A stretch of DNA of 64,000 nt. Source: Porphyridium purpureum. Its lineage: Eukaryota. Shown piece by piece: positions 1 to 64,000 of the stretch. Under the pieces are notes generated by a model. It was not told where the DNA came from and did not search any database. It saw only the letters and a program-made list of their open reading frames with translations. Position 1 is the stretch's first letter; every line of letters starts with the position of its first letter. The stretch covers positions 124,001-188,000 of the forward strand of contig VRMN01000019.1 in NCBI GenBank assembly GCA_008690995.1, in the 5' to 3' direction. The position numbers were made by a program, and so were the translations under genes.

Positions 1-482
1 TACAGTATCTCTTCTATGTCCAGCCGAAGGGCTTGTCCTTTCCGTGCCGTCAATTCAAACGATTCTCCTTGGAACGCAGCCGAGTAGTGGGTTCGTAGAA
101 AATTGCGTCGCCGCACGGCCGATGTTGACCACCACCAGCAGCATCTTGATGAGAATCGGCCCGCTCGTCATCCATCCTGCACTGCTTGGCAGCGACGCAT
201 TGCGCGTACTCGCGTGGGTCGCTTATATCCACTCCCGCATCTGACACATTCTCGCGAGTACGCTCTCACCATCAACACCACGGCGACAGCTGAAGCGTGG
301 TGCTGCCGCGCCACCGGCGCATTTGCGGCGGCAGTTCGACAGCATAGGCTTGCGCCCCGGTGTCCGCGACGCATCGCTTCCGCGCGAGCCGTGCGCACGC
401 ACGCACACCAAGAACGAGCTGTCGAAAACACCTCTTAAGCCAGCTCGTCTGTGCGGGTGCCGTATCGATCAGGGTCTCGATC

Positions 483-1535
483 ATGAAGCGTACGCGTGAC
501 GATGACGATGTGCCGGCGCATGTGCGGCGAAGTGCGCGCCTTCTATCGTGCCGTGACAACACCAGAGGGACGCCGCAACTCAGGAAGAAACGGCGCACGA
601 GCGGCAAGCGCAGCCCAAAGACGGACGACGTGTGTCGCGGCTTGACGGCGATCGGGCTCGACGATGTACCGCTGGACGTGGTAGTCCGCATTGTGGAGCA
701 CGCGCTCGGTGTGCGCGCCGTGGAGCCATTCGTGGGCTTTCCGTGCACGCTCATTTCGTTCGACGCAGTGCGCCTTATAGCGCCACTCGCGCTGACGTGC
801 AGGCGAATGTACCGCGTGTTTGTGCCAGACGGACAGCACGCGAGCTTGCCACCGCTGTGCATGTCCCTTAGCGTCTCTGCCATCCGCGAGCTGCGCCTGG
901 TGGTGGACGAAATCAAGGCGGTTCAGACCAAGCGACGGATGCACCGTGCAAGGGGGGCGAGCCAAAATGACAGCAGAAACAGCCGCTGTCACGGCAGTAT
1001 CGACTCGCCGTTGGTGCGGAGCGTGGCGCACATGGTCCACTTTCAAGGCCAGGATTTTCGAGGCGTGCCGAGATTTTTGGCATCGCTAGCTACATTTACG
1101 TGTCCGGGTCTGTGGCTGTGGTCGCCGGTTCAAATGGAGCTGGACGCGATCCGCCGCCGCGAAGTGCAGCGTGCTTTGCTTGGCACCGATGATTCGTGCT
1201 CCTCCACCCAGCGGATGTGGCTGCAAGCAATGCATGCCATCAATCCGGCGTCGCGGCACTTCCGTGCGTTCCTTTCCGCGATGACTGGCCTGAAAGAACT
1301 CCGCATGAGCGGAGCCGTGCGCTTCTTTCGCAATGCGGCCTTTCCTGCGCTCTGTATGACATGGCTTAGGCCCATGGCACAATTGGAGCACCTGGTGCTA
1401 CAGGACTTTAAAGTATGCTGCGTCGCGCGGTACCGCGCTGAAATGCCGCGCTCGCGACAGATAGATTTATACAATGTCGACGAACACGAGCACCGAGAAC
1501 TCGATACTGTAGACTCAGAAGCAGACGAAGATTGA
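483..1535 (+). CDS. Hypothetical protein with F-box-like motif and possible LRR-like C-terminus
   Basis: Long ORF, first ATG at 483. Basic NLS-like stretch (RKKRR), then LDDVPLDVVVRIVEH resembling an F-box start, and LxxLxL repeats (LKELRM, LEHLVL). Confidence 0.5.
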   Translation: MKRTRDDDDVPAHVRRSARLLSCRDNTRGTPQLRKKRRTSGKRSPKTDDVCRGLTAIGLDDVPLDVVVRIVEHALGVRAVEPFVGFPCTLISFDAVRLIAPLALTCRRMYRVFVPDGQHASLPPLCMSLSVSAIRELRLVVDEIKAVQTKRRMHRARGASQNDSRNSRCHGSIDSPLVRSVAHMVHFQGQDFRGVPRFLASLATFTCPGLWLWSPVQMELDAIRRREVQRALLGTDDSCSSTQRMWLQAMHAINPASRHFRAFLSAMTGLKELRMSGAVRFFRNAAFPALCMTWLRPMAQLEHLVLQDFKVCCVARYRAEMPRSRQIDLYNVDEHEHRELDTVDSEADED

Positions 1536-1536
1536 T

Positions 1537-3084
1537 TTAGCCAAAGGTCTGCATGGCCTTGCCATAGATAACGCCCAGGATGCTGAATTGTGTCCATGCA
1601 AAGACAGACCACATGTACAGCATGCCAAAAACGCTCTGCGCTGTGGTGGCCCAGTTGCCCGTGCTAGCGATTGAGACCCCGCTTGCGGAGCAGAACAGCA
1701 CATTGCTATGCCGCGTGGCGAGTAGGAGAAGCAGCATCTGTACGTACGTCGGCGCCATGTAGAGCACGACCGCGCCAAGACTGAAAACGTTTGTGGATAC
1801 CACGTTGGTATAGAGCTGCGTGGCGGCGCTGAGGGCAATCTGATCGGGCGCGTTGCTTCTCTTGAAAGCGCTTGCTCCACTTTTTGCAGCCCGTTCTTGC
1901 TGCTTGGGCTCGCCAGAGCCCGGCACTGGCACCGACACAACATCGCGTTGCTGCACCTTATCGAAAGCCGACTTGATGTAGCTAAACGCAGAGTCCAGAT
2001 GCGCCTGGAAATGCGTACGGGTCATAATAACGCGTATCAAGAATGACGCCGCGCCCAGGACAAAACGCAAAACGTGATCGCTATGCTGTACGCCCGGAAG
2101 AAGCGCGGCCATGTGAGCTGCAACGGGCTTGCTGAATGACACACAAAGCAACAACGAGAGCATAAAGTCTAGGACAAGGCCAAACATTTCTGCACTTCTC
2201 TTCGTGCTTTTCTCATTGGCGTTGAAATCAGCCGCAATCTGTGCGAGCGCGCGGCCGTACCTGAGCGCCGGCAGCAGAAACGCCGCCGAGATGACAGCGC
2301 ACATCACAGGAAGCACAGACTGCATACCAAACGCAAGCCGCATGGCCGTGGACATCTTCGCCGCGGGATCCGCTGCGGTACGATTCAGCTCAGCGTAAGC
2401 CCAGTCGACCATATGATGTGCGGCACGCGTGAGAGAAAGATCAACGCGAAACGGAACGACAAAATTTGTCGCTTCGTCGCGATCCGCTAGGATGACAAAC
2501 CACGACATGCAAAAGGCCAAAAACATGACCACCAGCACAAAATTGCGCTCCAAGCTGTTCGTACTGCTGCTCGCTGATGGTCGGAGCCGAAAGCTAATGA
2601 AAAAGAGCTCTGATAGCGCGTAGCCGAGCGCTGGCAAAGCAACCAAGTACATGCAGGGCTGAAAGCTAGCAGGCCCTGCACTCTTGATCTGCACCGTGAG
2701 CTCTTCGACCACAAACGATGCCGCGCATACGCCAAAAAGCACAAACAAATGGTCCAGATTCGAGATGTACGCTCGCGGGCCGATCGCCTGGTCCAGGAAA
2801 AACTGCTTGTCGATCTTGACTTGTCGCAGTCCAACCTCGACGGCTTGCTGCTTGGCTTTGTCCTTATTCCTGCTCCGCGCAGCGTTTGCGGATGCGGCGC
2901 CCTTCTTCGTCTTGCCGGTCGAGATGCTTTCCAGAAGCGCGGCTTGCAGCGTCGCAACTGGCGGCGCGTACACGTACCAGCACCCGTACAAAAAGCGGCC
3001 CACAATCATGTACATGTGCTGCGTGCGGGCGTACACAAAGAGAACCACAATGCTGGGCACCAGCATGGGCGGAAACAGCCCCAT
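1537..3084 (-). CDS. TMEM161-family multi-pass membrane protein
   Basis: ~515 aa hydrophobic ORF, ATG at 3084. Motifs YVYAPP, AFLLPALRY and RTHFQAHL resemble conserved TMEM161 blocks. Confidence 0.7.
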   Translation of the reverse strand: MGLFPPMLVPSIVVLFVYARTQHMYMIVGRFLYGCWYVYAPPVATLQAALLESISTGKTKKGAASANAARSRNKDKAKQQAVEVGLRQVKIDKQFFLDQAIGPRAYISNLDHLFVLFGVCAASFVVEELTVQIKSAGPASFQPCMYLVALPALGYALSELFFISFRLRPSASSSTNSLERNFVLVVMFLAFCMSWFVILADRDEATNFVVPFRVDLSLTRAAHHMVDWAYAELNRTAADPAAKMSTAMRLAFGMQSVLPVMCAVISAAFLLPALRYGRALAQIAADFNANEKSTKRSAEMFGLVLDFMLSLLLCVSFSKPVAAHMAALLPGVQHSDHVLRFVLGAASFLIRVIMTRTHFQAHLDSAFSYIKSAFDKVQQRDVVSVPVPGSGEPKQQERAAKSGASAFKRSNAPDQIALSAATQLYTNVVSTNVFSLGAVVLYMAPTYVQMLLLLLATRHSNVLFCSASGVSIASTGNWATTAQSVFGMLYMWSVFAWTQFSILGVIYGKAMQTFG

Positions 3085-5449
3085 GGTCACGTGGGCTGTC
3101 GCTCAGCGCCAATATCAGCAGCAGCGTCGGTGCTTCGCGTCACCGCAACCGTGTCACGCGCCGAGAAAGGTGGACGCGGCCGGCCGCGCTCTTTCGCTTG
3201 CTAGGGCCGTGCACGCGCTTGCTGCGAGGGCGTCAACCAGTCCACAGGATCCAGGGAATACTGGCCGATCAAACCAGCGCCACGCCTACGTCTCGCCCAC
3301 TCATCATCGCGTTTCCCGCACGCTTACCAGTTTCGGCTGAAGTCTTATCGGTTATACGGTTTATCCGGTCCCCCAGATTCCCGCGTATTACGGCACTGAA
3401 GCTGCCGCAGAAGCAGCGTGCAAAGTTCGGGCGCAAACACGCGTCAAGCCGGATGCTCGGAGAATGTGCTTGCTTCCGCGCAAGCCCGCGTCTTCCAGAA
3501 AACAAACGACTGGAATCAAAAAGCTAGCCGCTTGGCAGAAACACGTGCTAATTCTACGAAAAAGTTGTGGCACAAGAAGGAAAATGGAGATACGTAGGAA
3601 TTAGAGCACCTAGTTGTCGCCACTGGGACGAGCCATAGCTCTTCGCGTCGATAGAAGTACGTACCTTCTGCGGCATATGCAGCAAAACTTGCTGCCACGA
3701 CCGACTCATTTCCATGGACCCAAGGTTTGTTCTACCCTCGACCCGACGTCATACGCGTACACAAGCACCGCACCTCTAAATTGTTGAAGACTCAATCACT
3801 TTGCGTTCACTTGGAAAGATCCAGATGTACAGATGAAGCGGTTGTTTCCGGGATTCTAGTTTGTCTGGGTCTTTCGGCAATAGACTTCAGTTTTTTGTTT
3901 TACCACCTCACGAACTAAGCATTAGACTAGTGGGCCTTACAGTTTTAGATTCCGTGTGATTAGCATGACAAGCACCCAGACCGGATGACACACATTCCCA
4001 CCGATGACCAAAAAGCCAAGGACAAGCCGACAAAACCAGCACAAAGAACACAACCATACACAGAGGACAAATAACCAAGGCGTGGAAATCCCAAGCACAG
4101 GACCTGTTCTATTTCCCTCGGCGTCGGCACAAACAGTACCGGTTTTGACAGGGACGGCGTGTCTTAATGGACAGAGCCACTGTCTGTCTTCAGTACTCCG
4201 AGAGCACCGAAACCCCTAGACATAATGTGCGATGGCTCTGCTACACAGGCTCCGCAATAAGGGTCCCTAGCCTTCCAACAACCATGCACAGGCACCCGAC
4301 CCCAAAACAGACTTCCTTCTTTATTCTCTGTGCCTTTCCTTCCTTACCTCTTCCTGTATCGCTTCCGAAAATTTCTGGAGGACCAATCGGGGCCCGCTAT
4401 CCTTGCTGACTCCAGCGCGGAACAGATAAAATAATTTCGCAAGCACGAATGGGTTTCCTTTCGTGCGCTCCACAGAAAGCAGCCACGGGAAGCCAGGTCA
4501 GCAAGCGGGTCAGCCACGCTAGGCTGCTGCCAGGCTTCTCTTCCGAGAGACACGCAACTCCAGGTCCTCATGGCGAGAGATAACAATGTACACACAACGG
4601 GCACCGGGTAGAAAAGCCGTCTTCGAAAAACTCTCCGTCCTTGAAATAAGTAACTTTTTAATAGACGCCGTACGTGAAGTACACCTCGGGTGTCTCTTGA
4701 GTTCGAATATTTAAGTGCATGAGTTATTGCGTTGATACTAGCTACGAGGGCAGAGTAAGTGCTCAACAATACTAAAGTACACATTGGTTATTCTCCGGGA
4801 CTAAAGACATAAACCTCACTTCTTCTAACTGTGACCAAAAGCCAACTATTCATCGCTCAGCGACGCTTTTCGCCACGCCATTTGTATTGCATCCGTCCGC
4901 AGCCCCGGAAGCGCCCGGACCCCTCGAACGGCCGCTTCGACTTCAAATTCAACGCGTCTTGGCTGGAGCCGGCGGAAACACCAGAGCCTATCCGCGCTAT
5001 CCCGCATCTTTGCAAGGACCGCACATCCAACCTGTGCAGTTGCCCTTCATAGTTTCTCACATTTCACGTTAACATTCGTGCCCCTGGGTGAAGATCCTCG
5101 CTCTGTAAATCAAACACTTTATTATCTCGAGTGCAAAGTTTCACTTTCACTCCTTTCATCCTTGGTCGCATTTCTCCCTCACGCCGCCTCCGGCCTACTC
5201 TTCGAGTCTCACTCCTGTCCTAGAGCTGCACATTTGTCTGAACGATATGTCCCTCAAAACAAGAGCGCCTACTGTAAGCTGACAAATATGAGGGTCCCGG
5301 TTTCTGGAAAGTTCTGAGGGAGAGATGCTTCCAGAATACGGGATGCATGTCTGTGGCACTGCAAAACCTCTGGTGATGTGACTTGTTAGATAATTATGCA
5401 AACTACAACAGCCATAGGCCATACACATGCGTTTGAAGTGCAATTGAAA

Positions 5450-6760
5450 ACAGTAGAAAATAGCAAATGTGTCCATTTTTATTGGAAACTGTGAAAATAT
5501 AAAATGAAAACATGTATTGACGATAAAACACGATGCTCAAACAATTAGCACACTTGACAAGAAAGGTCTTGATGAAACTCCAGGGACTACAAGCTCTCGA
5601 TGTTCGCACCCTCCATGTCCACGCAGCGGTGTAGACGTACAGTCCACCCCTTCAAAAGGCTTCGAACCTCTGCGCTGTGATCGACGCCCAGAATTTATGA
5701 AGTCACGCTCCAGCTTCGAGAGAAACTCATAATTCCTGATTCCCGCGTGTGCTTCTTGCAACATAATGTTCCACACGTTTTCTACTGGGTTCAGGTCTGG
5801 CAAGTACGCTGGCCGGTCCATTAAATGCCATCCTTCGCGTGTGAAGGACTTCGTATTCCGCGCCGCATGAGCAGGAAAATTGTCTTGCATGAGTGTCCAT
5901 CCTTTTAGATGGGCCTCACCGAAGATGGTCGCCTCTCGAGAGGACTCCAGCATGGCCACATAAGTTTCTGAAGTGATCCTTACTGGGGTCTTCATGAGCG
6001 CCATCTTCCCAGCGGAAGAAATTGCCCTCCAAAACGTCAAACGCCCGTCGCCCGTATGACGGCGGACTCGATCCGGTAGCTCTCCTGTCGGGACCGATTG
6101 ACCAAAATACCTATTGAGACCATATAAATGAAACTTCTTTTCATCCCTAAAGATGACTTTTCTATGCTCCTCAATTTTATTCAGATTTTGCATCTCAAAT
6201 GCCACGCGACGCAGCCGATTCTCTCGGGAAAGAGGCTGCCTCACGATAGCACGCCGAAAGGAAAGATCACTGGCCATATTGCGCCTTACCGTCCCACGGC
6301 TTACCGGCTTCCTTTGGGACCTGCCGATATTGACCTGCATTATGATTGCTTTTAGAGAGCCCCTAGGAGTCGCTCTAAGTTTTTTCAAAACGCGCGTTTT
6401 GGCGGGTTCTGTGAATTTACGGGCATTCTGATTGCCGACGTAGCCTGGGGTCGCGTCGGGCTGGTCCAGAAAACGTATTACGACTTTTCTGGACCGATCT
6501 GCGCGCGTGGGTATACTGGACAGTCTGAGCCCCTCCGTGCGCCATCCCCAGATGGCACGCTTCTCCGCCTCGGTCAACGCACCCGCGCGCTCCATCTACC
6601 GCCCGAAGTCGCTCTCTTCTTGTCAACTGGCCGCCGCCGGGCGCGCCAAAATACTTATGTGCTATTTGTTTGAGCGTCCTGACTCCCCCACCAGAACATG
6701 TTTTTGCATTAGAATTTCAAAGTTTACTATAAAATGTGCACATTTGTCACTGTGCTAAGC
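5450..6760 (-). mobile_element. Tc1-like DNA transposon, degenerate (transposase ORF 5537-6595)
   Basis: Motifs IFRDEKKF, QDNFPAH and PDLNPVENVW (D-33-E spacing, eroded conserved residues, aberrant C-terminus). Degenerate inverted repeats at ~5464-5514 and ~6697-6746. Outer limits approximate. Confidence 0.8.
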
Positions 6761-6999
6761 GTTTGAAACACGCATTACAACCACAGTAAAGGTTTCTCAG
6801 GAGCAACTCCCTATGTAGGTGACTTCACGTCACTTCGAGCGCCATGTGTTTCACACCGTGCGTTCCTTCGTCGTGGGTTGTCATGAAGTTGACCCACACC
6901 AAAGTTTACTTTAAATGTGTGTCGGTTCAAAAACAAACAACCCTCACCGACAGAAGACTCCATCCAGCGTCCGTCAAAATGGACGCGCTCTTCAATTCA

Positions 7000-8380
7000 A
7001 AAGATTTCAAATGTGCATGGCGCAATCAGACGACTAAACAGCGTCGTCCGACCGGACGGCGATCAGAGCCAGTGGCGCATAACTCTAACTTCAGCGCCTA
7101 CACCTTGTACCGTAGCTGAAGCCAACGCCCTAGAGTAACGCTACACCAACCAGCACTCCCTCCAGCCACCCTAAGACCATATCAACACCCTTGGATGTTA
7201 TCCATTCGGCATCGAACCGAATTTTTTAAGGTTTTGAAAGATGAGCTACATGAGATCGGCGGTGCAGTGAGCGTTCCACATTGGTCCTTGAATTGGTCGG
7301 ATGGTCAGGAGCTCGCGCAACTTTTTGACACGGACACGCCAAAGCTGCTTCCGTTCATCGTGAGGGATCTCGCCCATGCGACAGAGTAGGCCAACAAACG
7401 TAGTCGTTTTGGGCAAGTTTGTCAGAGCTGGAGCGCGTGTTCATGTCCCCGACAAGGGTTAGCAAAATCAACAAAGACAACGTCATCTTGTTCGGCAAAA
7501 AAGCGTTTACCACGCGTGAAGCCAGATCACGCGAGAGCTATCAGAACAAGGGTCTGAAAGAAATGCCGTTTGAATTCACTGGGTTTGAGCTCAACTCGCC
7601 CGGCCAAACAGTCCATGCCAGCCACCAGTAATAGACTGAACAGTGATCTTGCGTCTCGCGCAGATTTTCGTGACTTCAGAGCTTTCGGTCTCTGCGCGGA
7701 AAAAGCACATTTGTGGCCCGTGAGAGACAGCCGGATGTGCTGAGCGCAATTGCAGTCCTTTTTCAAGTAGCGACAGGTAATATAACAGTGGATCATTGGA
7801 AGAGCTTCCTGCGCATCGCGCAATTTCTACACAAGCATCCCAGACAAATCCAATATTCCGCGGTGATGAATGACCAGCTGCTCCTCTGCGCATGCGCCGA
7901 CGTATCCTACGCCAACAATCAAGACGGCTCGTCTCAGATGGGAGTTGCCGTATTTCTTCTACAAAACACGGAGAAAGTTTACTATATTTAGGCAATGAAC
8001 GGTAAGCCCAGGAGAGTAATGTCATCTGTTTGACCGCAGAGTTGCTCGGGTTCTGTGTTGCGTGTAATTATGCCTAGGGATTACAACACGAGATCGAGGA
8101 GACCGGGCTGGTTGTTCGGATTGTGTTGTACACCGACAGTGGGCTTATCTTTGATGCCTTCACGTATAATACAACGCTCGCAGAATAGCGCATGATGGCG
8201 CAACTTATGCTCATCCGCGAACGTGTGAAATGCAGAGACATCAGCGAAATGCTTCGCGTTCTGGGTGTCTTCAACTTGGCGGATGCCGAAATTAAGAAGA
8301 TCGGATGCCCGCTGTGTGCTAAAATCATGGATAACGTAACCATCTCCTACATGCTTGCCGATCGCGTCTTTCTACTTTAG
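7000..8380 (+). pseudogene. Ty1/copia RT-RNase H relic, many stops and frameshifts
   Basis: Fragments RQPDVLSAIAVL, CADVSYANNQDGSSQMG, YTDSG and NLADA match the copia RT C-terminus and RNase H in the correct order. Boundaries approximate. Confidence 0.7.
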
Positions 8381-11300
8381 TGGCAGGCTTCGACTAAGTC
8401 ACGTGTATACTCGACTCTGAGAATCTGCGGCTGCTACTCTCTAGAGGCAAAGATAATTCTCCATGTTTTGCAACAGACAAAGAAGCACTAAAGCCGTGCG
8501 TAGAATCGGCGGTACTGAATCTCCATGCTATTATGAATCTTAGGGCCAGGCAGATGCCGCTACTGACGCGAAAAATACCGCCGAGAAGTTCATGTCCACG
8601 GTGCGCAACATATAATTCAGACAATAGCAAGACGAGAAACGAGGAGACGAAGACTGAGCGAAGTTTGGTGTCGAAAGCCCCAAATACGAGGTTGGGGCAT
8701 CGCCTGGTGCAGACGCACCTGCGATACGATCGCTAGCTTCCCGCATGAGTTATTTGCATTGATATGCGCGTATGGGAAGCCTTGGGGGCTTTTCTGTCCA
8801 TCATTTTGTTCAGGGGTCAAAAAGCACAATCGCGATTTTCGTGAAGAGGAGGTCAAGAGAATTTTTTTCTCGGCGGATATTTGGAGGAGACACAAAAGAA
8901 TTTAAATGCGGAGAAAAGTGGCCGGATTGGAGATTTCAACGGCAAAGTTCTTAAGTGGTAAAGGTTCGTGCTAGACATGGCTGACCGTGCTGTCAGGTCG
9001 AGTTCAGGGTGGCGGGCGGGCTCCGCGCAACGTGAACAGAACGTGCCATCAGTAAATGGGAGAAGCCGCGCCATCTGCCATGCTCGCAGTATACGCGATA
9101 CAAGTGGCCTGAACTCCACTTCTCGAACGCTGCTGGATTCAAACTTCCGGCGCAAAAATGATGGTCTCGGGGCCTCAAAGTCAGCAATGAAGTCGGACAT
9201 CTTCTGCAGGTGGCGACGTATGCCACGAATGAAGAGATTGTAATATTGATAATGAAGCAGGAGATGCTTTTGGATTGGCTACTAAATGACGGAGACATTA
9301 TTTTGCCACGGGTCTGGAAATGCTTTTGCAGGCACGGGGTGTGACGAACTTTGAGCCAGGTATGGATAAGCATACGTCTTTCCAGCGACTCGCAATACAT
9401 TCGGTTCAAGGGTCACCAACACTTGATGTTGCGCCGCTCGTCGTCTCTTACGCTCCTCGCGCAGGGCCTTACGTCCTTCACGAGCCGCCCGTGTTTCCGC
9501 CAAATCTCGCTGCACCAACCAGCGCATCCCCCAGTCACCCTAAAAGCACGTCGACGCCCATGCATAACGTATGGAGTCGAACCGAAGCTATGAAGCTCTT
9601 GAAAAGAAATATGCTATGTGTAATCCATGCTGCGGTGAACTTTCTGTCGTGGCTTGCGCAAGTGTCGGATGCTCGTGAAATAGTTCACGTTTCTGACGCG
9701 GACATGGTCAATAAGCTTCTTTCTTTCACGAAGGGTCTCACCCATGCGACCGTACAGACCTTGAAATGTACCTGTGCCACGTCACGGTCCTTTGCGACCC
9801 ACGCCGTTACTTGCTTCAGGGCCCACAGCCTTGCAGCTACAGAGCTCCAAGTTATACCCCAATCCAACTGACCCCATCGGCCCTCCCTTTTACGAGATAG
9901 ATAGCGCGCTGTCGGCGACGCACTTAAATATTTTACTCCGTTGTAGAATGCCTGCAATAACTGGAGGCGCCATTTAGAACAAGGTTTGGATTTAAAGGGT
10001 ACAGTGGAGTGGTGCGGAGAGAAGAAATGTGAATGTAGAGAGTATCATGATCGAGCGTGATCCTCCGGAATCTGAAAAGGTTCACGAAATCCGTGTGGCG
10101 GCGGTGCAAACAAAGCGCGCAAGCATTTGCTTCGCAAATCAAGCAGCTACTTTGCTACTTCCTTGCATTTAGTAGGCCTCAAATAATCATACTCCTGAGG
10201 TTCCAAAGTAGACGTATTTCGTGAGTTTACCATGTCCAGCGTCTTCAAAGTGCTCAATGAGTTTGGTGCGTTCTAACTACTCATTTGCGCTATCGCGTCA
10301 GCCTCACGTGCACCCATTAGTCATGCCATCCCACGCTCAGTAGCAGTGTCATAGCCGCCCGCAACCGCGTTCAGTGCGAGGAAACTTAGCACCGGTTCCG
10401 TTCATCACAATTTCTTGTCATTTCTTCAACTCATGACAGAATGGCAAAACCCTGTCATGTTCCAATTCTCAATCACCCTTGAGCCGGGTTGGGCGTCCAA
10501 TAATTTACCAACTATTGTGGGCGGTCGTCTTGATACGCTGAACTTTCATTGCGGTACAAAATAATTTACCCAGAAAACTCTACATTCTACTCATTTTGAC
10601 CTACTCCGGTCTGTTATCCGGCTTTACTAAGAGACCCAACCCACCTTTTACGCAAAATTCACCATATATCCCTAAAGCCATTTTTCACCCATCACAATTC
10701 ATTATAAAAAAAAGCGGAATATACTTGTGCGCGCGTCCTTCCGCCCAAAGGCTTGAAAATCGTCTGCCGCAAAGCCTTCAGAAATGCACCGGCTGCAATG
10801 ACATCCTCCGCGCTAAAAGCCTCCCAAGAGAACTGCGGTCGCCTCGACCTGAACGTGTTCTCAACTACGGCCTTCGCAACAACTAGAGGATGTTCCGGCA
10901 TTACGAATGGGTCCCCACACCCATGCGGCGGCGAGTAGAACAGTGCGTCCAGACATACCCCGCCGTATGGACTGCAACTGTGTCCTGACTTCGTCGCGCT
11001 TCGCGTCCGGCAGGGCAAGATCGCGGACAATTTTCGTGCACTGACTCTTCAAGCGCAGCACGGGCTGACGGGCAAATGCGACCAACACGGCTTACCGCAC
11101 ACGATCACGCGCGTCAGAGCCAGCTTGCTCAACACTCGTGGCCGGGGATACCATTGTGACAAGCGCTCCGGTTGGAACCACACTTATGCAAGAACCCAAC
11201 AACACGTCATGCCCCGAATCCTCACTGTAACCCGCGCTGCGCCCCTCCACGCTGCCGGTCCGCGCTCCGAGCTCCATCGCCAGTACACCTGACTCGCACT

Positions 11301-12014
11301 TGGGGACGCGAATCCTCTCTGCAGCGTCGACAAGCTTGTCTTCTGCATGCTGTTTCTCGAGGATGAGCGCAGTGATGAACTCGTTTTTCTCTGCCACCGT
11401 AACCACACAAGCGTCAAGGTGCGCCTGCAGCGTCCTACGCTGCGACTGCAGAGCCTTCATAGTCCTAGAGGAACGGTAAACTCCCCGGCCCCTGGGAGTG
11501 CCCGCGTATTCTTGCGCCAGCTATCCACCGTGCACAAAGCCCGCCAACAAACTGTCCTTGCCCTGCGACCTACTCATGCTGATCGTCTCTAACCGCTCGA
11601 CAAACACGCCCGCAACCGGTCACTCCCACAGCTATGTCGACTCTTCTCGTCGGCACGCCAACGGTAAACCAGAGTAACCCCGTCAAAGGAGCATTCGAGA
11701 CCTTGCCGGGTTGCATACCAAAACACCTCCCAAAACCGCGAATGGTCCCGGGACCATTTTCATGAAACGCACCCGGTTTGCTACGACCGCCATGAAGTCC
11801 CTGAGTTGACGCATAGAAGTCTCTGAGGCTGCCGTGGACCAACACACACACTCAGCAGCTGGGTCGTGCACATAATGCAACCACACCCAAGAAGTATCGC
11901 TACCGAGCCTGCCAGCTCCAGAAGTAGTATGACTCGTGTCTTAGTGCAGAACCTCTCAAACATTTAAGAAAAGGAAGATTCTTTACTGTTCCCTTCGTCT
12001 AATCTATTAAAGTA

Positions 12015-12455
12015 TCAAATCGGACGGCAGTCCTGACACACACAATTGGGAAGCAAGTCATTGCCGCCGTACGTCAGCGTGAGCTCCTCCCCGGCCTCAA
12101 TGTTATGCGCCGCGAAAAAGAATATGGAAGCCCGAGTCTCCGATAAAAATATCGATTCTGCGTAGACGTTCGGCCTCTGGCAGCGATTGCTCAGGAAGCG
12201 AAGTTGGTTTTCGTCAGCAAAGCCCGACCCAGGCCGGTCATCGATGACGTCACCATCTATGTCAAACAAGTAGACGTGGTCACCCTGGCGGTTTGCAGCA
12301 TCCCTTGTCAGTCGCTCGCCCGGATACTCGCCAATGCACTTACCCCAGTAGAGCCTACGGTACGCTTGCGTCGGGGATTTACCGATGTTTTCCTGACCAA
12401 AATGGTTTGTACCAGGTCCAGTGTCAATGTTCAAACTCCCTACTAGTAGAAGCAA
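12015..12455 (-). CDS. SET-domain protein or fragment with post-SET-like CxCxxC
   Basis: CIGEYPGE, YLFDID, LRFLSNRC..PN (canonical RFINHSC.PN), FAAHNIEAGEELTLTYG and CVCQDC. No ATG start and no clear N-SET GxG motif. Confidence 0.7.
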   Translation of the reverse strand: MLLLVGSLNIDTGPGTNHFGQENIGKSPTQAYRRLYWGKCIGEYPGERLTRDAANRQGDHVYLFDIDGDVIDDRPGSGFADENQLRFLSNRCQRPNVYAESIFLSETRASIFFFAAHNIEAGEELTLTYGGNDLLPNCVCQDCRPI

Positions 12456-12551
12456 GCGTGTCTATATAATTTCCCTTTTAAACCAGTTTCAAACTATTTT
12501 TGCTCCTCAAGCCAGAGGTGAGCGCGCGCTTTTGCGGGACTCCATGAGGCT

Positions 12552-13733
12552 ATGAAAGAGTTCAAGGCATGTGCCAGAGGACCAAGGCATAGACTGCACT
12601 TAGGCATTCGATCATGTCCAGATGCACCAGCCGCAGGTCTTGGAAATAAAGCGATATGGCTATCCGAATTTGAGAGAGGCCACATTGACGCTCTGCACCG
12701 GCTCTGCCTGATGCCGCGGGCCATTGCAGCACGTTTTTGTCCGCGCCCAGGCAAAACTCGACGATCGTACAAGACTGTGGAGCGAGTTTTGAAGAATCGA
12801 GGCAAGAAAAGAGTTTTCAAGAAGCCCGGACAGGCACGGACAATATCGCCGAAATTGGAGCGTCGCCTGATTCGGCACGTCATTACGGATAGATTGACGT
12901 CTGCACAGGCAGTGACGGAGCTGCAGCTTGCGTGCAGTGCGAGAACTGTTCGCCGTATCCTGCAGAGATCACCGGAGGTTCGTATTATCGCACAGAGGCA
13001 AAAGTTCTTCATTTCGGAAAAGAACCGAGTCAAGCGGCTTGCATTTGCTCGAGAATACGTTCACAAGCCGCTATCGTTTCGGAAGAATGTCATCTTCTCG
13101 GATGAAAAGATCTTTCGGCTGGACGGGCCGCACGGGTACAACAATACTTATCAGCGAACGCGAGGCCCTGAGCCCGCGCCAACCATGCGTCGCCATAGTG
13201 GCGGAGGATCAGCGATGTTTTGGGGTGCCATGTCGTGGCACGGACTGAGTACGTTGCATCGTGTTCAAGGCTCGCTGAATGCCGAGCGATATCGGCAGGT
13301 TATGCTGAACTTCATGATGTTCTGGGCACTGGAGCTGCCTTGGCGCCTTGATCAGCCGGATTGCCCATTCATATTTCAGCAAGATAATGCGCCCGGACAT
13401 GCAGCGCTGAGCACGCGCGAGCTGTTTGACACGGTCGGAATCGCACTACTTGATTGGCCAGCGCGGTCGCCGGACTTGAATCCAGTTGAGAATCTGTGGG
13501 CGATCGTTTCTCGCCGTGTGCATTGGCAAGGACGCCAGTTTATGCGCCTCGATGACATGCTTCCAGTCATCTATGACTGCTGGCGAACGAAAGCGCCAAA
13601 GTATGTTGAGGGATTTATCGAGAGCACATCCCGTCGCCTGCAAGCTTGCATCGACGCCGCTGACCGTCAGATGAAGTGCTACTTCCGTCACTGGACTCAA
13701 ATCTCTTCTCATAAACATTCTTGTCCTGATTAA
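12552..13733 (+). mobile_element. Tc1-like DD34E transposase, open reading frame intact
   Basis: N-terminal HTH-like region (LSEFERGHI), IFSDEKIF, FQQDNAPGH, WPARSPDLNPVENLW with 34 residues between D and E. Candidate right end ...CCCGGACTG-TA near 13935; no matching left TIR found. Confidence 0.9.
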
Positions 13734-14766
13734 CCTGTTTCATAGTGCTTCTCTTGTTTGGCCCTTCTCACGGCCGTCTTTTTGATTTACCACACCTTTG
13801 CACGTCCCTACCGCTTTCCTGTGTCAAATATGAATTTTGTGCCATCAAAACAGACGCAAGCCAAATCTAAAATTCGATTTTTCCAAGAAAGAACTTGAGC
13901 ACGTCCTGTGTGACAACCAACTTAGCCCGGACTGTAGCAAAAGAAATTTACAACCCTAAAATGACCCTATAGTATCTTGTGGAACCCTGAATTGATTTCC
14001 ATCCTCGACTAGCGGAGCGGCAAATAGAGTATTGGAACATTTTGGCCGTAACCCTTGGAGCTGCTTAAAGACCTCTTTTCGCCTCCGTTCTGGCAGCCCC
14101 GAATCTCAGGTGATCATTGTAATATGAGGTTTGGGCTTCACAACCGGATTTTCGGCAAAGGCAAGCCGCACGGCGCGATGCATGTGGTCGCGACTATTGG
14201 GCACTGTGTCATCAACACGCTGCTCCAAAACATATGCTCCGCAAATCTCCACATCGGGCTCCAGAATCGCAGTCGTCATCAGCACGAACGTGTTCTGGTA
14301 AATCATCCACTTGCATCCTCCTTTCCTGAAGAGTACCGACCTCCTGCCTGGAGTGCCTCGATTTTCATTTGACGACCACATTTCTCGTCCTTGAGGGCAT
14401 CAACATGAGCAATGCCAATGGCATTTTCGGTTCGAGCCTGTAAATTTTCCTGCTCCAAAGTATTGACGCGCTGGGTCTTTTCTTCGAGCTCATTCGTGCA
14501 GACTCGCAGACGTTGCTGCAGGCTCATCAGTTGCGGAGCTACCTTCCGTGAATAATGGGCAACAGATTCTTCTTTTCCTTTTGAGAGGGGCTGAATTCAG
14601 ATGCAACTGCTCCTCCGGCTTTAAATTACCCGACTCGGATAACGTCATCGAAGCCCGCTCACCTCATTTGTCCTCCTATTATTTGTTTCACATCCCATTT
14701 GCTCCCGTTCATTCCCCTTCCACGCCCGACTCACTCCCAGATGTTCCTCGTTGTTTCAATATGCTG

Positions 14767-14887
14767 ACTTTTGGACCACATTAACACCACATTAACACCA
14801 CTTTTGGACCACTTTTGGACCACTTTTGGACCACTTTTGGACCACTTTTGGACCACTTTTGGACCACTTTTGGACCACTTTTGGACC
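14767..14887. repeat. 11-bp minisatellite ACTTTTGGACC, 11 units (2 variant units ACATTAACACC)
   Basis: Read directly from the sequence. Confidence 0.95.
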
Positions 14888-15349
14888 AGCTTAATTCTTT
14901 CCTTTGGAAAACGACAAATTCCATGTGAATCTAGGAATGCCCGCTACAACGTGAGGTAAAAGCTCGCGTCGATGAAGTGAGTCTTTGAGTCCTAAATGAA
15001 CTTGATAGAAAGATCCTTTGCAGGACCTGGCGGTCGAGCACGACTGCTGTGCGGGATGCTTTGGAAGTAGGCGCGATGAGTTAGTTTCTGGCACACGGTA
15101 CGGGTACCATTGGCGCAGATTCATTCAGGAGTTATAGATGCTTCGGCCAGTGCTTGTATCTGCGCTGCGGCAGTATTATAATTGATATGGCGTATGTACT
15201 GTCTTTTTCTTCATTCGATGGTAAAGACCCGGCAAGCCTCTGGTTCGATTTAGGTGCTCAGCTGCGCAGTCCGACCAACGCGACTGTTGCAAGAACCAAA
15301 CAGGATGAGCTTGGTCTTCACCTCGGCTGTCAATTTCCAGGTTTGCAAG

Positions 15350-15600
15350 GCAGCTTCAGTTTCCATTCGGACCTTTACACGTGCGGCATTTCTTGAAGAG
15401 CTCTTCCACGTTAATAGTCCTCCCAGACCACCAAGAGCTGTTGTCGGACATCAAAGCCGTAGTTTTTCGAACCCTAAAGTGTTCAGATGTAAAAGCTCCG
15501 TGCAAAGCGTTTAGAATGCGGGTTGCCAAAGTATCTGGCACTATCCGTCTCGGGCGATCCGTGAGCTGTGCCCACATGACATCAAACACATCTCCCACGT
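15350..15600 (-). pseudogene. Ty3/gypsy integrase zinc-binding (H2C2) relic
   Basis: IVPDTLATRILNALH...H...T...WWSG...VEELFKKCRTC matches the gypsy integrase HHCC pattern; downstream sequence is decayed. Confidence 0.65.
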
Positions 15601-15601
15601 A

Positions 15602-17040
15602 TCGTGCGACCAAATCGAGTAGGGGACAGTACCTTTTTCCAAGGTTTACTAGTAAATTGATCTGCATTACTATAGAAAGGATAGAGGTCGGGTGAAAAGG
15701 GAATGTGAAGGAGGTCAAAACGAATAGGGGACACGGCGCATTACAGGGTATTACCCAGCCATAGAGAATCGGAATTGGTCGCGATTTCCTTGCATGTTTG
15801 CGCCTCAACCATACGCACAGTCGAATATTCGTTTCGGCAACGACGCGTACAAATTGGCCAGTACAGGCTGGTCCAAAGTCTCCCAAGCCAGTAAAATGGC
15901 ATTCTTGAGCTCTAGCACCGTCTGATACTGCCTTGCACCCTCGTAAACCTTGCGCGCTAGTATTCCCCACAGGTTCTCGATAATATTGAATTCCGGCAAG
16001 TACGCTGGCCAGTCTAGAAGCTCCACATTCTCGTCATTCATGAAATTCTTAACCAGGCGACTTGTGTGCACTGGCGCGTTATTCTGCTGAAAACCCATGT
16101 TCGGGCCCGCTATCTGACGGCAGCGGTCCAGCACATTGTCCTCTCGAAGCAGGGAGAAATATTTTGCAGCCGTAAATGACCCCTCAATAAAATGAAAGTG
16201 AATCTTTTCTCTTGCAGAAATTGCACCCCAAACCATTCATCCACCGCCGCCGGAATGTCGCGACCAAACGTCTGGAACGTCCGCCGCACGCTCAACCCAC
16301 GTCTTGTGGAAACCATCGGGTCCGTCCAGGTTGAACTTCTTTTCGCCAGTGAACACAATTGCGGTCCAATTGGTCTGTTCCAGCTGATGGTACCTGGCCC
16401 AGGCCAGTCTCTTGAGCTTGCGATTGAGTGTCAGTGGCGGACAAGCTGGAATTTTGCGGTATGCATACGTGTCACTCACTGCCTTAATGATTGTTGTCAA
16501 ATTTTGGATTGGTTTAGCTCCACAAATTCGCAGAGCTGCTTGAACCTGACGTGCCGTGTGAATGTTTGGAAGCTTAGCGATGTTAAAAATCTTCGTTTTG
16601 ACCGCCTCAGCCAGCTTCGAAGCGTTCACATTGGCATATTTCTGGCAGTAGTCGTTTGGAGCCGACAAATAGCGGAAAACCACGTTCTTAGAGCGCCCAA
16701 TTTTGGTCGAAATGGCTCTCACGCTGTTGCTCGACTCTCGGAGACCGTGGATACGTCCGTTCTCCTCGCCCGTAAGGCCAATATTGCGCCCCGTGGAGTC
16801 AAAATGGAGCTCTTCACGAGCTGCGATGGATCCGCACTTTTCCGCTTACACTGAACCGCCGACGTCCGAGATATTTCGCTTCCACGCAGTGTCCCGTGTC
16901 CGTTTCGAGCCACAAATTTCGTCGAAACCGTTGCAGACGAACCCCGCCGTTCTACTTTCATAGCAAAAGATCAAAATTTACTATTGATTAAGTCTTTTTC
17001 TGAAAATTTTGACTGTCCCCTATCCGATTTGGTCGCACCT
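15602..17040 (-). mobile_element. Tc1-like transposon with 29-bp TIRs and TA flanks; dead transposase (~15805-16800)
   Basis: Left TA+TCGTGCGACCAAATCGAGTAGGGGACAGT versus right (reverse complement) TA+AGGTGCGACCAAATCGGATAGGGGACAGT. In-frame TGA at 16237-16239; catalytic aspartates altered (FTGEKKF, QQNNAPVH). Confidence 0.9.
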
Positions 17041-17042
17041 TA

Positions 17043-20000
17043 CAGCGGACGTACTCCGCGCTATCTAGCACCCAGGCACTTCCGTCGTTGCAGACGTTAA
17101 CGCCGAGGTACAGGATTGGTTTGGCCTTCGTGCTCTAGGAAATGAGCAGTGCGGCCTTCGTAATGCTGAATAGCTTTGCCAGCTCGCGCATTGCATCTTG
17201 CACGGAGGCCGTGGTGCCTATGATGCCGCCATCATCCACATAAGGGACGAGCAGCGTCAGCACGCCTGCTCGGTGGCGCCAGTACACGTTGCGGTCTGAC
17301 GCTGACTCTTGCCAACGCGCACCGGTCAACTTTTCGCGCGCGTGCGCGGAAAAGTCAAAGCCTGCTCGAGGTAGCCCATACAGGGCCACGGGCAGAGGCA
17401 CGACAGGATCCTTCAGCGTCGCAATCTTGCGCATGTCGTTTCGCGGCAAAACACCATCTAAGAACGGCAACATTGCCTTGAAGTGTGCGAATGTCGGGTT
17501 GCCCTTGAGTGGCGCGTGGACGTAGGCCGCGTCGATGTCGAAGAACATCGCGTCTGCCGCGGCGCTGTGGACGTGGAGCGTGACCGACACTGCCGCGCGG
17601 ATGCTGGAAAGCCCCGGCGTGCGATCAAACTGCAGCGTTTCGGGTGGCGCACGCCGACCATCGGCGTCGGTGATGTGGCAACCTTGTGCCACGACGCGGC
17701 ACTTGAGCACGCGGTGCTCTGGCGGCATTTCGTGGTCCTTGACAGCCATGATTGACTTCAAGTTGTCGACGCGGGAATGCTTGACGCGCGCAGCCTCGCT
17801 CTTGCCGAAGGCCTTATGGAACGGCAGCGCTCCGCTGCCGATCAGCGTCTGCATTTCTTTCGTAAACGCGAATCTTCCGGCTTCCGTGAGCGCGTGCGTG
17901 GCGAATGCCACAACCTTGGCCACGCCGAGATCGGCACCAATGCTGCTGCTTGCTGCATCTTGGTGGGCGGCACCATCCTGATGCTTTGACTGCGCCAGCT
18001 GCGCCACACCCAGCACCGCTTCCAACACGCGTGCGTCGCCTGCCTTTCTGTCGCGCCGATGCTCTTTGAACCGCATGGCGCGCTCGCCGAGCAACCCAAT
18101 GGCTGCCGCATGAGATCAAAGCTCCTTGCTTCCGAACCCACGAAGCAAGTCACCACCATTCTCATCAGTGAGAGCCCAATCGGGACCGTGCGTCTCATAT
18201 CCCGAAGCGCATCGTTCATTTCTGCGCTCCACACGCGCCGCTCACGCTTTGCACCAGGCTGCGCCACTGCAGGCGCAGGCACGCCATGCTCCTGCACGGC
18301 TTGGTCCTCTCCCACATCGTGCTGCATTGCGCGAGCACCTAGTGACGGGTCAATTCTCGGATCGATCGCAGCATTCCTCTCCGGCATTACACGGGCAACT
18401 GTACGCCTTCTTGGATATGAAGTATTGCAAGGAGACACCTGTGTGGATAATCTCCACTCGCCTACCCACCTCGCCGCTGAAAAGCAGAGATCCGCGAAGG
18501 GGATCGCGAGGATGTTGAGGCGCGATCCAATTGTCGTCGGGGATGGTACGCGGAGACCCATGGCGAGGGCTAGCGTGCCCGGCGAATCGAACTTGCTGCG
18601 ATCGGGCGCCATGACGTGGATCTCCCTTCCGAACGGCGAGATGTCGCGGTTCCACGGAAAACCGTAGAGCGCCTCGTTTCGCGTCGTGCCCAAGGCACCT
18701 TTCCAAATAGCGTTGCGGGCAACTGCCCAATACTGCGTCGCAAAGGCGAACCATTCCGGCTCGAAGCCGGCGGCAAGGAGCAACGCGCAGATTTTTGAAT
18801 TCAGGTCACGGTGAACGCGCTCGTGGGTCGCGTGGGTACTCGGGCGGTGCGCCAAACCAATTTCGTGGGCGACCAAGTTAGTCTTTAAGGCCGTTTCAAA
18901 CGTGCCTTGGAACTCACCGCCCTCGTCGCTCTTGACGAGGCGCGGCTATCCGCGTCCTCTCTGGATCTTGAGCAGCGCCGTCAGCGCGCTCTCGGAAGTT
19001 TTGTTTGCGAGGGGGGCCACCACGGGCCAGCCTGTGGCTGCTTCGCGGTGTGTGAAGAGCCAGCGCGTGCCGCATATTCCGACTTCAGTCGGATCAACCA
19101 ACTCGACGGAGACGGTTTCGTTGAAGCCCGCGAATCGGGTAGTCTCTTTCTTGCGCGGCGCGCGAAGCGTCTTTAGCTTCGCCGCCTGGCATGCGTCACA
19201 ATCCGCTCTTGTGGGCATGTGGAGCACATCGTGTTCGACGGCCAGTGTGCCGTCACTGTGCTGTTCATTCGTCATGTGCCTGCTCGCATCAGCGCACTCG
19301 AGCGTGTCTAGCTCCTGATTTTTGGTGATCTCACCTTCTGCGTCAACCTTGGCTGGGTTGCGCCGGAGAACGTGGCCGCCGACCTGTATCTTCATGCCGG
19401 GCTGCGGAAGCCAGTCGAGGCCAAGGATCAGGGAGTGGTGCCCTGTGCGCACCCACGCGGACGCGTGCTCGTTGGTGATATCTGGCACAGCCAGTAGGAA
19501 TGTGGTCTTGCCGCTGATCGGCGTGCTTCGGCCGTCAGCGAGCCGGATGCGTGGACAATTGGGTCCACTCGTTGTGAACGGGAAACGGAGCCTGTGGTAG
19601 AGGTCCGACACAAATGTGGCTGTGGCGCCGGTGTCGACGACGGCTTGGGCCTGGTGCCCGATGATAAATACCGGGATGCGCATCAGGTCCGAGGCCTCAA
19701 TGGCGCTCGTGCCTATCTCGAGCTCGGCGGCTCGGAGTTCTTGTGTGCACTGGGCGGCCCAATGACCACGTCGCCCACAATTGTGGCACGTGTCATTCGC
19801 CGCGCGGCCGGTCTTGTGCAGCGCGTGGACATTCTTTGGAGCAGCGCGCTGCGGTTGCTTCTTGCGTCCCTTGCCCTTCTTCTGTGCTCCTGCTTGGCGA
19901 TGCGGCGCCTCGGCCGTGCCGAGATCTATGGGGGCAACGTCTTCGCTGGCAAATGCCGATGCGTGAACGCTCTGCCGGTAGCCCGTGTCTACGGCCAGCG

Positions 20001-21265
20001 CGTCGTGGTACGACGACGGCTGCTTTAGCAAAACTTGGATTTGGATTTTGCTGCTAAGCCCTTGCACAAACCTGTCGAGGCGCTCAGAGTCACTCACTCC
20101 CGGAAGACGAAGGAGGCAATTGCCAAAGTCGTTGACGTACTCGTTTACGCTGCGGCCCCTTTGAGAGCAGGCGGCAAGCCGGTCTCGCGCAACCTGGCTG
20201 GACGCCATAGGTTCGAATTTGAGTTTGAAAGCATCCAGGAACTTCGCAAACGTGACTGGCTTTGGATCCAGCACGGACCACTAGAGCCTGACGGCTCCGT
20301 GGAAGAACGATGAGGCCACGCGGACGCACTTCAACTCCGCCTCGTCGTCCCAAGGACAGCCACCGAGGCGATACTCCTCCTCGAGTTGCGTGAGAATTGG
20401 GGCGTTGGCGGCGTCGCACCACGCAGCAACTGCGAGAGCGTCGCGTCCTCCAAGGAAGGCGACCACTGGTGCGGACTTAACTTGCGAACTCGCGTCTACA
20501 CGCGCGTATGTGCCGCTGCGCACACGGTGCGTTTTGGATGCGAGCGCCGCGCACTCCTCCTGTACTTGCCCAATGAGTTCATCGCGCATCCGCGAGAGCT
20601 CTTGGGCCATAGCCTGGCGCATGAGCTCGACTTCGCTCGACACGCCCGCCGACGCCTGTTGCTACTGCTGTTGTGCAGCTGCTTGAGCAGCAAGCTCGGC
20701 CTACATGGCCTTCTGCTGCTGGCGAGCAAGCGCTGCTTTGCGCTCTTGCTCCAGCTGTGTCGGGGTTCCTTTGACCTGACCCCATCGCGGTGAGCCCACT
20801 GCTCTGTGCATCTCTGCACAAGCCTTCTTATTTCAACCGTCTTTTGCAGCCAGACCCTGCCTGTTCGCGCCGTTTCTCTTGAACGCGCTGGTAGCTGTCG
20901 CTGTTGTGCCGTGCTTCTCGTGCACGCACTTGTCGCTGACGCTGTTGAGCTGTGCCTTTGCACAACCGTATCTTTGGAACAGTCCCACTGCCTTTATCGC
21001 GCCTCGCGCCTTGTGCACGCTCCGATCTTCTCCAAACAGCTTTGCTGCTGAGGTGGCGCCGTACCTCGTGCACGCGCTTTTGGTAGATGCCTTGCAGCTT
21101 ATGGAGCCGTTGCTGCTCCTCTTTCTCACTTGAGCTTCTCAAGTTCTTAAGCCTTACGATGCTGCTCGCGTCTTGCAAACGAGGCTAGGACCGAGGTGAG
21201 AAGGACAAATGGTTTCTTGAGGAAAAGGACCGCAGCCGCAAGGATAGCGGCTGGGCTCATAATCC
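17043..21265 (-). mobile_element. Truncated LTR retrotransposon, Gag-PR-INT-RT order, RNase H and 3' LTR missing
   Basis: Gag from 20643 with CHNCGRRGHWAAQC; PR VVDTGATATFVS; INT H..LHMP..CDAC, SDEGGEF, HER; copia-type RT KCRVVAQG, DIDAAYVHA, LYGLPRAG, YVDD, YLG. Stops at 20281, 18946 and 17135, and a frameshift near 18100. Confidence 0.88.
21251..21265 (-). promoter_or_regulatory. Primer-binding site complementary to the initiator tRNA-Met anticodon arm (half-tRNA priming)
   Basis: Minus strand reads GGATTATGAGCCCAG versus the GGTTATG(A/G)GCCCAG type of copia/Ty5/Osser. It lies upstream of gag; a minus-strand TATATAAA sits further upstream at 21801-21808. Confidence 0.7.
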
Positions 21266-21445
21266 AATATGGCCTTTAGTGGATCGGCATATCACGTGAT
21301 GTACAAGAACAATAAACCGAAGTTTACAGCCGAAAGACCGAACCAAACCGATACCCGAAAGCAACCGTTTAGTCTCCCCACTCTAGATCTTTCCATCTTA
21401 AAGCTAAGTGGTTGTGCCTGTGACATGGGTGAAGTGGTGTGCTTA

Positions 21446-21603
21446 TGTACCTGTGTGGCGCCGTCGACGACGACTGCCGACAGCTCTACTGTCGCCCAAT
21501 GCGGGCACACATGAGCCTGAGCCTGCATCGTCTGCCTCGACATGCACGTAGCGGCTCACTCCGCGTACCGGAGCAGAACGCCCGCGCTGGATACTTGGGT
21601 ACA
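21446..21603 (+). repeat. Possible short solo LTR (TGTACC...GGTACA)
   Basis: 6-bp terminal inverted repeat, flanks GCTTA/GCTTG. Its 3' ~55 bp match 22270-22279 plus 29039-29087. Confidence 0.45.
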
Positions 21604-21962
21604 GCTTGGATTCCTGAAGAAGTATACTGCAAGCCGGTACAATAAAGTTAGCGGCCCGATGCTAACTGTACTCCACTACTAGAGACACACAAAGTGTGCA
21701 GACGACTATCTCAAACCAAACGTTTAACCAAGATGTCTCTATTCCATCGTCCTTTCTCTTACGCCTGTTTCTCTCCGCCATGAGTGCGCGACCGCGCCTC
21801 TTTATATAGACGCCCGCCGGGCGCTTGGTGATGCGCTCTGACCCATTCGAGGCACACCACATCAGTATCCAGCGCCACACTAGCCAAGTCACATCACATC
21901 ACATCAAGCCCGCCGGGAGCGGGACCGGCAACTTCCCACGGTTTGTCCTCGTCTGACGCAAC

Positions 21963-22279
21963 TGTACCCACGCGAGTGTGCACCTCGCATTCTTGCGGTA
22001 GTGGAACGGTGCGGCAAGGCAATGGGTATGCGTGAACGCGAGGTGGGCGTTCCAACAGCGCGTGCCGCGTGGTGGGCGCGCGGGGCACATTTAGCAGAAG
22101 CGCGCAGATTTAGGCGAAGCGGCGGCGCGCGGGTCTAAATGTGCTTGGCACGGCGAAGCGTAGGGCGCGGACAAAGCACACTCGCGGGCAAGGAGTGTTG
22201 CTGTCCGCTTGCCCGTTGGTTGGTTGTTGTGTGAAGTAAAGTTGCCACGAATTGGGTTGTTTGCTTTCAGTAGCGGCTC
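21963..22279 (+). repeat. Left part of an interrupted LTR-like sequence whose right end lies at 29044-29087
   Basis: Starts TGTACCC; after removing two TSD-bounded insertions it ends GGGTACA at 29087. Contains CGGGCAAGGAGTGT like neighbouring LTRs. Flanks GCAAC/GCTTC are not a clean TSD. Confidence 0.5.
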
Positions 22280-22557
22280 TGTAGTGTACACTGGGTGTAC
22301 ACCTCGTGGCTGTGTTCAGTATGGGTAGAAGAGCGAGCCGCGATTGTAAGCGGCCGGAGAGCGCGAATGGTCTCACTAGCCCGCTCTTTCGGGTAAGGAG
22401 TGTTTTCTTGGAGCGTGCTCGTCGACTACCAGTAAAGCTGTGTTTGTTGGTTTCTGCGGCACTGCCACACCCTTCACGCGCACACGAACAGCGCGTACGC
22501 GTGAGCTCGATCGCCGCACCACTCCGTTGGCCATCGAGGAGGACGTATTCCTCTACT
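22280..22557 (+). repeat. 5' LTR (TGTAG...CTACT)
   Basis: Direct repeat of 27861-28130 plus 28773-28780; 7 substitutions counted by eye. Confidence 0.93.
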
Positions 22558-22572
22558 CACGCTCCAAGAAAA
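22558..22572 (+). promoter_or_regulatory. Putative self-primer binding site
   Basis: CACGCTCCAAGAAAA abuts the LTR end and is the exact reverse complement of TTTTCTTGGAGCGTG at 22403-22417; no TGG tRNA PBS is present. Confidence 0.8.
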
Positions 22573-22605
22573 TCTGAGAGTCTGCGACACCGGTGACAAA
22601 CGAGA

Positions 22606-23715
22606 ATGTCACGTGTCGGACAAAGCGGCGCAGGCCGTTCGCCGCACCCACGCGAAGCCGGTCTTGTAGAGACACTTCCGCTGCTCACTTACGACAGCAC
22701 GCGTGTGGTGCCGGCCGCGGTGGTAGTTTGGGTCGAGGAGCTCGGCAACTACTGCAAGAAGGAATACGGCGCTATCGGCACAGCGTTTGCGATAGAGCGC
22801 CAAGGACGCGTGTACCCCACCTTGCCGACGATCCCGCAAGCAACCCCAGGGCTCGGGGAGGCGGGACGGGAGGATTGGTACAGCGCCACCGTCGCCAAGG
22901 AAGAGCTCAAGCTGGCGCTCGCGGCGCGCTCGGACGCGATACGCAAGGACAAGGAAACTCGCGTGCGCGTGTTTGGACTCATCATGGGCCAACTGAGCCG
23001 CGCATCTAAGGAAGCGCTGGCCGTAAAGCCCGGCTGGAGTCAACTCGTACGAGAATCGGACGATCCGCTGCAGCTTCTCGAGCGCGTGATCGAGGCGCAC
23101 CTGACCCGTGGCTACGACGACCCGCTGCGTAACCAGCAGTATGCTCGCATGTCGTACGACCAACTGAGAGTTGGAGCAGACGAATCACTTGTTTCGTTCA
23201 AGACGCGCTTCAAGGCAGCGGTGATGGTGCTTGAAGCCGTGGGCGAACCAGTGCCGTCTTCCGAGCGCTGCGCGGCTGACTTTATCCTAAAGCTTGAAGG
23301 TACGCGCTGGGACGAAGCCGTACGCAAGTGCAACAACGAGCACCGACGGTTCGACACGGTCGACCAGGCAATGTCTTTCATGGCGCAGTTCGCGTACGCG
23401 AAACAACCGGTACAGGGTCGCACTTGGCGGACGGACACCGAACACCCAGAAGACGAGGACACAGATGATGTGGAGCTCGCAGCAGCACCACGCGTACGCG
23501 AATGCTACAACTGCGGCGCGGATGATCATCTCCTTCGCGACTGCCACGCGCGACCGCTGGACAGCGGAATGGCCGATAGGATGCGCGCGGCGAAGGAGAG
23601 GCAGGCGCGCATGGCGAGGCGCGACACGCGCGGACGCGGGCCGGTGCTGGCCGGGGCGACGGAGCAACAGCTGCGGGCCGCACTTGACGCGTTGAAAAGG
23701 AACGCCGATGCATGA
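22606..23715 (+). CDS. Gag of the copia element
   Basis: 369 aa ORF with ATG start and zinc knuckle CYNCGADDHLLRDC; ends at TGA followed by CGG. Confidence 0.88.
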   Translation: MSRVGQSGAGRSPHPREAGLVETLPLLTYDSTRVVPAAVVVWVEELGNYCKKEYGAIGTAFAIERQGRVYPTLPTIPQATPGLGEAGREDWYSATVAKEELKLALAARSDAIRKDKETRVRVFGLIMGQLSRASKEALAVKPGWSQLVRESDDPLQLLERVIEAHLTRGYDDPLRNQQYARMSYDQLRVGADESLVSFKTRFKAAVMVLEAVGEPVPSSERCAADFILKLEGTRWDEAVRKCNNEHRRFDTVDQAMSFMAQFAYAKQPVQGRTWRTDTEHPEDEDTDDVELAAAPRVRECYNCGADDHLLRDCHARPLDSGMADRMRAAKERQARMARRDTRGRGPVLAGATEQQLRAALDALKRNADA

Positions 23716-26700
23716 CGGTGTGCGACGTGGCCCACGGGCTTCGGTGACGAGATACCTTTGGGTCTCGACACCTGCTCGGGTGTTCACGTCATGAAGGATA
23801 AGGGGTTAGTCCATCGGGTAAAGAAAATTGACGAGTATTTGCTGCTGTCCGGAATTGACGCGCGGGCGAGCGAGCTGGCCATCGGGCACGGCGGTAATAC
23901 GGCCTTCGGCATGGCGTACGTCAACGAGAACCTTGCAGGCAACGTGCTGTCTATGACCAAGCTGGTCGCGGAAGGGCATGATGTACGCTTCGACGAGGAT
24001 GAGAACCGCTTCCGCGTACGCGTGCCGAACTCCAAGCGCTGGCTGGTCTTCGCGCCCGATGCACACGGAATGTACACTGCGGTGGTACGGCGTGCAGATC
24101 TCGTGCACACGACGGGTCCAGCATACAACAAGGCAACCACGAATAAGGACAAGCGGAACAGCTGCCGGGCCGGTCCATCGTCTGCCAAGGCTTGAACCTC
24201 AAGCACAATCACGACGGTCGCCAGCAACCTTGCCCGATGCACGGTACGCGAGGTTGAACGCGCACGCGCCGCTCGCTCTCTGCAGGCGAGGCTGGGATTC
24301 CCATCCTTTGGTGTGCTGAAGCGCATGTTACAGCGCGGGGACATAAGCAACTGTGACGTCACGTCGGCGGACCTCGAGCGTGCGAATGCAATCTGGGGTA
24401 CTCCACTGCCGTGTGTGAAGGGAAAGACAACGGGACACGCGACACCGAGGCTGTCTGAAGCGGTCGCCACTGGTCCCAAAGCGCGCCAGGTGATGCACTC
24501 CGACCTGATGTTCATCTCGAAGGTGCCTTTCCTCGTGTCGGTCTTGAAACCGAGTCAATACATCCTGGCCACCGAGCTGAAGCGGAAGGACGCGCCTTCG
24601 GTGCGCGCGGCGGTGCAGCGGCAGTTGAACGAGGCCCGCGGGTATGGAGTGCAGATACCTGAGATTCGGTTCGACCGTGAAAGTGCAGTCCTGTCGCTCT
24701 GGATCGAGTTGATGCAGGCCGGCATCCTGCCCGAGCTAACCGCGGCAGACGAGGTGGTGCCCGCCGCTGAGCGAGCGATTCGCCTTCTACAGGAAAGGGT
24801 CCGCACATTGTCGTACGACCTGCCGTACACCATGCCATTATGCATGCTGCCGGGAGCCGTGGAGTTCTCTCATCAGAGACTGAAAATGGTGACGAGCGAG
24901 GCCTCCGACGCGGGCGAACCGGCGCACGCCATCTACTTTGGTCGTGAAGTAGACGCGAAGACGGACCTACGTGCTCCATTCGGGGCGTACGTCCAGGCAC
25001 ATACAGCGTCCGTGGACAGCACGATGAGACCCAGAACGTTGGGTTGTCTCACCCTGCACTCCGCCGAGAATGCTGCGGGAAGCTGGGTGCTCATGAATCT
25101 GAACACACTGAAGCCCATCGTCAGACAGGTGTGGACAGAGCTCCCGGTACCGGACCACCTGATCACGTACGTAAATGCGCTCCCAACCGTGGCAGGCATC
25201 GACGATGGCGATCAGGACCTCGGCCGCACGGAGGTGGAACTCTCGCAGGAGGAAGACAAAGAGACGGCGGAGGTCGAGGCGGCGCTAAAAAACGGCGGGC
25301 CGGTCGACGAGCCAGCGGCGGAGGCGCACACGTATCTGGACCAGCCAGAAGACGCAGTACTGCGTGAACAGGCGCAGACTCCGACACACGCCGACACCGA
25401 TCACCCCGCACCGGCGGGCGCCGACGTGCTGAGTAAGGATGAGTCACCGTCCACTCCCACGCAGTTGCGCATGGAAGAGATGCGACGTGCAGCGGATTCA
25501 CTCTTCGAGGCGGGGCGAGCAATGACGCCAGCGATTGCGGAAGCGACCGGCGAGGGTCTGCCAAGCACGGACGCAGTACTGCCGGAGCCGCTTATCGTGG
25601 CAGAATCTGTGGAAACCCATGTGCCCGAGGAAGAGGCGTCGACTGATCCACCCGCTACTGCCGCACGGCCGCACGGCGACGCCACAATCACCAGTCCGGA
25701 CGCTTCAGACGGCGAAGCGGCCTTGACCCCCTCGGTCGCCGAGGTGACAATGGAACAGGCCAAAGCGCGGGTGGAAGCAATTGAAGAGAAGCTGCGAGCG
25801 CTGGAGGAACGCGAGGCGCGTCTGCTGAGTCAGATGACCACGCAGCCATCGTACGCGGACGCCGTCCGAAATGCGGTACCGCGCACGAGCGAAGCCGAGC
25901 ATGCCCGCGCCGTCAGCTCTCCGCGTCGGACACGGAAGCGGAAAGCAGAAGGGACATTCCCGGACGTCGAGCGCGAAAAGAATGAGCGGCTATTGCGCCG
26001 CGAGAAGGAACGCCTGCGTGTACGGCGTGCCCCGGAGGTCGTGGTCGCCCTGAAACGAGAGGCGGAAGGCTTACTATCTTCTGCGATGCCGGGAACGCGC
26101 AGACACAAAACGCTGAGGATCGGCGTACGCCAGGCGATACGCCAGTACGGTATGGAGGGACTCAATGCGATTGTTGCTGAGCTGTTGCAGCTGTCCAAGC
26201 ACGGTCTGGACGTGCTGGAGCCGGTCCACGTGCACACGCTCACGAAGTAACAACGAGACGGGATCACACCGTCGTTCATGTTCGTGAAGGAGAAGCACGA
26301 TGCTTCAGGCGCCTTGGAGAAAATCAAAGCACGAATGGTGGCCGGCGGAAACGAGCAAGATCGATCGGAGTACTCCGACTGTTCGTCTCCCACGGTGGCG
26401 ACCGAGGCTATCTTCCTACTGGCAGCCGAGGCAGCGAGAAGCGGTGCCGCAGTCGCCACGATTGATTTCCCCGGGGCGTTTCTCAATGCAAACATCCCCG
26501 ACAGCGACCCACACACGTACGTGAGGATCAACAGAAACCTGACCGGGCTGCTCGCCGCCGTAGACAAGCGCATGAAGCAGTTCGTCAAGAACGGCGTTCT
26601 GGTCTGCAGGCTGAAGCGCCCGCTGTACGGATGCATCGATGCGTCTAAGCGTTGGTATGACCACCTCTGCGAGATGTTTAGCGAGCTCGGAATCGAACAG

Positions 26701-27774
26701 AACGCTTACGGCGCTTGTGTCTTGCGCAAAGTCTCCCGTACGGGTGAGCCTTCCGTCACAGCGCTTGTGCACGTGGACGACGTGAAGCTGATCGCAGAAA
26801 GCGAGCAAGCGATTGATGGAGTGGTGGCGCGCGTACGCGAAAGGTTTCCGTCGTTGCAGGAGCACCGAGGGCGCACACACAGCTACCTGGGGATGGAGTT
26901 TGACTATACCTCCTCGGGGGTAGTGCGCATCGGGATCGGCGGGTTTGTAGACTCTTTACTGCGAGAGAATGACGTACGCGGTACCGCAGACACGCCCGCT
27001 CAAGCCGGGTTGTTCGTGGATGACGAGTCGCGGTCACTGACGTCGCACGACAAGGAGGCGTTCCACAGCGCCACCGCAAAGGTACTATACCTCGCGAAGC
27101 GCATACGCCCGGACCTGCTCACTGCGGTTGCGTTTCTGGCTACGCGAGTGCAGGCGCCGGGCGAGAATGACCGCGCGAAGCTGACCCGCCTGCTGAGGTA
27201 CCTCAACAAGACGCGAGACATGAGGCTGGAGCTGGGCACGGGTTGCGCTGCAGACGAGCGCGAGCCCGATTGCGCGAGCCATGCAATGCCGCACGTAGAG
27301 TGCTATGTCGACGCCTCATTCGCGACACATGCGAACATGAGGAGCCACACGGGTGGCGTTGTGAGTTTGGGCCGCGGCGCGGCATACGCCACCAGTGTCA
27401 AGCAAAAGCTCAACACAAAGAGCTCCACTGAAGCGGAACTGGTGGGCGTGAGCGATGTGATCGGGCAAGCGATATGGACGCGGAACTTCCTCGAGGCGCA
27501 GGGCATCCGCACAGCTGGCGTACGCCTACACCAGGACAACGAGGCGACCATGTCTCTCCTTGCACACGGTCGAGCGACCTCGCGGAGATCGCGCCACATC
27601 GCGATTAAACACTTCTTCACGCACGATCTGCTGAAGAGGCGAGTCGCGACGATGGTACATTGTAGTACCGAGGTCATGATCGCGGACCTGCTGATCAAAG
27701 CGCTGCAGGGAAAGAGGTTCGCACACCTCCGTGATATGATCCTCAGGCGTGCGCCGACAGCGCAAGAACCGTAG
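23716..27774 (+). pseudogene. Pol (PR-INT-RT-RNase H), in frame with gag, with internal stops at 24193 and 26248
   Basis: PR LDTCSGVHV; INT HSDLMF / FDRE / AERAIR; RT IKARMVAGG, DFPGAFLNA, LYGC, HVDD; RNase H YVDASFA, SSTEAE, QDN, ADLL. Confidence 0.9.
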
Positions 27775-27860
27775 GGCGTACGCATCGTCTCGCGTGACTC
27801 GCTTCGCCGTCGGGTGGCTCGTGTGGAGTGGGTGGTAGCTTCCATCGCGGCGAAGGAGTG

Positions 27861-28130
27861 TGTAGTGTACACTGGGTGTACACCTCGTGGATGTGTACAG
27901 TATGGGTAGAAGAGCGAGCCGCGATTGTAAGCGGCCGGAGAGCGCGGACGGTCTCACTAGCCCGCTCTTTCGGGTAAGGAGTGTTTTCTTGGAGCGTGCT
28001 CGTCGACTACCAATAAAGCTGTGTTTGTTGGTTACTGCGGCACTGCCACACCCTTCACGCGCACACGAACAGCGCGTACGCGTGAGCTCGATCGCCGCAC
28101 CACTCCGTTGGCCATCGAGGACGACGTATT
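27861..28130 (+). repeat. 3' LTR, main part (last 8 nt displaced to 28773-28780)
   Basis: Matches the 5' LTR; AATAAA at 28012-28017. Confidence 0.93.
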
Positions 28131-28767
28131 TGTTGTTATTCGTTCTCCGCTGGGGTAATGTAAGCACAAGAGATTTCTAGCAGCAAACACCGTTTATACC
28201 CACAGGGACTAAAAGTATGATTTCACTCCTTCCAACCGTAACTACGGACTCCTCCCTTTCGCAGAGCGACGCCTTCTGTCGCCCTTTTTTATACTGCGAC
28301 CGACGCACCTCCGGGAGCGCAAGAGGGCGCCGGGCGGCCGCTCCCAGCGAATCATTTAACGCCTCATTGCTAATGTTATCCGTTCGACCCCAGTCACCTA
28401 GAACGGTTCGGTTAATCCGAAACCGGTAAGCCGCTAAGCCGGTAGACCGTTTAACCGTTTCTAGAAGCTTCTAGAGGTTCCAGAACCTTCTAGACGCGCG
28501 CAGAAATGTCAATGATTTGCATTGTCATTTCTCTTGGCGCCTTGCTGTCCCTGGCGGAAGTAAGGGTATAAAAAGGCGACGCGCCTGCCCGGACTAGCCG
28601 GTCAGGTCTTGCTCGAAGACAGAAGAGGTAAGACGCAGAGAGTAAAAAAGGCACAGCATTGGTAACAGCTAACGCCATCAAAGGCATCCACGGACCAGTG
28701 TCCGCAGTCCATACCTTCCCACCTCAGTACAGCAAATGTGTACAGTGGTCCGCCACATTACTCCACA
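28131..28767 (+). mobile_element. 637-bp solo LTR inserted in the 3' LTR, TSD GTATT
   Basis: TG...CA ends; GTATT at 28126-28130 and 28768-28772; host LTR resumes with CCTCTACT; TATAAAA near 28567. Confidence 0.88.
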
Positions 28768-28787
28768 GTATTCCTCTACTGGCTCAC

Positions 28788-29038
28788 TGTTGGCTTCAGC
28801 CCGATTATGGAACCTAGGTACTGTTGTGGACATGTGCGCCGCTGGATGTGGCCACCGTTTGGCTAAGCATTCAGTGTCCGATAAAAGGACTAGCGCGTCC
28901 GTCATAGCGGCCGTGGGCTGGGGCTGCCGGGTAAGGAGTGTGTTTTGTTTGTTTCCCGACAGACCTTAGCAGATAAACATTGTTGTTGCATCTCCTTCGT
29001 GTTTGACCAGGGCGCTCGGAGCGGGGTTTACACCTACA
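28788..29038 (+). mobile_element. 251-bp solo LTR, TSD CTCAC
   Basis: TGTTGG...CCTACA ends; CTCAC at 28783-28787 and 29039-29043; removing it restores a sequence matching 21548-21607. Confidence 0.85.
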
Positions 29039-29355
29039 CTCACTCCGCTTACCGGAGCAGAACACCCGCGCTCGATACTGGGGTACAGCTTCAATTCCCA
29101 ATCACGGTTTCTACTGTACCGCGCCGCGCTTGAATCGGTTTAAACGGTTCACCGACTTGGCGTTTCCGGGGGGCGCGTATCTTGGGCGCAGCGGACGTTT
29201 GCGACGCGGCTGTGGTGGCATGAGCTGTGCGTGCGGCGAGGACGTCCGCTCAGAAAGCGCGCGCTAGGACTGCAGACGCGCAGCGCCTTCCAGCAACGTG
29301 GTTTCGACGCGGCATTTGTCTTTTCCGTGTTTCTCTTTTGTTGTGTAAATCCGAA

Positions 29356-29637
29356 ATGTCCGCGGAGCCTGGCAGTGAGCCTGCTGCGCCATGCGGCAGC
29401 GACGTGCCCGTGGGTATGCCGGAAGATGAGCATGGGACGGCTCCTCCGCCGCGGATTGATACAATGCCGCGCGCTCACCGGCTTATATCACGCGTGGACT
29501 CGCTAGTCCGCAAGGGCCTGAATGCGCCGGCAGCCTTGTACGAAAACTTGAACGATGTCTCGCACACCAGCGACGACCACGACGACCGCGACGACCGCGG
29601 CGAGACCAGCACTGCGCGCTCGAATCATTCTGACCAT

Positions 29638-29672
<35 letters not shown>

Positions 29673-32214
29673 GCAGCGGCGGCAGTCAAATGCAGATGAA
29701 GAAGTCAAATTTGTGACCGATGTGTTTGAAATGCACTCGCGCGGTACCCGACACAAGCTGCTGATGGAGACGTTCAGTGGGTCGCAGATGACGGGCGTGT
29801 TGGCCATTTTCACTGTGGGAATCCTGCTCAGCTTGTCCTTTGCCATTGTCATCGCGTTGTCAGACGTGGGTACCGGGAACAGTGCTTCGCTCGTCTACGA
29901 TGACGACCCAGATACTTCCGCGCAACTTGACACGCTGTTCAATCAGATAACTGGCAACTTGAACTTTCAGATCATCATGGGCTTCGTGGTGACCGGACTC
30001 TTCATTCTGGTCGGGCTCGACCTTCTGTTTGCGTGCTTGCGTGCACCGAAAGCAGTTCGGCTTCCGCAGCAGCTCCTCATTCTCGGCATCTTGCCTTTCA
30101 TAATTATGGGGGCAGTTCCCTTCAGAACCCTCTCAGTGAAAAAACTTTTTGAAGAGACCGACTTTTCGAGCGGCGATAGGACGTACGAATCACTGTCAGA
30201 GGTGCTGCAAGCGGAACAGGGCGGGTCGAGAAGTCTGCCTCGGCTCGCGCAGGCATTCTATGCCTTATATCAGGGTGTTGTTATGTTCTATATGCTTGTC
30301 AAGCCGCGCATGCTAGGCAGCATTGCACCTGTGCCGATCAGCTCGTTCGTGTTAATAGCCGTATGCTGCTCTCTCTACGTGGTAACGCTTTGTATTTCGA
30401 CAGTCTACATGGAGCTCATCACGAACTTGCCGGTATTCTGTGGGTTTTTCCGCGTCATTCGGTGCCTGACCATTGGCATCAACAGCGAAGGGCCTAATGT
30501 GTCTGTGTTTACCTTTTGTGTGCTGCTCTTCCTTGCGTTGATTGAGATCAGTTTTATGGTGACAATTTTTATGGAGATTAGCCGCGCCGAGTTTGAGCTA
30601 CGCGGGTGTGTATACCAGCTCTTCCGGGCACAGTCGCTCGCGCTTTCGATGCTGAAAGTGAATACCTGGCAGCTTGTCATAACGTCATGGATCTGCACCG
30701 CGATCCAGTTCTCGAGTGTCAACGAAGAGGAGGCGCAGCTCTTTCTCAATGCCACAGGGCGACTTTTTACCGATGAAGTTCGCTTCTCGGCCGCGAGTTT
30801 CACCTACCTTGCGTTTCTTTTTGTCGAGGTAATCCTGTCATACCCGGCTACCGCAAAGCGCATTTTGCTGATCCCTCTGAAAAGGGTCGTTCAGATGCAA
30901 GCAGGCCTCGAATGGAAGGCGCGCATGAGTCACGACAGCGATGGGAATGTCATTTGCGAGCCACGAGTTCTGGTTCTAGAAATGTTGACCCTCATGATGA
31001 ACTTTTCTGCTTTGGCATACAAGTTTGGGAGCGCATCTCTAGATGAAGCTGGCGAAGCAGAGCTTGATCACCGTGCACAATCGGACCTCGGCGTGCTGAC
31101 AAAAAATAAGTTTCGCCTCGTGCATCATATGCAGCATGGAGAATCAGACACTCACGGTATTGTGTGCGAGGCGGACGATTGCATTGTGGTCGCGTTCCGC
31201 GGCACAAAGTCGGCACAGAACATCAAGTCAGATTTGCGTGCAGCAAGCGTGAGTCTGAAAAAAGTGCTGGGGACCACTGCTCGTGCTGGCCAAGGGCATA
31301 CTAGCACGCAGGACATTCAAAGTCGGTCATTTGAAGAAGTGCTAAGCCGGGTATCGATTCCAGAAGCTGGACATCTCCGTTTGAGCAAATGTACCGACCT
31401 GAGTGAGGATATTGCTGTGTTGCGAGACGCGTACGACCATGCGCACGAGCGCTTTTGCCGTGTGCATGGGGGGTTCGCGGACGCCTATATTTCAGTGCGC
31501 GACGAGGTGGCGGTGCTGGTCCAAGTGTTACTGGCCATCAAACAACGGCCCGTGTTTGTGACGGGCCACTCGTTGGGCGGTGCACTGGCAACATTGTGTG
31601 CGTACCATCTCAGCAAAGTCTGCAGCGAGAGCGTGCGGGAGAAGCTTGTTTTAGTGACCTGTGGATCACCGCGCGTGGGTAATTTTTTCTTCAACCGTCG
31701 CTTCAAGGAGCGCGTACCGAACGCTTGGCGCATCCATGTGGAGCGTGATCCGGTTCCGCGAGTCCCGAAAGCGCCGTACATGCACGTGGGCACTCAAGTG
31801 ATTCTGCGCGTCGACGGCGAGATTGTGGCTGATCCTGGGATTGTCGAGGAGCTGCACTTCAAGCGGCAGCGCATCAAGGTGGCGCACCACCGGATGTGGA
31901 TATACCGCGGCATTGTGGAGGCGTTCTGCTCGCTGTACACGAGTCCTGGCTTTGTACCAGATATCTGGATCATGGGCGAAGCGTGCCCGGACGAGCTGCG
32001 CAAGGCAGTTCGGCCGCCGGCGGACAAATTTCGCAATGCGCAGCTGCTCAAAGTCGAGACGCTCATTCGCGAGCACATGGAATTCGGCGACCTGTACGAA
32101 ACGTTCCATGCGACGATATCTGAAAGCGCGGCGTGCAACTGGAGATCTCTCGTGGACCATCTCCTCGAGCATGACGAACACCCGACCAACCCACGTGCGC
32201 ACACGCAAACATGA
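29356..32214 (+). CDS. Multi-TM membrane protein fused to a class 3 lipase domain (paralogue 1)
   Basis: Many hydrophobic segments, then IVVAFRGT, VHGGF, VTGHSLGGALA, GSPRVGN, DPVPRVP, HVG and HH. Confidence 0.88.
29638..29670 (+). repeat. (CAG)11 encoding polyglutamine
   Basis: Read directly; in frame within lipase paralogue 1. Confidence 0.9.
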
Positions 32215-32571
32215 AAGAAACTGCATCCAGCTACATCTACTCCTCGTACATATATACTAGACGCAATCTGCTGTGTTTGTCTTCCCCACATAACATGCTG
32301 CCGCGCCTTCCCCTGCTCCTGGCGCGCCACTTCAAGCAGCGTGAGCAGCGTGCGTCCCGCGCGCGTCACGCGTGTGTCAAACACTCTTCTATCAAATCCG
32401 CGCGTTTTACTAGAGACTTAAGAGGTACACTTCTCTCAGCTGTACATCCTTTTTTATCCTTCTTTTTTAACTCTTTTTTTCACCCCGGTGGCGCATTTGT
32501 TCGCGGCAAAGAGACAAAGAGCGCGAGACGCCAGAGGAAAAGAAGCCGGTGGCGTCCGCCTGCATGCGGCC

Positions 32572-35244
32572 ATGGAGGGCAGTGACGGTGCGCGCACCGC
32601 GGTGCGCGGCGCCATGGACGCGGATGAAGAGGCCGGCGTCGATGGAGTCGAGGGTGCCGACCGCTTGTCGGAAATGCACGACCCAGAAACCGACCACGAG
32701 CATTTGATTGGCCGCGTCGACTCGTTGGTTGGCCGCGGCGCGCAAAAGGTGGAACAGCTGCATGCAGAGCTGTGGGGTGAGGATAACCGCACGACAGAGC
32801 TGAACACGTTTGTCACAGATGTGTTTGAGATGCACTCGCGCGGCGCAACGCACAAGTTGCTCATGCAGACGTTCAGCGGGCGCCAAATGTCGTGGATTTG
32901 GCTGGCGTGGGCTCTCGGTATTCTGTTGAGTCTGGTCTTTTCAATTCTGGTGGCCTTTACAGGAGAGAATGGAGGGACTTTGACAGTCGTTTCCGGGCCA
33001 AATGGTGAGACACAGTCGTACAGCGAAATTCTCACCTCAGTGATACAGAATCTGAGCTTTCAGGTCATTATGGGCTGGCTCATTGCTGCCTGCTTCGCTT
33101 TCTTATGGTTCGACATGTTGCTCAACTGGCTGAAAGCGCCGCGGAGGATACGCGTGCCGCAGCAACTGCTTGTTCTGTGCCTACTGCCCCTGTTTGTGCT
33201 CAGCAGCATCCCATACCGCGCCATCCGGTATCGGCAGCTCTTTGATGAAAGTCCTTCTGGGGACGTTTCCATCGGGAGCCTGGCCGCGGCTCTGCAAATA
33301 GACCAGTCGAGCATCGATGATGCGCTGCGCGTCGTCGGCCAGGTATTCTATTCACTCATCTATGGCGCTTTTGCATTCTACATCATAGCCAAGCCGATAT
33401 TGCTACGCAGGGTCTCAAGGACAAGGAAACGCAAGTACGTCCTGCTGGGAGCCATGTGCACGCTGTACTCGACCGCCATTTGCCTGTTCACATTATGCAT
33501 GTCGATCGGAACCAACGCGCCTCCATTCTGTGCGTGGCTACGCGTCATTCGCTGTTTCCAGGTCGGCATCGGCACTGGACCGGGAAGCTTGAGCGGGTTT
33601 CAGTTCGGGGTGTGTGTTTTCCTCGCGCTATGTGATTTCGCGTTCTTGCTTGCCTCGCTGGGTGAAGTTCGAAGGTCGGAAATCGTGTTGCGCAGCGTCG
33701 TCTATCATCTTTTTCGCGCGGATGTCCTTGCGCTCTCCTTTTTCAAAATTGGCCTTCATTTGCTTGTTGTTTGGTCTTGGGTTTGTACGAGCATCCAGTT
33801 TGCGCCGATTCCCAGTGAAGATGTTATCGTCATGCTCAGAATATCCGGTCGTTTGTTCACTGATGAGCTGCGCTTTCCATCAGCCACGTTTGCCTTCTTG
33901 GCGTTCATGTTCATTGAGGTTATTTTGTCATATCCCGCGAGCGCAACGCGAATTTTTCTGGTCGTCCCCTTGCGTCGCCTTGTGACGCACGGGCGCGCGC
34001 TTGAGTGGAAGGCGCGCATGAGCCGCGACGATGAGACAGGCAACGTGATCGTCGACCCTTCTGAATTTGTGCTCGAATTGCAGATCCTCCTAATGAATTT
34101 TGCAGCCTTTGCGTACGACTTTGGCGTCGCGGGTAAAACGCCCCGGGACGTGAGCGTGCTTTCCAATGGTACGTACAAGCTGGTGGCGCACATCAGCAAT
34201 GCAGTGACAGACACGCATTGTATTGTTTGTGAGGCAGACGATAGCATCGTGGTGTCATTCCGCGGCACTCTATCTGCGCAAAACGTCAAGACAGACATAC
34301 GGGCGGGCCCGCTTCACGTACGCCATATTCTTGACCTTGACAGCAAGAGTCTTCAGTTTGACAACGGAGCGTGCGCGTCGGACAGTAGCAGTCCACGCTC
34401 AAGACAGAACGTTTCGGAGGGTCTTGACAAAAAATTGCTCCATCGGCTCGACCTGCTGCAATTTATGAGTGAAGATCTGGATCGTCGCGTGGTCAAAGTG
34501 TACGACCACGCAACTGAAAAATACTGCCGCGTCCATGCAGGGTTTGGCGAGGCGTACGTTTCAGTGCATCAGGATGTCATCGTTCTGGTGCAGCTCCTAC
34601 TTTTGGCGAAAGAGCGGCCTGTGTTTGTCGCCGGCCATTCGCTCGGCGGCGCGCTGGCCACATTGTGCGCATACCATCTTAGCAAAGTCAGTCAAGAAAG
34701 CGTGCGGGACAAAATTGTGCTTGTGACATGTGGTTCCCCGCGCGTGGGAAACTCAGCCTTCGCCCACCACTTTCACGAGCGCGTCAAAAACGTGTGGCGA
34801 ATCCACGTCGAGGGCGACCCGGTACCGCGAATGCCAAAGCTACCGTACTTACATGTGGGCGCAGAGCTGATCCTGCGTATCGACGGCGAAATAGTGGCAG
34901 ATCCGACACTGGTCGAGTCGGTCCAGTTCAGAAGGCAACCCATCAAGGTCGCTCACCATCGGATGTGGGTTTATCGCGGAATTGTGCAGACCTTTTGCGA
35001 ACTGTACACGGCGCCGGGCTTTATTCCCGACATGTGGGACCTCGGCGAGTTCCCCGAAGAATTTTTAAAAGCCGTGCGGCCGTCTGAGGAGAAAATTCGG
35101 AATGCCCAGCTGCTCAAACTTGAACGCATCATTCGCGAGCGGTCAGAGTTTGAAATACTGTTTCAAGCGTTCAAGACACAGCTGCCAGACCATGTGTCTT
35201 CCAGATGGAAAACTCTTATCGCGGCCTTGCTTGCTTCTGGCTGA
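32572..35244 (+). CDS. Multi-TM membrane protein fused to a class 3 lipase domain (paralogue 2)
   Basis: Collinear with paralogue 1 (shared FVTDVFEMHSRG, GRLFTDE, LEWKARMS); VAGHSLGGALA and DPVPRMP. Confidence 0.88.
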   Translation: MEGSDGARTAVRGAMDADEEAGVDGVEGADRLSEMHDPETDHEHLIGRVDSLVGRGAQKVEQLHAELWGEDNRTTELNTFVTDVFEMHSRGATHKLLMQTFSGRQMSWIWLAWALGILLSLVFSILVAFTGENGGTLTVVSGPNGETQSYSEILTSVIQNLSFQVIMGWLIAACFAFLWFDMLLNWLKAPRRIRVPQQLLVLCLLPLFVLSSIPYRAIRYRQLFDESPSGDVSIGSLAAALQIDQSSIDDALRVVGQVFYSLIYGAFAFYIIAKPILLRRVSRTRKRKYVLLGAMCTLYSTAICLFTLCMSIGTNAPPFCAWLRVIRCFQVGIGTGPGSLSGFQFGVCVFLALCDFAFLLASLGEVRRSEIVLRSVVYHLFRADVLALSFFKIGLHLLVVWSWVCTSIQFAPIPSEDVIVMLRISGRLFTDELRFPSATFAFLAFMFIEVILSYPASATRIFLVVPLRRLVTHGRALEWKARMSRDDETGNVIVDPSEFVLELQILLMNFAAFAYDFGVAGKTPRDVSVLSNGTYKLVAHISNAVTDTHCIVCEADDSIVVSFRGTLSAQNVKTDIRAGPLHVRHILDLDSKSLQFDNGACASDSSSPRSRQNVSEGLDKKLLHRLDLLQFMSEDLDRRVVKVYDHATEKYCRVHAGFGEAYVSVHQDVIVLVQLLLLAKERPVFVAGHSLGGALATLCAYHLSKVSQESVRDKIVLVTCGSPRVGNSAFAHHFHERVKNVWRIHVEGDPVPRMPKLPYLHVGAELILRIDGEIVADPTLVESVQFRRQPIKVAHHRMWVYRGIVQTFCELYTAPGFIPDMWDLGEFPEEFLKAVRPSEEKIRNAQLLKLERIIRERSEFEILFQAFKTQLPDHVSSRWKTLIAALLASG

Positions 35245-36463
35245 CGTCTTTGGTCCTAATGCACGCTATACATTAGGCAGCCAATCCAGATGGACTCTTT
35301 GTTGACTCGCTCCTCACACTCTGCCTTTTGCATGCGCTTTAACCTCCAAAAGGACATGGCGCTGACGACAACTTACTGGGAAATATAATGCAGAAATGTC
35401 CGCGAATAAGCTGCGACTTCATGGAATACCCTTGGAAGGAAACGTCTGGCAAGACTCGGGAAGCCTGCTTTCTCACTGAGACGGTTGCATATTTTGTGAA
35501 GATGCTGGAAAAGGGTAACGTGGGGCTTGTAGGTGAATCCTTTCGTCCTTCAAGTTGGAAAGCATGGCTTGCAAGGACGCCAAAAAGGGCAGAACAACAA
35601 ATCTTGAAGCTAAGTGACAGACGGTCGTCGTCGACCGGTGATCTCAGGTACTTTGCTGGGTTGGCAATATAATTTCAGAAACGCTAGCTGACCAGCCTTC
35701 TGGTTCTCGTCCACTAGTGAACGTTATGTGGCATTTGTGTACGTGAGTCGCTCTACCAGGGGCGCAACGTAGCCTGTATTGAGCCGTGCTGAATATCGGC
35801 CATCTGACGTTTGACAGTGAGACTGGTACGGTGTATTCAGTCATCTAGCAAATCAACACGTCAAGGCTTTGCCGCCCGCAAATGGGCTCAACCCCTGGAC
35901 GCCTCGTCAAGTGTCGCTGTGATCTGCCCACATCATACGGAATTGGTCAACGCGCGTGCGAGCTCGCCGCTCTCTTGTGCACGCCGAATAGCGTAGGCGT
36001 TTTGATATGACCCTGTGCCCCGCGCTTGCGTCCAAAGTGAGCGCGGGAGTCGCGTGATTGAACGCACTCCCAAGCTCGACGCGAGCAGACCGCCCGCAGC
36101 CAGCAAGCAATCATCAAGTGAACGCTTTCACGGCGAGCACAAAGTTGGAAATGCTGATTTTGTCTTTTGGGTCATGGTGTTTGGAAAGCAGCAGCATCTT
36201 CATCTTCTCCAAAGCGACGCCACCGCAAAGCAGGTCGGCCGCAACGTCAGGGGTAGCGTCAATGTCAAGCCAGTGGGCTTTCAGTGCGTGGCACATGTCG
36301 CTGAACGCCGCAACCTTTTCATTCGCATGGCCGCTGTTCAAGCCAAATCCCGACTTCTTTTGAATAGTGGGCAGAGCAGCTTTGGACGGAACTGGAGTGT
36401 GTGTGACCCAAAGCTGCGATCCTTGACCTTTTCAACCAACGTCTCGCAAGATCCTACGGGCTG

Positions 36464-36900
36464 CTAGGAAAAAACGTCTGGAGATCGTGTTGGTGGGTCA
36501 TCTTTCGAGCCGCCAAGCCTGTCCAATGCATCGCAATGGTCGCTGAGTTCTTCGTCGTTGCTGCAATCGGCATTCTGGGAGGCCCGAGAACCGCAGTGCA
36601 GGTCTTTGGTGATCAAACTTGAGCCCGTCCGGTTGACCTCGCGAGTAAAGACAACACTGCCATCGGGCGAGAACTGCGCTGCGCATATTTTAATGGCGTG
36701 CCGCTTCGTCGTGCGCACGCAGTCACCCATATGCAACCCCCAAACTTTAACTCTCCTGTCATTGCTGGCCGACGCGATAAACATGCCATCGATTGCGTAG
36801 TGCACCGCCCACTCCACGCCAGAATGTTCCTACATTGTAGGCACGGACGTACCCGTCTGCCATTCCAAAACTCTACCCATTTTGTTTTTTCCGGTGGTCA
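36464..36900 (-). pseudogene. Decayed WD40-repeat fragment
   Basis: DGMFIASASNDRRVKVW and AQFSPDG; in-frame TAG at 36830-36832. Confidence 0.55.
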
Positions 36901-37130
36901 GACACGCAGAATGTATCATCAGGGCGAGCAGTCCAATAGCCGTAACAACAAATAAACCCGCGTCATGGTGCCCGCGCATGCACCAGTGCGTGGATCCTGT
37001 CCACTTTTCGCCATCTTCACCGGCAACGACTCCCAAGAGTCTGGACTTACATGTACCGGTTTCATCTGATCTGAGTGTGAGCACAAGACTCCTGCAGCTG
37101 CGGTTGCGGCTCCTGCGTCGACCTCTTTCC

Positions 37131-38144
37131 TCATTCTCGCCACTTTTCGAGGCGTCTTTCTGCTTGATACGCTGCACGATCGCGCGTCCAGCCGATCTGT
37201 TCCTTGAGCGCTTTAAACTCGTCGGCGTTGGCTTTCATGAATTCAGGAAAGGACAGCTGGCGAATTTTTTTGCGCACATCTCCATCGATCACGCCCGCAT
37301 GTACCACGTGTTCCAAGTAAAGGGCAATCCACGGGAGTGTTTCGTCCTTATCAAACTTGAGTCCGGCGGAAACATTGTCCGCGTTAGCTTTCGTACTCAA
37401 GGTCAGAGCGTGTTCGGCAGTCGCCGGGGACATCCTGTCTGATTTCAACTGTCGCACTTGAATCAGATTCTCCGGATGCAGGCGCAGCTTGCCGATGTCA
37501 TCATCCAGAACCGCAGTGTTTGTCGCGCCGTAATCACAATCTGCAGTCCCCCATATCTTTGTCAAGTCCTTGACGAAGGGCCGCCTCTTCTTGCCCAGAG
37601 GATCCGGTACGCACTCTTCTCCGCTAAAGGAAAAGAAAAGCTGGTCTCGATGTGGGTGCGTTTTGCACGCTGGCCTCGGTGGTGATTTTGGCGGCGCTTG
37701 TCCGCTATGCTCGCTACCCTCTGCAGAAATGCCTGGCTGCTTTGTGTGCTCGCGCACTTTCTCAATCAGCTTCAAACCGGGAGCGCTGCTTCGTATTCGG
37801 AGGCACGCGGCTGCTTGAAGTCCGCGTCCAAAAACTTTCTCCACAGGAATGGTCACGTGCTTCCGCAGCAGTATTGACCACTGGCCGACCGTGTGTCGTC
37901 GGAAAAGGTAATCGACAAACTCGTCCACGAACGGACGCAGCCAGTATTGGCGGGACTTGAACCAGAAGTCGGGTCCACGCATGGGAGCATGCGGCCGCAG
38001 CTTCGGATCGATTCTGCAGTATCGCAGCAAAGCCTTCACGTCCAGAATCACAAGCAGTTCACTTTTCACTGGTCGCGGTGCTCCCGCCGGCACGCGGTTC
38101 AAGTGCTTGACCAGCGGTTCCAAAGCCACCTTGCGTGCGCCCAT
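37131..38144 (-). CDS. FCP1/NIF-like HAD-fold protein with degenerate catalytic motif
   Basis: LLVILD, LRPFVDEFVDYL, WS, VKDLTKIW, NTAVLDD..K; first ATG at 38144. Confidence 0.72.
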   Translation of the reverse strand: MGARKVALEPLVKHLNRVPAGAPRPVKSELLVILDVKALLRYCRIDPKLRPHAPMRGPDFWFKSRQYWLRPFVDEFVDYLFRRHTVGQWSILLRKHVTIPVEKVFGRGLQAAACLRIRSSAPGLKLIEKVREHTKQPGISAEGSEHSGQAPPKSPPRPACKTHPHRDQLFFSFSGEECVPDPLGKKRRPFVKDLTKIWGTADCDYGATNTAVLDDDIGKLRLHPENLIQVRQLKSDRMSPATAEHALTLSTKANADNVSAGLKFDKDETLPWIALYLEHVVHAGVIDGDVRKKIRQLSFPEFMKANADEFKALKEQIGWTRDRAAYQAERRLEKWRE

Positions 38145-40429
38145 CTCGTCACAAGCGCGTTCGCGCAGCAGCTCCACGATGCTGCACGAGCTTGAACGCG
38201 GCGCGCAGTGGCTCGACTGCCAGATCGTCGTGGCGCCGAGCGCTTGTGAAGCACAGCAGCTCTGGTGGGGTTGTCGACCTCGTCGAGCACGTTACGGCCC
38301 CTGGCAGCGACGACGAGTCGATTCCGCTGCGTTCACATCAAGTGCGCCGCTGTTCGTGGCTGGATGGGCATGTCCAGCCGAGCTGCTGTATGGCGGAGCT
38401 GCCGCAAACAGACTTAGCTTGTCAACCGACGGGCTTCACAAGGCGCTGACGCGGCAAGCCCGAGCGATGCGGCGTGGCGCTGGCGCAAGGCGCGTACCAG
38501 GATGTTCGAAGAGGTGAAGGTGACATTGGAATGACGCATAGACAGCCGTTAAAGGCTAGCGCGCGACGTGATTGCTACGCGGCGGAAGGGCGTCGAGTCA
38601 AGGAGTCGTGATGAGGTTTTCTTTTCCCGTCGGACTTGAGCGCGGACTTGTTGCACGCTTTAATGAAAGATGGCGGGGCAGCCAGGCTACTGAGCTAGCG
38701 ACCCGAGCTAAATGCAGATATTGTCGCCTTGTCCAAGGCCACTGTCGTGCGGACTCAAGCAGAGCGTGACGGTAACGCGTTCACAAGAGTTCCGCAACAG
38801 GCGTCGACAACGTGCAGGCGCCGGGTGTGATTTCGGTGATTGGAACTATTGAAATGGACGAGACAGCGATCGTTGGCAAGCACGCCCTGACGGACTACTG
38901 GCGGCTTGCGATACATTTTGTGCAAGTCGTGTCGATTAGCTTTCCGAGTGGGCGACGCGAGCAGATGCCGTCGCTGTATTGCCAAAAAAGAACCAAAAGA
39001 CACGAAGCACTGTCAAACTAGAAGCAGTGAAGCGCGCGAGTGACGAAGCGTGCCACGTTCTGATTCTGGTTGTCGACAAATTCGGCCGTTCGCACATTCA
39101 CGTGGATCCGGCCGATGGAAAAACACGGTACGGTTTTTGCGTGGATGAAGAAGGTACATCCGTGCGAGGCTGACCCCAATGAACTTTTGCTGGTGGCGGA
39201 TGCAAGCTTTCAGCACAATGCCATCGTGCATGCGCGCACTTGGAGCCACGTGATGGGTGTCTTTTGGCACTTGGTCATCAAATCGGACATTCCGGCAAGA
39301 GCAGACTCCTTTGATAAGGCAGTGGACAAATGTTGACGTGTCGGAGAGGACCGGGCGGAAAGATGATAGAGCTGGAAAAAAGTGACCCGATTCTCCATAT
39401 GGCGCTATTCGACGAAGAGGTGAATGGGTAGCGTGCCTTTCACGCGGTTGTCATGTAGGTCGGTGTTGCTGATTGTTCCTGGAGTCATTTGATTTTCGTT
39501 ACTGTCTAAGGCGATGTCGCAAAGCGGTTATCTCTGAAAAAGGAGAATGCTTCGAAAGTGTCGGTTGCTCATTCACAGCTCGACACGACGTTCATGACGT
39601 CGGGCACACGTTGTAGCACGCCTGGTGCGACATGCGGCTTACGTGTGCTGAATTCAGTCCTCGAGACACCCAACACATGAACGCATCGCAAAAAGCAAGC
39701 CTGTACGATCAGGCGACGTCCCATCTCGCGGCACCGGGATGAGCGCACGTCATGCACCCTCGCACTCGATCGGCGAACTCCCGCAGCGCACGTGCCGACT
39801 TCTGCAGAAACGGAGATACTTGAAGGTGAAAGGCGGAGAACCCGAACAAAGACGTGACGGGATGCAAGAACGCGGTCATCGCACAAGCACCTTCACGGCG
39901 AGCGCACGTTTGGCATGACCAATCCAGACGCTTCGGTCACAGTCTCGGGACTACATAACTATCTTGAGCTCCTTAAAAGCTTCTTGATTACTCAGCATAT
40001 CCGATGGGAACGCAAACATTTTCTCAATGTCAATTTGCTTGCCTATCCCAACAAGGCGATTCTCGTTGAACTTTGTAATCAGTTCATCTACGCTCGCGCA
40101 GCTTGATGAGCCATCCCACGTTCTTGGCACGGGCGGCCGCACGGAACCTGTCACGGGTCGTGCCTACTACCCAATGCTAAAGTCTTCAATGTCTGCCCCG
40201 TGAGTATCGGGTTATCAAACCGAGCGAGGTACCGATGTTGATCATGACGAGCTTCGAACTGCCGTCGGAAGTTCAGTGTTCTATCTTCGGTGCTCAAGCC
40301 TTGCTTGTTAGCCGTCGTCGCTTATGTGCTCGATTCATCGTCCTACATGTCGAAGAAATGAGGCTCGCATTCTAGGTCTCAGGTGATCCCGAATTTGATG
40401 CTCGTATCCTGGTTTTCAAGCACACCAGA

Positions 40430-40560
40430 CCTGTCATGCGGCGAGAAATGCACGACCCAGATCCAATGCATGTCTTTTTCCGTCGTGCGTGCACCCGTTC
40501 TAGCATCTCACAATGAGGCAGTCTTGTCCTGGCTGGCCACCACTACTATATTTATACCCG
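40430..40560 (-). pseudogene. Decayed WD40-repeat fragment
   Basis: Translates VVVASQDKTASL*DARTG...HWIWVVHFSP; the Trp of the WD is a TGA. Confidence 0.5.
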
Positions 40561-41744
40561 AGGCTCTGGCATGCCATGTGAATGTCCACACGCACTTGGA
40601 CAACCACAAGCAGGCGGGAACGCGGCTCCTTAATGATCAAATGCCGGAAAATAAAATCGGAGGCTACGGACTAGGCCTGAAGCTTTCGTGGCTCCTGGGT
40701 TTCAATCCAAAAACCACTACACATGCAACACACATGTTCACAAACATCGTAATAGATTGGTCGCCGATGCAACATCAAAACGCAGGTGTTCTACTGTAAA
40801 AGACCCGCTGCGACTTCGACACGAAATGGCAGACATGCAGGTGGTCACGGGAGCCGCGAAGCGCGCGGATTTCCTGCGCGCACAAGCGCGACATAAAAAC
40901 TGAGTGCGCCGCGTAGACCACAGCTTTTCTGTAGCAGAAGGATTCCGACATTATGAAAAGCAAAGCAATACTGAATTCGTTCTTTTCGTCAAGTCATACG
41001 TGATATCTTGGATGTCGTCGAAAAGCTGCTCGTTGTCCACCATGGTACCAAATATCGCAGACCTTTCCGCGCCATGATGACAAGAGCTCTCTGTAGCAGC
41101 AAAAGAAAGTAGCGGTGGCCATGATGCACAGACAAGCGCGCACATGTCGCAGGTGGCGGGTCATGGCCGACAGTCTCAACAAGCACGAGCCTATGTTCTC
41201 CATGCTTCCCGAACGCACAGAATCAAACGTGCGGAATGCATATTCATGTCTCAACATTTCTGTCAGTATGATCCCGGCAAAGTCGGTGCATCAATGGGTG
41301 TCTTCTCAAAGTCGGCGTACGAGTGCCGGAAACACGCAGGTGTTCAATACTCTGAGAACATGTGCATTCCATTGCCCTTGGTCAAGGACCTCACGCAACT
41401 GCATTCCTACACCGAGAAGATTAGGCTTGTAGACTGCAGAGCGCAACTCCTTTCGCTCGCGCACGCCAGCATGCGTATCTTTACTGAACAGGTACTTTGA
41501 AGTGTGATGTATAAAAGTCGTACAATACGCCAAGTCAGAACCCTTCGCAATGGATTCCAGACGTCGTGTCTTCTTCCTCGTGGTCATGACATACCTGTGC
41601 CTGCTGCAGTTCATACAGACGCTGCTTCCATGGCTGCCTAGGCGAAAGTCATGTCACGAAAGAGAGATGATCCGCTGATCATCAAGAAGAACGAAGAAAG
41701 GCTGCGACCACGCAATTCACCCAGCGCAGAGTTCGAGTACATTC

Positions 41745-43373
41745 CTACAGCCCGTACATGCCAGCGTTAGGGGCGTACTGCATCGCCCGGACGTTCGGAT
41801 GTGGCACAGCGGTAAACTGCTTGATGTCGGGTTTCATATCTGCTCTGAACCGGATGTACGCGCCCTTATTCCCCATTTGGTCAACATAGTTGGGCGCGGA
41901 GAAGACGGTTATGAGGCGCCCGTCCGCCTCGATTTCATACCCTTCATCCTTCATCTCGTGGCTGCGCACAATCAGCGCAATATTGTTTGCGTCACACCAT
42001 GCATGCGTGACGTCTGGACCAAAAGCAACGCCAATGCCGCGCTTGGATACACCGCGGCCGGGCTCCGTTTGCGGATCGGACCACAGCATCTCAGCAATCA
42101 GGCCACTGTCCGGCTCGCAGTTGCGATTGAGTGCCTGGATGTGCTCAATCAGCACGTCGTCCTTGCTGAAGAGGCCGCCGTGCACAACAAAGGCACGCTT
42201 GCCACCAGGCTCTGAGCTGCCATCCAGAATGTACGCGAGAGGCAGCGCGCGAAAGACCTCGGAAAAGAGACGGAAGCATGTCTCAGTGTACTTGGAACGC
42301 ACTTCTCCTTCAAAGCCGTAGATCTTGTTCATGCCCGTACTCTCGTGGTTACCACGAGTGAGGTGCATGCAGTCGGGCTCATGCAGCTTGTACGCAAACA
42401 GTGTCAAAATCACCTCGACACTGAAAGAACCGCGATCCACAAAGTCGCCATTGAAAACATACGGATTGGACTTGGACGGCGCGCCGTTGCGCCGGAATAT
42501 TTCAAGCAGGTCGTAGAATTGCCCATGCGTATCGCCGCACACTGTGATCTCATTGTCGCCAGTCACGGGGACGGTGACCACATTGGGTAGCTCTTTGAGC
42601 ATGGTCTCGATTTGCAGCAGCATCTGGAGTGCGTATCGGATGTGCAGCTTTTTCTGTGCCTTGAACGTTTCAATAAGCTGCTCCACAAACGCAGCGGACG
42701 CGACTGGCATACCGGCCTCGTCCTCCTCGAGCCTGGGACCAGTGTACGAGTCGTCCACCGTGTACGTGCTCAAATCAATGGTTTTCGCAACGCCCACCAG
42801 AATATCGTCCGCGTCGATCGCCTTGGCGAACGCCGCCTCGCGCACGCGCTTCTCGCAGTCTTTCATCTTGGCCATATTGTCCTTGTCGTTGTGCAGCTTT
42901 GCGACGACTCGAAAATCTGCGAGCGCCTCCTTGTACCTTCCGATCGCGTACTTGGCGCTACCGCGGCGGTAGTATGCTTTGATGAACGTCGGATCCATTT
43001 CTATGGCGCGCGACGCATCCTCGATCGCCCAGCCATACTCTTCGAGCTTGAGCCGCGTGATCGCGCGGTTCGACAGCAGCTGCACCTGCAGTGCGCTCAG
43101 CTCTTTCCGCCCCGGTGCATCGGCCTTGGCGTTTGCCTCGGTGTTTACGTCCGCGGGCTTGCTACCGTCCGCCATCTCGACGTCGTTCCCGTTCGTCTTG
43201 GCTGCGCTTTCGACATCCTTTTTGGCGTGCTGCTGGCCAGATGCCTCTTCAATCAATGTCAGTGCGCTTGTGTACAAGTCATTCGCCTCGTGATACTTTT
43301 TCGCACCAAATGCCGCATTTGCCTGTGCCTTGACCGCATTCACGGCCAGAATCGCATCGTCTGGTTCCCCCAT
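41745..43373 (-). CDS. PPP5C: Serine/threonine protein phosphatase 5 (TPR + PPP domain)
   Basis: TPRs (KAQANAAF, SNRA, KAYYRRG), then GDTHGQ, GDFVDRG, RGNHE, HGGL and SAPNY; likely ATG at 43373. Confidence 0.95.
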   Translation of the reverse strand: MGEPDDAILAVNAVKAQANAAFGAKKYHEANDLYTSALTLIEEASGQQHAKKDVESAAKTNGNDVEMADGSKPADVNTEANAKADAPGRKELSALQVQLLSNRAITRLKLEEYGWAIEDASRAIEMDPTFIKAYYRRGSAKYAIGRYKEALADFRVVAKLHNDKDNMAKMKDCEKRVREAAFAKAIDADDILVGVAKTIDLSTYTVDDSYTGPRLEEDEAGMPVASAAFVEQLIETFKAQKKLHIRYALQMLLQIETMLKELPNVVTVPVTGDNEITVCGDTHGQFYDLLEIFRRNGAPSKSNPYVFNGDFVDRGSFSVEVILTLFAYKLHEPDCMHLTRGNHESTGMNKIYGFEGEVRSKYTETCFRLFSEVFRALPLAYILDGSSEPGGKRAFVVHGGLFSKDDVLIEHIQALNRNCEPDSGLIAEMLWSDPQTEPGRGVSKRGIGVAFGPDVTHAWCDANNIALIVRSHEMKDEGYEIEADGRLITVFSAPNYVDQMGNKGAYIRFRADMKPDIKQFTAVPHPNVRAMQYAPNAGMYGL

Positions 43374-44461
43374 ACCTTGTTCGCGTCGCTTCCGGCGAGC
43401 GCACACGGTCAACACCACCCGAACAGCCCAACCGTGAACCGATTCAACGTAGGCGATAAACAGCCAGACAGCCAGACGGACAGACAGACACCACAAGCCC
43501 ACGCACAACCACGCACGCAGAACCACGCACGCAGACAGCTTCCCACTCGCACCGTACAACCACAACGCACGCAAAGCACCCGACCTGTCTACCCCCGCCG
43601 CTCTCGACCGAGATTTTTGGACTTGGACAATAATAGAAACACGTAAACAGATGAGATTAGAGGCCGACGCGGAGGCCGGAGACAGACGTGAGCCGATTCA
43701 ACCTTTGCTTCTTCCTCTTTCTCCCTCTCTTTCCCCCTCTCTCCCTCTTTCTCCCTCTTCGCCGCCGCGCGCGCAAACCGCGGCAGAACTGTACTTACTA
43801 CTGTACTTCTTACTGAAACTTCTGCTGAACCTCTCCGATGGCGTGGGGGTACACGATCGAGCACATCTCTATGTAAACGCGCCGTTTTAGTAGTGCGTGC
43901 CTTCATGGGGCTTTTTTCCCGGTTACACCGCCTGGAATCGCGCGCTGCGGCCTGGTTTTGGTGCGATTTGAGCGGCGTTTTCTGAAATTCGGACGGAACC
44001 GCGCAAATGCGCTGAAAATGTACGTGGAAATCGGGCAAATGTATGCAGGAAATGGCGGAAAGTGGCGCACGTCGACGGAATTCTACAAAACGCGCCGCAC
44101 GCGTGTGCTGGCGGGAGTGAGAGAAGAGAGAGCGACAGATGATGAGAGGAGATGGATGCCTGGTGTGAAGGTCTTGTGGACGTGTGATGGTGGGACGTGG
44201 TCGCTGTTCTGATTCGACCAGGTGCGCGCCGCGATAGTACGGCTTCGCACGTCTGCACGGACGCCAGACAGCAAGGTTGTGGCAGACGCTCTCGACGTGT
44301 TTTCAGGGTCTATCTGTCAAGTGCTTCTGGCGTGTGTGGCAGCCCAGAGACGACGCAGACAACGCGTGTCATCTGGATGGTTCAATAGTATTCGTCTGCC
44401 TGTGTTTCTGTCCTCATTTTCCAATCACGCATCGCCTGTGCTGCACTGGGGAGGGGAGATC

Positions 44462-45643
44462 ATGTCTGTGCCGGGGAAGCGCGCGGTCGAGTTTGGTGCG
44501 GCTGATGTAGATACCGGTGGTGGTGGCACTGAGCGTCAAGGTGAAGGCCTGGAAACTGGAGATGCACAGCGCGCTGCTCCTGTATCCGCGTCGGTGTTTG
44601 TGGGGAATTTGGATCCGCGCGTGTGCAGCGAGTTGCTGTTTCGTGTTTGCGAGCTGGTTGCGCCCGTCAAGGCGTGCAAAGTGGTTGCTGGGGGCGGGGC
44701 CGACGCATCTGCCTCTGCCTCGACAAAGACGTACGGCTTTGTGGATTTTTTCAAGCCAGAAGACGCGGAGGATGCGATCGCGCTGCTTGCGGGCAAGCGA
44801 TTATGTGGTCGCGACATCCGGCTCGATTCTGCGCGCGCGGGCGGAGCAAGTGGAGCTGCCGTGTCGGGTAACGCCAACGCATCGGCCTCGTTCGCGATGA
44901 ATGAGGCGCCTGCTCAGCCAGTGCCATCACCATCATACGTGCCGCCATTGCCGCCGCCTCCGCCGTCGCTCGGCGGTGTGCCGTCGGTCTTTGTGGGGAA
45001 TCTCAGCGAGCAAGTGAACGAGCGCATGCTTGCCAGCGCCTTTGCCACGTGCGGCACCGTTCGAGAGGCCAAGTTGTTTCGAGACCGCGCCAACGTACAC
45101 GGTGCGAGCAACGAAACACGGCCGCATGCAGGGTTTGGCTTTGTGACGTTTGAAACCATGGAGCAGGCCGAAACTGCGCTGCGCACCATGAACGGCGCGG
45201 AGCTTGCGCAGCGCCAGATTCGTGTGAACTGGGGTAAGGGGAAGATGAAGGGCGAATCGCGCGCTGCACCAAGCGCGGCAGCGCCGAATGCCTCAGCCAG
45301 CAGCCTTGGCGGTAGCACTCCGTCCCCGTTTGAGTCTGTCGCGGCAGTAAGTCGCGTGTCGCCAGGCAACACGACGATGTATATCCGAGGCTTGGATCCG
45401 CGAGTATCCGAGTCTGACCTGCGCAGCGAGCTGTGTGCGTTTGGGCGCGTGACGGGTGTGCGTGTGCCTGCGAGCTCGCGGCGCATGGAGTTTGCCATCG
45501 CGTTTGTGGAGTTTGGGCAGCACGAACATGCGGCGGCAGCTATTTTTCACTTTTCGACCCATCCGCTTTGCGGAAGCCATCGCGTGTCGTGCAATTGGGG
45601 CCGAGGCGCCGGCCAAAGCCCTCCCGCCCCACACGGGCGGTGA
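44462..45643 (+). CDS. Three-RRM RNA-binding protein, TIA-1/Pub1/UBP1-like
   Basis: VFVGNL/YGFVDF, VFVGNL/GFGFVTF..IRVNW, MYIRGL/AFVEF..CNWG. Confidence 0.8.
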   Translation: MSVPGKRAVEFGAADVDTGGGGTERQGEGLETGDAQRAAPVSASVFVGNLDPRVCSELLFRVCELVAPVKACKVVAGGGADASASASTKTYGFVDFFKPEDAEDAIALLAGKRLCGRDIRLDSARAGGASGAAVSGNANASASFAMNEAPAQPVPSPSYVPPLPPPPPSLGGVPSVFVGNLSEQVNERMLASAFATCGTVREAKLFRDRANVHGASNETRPHAGFGFVTFETMEQAETALRTMNGAELAQRQIRVNWGKGKMKGESRAAPSAAAPNASASSLGGSTPSPFESVAAVSRVSPGNTTMYIRGLDPRVSESDLRSELCAFGRVTGVRVPASSRRMEFAIAFVEFGQHEHAAAAIFHFSTHPLCGSHRVSCNWGRGAGQSPPAPHGR

Positions 45644-46536
45644 TAGTTGCACAGATGCCACGCGTACACACAATGATGATGGCAAGCGACAATTCCGCTT
45701 CTTCGCGTGGAAACCTGGACACTTCAAACGATCTGTGTCGAACAAGCCGAACCCGCTTTTCGCCGCAGTCGATTGCACTTGCTTTTCAAACGACTGGTGC
45801 AGATGGATCTTGGATTCTGTGCGGCACCACGGGTTATGCCCATGCGACTGCGGGCGTGTTTATACCAAGCGCAGCCACCCAACATGCGGATAACACGCAG
45901 AGCGCGAGCCGAGCTGAGAAGCGCAGCGCAGCGCTGCGCTCACCCGCGCTATCAAAACACGCCATGCGCATAGGAACTGCAGGACGTCTATCAAAACAAC
46001 GCATTCTACTAGTCTCTTTATTTCTTGTGTTCAGTTCGGGCACTGTACCTCACCGCTTTCTGAACGAATTTCCGCCCGCGGCATCAAAAACCACCGAACC
46101 AAACCCGCCCCCCCAGCTACATTCAGTCCCAAAATCAGAACACGAGCCGAGCCATACCAACGCTGCAGCGCTCACACGCGCATCGCACGTGTCTGCGCGT
46201 GTCTGCGCGTGTCTGCCACTGCTCCGTGCCAGACAGGATCCCGTCTTCTTTGTCTACTCGCGTCGGTCGAGTCCGCCACGCCGCCAACGTGCCGCGTCCG
46301 TGTGCGCGGATTTTCGTTATCGGTTCGGTTCATGTGGCGCGCGCATATTCGAAACCGGAAAGTACAGCTGCAGATCTCCGCTGTACTTCATCTGTTCCTA
46401 GTAAAAACGCGTTGTTTTAGTAGAAACGGCCGGTTGGTGCGGTGGCGACTTGTGCGCGGGTGCCGAGATTTTGTGTGGAAGATGTGAGAGAGAGGAAGAG
46501 GAGAGGAGGGAGAAGAGAAGGAGAAAGAGATAGAGG

Positions 46537-47187
46537 ATGTGTGCGTTTGTGGGATCGTCTGGTGTAGGAGCGCGCGCATCAGCACAGTACGCACTTGGTC
46601 GCGCAGGACTGCGCTGCGTGGGTGGAGCGTCGGCGACTGCGGTTGCAGCGCGCGGGAAGCGGAGCGCGCGTGCGGCGACGTCGGTGGCTCGCGCGAACGC
46701 CGCGGCGATCAGGATGGCCTCGCTGGCAGATGTCAAGGGTATGAGCGATCTGGACGGAAATCCAGTCGATTTCGCATCGCTCAATGGGAAGGTCGTGCTC
46801 GCAATGAACGTGGCCTGCGCGTGCGGGTACACCAAGAGCGGCTACAGCATGGTGTCGAGCATTGCGAGCAAGTTGGGCGACAAGGTCCGCGTCGTGTGCT
46901 TCCCGTCAAACGACTTTGGCGCGCAGGAGCCGGGGTCGCCAGAGGAAATCAAGTCGTTCGTGTCGTCCAAGTTCAACAGCCCAGACCTTTTGCTGATGGA
47001 AAAGTCGCACGTGAAGGGCTCGCAGGCCAACCCGGTGTTCAAGCTTGCCAAGGAAGCGGGGCTGGGCGAGCCCAAGTGGAACTTTGACGGCAAGTTTGTG
47101 TTCGACAAGACGGGTAAGCCCGTGGTGCGCCTGGACAATTCGGCCACCGAGTCGGACATCCTGGCCGCGGTGCAGAAGTACTTGTGA
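46537..47187 (+). CDS. GPX: Cys-type glutathione peroxidase family protein, probably plastid-targeted
   Basis: GKVVLAMNVACACG, FPSNDFGAQEPG and KWNF; N-terminal MCAFV... Ala/Arg/Ser-rich extension. Confidence 0.9.
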   Translation: MCAFVGSSGVGARASAQYALGRAGLRCVGGASATAVAARGKRSARAATSVARANAAAIRMASLADVKGMSDLDGNPVDFASLNGKVVLAMNVACACGYTKSGYSMVSSIASKLGDKVRVVCFPSNDFGAQEPGSPEEIKSFVSSKFNSPDLLLMEKSHVKGSQANPVFKLAKEAGLGEPKWNFDGKFVFDKTGKPVVRLDNSATESDILAAVQKYL

Positions 47188-47785
47188 GCGCCTAGTTCGC
47201 TGCGAGCGCTCTCCTCTCTGTGACGGCCAGTCGAGCTCGAGTGTGCTGTTCTGGGCACACCAGGGTTCTTTGGTGTAAAGGTGACGTGAAAGCACATTAG
47301 CCACCTGCACTTGGCGTGCGTCACGAAGCCTGGTAGAGAAAGTAAAACTCGATAGTAGCCACTGTTTCGACGAGGCCGCAAGCGGCTCGTCTCTTACTCT
47401 GAGCAATCACTGTTCTCTCGACGAGAAAGCGTTTTCGGACACGACGCGTGGCTGTAAAAACGTGACGGTCAGCCAGTTGCCAGAGGTACCTGACGGTTCT
47501 TTACCATGCCATCCTTTCCTGGATTCATCCGCAGTTGCGCACGCATCGCAACGTGCTTCACATCACCTCAGTGAATGACATGAGCCGCACCACGCGGCGC
47601 ACCGCACCCCACACTCCTACACATCCCACTCGCCCACATCCATACATCCCGCTGCGCACATCCACCAGCTGCGCGCTCCCGCCACGCATAACGCACGCTC
47701 CGACGCGGTACAGCGCCACACCCATAGAGTACAGCTGCTCGTTCAACTAGGGTTTCCTTCTAGGGTTCCCCCTTTCATCGATCCA

Positions 47786-47993
47786 CGCTGTACTCCGCTG
47801 TACTTCGCTGTACTCCGCTGTACTCCGCTGTACTCCGCTGTACTCCGCTGTACTCCGCTGTACTCCGCTGTACTCCGCTGTACTTCGCTGTACTTCGCTG
47901 TACTCCGCTGTACTCCGCTGTACTCCGCTGTACTCTGCTGTACTCTGCTGTACTCTGCTGTACTCTGCTGTACTCTGCTGTACTCCGCTGTAC
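47786..47993. repeat. 10-bp minisatellite (CGCTGTACTC), about 21 units
   Basis: Read directly; variant units TACTTCGCTG and TACTCTGCTG occur in blocks. Confidence 0.95.
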
Positions 47994-47995
47994 AT

Positions 47996-48040
47996 TTTCG
48001 CGCCAGCGGAAGGTACAGTGCTCCAGGTTTTGGCGCGAAA
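47996..48040. promoter_or_regulatory. E2F-binding sites upstream of DNA polymerase alpha
   Basis: TTTCGCGC at 47996-48003 and the overlapping double site TTTGGCGCGAAA at 48029-48040, both matching TTTSSCGC. Confidence 0.7.
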
Positions 48041-48473
48041 CGCGGGGCGGCAGAGGGTTAAAAATAAAGGTTAAAAAATAATAGCTAGTATAATGGGGGC
48101 ATTTTAGTATGAAGTGCGGGTGGGAGCGATGTTAAAAAACGGGAGGGGTTGCGCGCTGCGGCAGAGACGCGGTGGCGCGTTGCAGCAGAGCGGGAGAGAG
48201 AAAGAGAGGGAGGGAGAGAGGGAATGGGATGGTGGTGCGGGAAGTGGGTGTGGCGTGGTGGCTTGACTCGAGCCCGCGCAGTTCAGGTCGCAAGTGTGGC
48301 GTTGCCTCGGCTTTCGGCTTTCGGTGTTGATGTGGATTTCGTGTGCGGGCTGTGACTGACAAAGGGGGCGAGTGGACGGAGAACGGTCAGGAGGAATTGC
48401 TTGCGCGAGTCTGCTGCCGGTACGTTTTATCGGCTGGTGGTCATAGGTGGCGTGGTTGTTGTGCGCGACCGCC

Positions 48474-51400
48474 ATGCGGGCGTCAAGGGCCATGGCGCGC
48501 AGTAGCGCGTTCGAGGAGATGGCGAGGCTCAAAGCGGCCGGCAAGAAGCGCCGCGAAGATTACGACATCGTGGAGGAGGCCAACGTGTACGAGGAGGTGG
48601 ACGAGGAGACGTACCGCGCGATCGACGCCGAGCGCCGGCGCGAGGCGCGCGAGTTTGTCGAGCTCGAGGATGACGAGGACGGCTCGGAGTTTGAGGAGTT
48701 CCTCGAGGCAGAGTTCGAGTATGAGGACGAGGAGTCGCGATTTCGCTCCAAGTCAGAGATCTCCAAGCGCAAGCGCGAGGAGCGCCGGCGACAGCGAATG
48801 ATGGAGGGCGGAGGGACTGGGATCGGCACGAAACCGATCCAGACCGCGCCAATGCGACGCGTGAACGCCGCCTTCTTTGGCGGCGCAAACGGTGCGGGGG
48901 CCGACCCCATGGCAGATGACGACGACCGCGATCCAGACTTGGCGCGCAAGCTCGCGAGCGCGCCGAAAGTCCTGGACAGTCTGCTCGAGACTGAGAACCT
49001 GGACGCCGAAATCGAGGTTGAGAAACACCGCCGCCGCGTCAAGTTTGCGCACAGGGAGTGGGAAACATACGGCGAGCTGCACGACGACGAAGAAGCTCAC
49101 TTTGATTTTAAGCGACGCGGCGAGAACGGTCTAAGGTCTGGCCGCAACGAGCTGGACTATGCAGAGTCACTTGCGCCGCCGCCGCCACGCTCGCGCAAGC
49201 ACGCGCAGTTCCAAGACGCAGCGATGCGCATTGCCGCTGAGCGTGAGTCGATTTTCGATCTCGAGACATATTCCACACCGCCGCCGAGCGCTGCGGCCGC
49301 AACGACGCGCGAGCAGCACGCCGAGATGGAAATCAGGGCTCGTGATGATGATGACCCCCTCATCCACACGGCAGGTGCGACCCCGCATGCACCACAGCGC
49401 CCAGGAACCGTGTCTGGCGGCTCTGTCACGGGCTCAGTGCCCGCCGCCACCACAAATGCCAAGGTGAATGCAAGGCCGGCAGCGCCCAGTCTTGCCGGCG
49501 TGTCGCCCGTGGCCGCATCTTTCTTCACAGGGGCAAGCGTGCCGCTCAGCAGCGCATCACTGCAGAAGAACGGTGCGAACGCTGCTGAGCCATCCGCTGC
49601 AAAGACACCTTCTGGTCCTCCGGAGGACGTGCTTGCCTGCTTAAAACATCTGGGCGGCGCGGGAGGCTCGAGCTCTATGCCTGCTCCATTTCCAGCAGGA
49701 AACATTAACGGCAAGGCAACGCGAGTCCAAACGGCGACACCAAAAATCGAGAGCGCGGCTGCTCATGAGCCCGAATGGGAACAGTTGGCGCGTACGCGCA
49801 AAGGCGAGCTGCTGCTGTACTGGTACGATGCGCACGAGGAGCGTTCGTCGTCGAGTGGCACCGAGGACACGTTTTTGTTTTGCAAGGCCGTGCTGGGCAC
49901 ACTGCACAAGCCGCGCGGGTACGTCAACGTGACCCTTCACGTGCAAGGTCTTGACCGCGTGGTCTACTTTTTGCCTCGATTCGTCGATGAGCAAGGCAAG
50001 GGCGAGAGCAAGGGAGTCTCTTCAGAAGGTGAGCGCGAGCGCGTGCCATGCGTGCCAAACGTATTTCAAGAAGTGAGTCATATTTTGCAGACCGAGTGCA
50101 ATGCTCCGCGTTTCATGGCCAAGGCGGTATCGCGGCGCATGCCATTTGGTGACCACGACGCGCCAGCTGGCGAAGCAGAGTATTTAAAAGTCAAGTACCC
50201 GTATGCGCATGCCTCGTTGCCAGTAACTAAGCAAGGCAAGACGTTTGCACGTGTGTTTGGCACACGCACCACGTCTTTGGAACGTTTGCTGGTCAAGCGC
50301 GGATTGATGGGACCAGGCTGGATTCGAGTGGCTGACGCCGCGCTCACCACGCGTCTTGCAACCACGCGATTTGTGGTCGTAGCGCCAGAACCCAAGTGCA
50401 TCAACGAGGTGCGCGGGAATGATGCGGTCGACCCGCCGCCCGTCACGGTGCTTTCCATCGGTATGAAGACTGAACTGGGTCACACCAAGGCCAGTGCCAA
50501 CCAGCCCGAAATTGTGATGCTCAGCGGAATCATGATGCACAATGTGTCGATGCAGAATGCGATGAGCGTGTCTGCGGTTGACACCCAGGCCGCGCAAAAG
50601 CCGGCTTTTGTGGCGCTTCGACAGCTTTCTAACACAATGCCGCTTCCCATGAGCATCAAGGAGCAGGCTCAAAGTGGCGCGTCAAACTTGCACGTGATGC
50701 CCAATGAGCAAGCGCTGCTCAACTTTTTCCTGGCATCCGTCATGCGGCTTGACCCGGACGTCATTGTCGGGCACGACATGCTCGGCTCGACGCTCGAGAC
50801 GCTGCTCGCTCGATTGGCGTGGCACAAGATTCGCGACTGGTCGCGGCTCGGTCGTCTGCGGCAGAAAAAGGATGTTGCGATGCTAGCCAAGTCCAGGACG
50901 GGCTACCTTGCGTTTGCCGGTCGGCTGGTCGTGGACACGCTGGTCTGCAGCAAAGAACTGTGTCCGCGCGAAAAGGACTACATGCTGCCGTCGCTCGCCG
51001 ACTCGATATTGAAGCGCAAGGTGCACCCCCGGACGGAGCCGTTGATGACAGCCGCCGCGTACGAGAATGAACGCACATTGAGCCTTCTGATCGCTGAATG
51101 TATACAGGACGCCGCACTCGCTATGTGTTTGGTCGCAGAGTTGTCTGTCATTCCGCTGACGCGTCAGCTTACGAACCTGTCTGGCAACATTTGGTCTCGG
51201 ACCATGCGCGCCGGTGCGCGCGCCGAGCGCATTGAATTTCTGCTTTGCCATGAATTCAACCGCTCGAGGCCCAAGCTCGTGCTGCCAGACAAGCTGTACA
51301 AGTCGGATAAGAAACTTTTCGAGGATACGGGCATCAATCAAAAGCCGAAGCGACTTAATACGACGGACGAGCTACCGGCCGAACTGGAGCAGCCGGCAGG

Positions 51401-53393
51401 GGTTGGCGTGGCCTTGTCGATGAGCAAGCGACGCAAGCCGCAATACTCTGGCGGTCTGGTGCTGGAGCCCAAGCGCGGGCTGTACGATCGATACGTGCTG
51501 CAGCTCGATTTCAACTCCTTGTACCCTTCAATCATCCAGGAGTACAACATCTGCTTTACGACGCTCAATTTGCAGAGGATGTACGAGGCGGAGGGCGAGG
51601 GTGATTATGACACCATGATGCTGGAGCGCGGCGGAGTGACCAGCACGACCGAGTTGGGTATTCTTCCGCGCGTACTGACGCGCCTGGTTGAGCAGCGCCG
51701 ACAGGTGAAAAAGGTGCTGAAAGAAGAGCGCGACCTGGTGCGCTACAAGCAGCTCGATATCAGGCAGCTCGCCATCAAACTCACGGCCAACTCGTTGTAC
51801 GGGTGCCTTGGCTTCGAAGGTTCGCGCTTCTACGCCAGGCCCCTCGCCGAGCTGATCACGCTGCAAGGCCGCTCCACCCTGCAAAAGACTGTCGACCTTG
51901 CGCAGAATACGTTCAGTCTCGAGGTGATCTACGGCGACACTGACTCGCTGTTCATCTACACGGGACTGAATGATATAAAGCAAGTGCAGCGGCTCGGCAT
52001 GGAGCTCAAAGTGGAGGTGAACAAGAAGTACCGCGCGCTAGAGATTGAGATTGACGCAGTGTACGCAAAGATGCTGCTGCTGCGCAAGAAAAAATATGCT
52101 GCGCTGAAAGTGCCCTCGCTTGCAGATCCGGGCACGACGGTGCGCGAGGTCAAGGGTCTCGATATGGTGCGCCACGACTGGAGCGGCATCTCGTTCGCAG
52201 TGTCTGATTTCACGCTTTCTCAACTGCTGTCCATGGAAGTCGGCACCGAGGAAGCCGTGAGCAACGTGCTCATCTTCCTCGAGCAGACCGCCGAGAACTT
52301 GCGTGCAAACCGGGTACCGCTGCAGCAGTATGTCATCACCAAGTCGCTCACCAAGAACCCTGAGGAGTACCCGGATGGACTGAATCTGCCGCACGTGCAA
52401 GTCGCTCTGCGACGAAAGAAGAATGGGCTCAATGCGCGACCTGGCGACTTTATCCAGTACGTGATATGCCGGCCCATGGCAGCTGAGTTGGGTCCGAGCA
52501 ACGCCTCGACCAGGAACGAGCAGCCTTTCAAAGATTCCATTGCTCTGCGAGCCTATCATCCTGATGAGGTGAACGCCGCGGGTGGCGCCCTCGAGATCGA
52601 CACCGAATACTACGTTACGCATCAGATTCTGCCGCCCATTGGGCGCCTCTTTGAGCCGATCGAGGGCATTGACACAGCCCGCATTGCCTCTGCGCTGGGC
52701 CTTGACCCCATGCGGTATGCAGGCAAAGGCGGCAGCGGTGGGAGCGGAGCTGGTGGTGGCGACATGGACGATGCGCTTGATGTGGATACGGCGGATGTGG
52801 ACGCGACCACAAGGTTCCAGAACTGCGAGCCGATTTGTGTTCAGTGTGTTGCTTGCGCGCACGCCAATGAGCTCAACGCGGCCAGCGAGCTGCGCTGCAA
52901 GCAGTGCATGCGCGAGTTCCCCGAGGCATACTTGAAAAACGTGATCCATTTGCATGTGCGCAAATGGACCGCGGCGTACTATTGTGCGCCGAACGTAGTG
53001 GAGAGCGAGAGTGGCAACTCGCAGACTCGCTCGCACGACATTGAGCTCAAGACAGACGGCGAAAGCGCGGAGCGTGCGAACGGCCGCGGAGAGCGATGGC
53101 TGTACTCACAGCTGCGGTACGTATCCTCCATCATTGACTCGGCCATCAGGCAGCTTGAGCGCGACGCCGACAACGCCGCAGCCGCCGAGCAGAACGGCAG
53201 TGGCGAACGAGTCAGCCTCAGCGTCATGCAGAAACGCGCGGCGAGAACTCTCGCACTGCAGGGCGTCCGCGAAGCCGTGCAAAGGTACCTGGCCATGAAC
53301 GCGTACCACTTTCTCGACATTGGCGCCGTGTTCGACAGCATGGGCCTTGCGTCGATGCTCCGCATCCAGCCGCCCGCGCAACAAACGCCGTGA
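48474..53393 (+). CDS. POLA1: DNA polymerase alpha catalytic subunit
   Basis: N-terminal YDIVEEANVYEEVDEETY; GARAERIEFLLCHEF, YSGGLVLEPK, LDFNSLYPSII, KLTANSLYGCLG, YGDTDS; C-terminal CxxC pair. Start is ATG 48474 or 48492. Confidence 0.97.
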   Translation: MRASRAMARSSAFEEMARLKAAGKKRREDYDIVEEANVYEEVDEETYRAIDAERRREAREFVELEDDEDGSEFEEFLEAEFEYEDEESRFRSKSEISKRKREERRRQRMMEGGGTGIGTKPIQTAPMRRVNAAFFGGANGAGADPMADDDDRDPDLARKLASAPKVLDSLLETENLDAEIEVEKHRRRVKFAHREWETYGELHDDEEAHFDFKRRGENGLRSGRNELDYAESLAPPPPRSRKHAQFQDAAMRIAAERESIFDLETYSTPPPSAAAATTREQHAEMEIRARDDDDPLIHTAGATPHAPQRPGTVSGGSVTGSVPAATTNAKVNARPAAPSLAGVSPVAASFFTGASVPLSSASLQKNGANAAEPSAAKTPSGPPEDVLACLKHLGGAGGSSSMPAPFPAGNINGKATRVQTATPKIESAAAHEPEWEQLARTRKGELLLYWYDAHEERSSSSGTEDTFLFCKAVLGTLHKPRGYVNVTLHVQGLDRVVYFLPRFVDEQGKGESKGVSSEGERERVPCVPNVFQEVSHILQTECNAPRFMAKAVSRRMPFGDHDAPAGEAEYLKVKYPYAHASLPVTKQGKTFARVFGTRTTSLERLLVKRGLMGPGWIRVADAALTTRLATTRFVVVAPEPKCINEVRGNDAVDPPPVTVLSIGMKTELGHTKASANQPEIVMLSGIMMHNVSMQNAMSVSAVDTQAAQKPAFVALRQLSNTMPLPMSIKEQAQSGASNLHVMPNEQALLNFFLASVMRLDPDVIVGHDMLGSTLETLLARLAWHKIRDWSRLGRLRQKKDVAMLAKSRTGYLAFAGRLVVDTLVCSKELCPREKDYMLPSLADSILKRKVHPRTEPLMTAAAYENERTLSLLIAECIQDAALAMCLVAELSVIPLTRQLTNLSGNIWSRTMRAGARAERIEFLLCHEFNRSRPKLVLPDKLYKSDKKLFEDTGINQKPKRLNTTDELPAELEQPAGVGVALSMSKRRKPQYSGGLVLEPKRGLYDRYVLQLDFNSLYPSIIQEYNICFTTLNLQRMYEAEGEGDYDTMMLERGGVTSTTELGILPRVLTRLVEQRRQVKKVLKEERDLVRYKQLDIRQLAIKLTANSLYGCLGFEGSRFYARPLAELITLQGRSTLQKTVDLAQNTFSLEVIYGDTDSLFIYTGLNDIKQVQRLGMELKVEVNKKYRALEIEIDAVYAKMLLLRKKKYAALKVPSLADPGTTVREVKGLDMVRHDWSGISFAVSDFTLSQLLSMEVGTEEAVSNVLIFLEQTAENLRANRVPLQQYVITKSLTKNPEEYPDGLNLPHVQVALRRKKNGLNARPGDFIQYVICRPMAAELGPSNASTRNEQPFKDSIALRAYHPDEVNAAGGALEIDTEYYVTHQILPPIGRLFEPIEGIDTARIASALGLDPMRYAGKGGSGGSGAGGGDMDDALDVDTADVDATTRFQNCEPICVQCVACAHANELNAASELRCKQCMREFPEAYLKNVIHLHVRKWTAAYYCAPNVVESESGNSQTRSHDIELKTDGESAERANGRGERWLYSQLRYVSSIIDSAIRQLERDADNAAAAEQNGSGERVSLSVMQKRAARTLALQGVREAVQRYLAMNAYHFLDIGAVFDSMGLASMLRIQPPAQQTP

Positions 53394-53594
53394 AACCATT
53401 AAACCGTTTTGATATTTCTCTATGAAATCTGCGTTTCCTGATAGTGTACAGTGAAATTGGTGGATGAACCGAACTGGAGAAGTGGCGTGAACGCGCGCGC
53501 GGGGGCGTCGAGCAGCCGACGACGACGACAACAAAGTTTGGCGGCGGCGACGGCGACGGCGGCTGTGGTGGCGTGAGAGGGCTTGCGGCATGCG

Positions 53595-54701
53595 ATGTAC
53601 GCTCGACATGCGCTGGCATCGCGGCATCAAGGACGCAGCGATGTGTTTGGGTTGCGCTGGTTTCGGCAGAAGCGCGCGGTGTTTCGTCAGATGTGCAGCG
53701 CTGAGGGTGGCGATGGAGACGCAGAGCCGGTAGAGGGTGAGATGGACGAGAGCGCGCTATTGATGCAGGACAGGCCGAGTAGATCGTCGCGGCATGTGGG
53801 GCAGAATGTGAGCGAGGGTGTGCTCACGGGTACGATGAAGTGGGTACGGGAATGGATTGTGGCGCGAAATGTGTGCCCGTTTGCCAAGGAGAGTGATTAT
53901 CGCGTCATTGTGTCGGATCGCACGGATATGGGCACTCGCACTAAGATGGAGCTGATGAAGCTGGCAAGAGGCTTGATGGAGCCAAACATGTCATCGCCGT
54001 CGCCCCACCCGCCGAACCTGCTCGTCGTGTATCCGTATGTGCCCATGTTCATCAACCAGTATCGGTTTTACGAATTTTACCTGCTTCAATCGGACATTTG
54101 CGCGGTGCACATAGAGACGTGGCCGTGGATGTATGATTCGGAGAGTCGCCGAAAGAAGCTGCAGATTTTCTGGTTCCACCCTGAACCGTACTATTCCCCG
54201 GCGAAGCAAGGATATCAGGTCATGCACAGCATGGCGCCATTTCCGACACTGCATCTCATGCGGCGTGTTGATTTGGACCACGCGCGAGGCCTGGACGGTC
54301 TGACTGCGGAGGAAAAAGAAAAGGAAAAGAAGAACTCAATCAGCAGTAATATCATCGATCATAATCACTGGAAGATTGAGGACAGTGAGGAGAACCGCGA
54401 CGCGTTTGTCAAGCTATTCAAGAAGTGCCAGCGGATGGGCGGCGGCTGGCCAGCACCTGGCATGCATTGGAGTGAGCCCAGACCCAACGCAGGAGACAAG
54501 TTGGTGGAGCAGATGCTTGAGCGCATCATTCATGACCCGGATCCGGACACGGAAGACGAGGAGCGTCAGAAGGAGGAACAGCTCCTGCTGCTAAAGAACA
54601 AGAAGAAGAGAGGCATGAGGAACAAGCAAAAGTTGATGAAAAAGTCGTATCGTGATATCAGGAACCCGTGGCTTGATGAACATCCGTGGTTCACGGAATG
54701 A
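53595..54701 (+). CDS. DUF1415-like protein with N-terminal extension
   Basis: TMKWVREWIVARNVCPFA, FHPE and APFPTLHLMR match the DUF1415 pattern. Confidence 0.7.
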   Translation: MYARHALASRHQGRSDVFGLRWFRQKRAVFRQMCSAEGGDGDAEPVEGEMDESALLMQDRPSRSSRHVGQNVSEGVLTGTMKWVREWIVARNVCPFAKESDYRVIVSDRTDMGTRTKMELMKLARGLMEPNMSSPSPHPPNLLVVYPYVPMFINQYRFYEFYLLQSDICAVHIETWPWMYDSESRRKKLQIFWFHPEPYYSPAKQGYQVMHSMAPFPTLHLMRRVDLDHARGLDGLTAEEKEKEKKNSISSNIIDHNHWKIEDSEENRDAFVKLFKKCQRMGGGWPAPGMHWSEPRPNAGDKLVEQMLERIIHDPDPDTEDEERQKEEQLLLLKNKKKRGMRNKQKLMKKSYRDIRNPWLDEHPWFTE

Positions 54702-56496
54702 AATGGCATTAATGAGGCACGACAGGATATGCGTGCGTGTGCACTGAAACCGTGCAGGCAGAGAAGTATTGTGCGGGCATGATAAACAGGCGCATGGCCG
54801 TCGCGCGACGACCACTGCATGCATGAGACGATATGGTGTGAAAAGAGGATCTTTGTGTCGCTGCACTTGTTGTGAATATCAAAACCTTTTGCGAGTGGAC
54901 AGTATGTGAATCGATTCTGCGTATATTCCGTGGTCTCATGTCATCGATCTGCCAGCGCAGTGGCAAACGCCGGCATGAGACTGCTCACTCTGGTGAGCTG
55001 AGCGCGGACGTGGACAGAGTGTGGCGGCGTTTCTGCATGAACCGACATTTCGTCTCTGTTGTCTTCTCACCCAGTACACTCGGCACACGTGCCAGCAAGC
55101 TGTTCCCTTCCACATGTACCATACCGTAGGCGAGAACATAGTTTTTATATATACATTTTGTACCATTCTATCTCCAGAGCCATGCTCCACCATACTCACA
55201 CTCACTCGGCCAAGAGCGCACCCCGTGGCTCTCGTTCTGTCCACATTCGAACTTGCTTCCCGCCTTCCGAAGCACAGACCCACTCCACAAACGCCCCTAA
55301 TAGCGCGGTCCCAAACCTGCCGCCAACTTGAAACTCTCCAAAAAAACACTTTGGACCCACCGACTTTCAGCGCGCCAGATCTTCACGCTTTCGGGCGTTC
55401 AGAGCGCCATCTTTTCCGAGCAGCTCGCATTCGCTGACTGGACCATGCGCGGCGCGCCCCCCACGCACGCGCGGCTGCATCGCCGCAGCGTTTGTGCAGC
55501 AGCCCTCTGCACGCCAGCTGCAGCCGAAAGCCGCCAGCCGCTCCCCCGCTGTACCGCACTGAACACTACTAAGTCCAGCTGTACAATATTTGAAGGTACA
55601 GTCCGCTTCGTCACTTTTCGACCGATTCGATTCGACCGGATTCGGTGCGGGGCGCGCACGAGTGGCGCAAAGAGGCCAAAGCCGGCAGTGAGCACGGCGA
55701 ATGATTCTGTTCGCCGAACCCAATCTAAACACATTCGCACATTCTGTCATCCTGTCTTTTGACCCTCTGTCATTGGTTGGCATGTGGACGAAAGACAAGT
55801 CGGCCTGCTCAACGCAATAGGCAAAGGCCACACTCAATAACTCTGGCACGCTACCGCACAACGAACTCTTCTTCGTACCAGCCCAGTTCCAGACCACACA
55901 CCAGGTCACACTCTAGACCGCGACCCAGACCCGAAACAAACAAACACACACACACAAACAAGCACAAACCGGCACGCACACTCAACACATCTTTACCGCG
56001 CACCACACCCACACCGATTCTACATGCGCCACAGCCGAGCTGTGCCGCGCCATGCCGTGCCTCCAGCGCGCCACAGCAGTGCCGCAGCCATCAAACTCCC
56101 TGCCCGGCTTCAGCCAGCCGCTCCATTCACACCAACCCTCCCGTCCCGCTTCCACGCCACCTCGCGCGCCTCCACCCCCCAACGACAAAACGGCTTTCAT
56201 ATGTAAAATGCACTGTTTTGTGATTTTCTGTCGCTTCGTGACGAATTGAAACGCGTTGAGGTACAGTGGAGTACAGCGGATTTATTGGGCAAAAGCGCGC
56301 GAGCGTGTGGCAGAGAGAGAGAGAGAGAGAGAGAGGAGGAGGAGAGAGGAGAGAGACGGCGTTGTTGTGAGGACGTCGACGGCGCGCTGCGAGGTGCGCG
56401 CGTGGCTGGCCGTCGTGGTGAGTGGGTTACACGGGTTGCGGATTGGCAAGTGTGCGTGGAGGAGGAGGGCGGAGAACAGGGATGTGAGTGAGATAG

Positions 56497-59400
56497 ATGA
56501 GAATGGACGGCATGTTTGTGGGGAGTGGAGGAGCTGTAGGTGTGCGGGTGCGATGGAGGAAGGTGCTGGTGTGTGAGCTGCAGACGCAGCGTGCGTGCGG
56601 TGGTGAGGACGTCGCGGCAGTGGATTCCGCGTGTGGTAGCGAGGCGGCGCACAGGATGCGCGCGGGTCAGACGGTCAGGCGGTCGGCAGTGCCAGCGTCT
56701 GCCGCGCTGGAAGCGCTTCTGGCTGGCAGTGCGCAGATCGAGGAAAAAAGCAGACCCGACGCAATCCAGTGCACGCGCGTCGTCATGCAGCGCGCACTCA
56801 GCGCGCGCCGTCCAGACGTCGCGCTCCGCGCGTTCCAGACGTTTGTGAAAGGCCACTTGCTCCGCAGCGACTCGGCCAGTGACCAGCACCTTGTGGCCCT
56901 CGCCATGGTCTCTGCGCTCCAGATCAAAAGCCCCAAACGAGCCATGATCATCTACCGCGCGGCGCGCGGCGCGGCGCTGGCAATGAAGCGACAGACGTTG
57001 GACCAGCTGGTGGCAGGGTTGGCCAGTAACCGGTGGGTGCAACAAGCCATGCAGGTTCACGAGGAAAACGGGCGCTTTCCTCTGTCGCACCACGCTGCCG
57101 CAGCGTGCATCGACGCGCTGGGCGCGCTGCCTTCACCGGACGGACTTGATCACGCGATTGCTGTATTCGACAGCTCGCAAGCGCTTTACAACGAGTCTGA
57201 GAGGCAGACAGTGGTCGCGGCGTTGATCCGCGCGTGCTTCGCGGCGGGACTTGATGTGGGCAGTGTGTCCAGCCTCTTGAAAGAGCGCGACTGTCAGTGG
57301 CACGAGCACGCGAGCACGGCGTTTGAAATGTTTCGGCAGACCGTGCAGCTTGCATGTGTGCGGCTCACCGCGTCGTCCACCAGCGAAGCCGCCGCGCTCC
57401 ACCAGCCTGAATTCCTCTTTGCCGGCGCACGCAAGGTCCTCTTGAAGGCCCAGGAAGCCGCGGTAAGCAAGGCTACAGGAACGGACTATTTAAATACGGC
57501 CATGCGCGTGTTTGTTGAGCTCGAGGATCCCGTGGGCGCAGCTCAATTTCTGCGCCAATGCGAAGCGTTCCGGGCATGGCCCGAGCTCGCCCGCGTGGTT
57601 GCGCTCATGGCAGAGGAACATTCGAGCCTCTCGGATGCCGAATCAGGCGACGAGTCGGAAGGGTTCAACGCTCAGCTCACGTCCAACGTGCCTAGCGATC
57701 GGTCTGGTGACCAGTCCCTGCCGGACGAAGCGCTAGCACTGGAAGCTGACACAAAGACCGTCTCGTTGCTGACGGAAGCCGCGGTGCGCAGTGATTGCTT
57801 TGTGCTCGAAATGGCGTCGATTGTGCACGGCGTGGAGGAGATGCTAGGCAACGAGCGTGACGCCGAGTTGCTGTTGGCCCAGTCGCTGCTGTCGTTTCGA
57901 ATCGCCGATCCTCGCCACCCACCGCTCATGTGGATTCGCAAGCTGAACGCGGCGCTTGTGCGTCATCACGCCGCTTGCACAGCGTCCACGGACAGCCACG
58001 ATATGTTTGTGGTGCGCATCCTTGACACGCTTGCCCACTGCACGTTCTCGGGTAGCTTTTCGGACGACTCGGAGATGCACGCAGAGCGGCGGAGGTTTCG
58101 ATCGCGCGTGGTGCAGATGGCGCAGCAGTGCTTTGACGAGATGTGCGGCAATAATGGCGACAACAACAACGGCGTCCACGGGGGAAGTGGCGTGGCGCTT
58201 AAGCCGACGCGCGCGGCATACCATGCCCTCTTTCGGGTTTTCGAGAGCGGCACAGCGGCGCACCCCAAGGCCGCATCGGCGTTGCTGGATAATATGCATC
58301 TGGACGCAGTCCACCGGCCCGAAGTGGCTCCGTGCGCAGAAACGTACGCGATGGTGGTTCGCGCGTGCACTGCCGTGGACTTGGATATGCGTCGCGCCAT
58401 GTTCTTTTTCGACGACCTCGTAAGTCGCGGGATATCGCCCAATGCTGGCGTGTATGCCGCGCTTATCCGCGGCTTTGGGCAGAAGCTCCAATTGGAGGAA
58501 GCCCTCCAAGTATGGCGAATGGCGCGCAGCTCGGTTTCGTCGAGCGCGTCTGTCTCACATCATCAGCAACAGCAGTCTTCGTTGCTGCCTGCTCCCGTCG
58601 TGTGCGAGGCAATGGTCGAATGCTGCATGCAGCATCCCCGCGGGATTCCGCACGCGATTGCCCTGCTCGAAGAAATGCATTCGGCCGGCATGAAGTCGTC
58701 CCTGCCCGTGTTTGCGTGCTACGACGAGATGATCAGCAGCTGTCGCTCGGCGCAGGATATGCGCGAACTGTTGTCGGGGTTTTCGGAGCATTTCGGCAAC
58801 GCAGCCGCGCTCGCTTCAGGAGACCACGGCGACAGTGAAGCAACTGATGAGGAAGACATTGTGCTCGAGGACAGTCCCGAGTGGATGGCCCACGAGAGTC
58901 CAACCAGCCGCGACACAATTTCAGACCTGACGCTAGGCGCGATTCTGGCGTCCATGTCGTCATCCTCTGACTCGGACACCAAGCGCGCGCAAAAGTGGGC
59001 GCTCCAGCGCGTGCTCAACGCCATGAAGGTGTCCGGTAAGAAGCCGAACCAGCTTGTGATGGATTACTTTGCCCTGGACGGCCGCGCGCCGCTTCCGAAA
59101 ATGTCGAAGAAAAAAATGCGCTTTCTGCGCGACGTGCGTAGCCAAGGTCGCGGAAAGGACAGTTTGAGCGAGGCAAGTTTGACGCAAGCCAATAACGCCA
59201 GTTCAACACGGAAACAAGTGCTTGTCAAACTAAGGCAGGCAGCGCTTCGCGAGTTTTCACTGCTGAATGAGTGGCGCACTGGCAAACAGCCCAACACGTC
59301 CACACAAGAACAGTCCGAGAGCGGCGCCAGACAACAAACCAAGACCATCTCGAGCTACGCTGTGTCACGGAGCGGAGCGAGTGGTGCTAAGCACCAGCGT

Positions 59401-59619
59401 AAGGGCAAAGTAGCGTTACGAAATCGACGCGGTTCACGCTTACTGGGCTCGGGCGTCTCTGTCAGCAAGGCCCAAAATCGGGCGCGCACGCCTGCCAACG
59501 CTGCAAATAGTAGCGTGAGCGCAGCAGCGATGCAGCGAACCAAGCGCCGTGCTAACAAAAAGGCGCTTTCACGTGTGCTTGACCGGCTCGACTGCTCGCG
59601 CGAAGTCCATTCGGAATGA
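56497..59619 (+). CDS. Pentatricopeptide-repeat (PPR) protein, probably organelle-targeted
   Basis: 1040 aa; PTRAAYHALF, PCAETYAMVVRAC, PNAGVYAALIRGFGQ..LEEALQVW. True start may be MFVGS at 56512. Confidence 0.75.
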   Translation: MRMDGMFVGSGGAVGVRVRWRKVLVCELQTQRACGGEDVAAVDSACGSEAAHRMRAGQTVRRSAVPASAALEALLAGSAQIEEKSRPDAIQCTRVVMQRALSARRPDVALRAFQTFVKGHLLRSDSASDQHLVALAMVSALQIKSPKRAMIIYRAARGAALAMKRQTLDQLVAGLASNRWVQQAMQVHEENGRFPLSHHAAAACIDALGALPSPDGLDHAIAVFDSSQALYNESERQTVVAALIRACFAAGLDVGSVSSLLKERDCQWHEHASTAFEMFRQTVQLACVRLTASSTSEAAALHQPEFLFAGARKVLLKAQEAAVSKATGTDYLNTAMRVFVELEDPVGAAQFLRQCEAFRAWPELARVVALMAEEHSSLSDAESGDESEGFNAQLTSNVPSDRSGDQSLPDEALALEADTKTVSLLTEAAVRSDCFVLEMASIVHGVEEMLGNERDAELLLAQSLLSFRIADPRHPPLMWIRKLNAALVRHHAACTASTDSHDMFVVRILDTLAHCTFSGSFSDDSEMHAERRRFRSRVVQMAQQCFDEMCGNNGDNNNGVHGGSGVALKPTRAAYHALFRVFESGTAAHPKAASALLDNMHLDAVHRPEVAPCAETYAMVVRACTAVDLDMRRAMFFFDDLVSRGISPNAGVYAALIRGFGQKLQLEEALQVWRMARSSVSSSASVSHHQQQQSSLLPAPVVCEAMVECCMQHPRGIPHAIALLEEMHSAGMKSSLPVFACYDEMISSCRSAQDMRELLSGFSEHFGNAAALASGDHGDSEATDEEDIVLEDSPEWMAHESPTSRDTISDLTLGAILASMSSSSDSDTKRAQKWALQRVLNAMKVSGKKPNQLVMDYFALDGRAPLPKMSKKKMRFLRDVRSQGRGKDSLSEASLTQANNASSTRKQVLVKLRQAALREFSLLNEWRTGKQPNTSTQEQSESGARQQTKTISSYAVSRSGASGAKHQRKGKVALRNRRGSRLLGSGVSVSKAQNRARTPANAANSSVSAAAMQRTKRRANKKALSRVLDRLDCSREVHSE

Positions 59620-59643
59620 TTTTGCATGATCCAAGCGAACGCC

Positions 59644-62181
59644 TCACTCGAGAATAAAAACGCCCTTGGTATTTTTGCGGTAGTCATCATACAGTTCTAG
59701 GAGATTCAGCGGTGTGCGTGGCCCAACACGGCGCCGCGCCAGCTCGAAATGGCGCTGGCATACCGTGCGAGCATGCTCTGGGTCCTCTTCGAGTGCAGCG
59801 AGCGACGCTTCACGCACCAGGGCGGCGAGCTCTGCGCCGCTCATGCCGTGGCAATCGTCCGCTATCCGGTCCAAATCCACGGCGTCTTTCTCAGTGGCCA
59901 GTGGGACGCGCTTTGTGTGCACGCGCAGAATCTCGCGGCGTTCTGCGCACGTGGGAAGACCCACATAGATCATGCGGTCAATCCGACCTGGACGCAGAAG
60001 CGCGGTATCGATGGTGTCTGGCCGGTTGGTTGCGGCCAGCATCAAAATGCCCTGGTTATGGCTTCGTCCAGAAATACCGTCCAATTCGGTGAGCAGTTGC
60101 GCGAGTACGCGGTGCTCTGCTTTAGACGCCGACTCGTTCCCACGCTTGACCGCCAGCGCGTCAATCTCATCAAAAAACACCACGCACGGCGCGGCGGTGC
60201 GCGCGCGCCGAAAGGTCTCGCGCACTGCCTTTTCAGACTCACCCACCCACTTGCTCAGGAGCTCAGCACCCTTAATGGCGATAAAGTTTGCCGCGCATTC
60301 GGTCGCGACTGCTTTGGCCAGTAGTGTCTTGCTGCACCCGGGCGGCCCAAACAGCAGGATGCCGCGCGGCGCCGGAATGGCCGACGCGCTTTGGTTCAAC
60401 GCCCAGCTCATGGCCTCCTTCAGAACCACTTTTGTTCGCAGCTGACCGCCAATTTCGTCCCAGCCCACGCGAGCAACCTGCACTTCCACCTCACGTAGCG
60501 CGCTCGGCTTGATTTTGCCGAGCGAAGCACTTGGGCAGATTCTGGCGCCGGGGCCTTGCGAAAGGTTACTCCATACGTGTACCGACTCACGCCATAGAGC
60601 GACGAGGTCTGCCGCTACAAAGCCGTGTGCGTCGCGCGCAGCCACCGCCAACTCGCGGTCGTCCACCATTTCATCACGCAAGGCGTCGCGTGCCACTGCA
60701 CGCAAAATGTCTAGCCGCTCCTGCTCGGACGGAACGTCAACCATGATTTCCTGGCCAAAACGACCCGCACGGCGAAGCGATGCGTGAACGGCGTCTATTC
60801 GGTTTGTAGTCCCAATGACAAAGACGGTGCGTGGCTCGATTTCGTCCATCAAGCTCGCGATACGTGCATGCAGGCTTGACCAAAGGGCATGTGCGGATGA
60901 GGACGAGGACGATGCTGAGACTGAACTGCCGCCCGCCGTCGCGGTGGCAGGTGCAATGGCGTCAAGTTCATCCAACAGCAGCACGCACGGCGCCATCATG
61001 GCGGCGCGCTCAAACGCCTCGCTCAGCTTTTCGTTCTCAAGCCCGATATCGCCCCCCATCATGTCGGATGCGTGGAACACGTGCGTGTTCAGGTAAAGCG
61101 CACGACACAGTTGCGTGGATACCAAGGTCTTGCCCGTGCCTGGCACGCCGTACAGGATCACGCCCTTGGGTCTTTGAATGCCCGGCTCAATGTCGCGCCC
61201 AAACGCAAGCGCCAAAAGCACGGTCAGACGATCCACTACTGCGTGCATTCCGCCGAGGCGCAGCTCCGCAAGTCGCTCCTCGATCCCAGCTCGCTCCCAC
61301 GTACTTGCCACATCTATACGATGTTGACGGAGCAAAGCGTGCTCAAGATCCGCTTCCAAAACGTCGCCGGCACATGGTACGACTGCCACGCGCGTGGCCT
61401 CTGTGCACACATACGCGGATAAGGGCATCTCACCTGCGTCGCAACTTTGGCTCACAATGTCGTTTGCGCGCATCACACTATGCACCGTCAGCTCAACTGG
61501 ACGTCCGAGATACAGCACGCGAACGCGCTTCTGCGGGTACACGACCGTGCCGCCGAGTTCGATTCGAAGCGCCAATATACGGTCCGGATGCCACTCTTGT
61601 CCTCGGCACGTCGCGTGCTGCGGAGACGCACAGTCCAGGACTCGCAACACCACCTGTTCGGCCGGGTGTGTCGCAAGCACTTTGCGTACAGAAATCTGTG
61701 CGCGTGAGTCGCCCCTTTCTGGCACGGAGCGTGAAACTCCGTCTTCTGCGGCTCGTTCCGATTCGCCAAAAGCTGGCGTCCTTGCACGACTGCGCGTGTG
61801 CTCCTTTTCCTTTTTCTTGGCTTTCTTCTTGGCGCTTGTCTTGCTTGCGCTCGCCGTGCTGGCCGGACTGGCTTCCAGCTGTGCGGCGGCGTCACGCTGG
61901 CCATCAACGACATCCTGCAGCTTCAAGACGCCATCGAACACATGCTCTGGCACTCCGACGCATCTCATCATCACCGCGCTGGACGGCCAGCACTGCAACA
62001 CGGCGCACGGGTCCTCGTCTGCTGCGTGCTCACCGCGCAAGCCCACGAACATGCCGAGCGCAAACCCATGCTCGCGCATCCACTGCGGGTGCATCACGCA
62101 CCGCTCTCTCGCGCCATCGTTATCGCTATCGCCACTCGGCCACCGCACTGCGCGCGCGTGCACGACGCGCGGCGCACTCAT
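59644..62181 (-). CDS. Double AAA+ ATPase, AFG2/Drg1/SPATA5-like
   Basis: D1 GVPGTGKT, LDELD, LRRAGRF; D2 GPPGCSKT, FFDEID, LLRPGRID; first ATG at 62181. Confidence 0.85.
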   Translation of the reverse strand: MSAPRVVHARAVRWPSGDSDNDGARERCVMHPQWMREHGFALGMFVGLRGEHAADEDPCAVLQCWPSSAVMMRCVGVPEHVFDGVLKLQDVVDGQRDAAAQLEASPASTASASKTSAKKKAKKKEKEHTRSRARTPAFGESERAAEDGVSRSVPERGDSRAQISVRKVLATHPAEQVVLRVLDCASPQHATCRGQEWHPDRILALRIELGGTVVYPQKRVRVLYLGRPVELTVHSVMRANDIVSQSCDAGEMPLSAYVCTEATRVAVVPCAGDVLEADLEHALLRQHRIDVASTWERAGIEERLAELRLGGMHAVVDRLTVLLALAFGRDIEPGIQRPKGVILYGVPGTGKTLVSTQLCRALYLNTHVFHASDMMGGDIGLENEKLSEAFERAAMMAPCVLLLDELDAIAPATATAGGSSVSASSSSSSAHALWSSLHARIASLMDEIEPRTVFVIGTTNRIDAVHASLRRAGRFGQEIMVDVPSEQERLDILRAVARDALRDEMVDDRELAVAARDAHGFVAADLVALWRESVHVWSNLSQGPGARICPSASLGKIKPSALREVEVQVARVGWDEIGGQLRTKVVLKEAMSWALNQSASAIPAPRGILLFGPPGCSKTLLAKAVATECAANFIAIKGAELLSKWVGESEKAVRETFRRARTAAPCVVFFDEIDALAVKRGNESASKAEHRVLAQLLTELDGISGRSHNQGILMLAATNRPDTIDTALLRPGRIDRMIYVGLPTCAERREILRVHTKRVPLATEKDAVDLDRIADDCHGMSGAELAALVREASLAALEEDPEHARTVCQRHFELARRRVGPRTPLNLLELYDDYRKNTKGVFILE

Positions 62182-62831
62182 CGACGCGGCCGGCCTCCAC
62201 TCCTCCAAAGCATCACCACCGCCGTGTCGCTCTCTCGCTCTCTCTCTCTCTTCTCTCTAATCCCAAAAAGTCCAAAACAGTTTATCGACTCGACTCAAAC
62301 CGATCGAGCACGTTTATGTGAAACTCCACACGTTTACTATACTCTACTGTACCTCTCGCCCTCCGCACCAGAAACCAATAAACCATTAAACCGATAATGG
62401 AACATAAACCGATAAGCCAGTCATGGCACATCAAACCGATAAGTCGATAAACCGCCTAGAAGCTGGTCAGCCGATCCGGACGCAATAAACCGATGAGTCG
62501 ATAAACCGTCTAGCCGTTGAGAGTCTAGGGTTTCTCCACGTGTTCGCTGTACTCAGGAAGTACAGTGATTCCGGGGGTGGGTGGTTTCCACGTGGAATGC
62601 GCGGCAAATCGGTTTATCGGCTCATGGCGGCTGGGGGGGCCGTTTTATATGAAAAGTGTGTCGTTTTGATAGAGAGCGCGGAGTGTACCTTAGTGCGGGG
62701 TGTTCAGTGAGTGCGTGAGAAACCGTTTGGACCGGAATTGGCGCGCGGGAGGCGGGTGGCTGGGGGGGGGGAGACGCAGCGTGGTGGACTGGTGGGTGGG
62801 TGTGGGTGGGTTTGCTGGGACGATTGGAGGG

Positions 62832-64000
62832 ATGTCTAGCGCGACGCTGCTGGCAACGGCGGGGTATGACCATGGCATTCGGTTCTGGGAGGTGGCGACG
62901 GGCGTGCCGTACCGCACAATCCAGTTTGGCGACTCGCAGGTGAATCGGCTCCGCTTCTCGCCAGACAGGCTGCTGCTGGCCGCCGCGGGCAATCCGCGCA
63001 TCTCGCTCTTTGATGTGTCCTCCTCAAACCCAAACCCGTTTTACGTGTGCGATGGGCACAAGGGAAATGTCATGTCCGTCGAGTTTGGTCAGCTGGCAAC
63101 CGCCGCGCCGTCGGGCTCGGGCGGAGGCACCTCGCTGCTCGTGTCGTGCAGCGATGATGCCACCATGAAAGTGTGGGACACACGGACTCAAGGCGCGGTG
63201 CAGACTCTGCAGAACACAAGCGCCGATCCGCTCACAGACTTTTGCCTCGTGGGAACGCGCCATGGCGTCTCCGTGGACGCGGGAGGCATGATCAAGGTGT
63301 GGGACATGACCATGGGCAAGCTCGTGAGCGCGGTTGCCCCTCCACCGCCGCTTCCGCCTCCAGAAACAAACACGGGATTCGCATCATCGTCTAGAAGCGC
63401 CACCAGCACGAGCCTGCAGTCGCTCTCGCTGCACAGTCCGACCGGTCGACTGGCCGCGTCGTGCAAGACGGGCACCGTGTTCATCTACAAGCTTGATTTC
63501 GCAGATCCGCAGCTCATTCAACCGGCGCAAAGTTTACCGAGCTCAATGCAGGCGAGCGAAGGAGCACCACTGTCGTCATCGTCATCTTTTCCACCGCAAT
63601 CAGGACCATCGTCCAGTTCGCCGCAGCCGTCGTCACCGCAGCATCCGACTGGCAAGAGCAGCAGTAGCAGCACCGCCCGGGCGGATGGTGCGAATCTGCT
63701 GAGCCTGGAGACCGTGGTTCCCGTGCACCGTCGGTACATTCTTCGCGTCGGATGGAGCGCGGATGGAAAGATGCTGGCCACAGCGCAGGATGACGGCAGC
63801 GTGCGGATATGGACCGAGCAAGAACGTGACGCCGCGGTACGCGACGGCGCGACGGACGGCCATGTGTCGGATGTCGGCAGCGGTTCGCTGCCTTTTGATC
63901 ATCAGCAGCTCGCTGGCCATCAAGCGCAGTCAGGTGCCCCGGGCGTAGCAGGCGCAGGTGGTGCAGCAACGACCAACTTTAGAAACGTCGCGGTCTTGGC
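62832..64000 (+). CDS. LST8: TOR complex subunit LST8 (partial, runs off the window)
   Basis: MSSATLLATAGYDHGIRFWEVATG..RTIQFGDSQVNRL..LAAAGNP..NPNP..DGHKGNV. Absent from the ORF track, consistent with no stop in the window. Confidence 0.88.
   Translation, partial: MSSATLLATAGYDHGIRFWEVATGVPYRTIQFGDSQVNRLRFSPDRLLLAAAGNPRISLFDVSSSNPNPFYVCDGHKGNVMSVEFGQLATAAPSGSGGGTSLLVSCSDDATMKVWDTRTQGAVQTLQNTSADPLTDFCLVGTRHGVSVDAGGMIKVWDMTMGKLVSAVAPPPPLPPPETNTGFASSSRSATSTSLQSLSLHSPTGRLAASCKTGTVFIYKLDFADPQLIQPAQSLPSSMQASEGAPLSSSSSFPPQSGPSSSSPQPSSPQHPTGKSSSSSTARADGANLLSLETVVPVHRRYILRVGWSADGKMLATAQDDGSVRIWTEQERDAAVRDGATDGHVSDVGSGSLPFDHQQLAGHQAQSGAPGVAGAGGAATTNFRNVAVL

Follow-up and report, generated by a model that had tools for sequence, protein, structure and literature searches.

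A predicted self-primer in a Ty1/copia retrotransposon of the red alga Porphyridium purpureum and its covariation with the primer-binding site in related families

To our knowledge, experimental proof that a retrotransposon primes its own reverse transcription exists only for Ty3/gypsy elements of the Tf1 type. In Tf1 of S. pombe, the transcript's first 11 bases anneal to the PBS (primer-binding site), the cut by RNase H falling between bases 11 and 12 (excerpts of PMC7175516), in a fold termed the pretzel that has two flanking duplexes beside the primer duplex (excerpts of 10.1101/2022.12.06.519325). Within Ty1/copia, excerpts of PMC6317226 predict self-priming for the plant TAR lineage, including Houba and Osr-1, for which an earlier proposal is cited there; the criterion applied is that sequence 0-5 bp behind the LTR finds a complement of 10 bp or more inside it, and TAR, a lineage of land plants, is listed among the groups that mostly use tRNA-Met. 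Fungal GalEa elements are also copia without a tRNA PBS, which is replaced by a Conserved Hairpin Site of unknown role that lies wholly downstream of the LTR and for which no LTR complement was found (parts of PMC5445492). GalEa-like elements occur in Porphyridium, and the PBS of crustacean (metazoan) GalEa is that of tRNA-Met (parts of PMC3587641).

The element described here lies on the plus strand of a 64-kb stretch of the Porphyridium purpureum genome (contig VRMN01000019.1, positions 124,001 to 188,000; hereafter the window). We consider it likely that its family uses the first 15-16 nt of its own RNA, and not a host tRNA, to prime minus-strand synthesis. As in Tf1/Tf2 and the Tf1/sushi group, the PBS is complementary to a segment inside the LTR where the transcript is predicted to begin, and no tRNA-type PBS is apparent; unlike Tf1, a Ty3/gypsy chromovirus, the element belongs to the copia superfamily, and its duplex measures 15 nt (12-19 nt in its relatives) against 11 bases in Tf1. 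Self-priming is an experimental result for Tf1 and a prediction for the window element. Like TAR, the latter is a Ty1/copia element with predicted self-priming; its own complement exceeds 10 bp and starts directly behind the LTR. It comes from a red alga and not from land plants, and in contrast to the fungal GalEa hairpin the partner sequence lies inside the LTR. The original prediction had implied that self-priming would be new to copia, which overstated the case, TAR having been predicted already (excerpts of PMC6317226). Among titles and the opening lines of abstracts, a scope that leaves most subscription papers outside, no report of self-priming was found for CoDi-like or red algal copia; the lineage is apparently undescribed, and the mechanism itself is known and has once been predicted in copia.

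Table 1. Features of the Porphyridium Ty1/copia element (window coordinates).
Feature	Position	Strand	Remarks
Left target-site duplication GGCTC	22275..22279	.	matches 28781-28785
5' LTR	22280..22557	+	end set by target duplication and loose read ends
AAGGAGTG	22395..22402	+	identical to the final 8 nt of the element's polypurine tract; immediately 5' of the predicted self-primer
Predicted self-primer (predicted transcript 5' end)	22403..22417	+	exact complement of 22558-22572; start predicted at 22402/22403
Poly(A)-signal position (putative function)	22431..22436	+	AGTAAA here; AATAAA at 28012-28017 in the 3' LTR
Predicted primer-binding site CACGCTCCAAGAAAA	22558..22572	+	directly after the LTR, zero spacer
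gag, 369 aa, CCHC knuckle	22606..23715	+	stop codon TGA, then CGG; same frame as pol
pol, order PR-IN-RT-RH	23716..27774	+	stops at 24193-24195 and 26248-26250; RVT_2 match
Polypurine tract CGGCGAAGGAGTG	27848..27860	+	adjoins the 3' LTR
3' LTR, first 270 bp	27861..28130	+	LTR alignment
637-bp TG...CA solo-LTR-like insertion, duplication GTATT	28131..28767	.	junction also present in RNA reads
3' LTR, final 8 bp CCTCTACT	28773..28780	+	followed by GGCTC
Right target-site duplication GGCTC	28781..28785	.	matches 22275-22279

Placement of the PBS depends on the LTR end, which a simple alignment of the two LTRs put at 22549, or 28130 in the 3' copy, because the 637-bp insertion splits the 3' LTR. 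The last 8 LTR bases lie beyond the insertion and are followed by GGCTC as in the left flank; therefore the LTR is 278 bp long and the PBS abuts it without a spacer. In reads from other samples, mixed loose ends start behind 22557 (13 reads in X21, 9 reads in X22), and the internal contig from both DNA runs begins at 22528, which would make 22558 the first unique base if the words were 31 long. The LTR end at 22557 that had been proposed from the outset is thus fixed by the target duplication and the loose read ends. The two LTRs differ at 7 of 278 positions and have the non-canonical termini TG...CT, both ending in CTACT.

The assignment to Ty1/copia, as originally made from the RT and the domain order, held up. 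The pol of the element matches RVT_2 (PF07727, E=4.3e-17, Pfam) and not the RT of Ty3/gypsy elements such as Tf1/sushi, whose domain order is likewise not found; the RT-RH region forms the C-terminal part of pol, which places the integrase upstream in the copia order. PR, IN and RH are putative assignments from motifs rather than from Pfam matches; Pfam gave no integrase match for this pol, and a sister protein spanning the region upstream of RT carries the source name 'Integrase catalytic domain-containing'. Two LTRs, a polypurine tract (PPT) and a 5-bp target duplication are further Ty1/copia features. The termini are not the TG...CA of Ty1/copia, but they do not exclude membership, since copia elements with non-canonical LTR ends are known, for example TARE1 (excerpts of PMC3701649). 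The RT-RH region is 97% identical to the P. purpureum 'Copia protein' P0001, a sister with an uninterrupted pol, and the window copy is dead, with two pol stops that are absent from P0001. A PDB sequence search with P0001 gave zero matches, and among viral contigs none of 44 pattern matches was related to the element.

The 15 nt behind the 5' LTR are the exact reverse complement of 22403-22417, as originally predicted, and an RNA wobble pair G22402-U22573 could extend the 15-bp duplex by one. The complement lies far beyond chance: in 20,000 LTR shuffles, the longest one beginning 0-5 nt past the LTR end was 12 nt, reached once. When 22402-22620 was folded, the duplex had pair probabilities of 0.8-1.0, and the minimum free energy structure was a single long-range duplex enclosing local hairpins. 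Both arms are unchanged in the contigs of DNA runs X5 and X6. The poly(A)-signal position begins 28 nt after the start of the partner sequence, in agreement with the spacing first noted, and the PBS, said to lack a TGG-type start, indeed does not begin with TGG; nor does it match the GGTTATG(A/G)GCCC-type motif. ARAGORN found no tRNA gene in the 64-kb window, and Rfam had no match within 21800-23000.

Relatives were retrieved by polyprotein alignment, yielding 79 metagenome loci (the best 80 of 538 were confirmed, drawn from 7 of the collection's 64 parts) and 43 further loci from genome bins. Of these 122 loci, 74 were usable, having both the pol end and the 5' region, and 48 were dropped. 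One rule, which takes the longest perfect complement that the bases behind the candidate LTR end have in the upstream sequence, was applied alike to the 74 loci and the window and to 20 dinucleotide shuffles of each of these 75 regions. A self-complement of at least 12 nt was present in 39 of 75 regions versus 0.55 expected from the shuffles; placed right after the LTR end and 12-19 nt long, it occurred in 38 of 64 loci inside the clade of the window element and in 0 of 10 other regions. The in-clade count falls to 35 after removal of a low-complexity artefact (L067), a locus with a doubtful LTR end (L104) and a duplicate (L095, of L094); these 35 include L009 and L081, which were counted only through end motifs added after the first results had been seen. 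The proportion was 26 of 34 in the subset with a contiguous stretch from pol end to gag. Among loci whose LTR start could be fixed independently by the PPT motif it was 14 of 18, relatives having AGG(A/G)GTG immediately 5' of TGTTG (PPT / LTR start); 13 of these 14 LTRs end in CAACA.

The pairing is specific to each family. Within a family, PBS and LTR are complementary over 12-19 nt, against a cross-family maximum of 10 nt (1332 pairs), and the first 12-mers of 37 PBS are all distinct, with a mean identity of 40% and 0 of 37 beginning with TGG. In all self-complementary cases the duplex covers no more than 0-1 nt of the LTR end; at its far edge, 30 of 37 have YYA or TC|A, motifs which we take to resemble an initiator. 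A GGTTATG(A/G)GCCC-type site, presumably a half-tRNA-Met PBS, was found in six outgroup copia loci and in none of the in-clade loci. The covariation called for in related families was therefore borne out, the self-match being kept with different letters in 35 relatives, and because the complement exceeds chance and covaries family by family, self-priming is likely; judged from these sequences, it probably extends to the whole group of relatives. Fewer than 12 nt were found in 26 of 64 in-clade loci, many of them without an LTR-leader junction; five (L004, L005, L006, L086 and L106), which form one subgroup of the tree, have a clear CAACA/TAACA end, yet only 9-10 perfect pairs. L080 and L081 are near-identical; L081 has a perfect 17-nt duplex, and in L080 a single A-to-G substitution on the partner side would still permit a G-U pair. 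The loci L080-L118 are eukaryotic copia contigs inside prokaryotic genome bins and likely reflect binning contamination.

A quick tree of the RT-RH region (69 rows), built with SH-aLRT support only, with long-branch warnings and without named CoDi or TAR sequences, joins the window element to five proteins of P. purpureum (SH-aLRT 98), and a 62-row group that includes it is separate from seven other copia (SH-aLRT 100). The self-complementary loci are spread throughout this 62-row group, and the group of the window element consists mostly of environmental elements. We take the RT and RH motifs of the window element to resemble those of CoDi (diatom Ty1/copia Branch 1, with GalEa); no named CoDi sequence was among the matches listed in three protein searches and a cluster look-up. 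Excerpts of PMC2806351, PMC2774666 and PMC5348765 contain no mention of CoDi priming.

By analogy with Tf1, the transcript would start at about 22402/22403, its 5' end would fold back onto 22558-22572, the RNase H of the element would cut after 22417, and RT would extend the 3' end of the primer from the last LTR base. Plus-strand synthesis would then copy the primer back into the PBS in every cycle, and because of this recopying the two arms would stay matched while their letters drift between families. Unlike in Tf1, one longer duplex would suffice without a pretzel: in a crude search for perfect complements only, the two flanking duplexes beat shuffles (p<0.05) in 3 of 33 and 0 of 33 elements, and the window element was in neither set. 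The original prediction that the element uses the same mechanism as Tf1 therefore stands in part, with the own-LTR complement and its covariation in its favor and no pretzel flanking duplexes detected. Particular to the present case are this lack of a detected pretzel, the TG...CT ends and the PPT copy directly 5' of the primer.

Independence from Tf1 is a reasonable conclusion. An extended model, which we regard as improbable, holds that self-priming would have arisen in a large Ty1/copia branch of red algae and many environmental microbial eukaryotes separately from Tf1 and from TAR, with a single 12-19 bp duplex and no pretzel, and that in the Porphyridium branch the LTR-internal PPT copy, where RNase H would cut, rather than the cap would define the 5' edge of the primer, one cis-signal thereby defining the minus- and plus-strand primers.

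Several observations count against the main reading, in which transcription starts at about 22402/22403. Two RNA runs with 51 and 178 reads show no pile-up of read starts at 22403, and coverage over 22390-22450, at low depth, rises in X21 and falls in X22. The window primer lacks the YYA of the clade and is preceded by the PPT-like motif instead, which holds for 1 of 36 self-complementary elements (the window element only), and TCTCAC lies at 22371-22376, 27 nt upstream of the primer; for these reasons the start could be elsewhere than at 22403. RNA reads, again at low depth, gave no splice joints, including from GTAAG at 22393. A G22417A change, present in 6 of 14 RNA reads in X21 and 7 of 27 in X22, has no counterpart among the changes listed at 22558 and would cost the duplex its 3'-most pair; the variant may come from a solo LTR. 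Considered as a candidate for a general host promoter motif, the octamer AAGGAGTG has 7 matches in the window against an expectation of 1.8; of the 7, 5 are LTR- or PPT-associated and none lies clearly at host genes. Three different LTR-like sequences have it behind GG(T/C) (22190, 22395 and 28933), with a poly(A)-like signal 28-37 nt further on, and 7 RNA molecules start at 22252, 12 nt past the signal of the first of these (the 22190 motif). A promoter role of the octamer is the simplest reading, a signal for RNase H the bold one.

These observations allow the LTR-derived primer to be pictured differently, as supplied in trans or cut from a longer leader, with a start upstream near TCTCAC and a 5' edge marked by the PPT-like octamer, or with an origin in a second packaged RNA or a solo-LTR transcript. 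That the octamer is the end of the PPT and adjoins the primer, that an initiator-like motif is missing at 22403 and present 27 nt upstream, and that U5 of the LTR is transcribed into the flanks would all suit such a source; yet in three LTR-like sequences the octamer keeps the distance from the poly(A)-like signal that a promoter or initiator would, and T22401-G22402 fits the pyrimidine-purine rule for transcription starts. An RNase H cut behind the polymerase would, moreover, hardly limit what is copied into the PBS. We hold a primer of this origin to be very unlikely.

Somewhat less credible still is the proposal that the duplex between R and the PBS is a conserved structural or regulatory element, acting in packaging, translation control or masking of the PBS, with priming by some host RNA or tRNA fragment. 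The fungal GalEa hairpin offers a precedent (excerpts of PMC5445492), but 37 distinct PBS each match only their own LTR, and a structural hairpin would have no need to end with the LTR in each of the families, as the duplex does. The chances are negligible that the match is a coincidence, an assembly artefact or, the LTR being mis-called, its terminal inverted repeat. The early uncertainty over the boundary, when the LTR alignment ended at 22549, gave room for this; with the boundary set by the target duplication and the reads, which also rule out the 15-mer as a terminal inverted repeat of a longer LTR, with none of the 20,000 shuffles exceeding 12 nt, and with the self-match recurring in 35 relatives, it is refuted.

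If self-priming by the first bases of the transcript is correct, a widespread copia clade would represent a further and probably independent escape from host tRNA, a copia-type RNase H would be able to cut an RNA-RNA duplex, and the failure of tRNA-based annotation to find these elements would be accounted for. P. purpureum is cultured and transformable and, together with the sister copy that has an uninterrupted pol, could provide a test system outside yeast.

The gag frame ends in TGA at 23713-23715 followed by CGG in the pol frame, an arrangement common to 4 of 4 annotated copies, all with a gag of 369 aa (stop position taken from the proteins), whose pol gene models begin at the first Met after this TGA. 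The protease-like motif DTCSG precedes the first pol Met, and because it lies upstream, synthesis of Pol likely needs readthrough of the gag stop codon, as judged from the reading frames. UGA-C is a leaky stop context. In L005 and L064, too, two long ORFs are separated by a TGA-C that is in frame.

The insertion site is a hot spot (22269-22280, 28781-29098), with three LTR-type insertions within ~15 bp of one site, namely the window element (GGCTC), a solo LTR of 251 bp (28788-29038, with CTCAC duplicated) and an LTR-like sequence ending at ~22269; the site sits in a repeat that recurs at 21548-21614. A neighboring element has Ty3/gypsy-type gag, protease and integrase zinc-finger matches and carries GGATTATGAGCCC at the PBS position (21253-21265, minus strand), which we take to resemble a half-tRNA-Met site. 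Among plants, a half-tRNA-Met PBS is given for copia only (excerpts of PMC6317226). Tc1/mariner-type transposase genes lie at 15599-17043, 5537-6595 and 12522-13733, the first with 32-nt inverted ends and inside the gypsy-type element. Lastly, the window holds tandem arrays at 47786-47993 (10-nt unit CGCTGTACTC) and 14767-14888 (11-nt unit ACTTTTGGACC), and two tandem class 3 lipase paralogues of ~950-1000 aa at 29224-35244.
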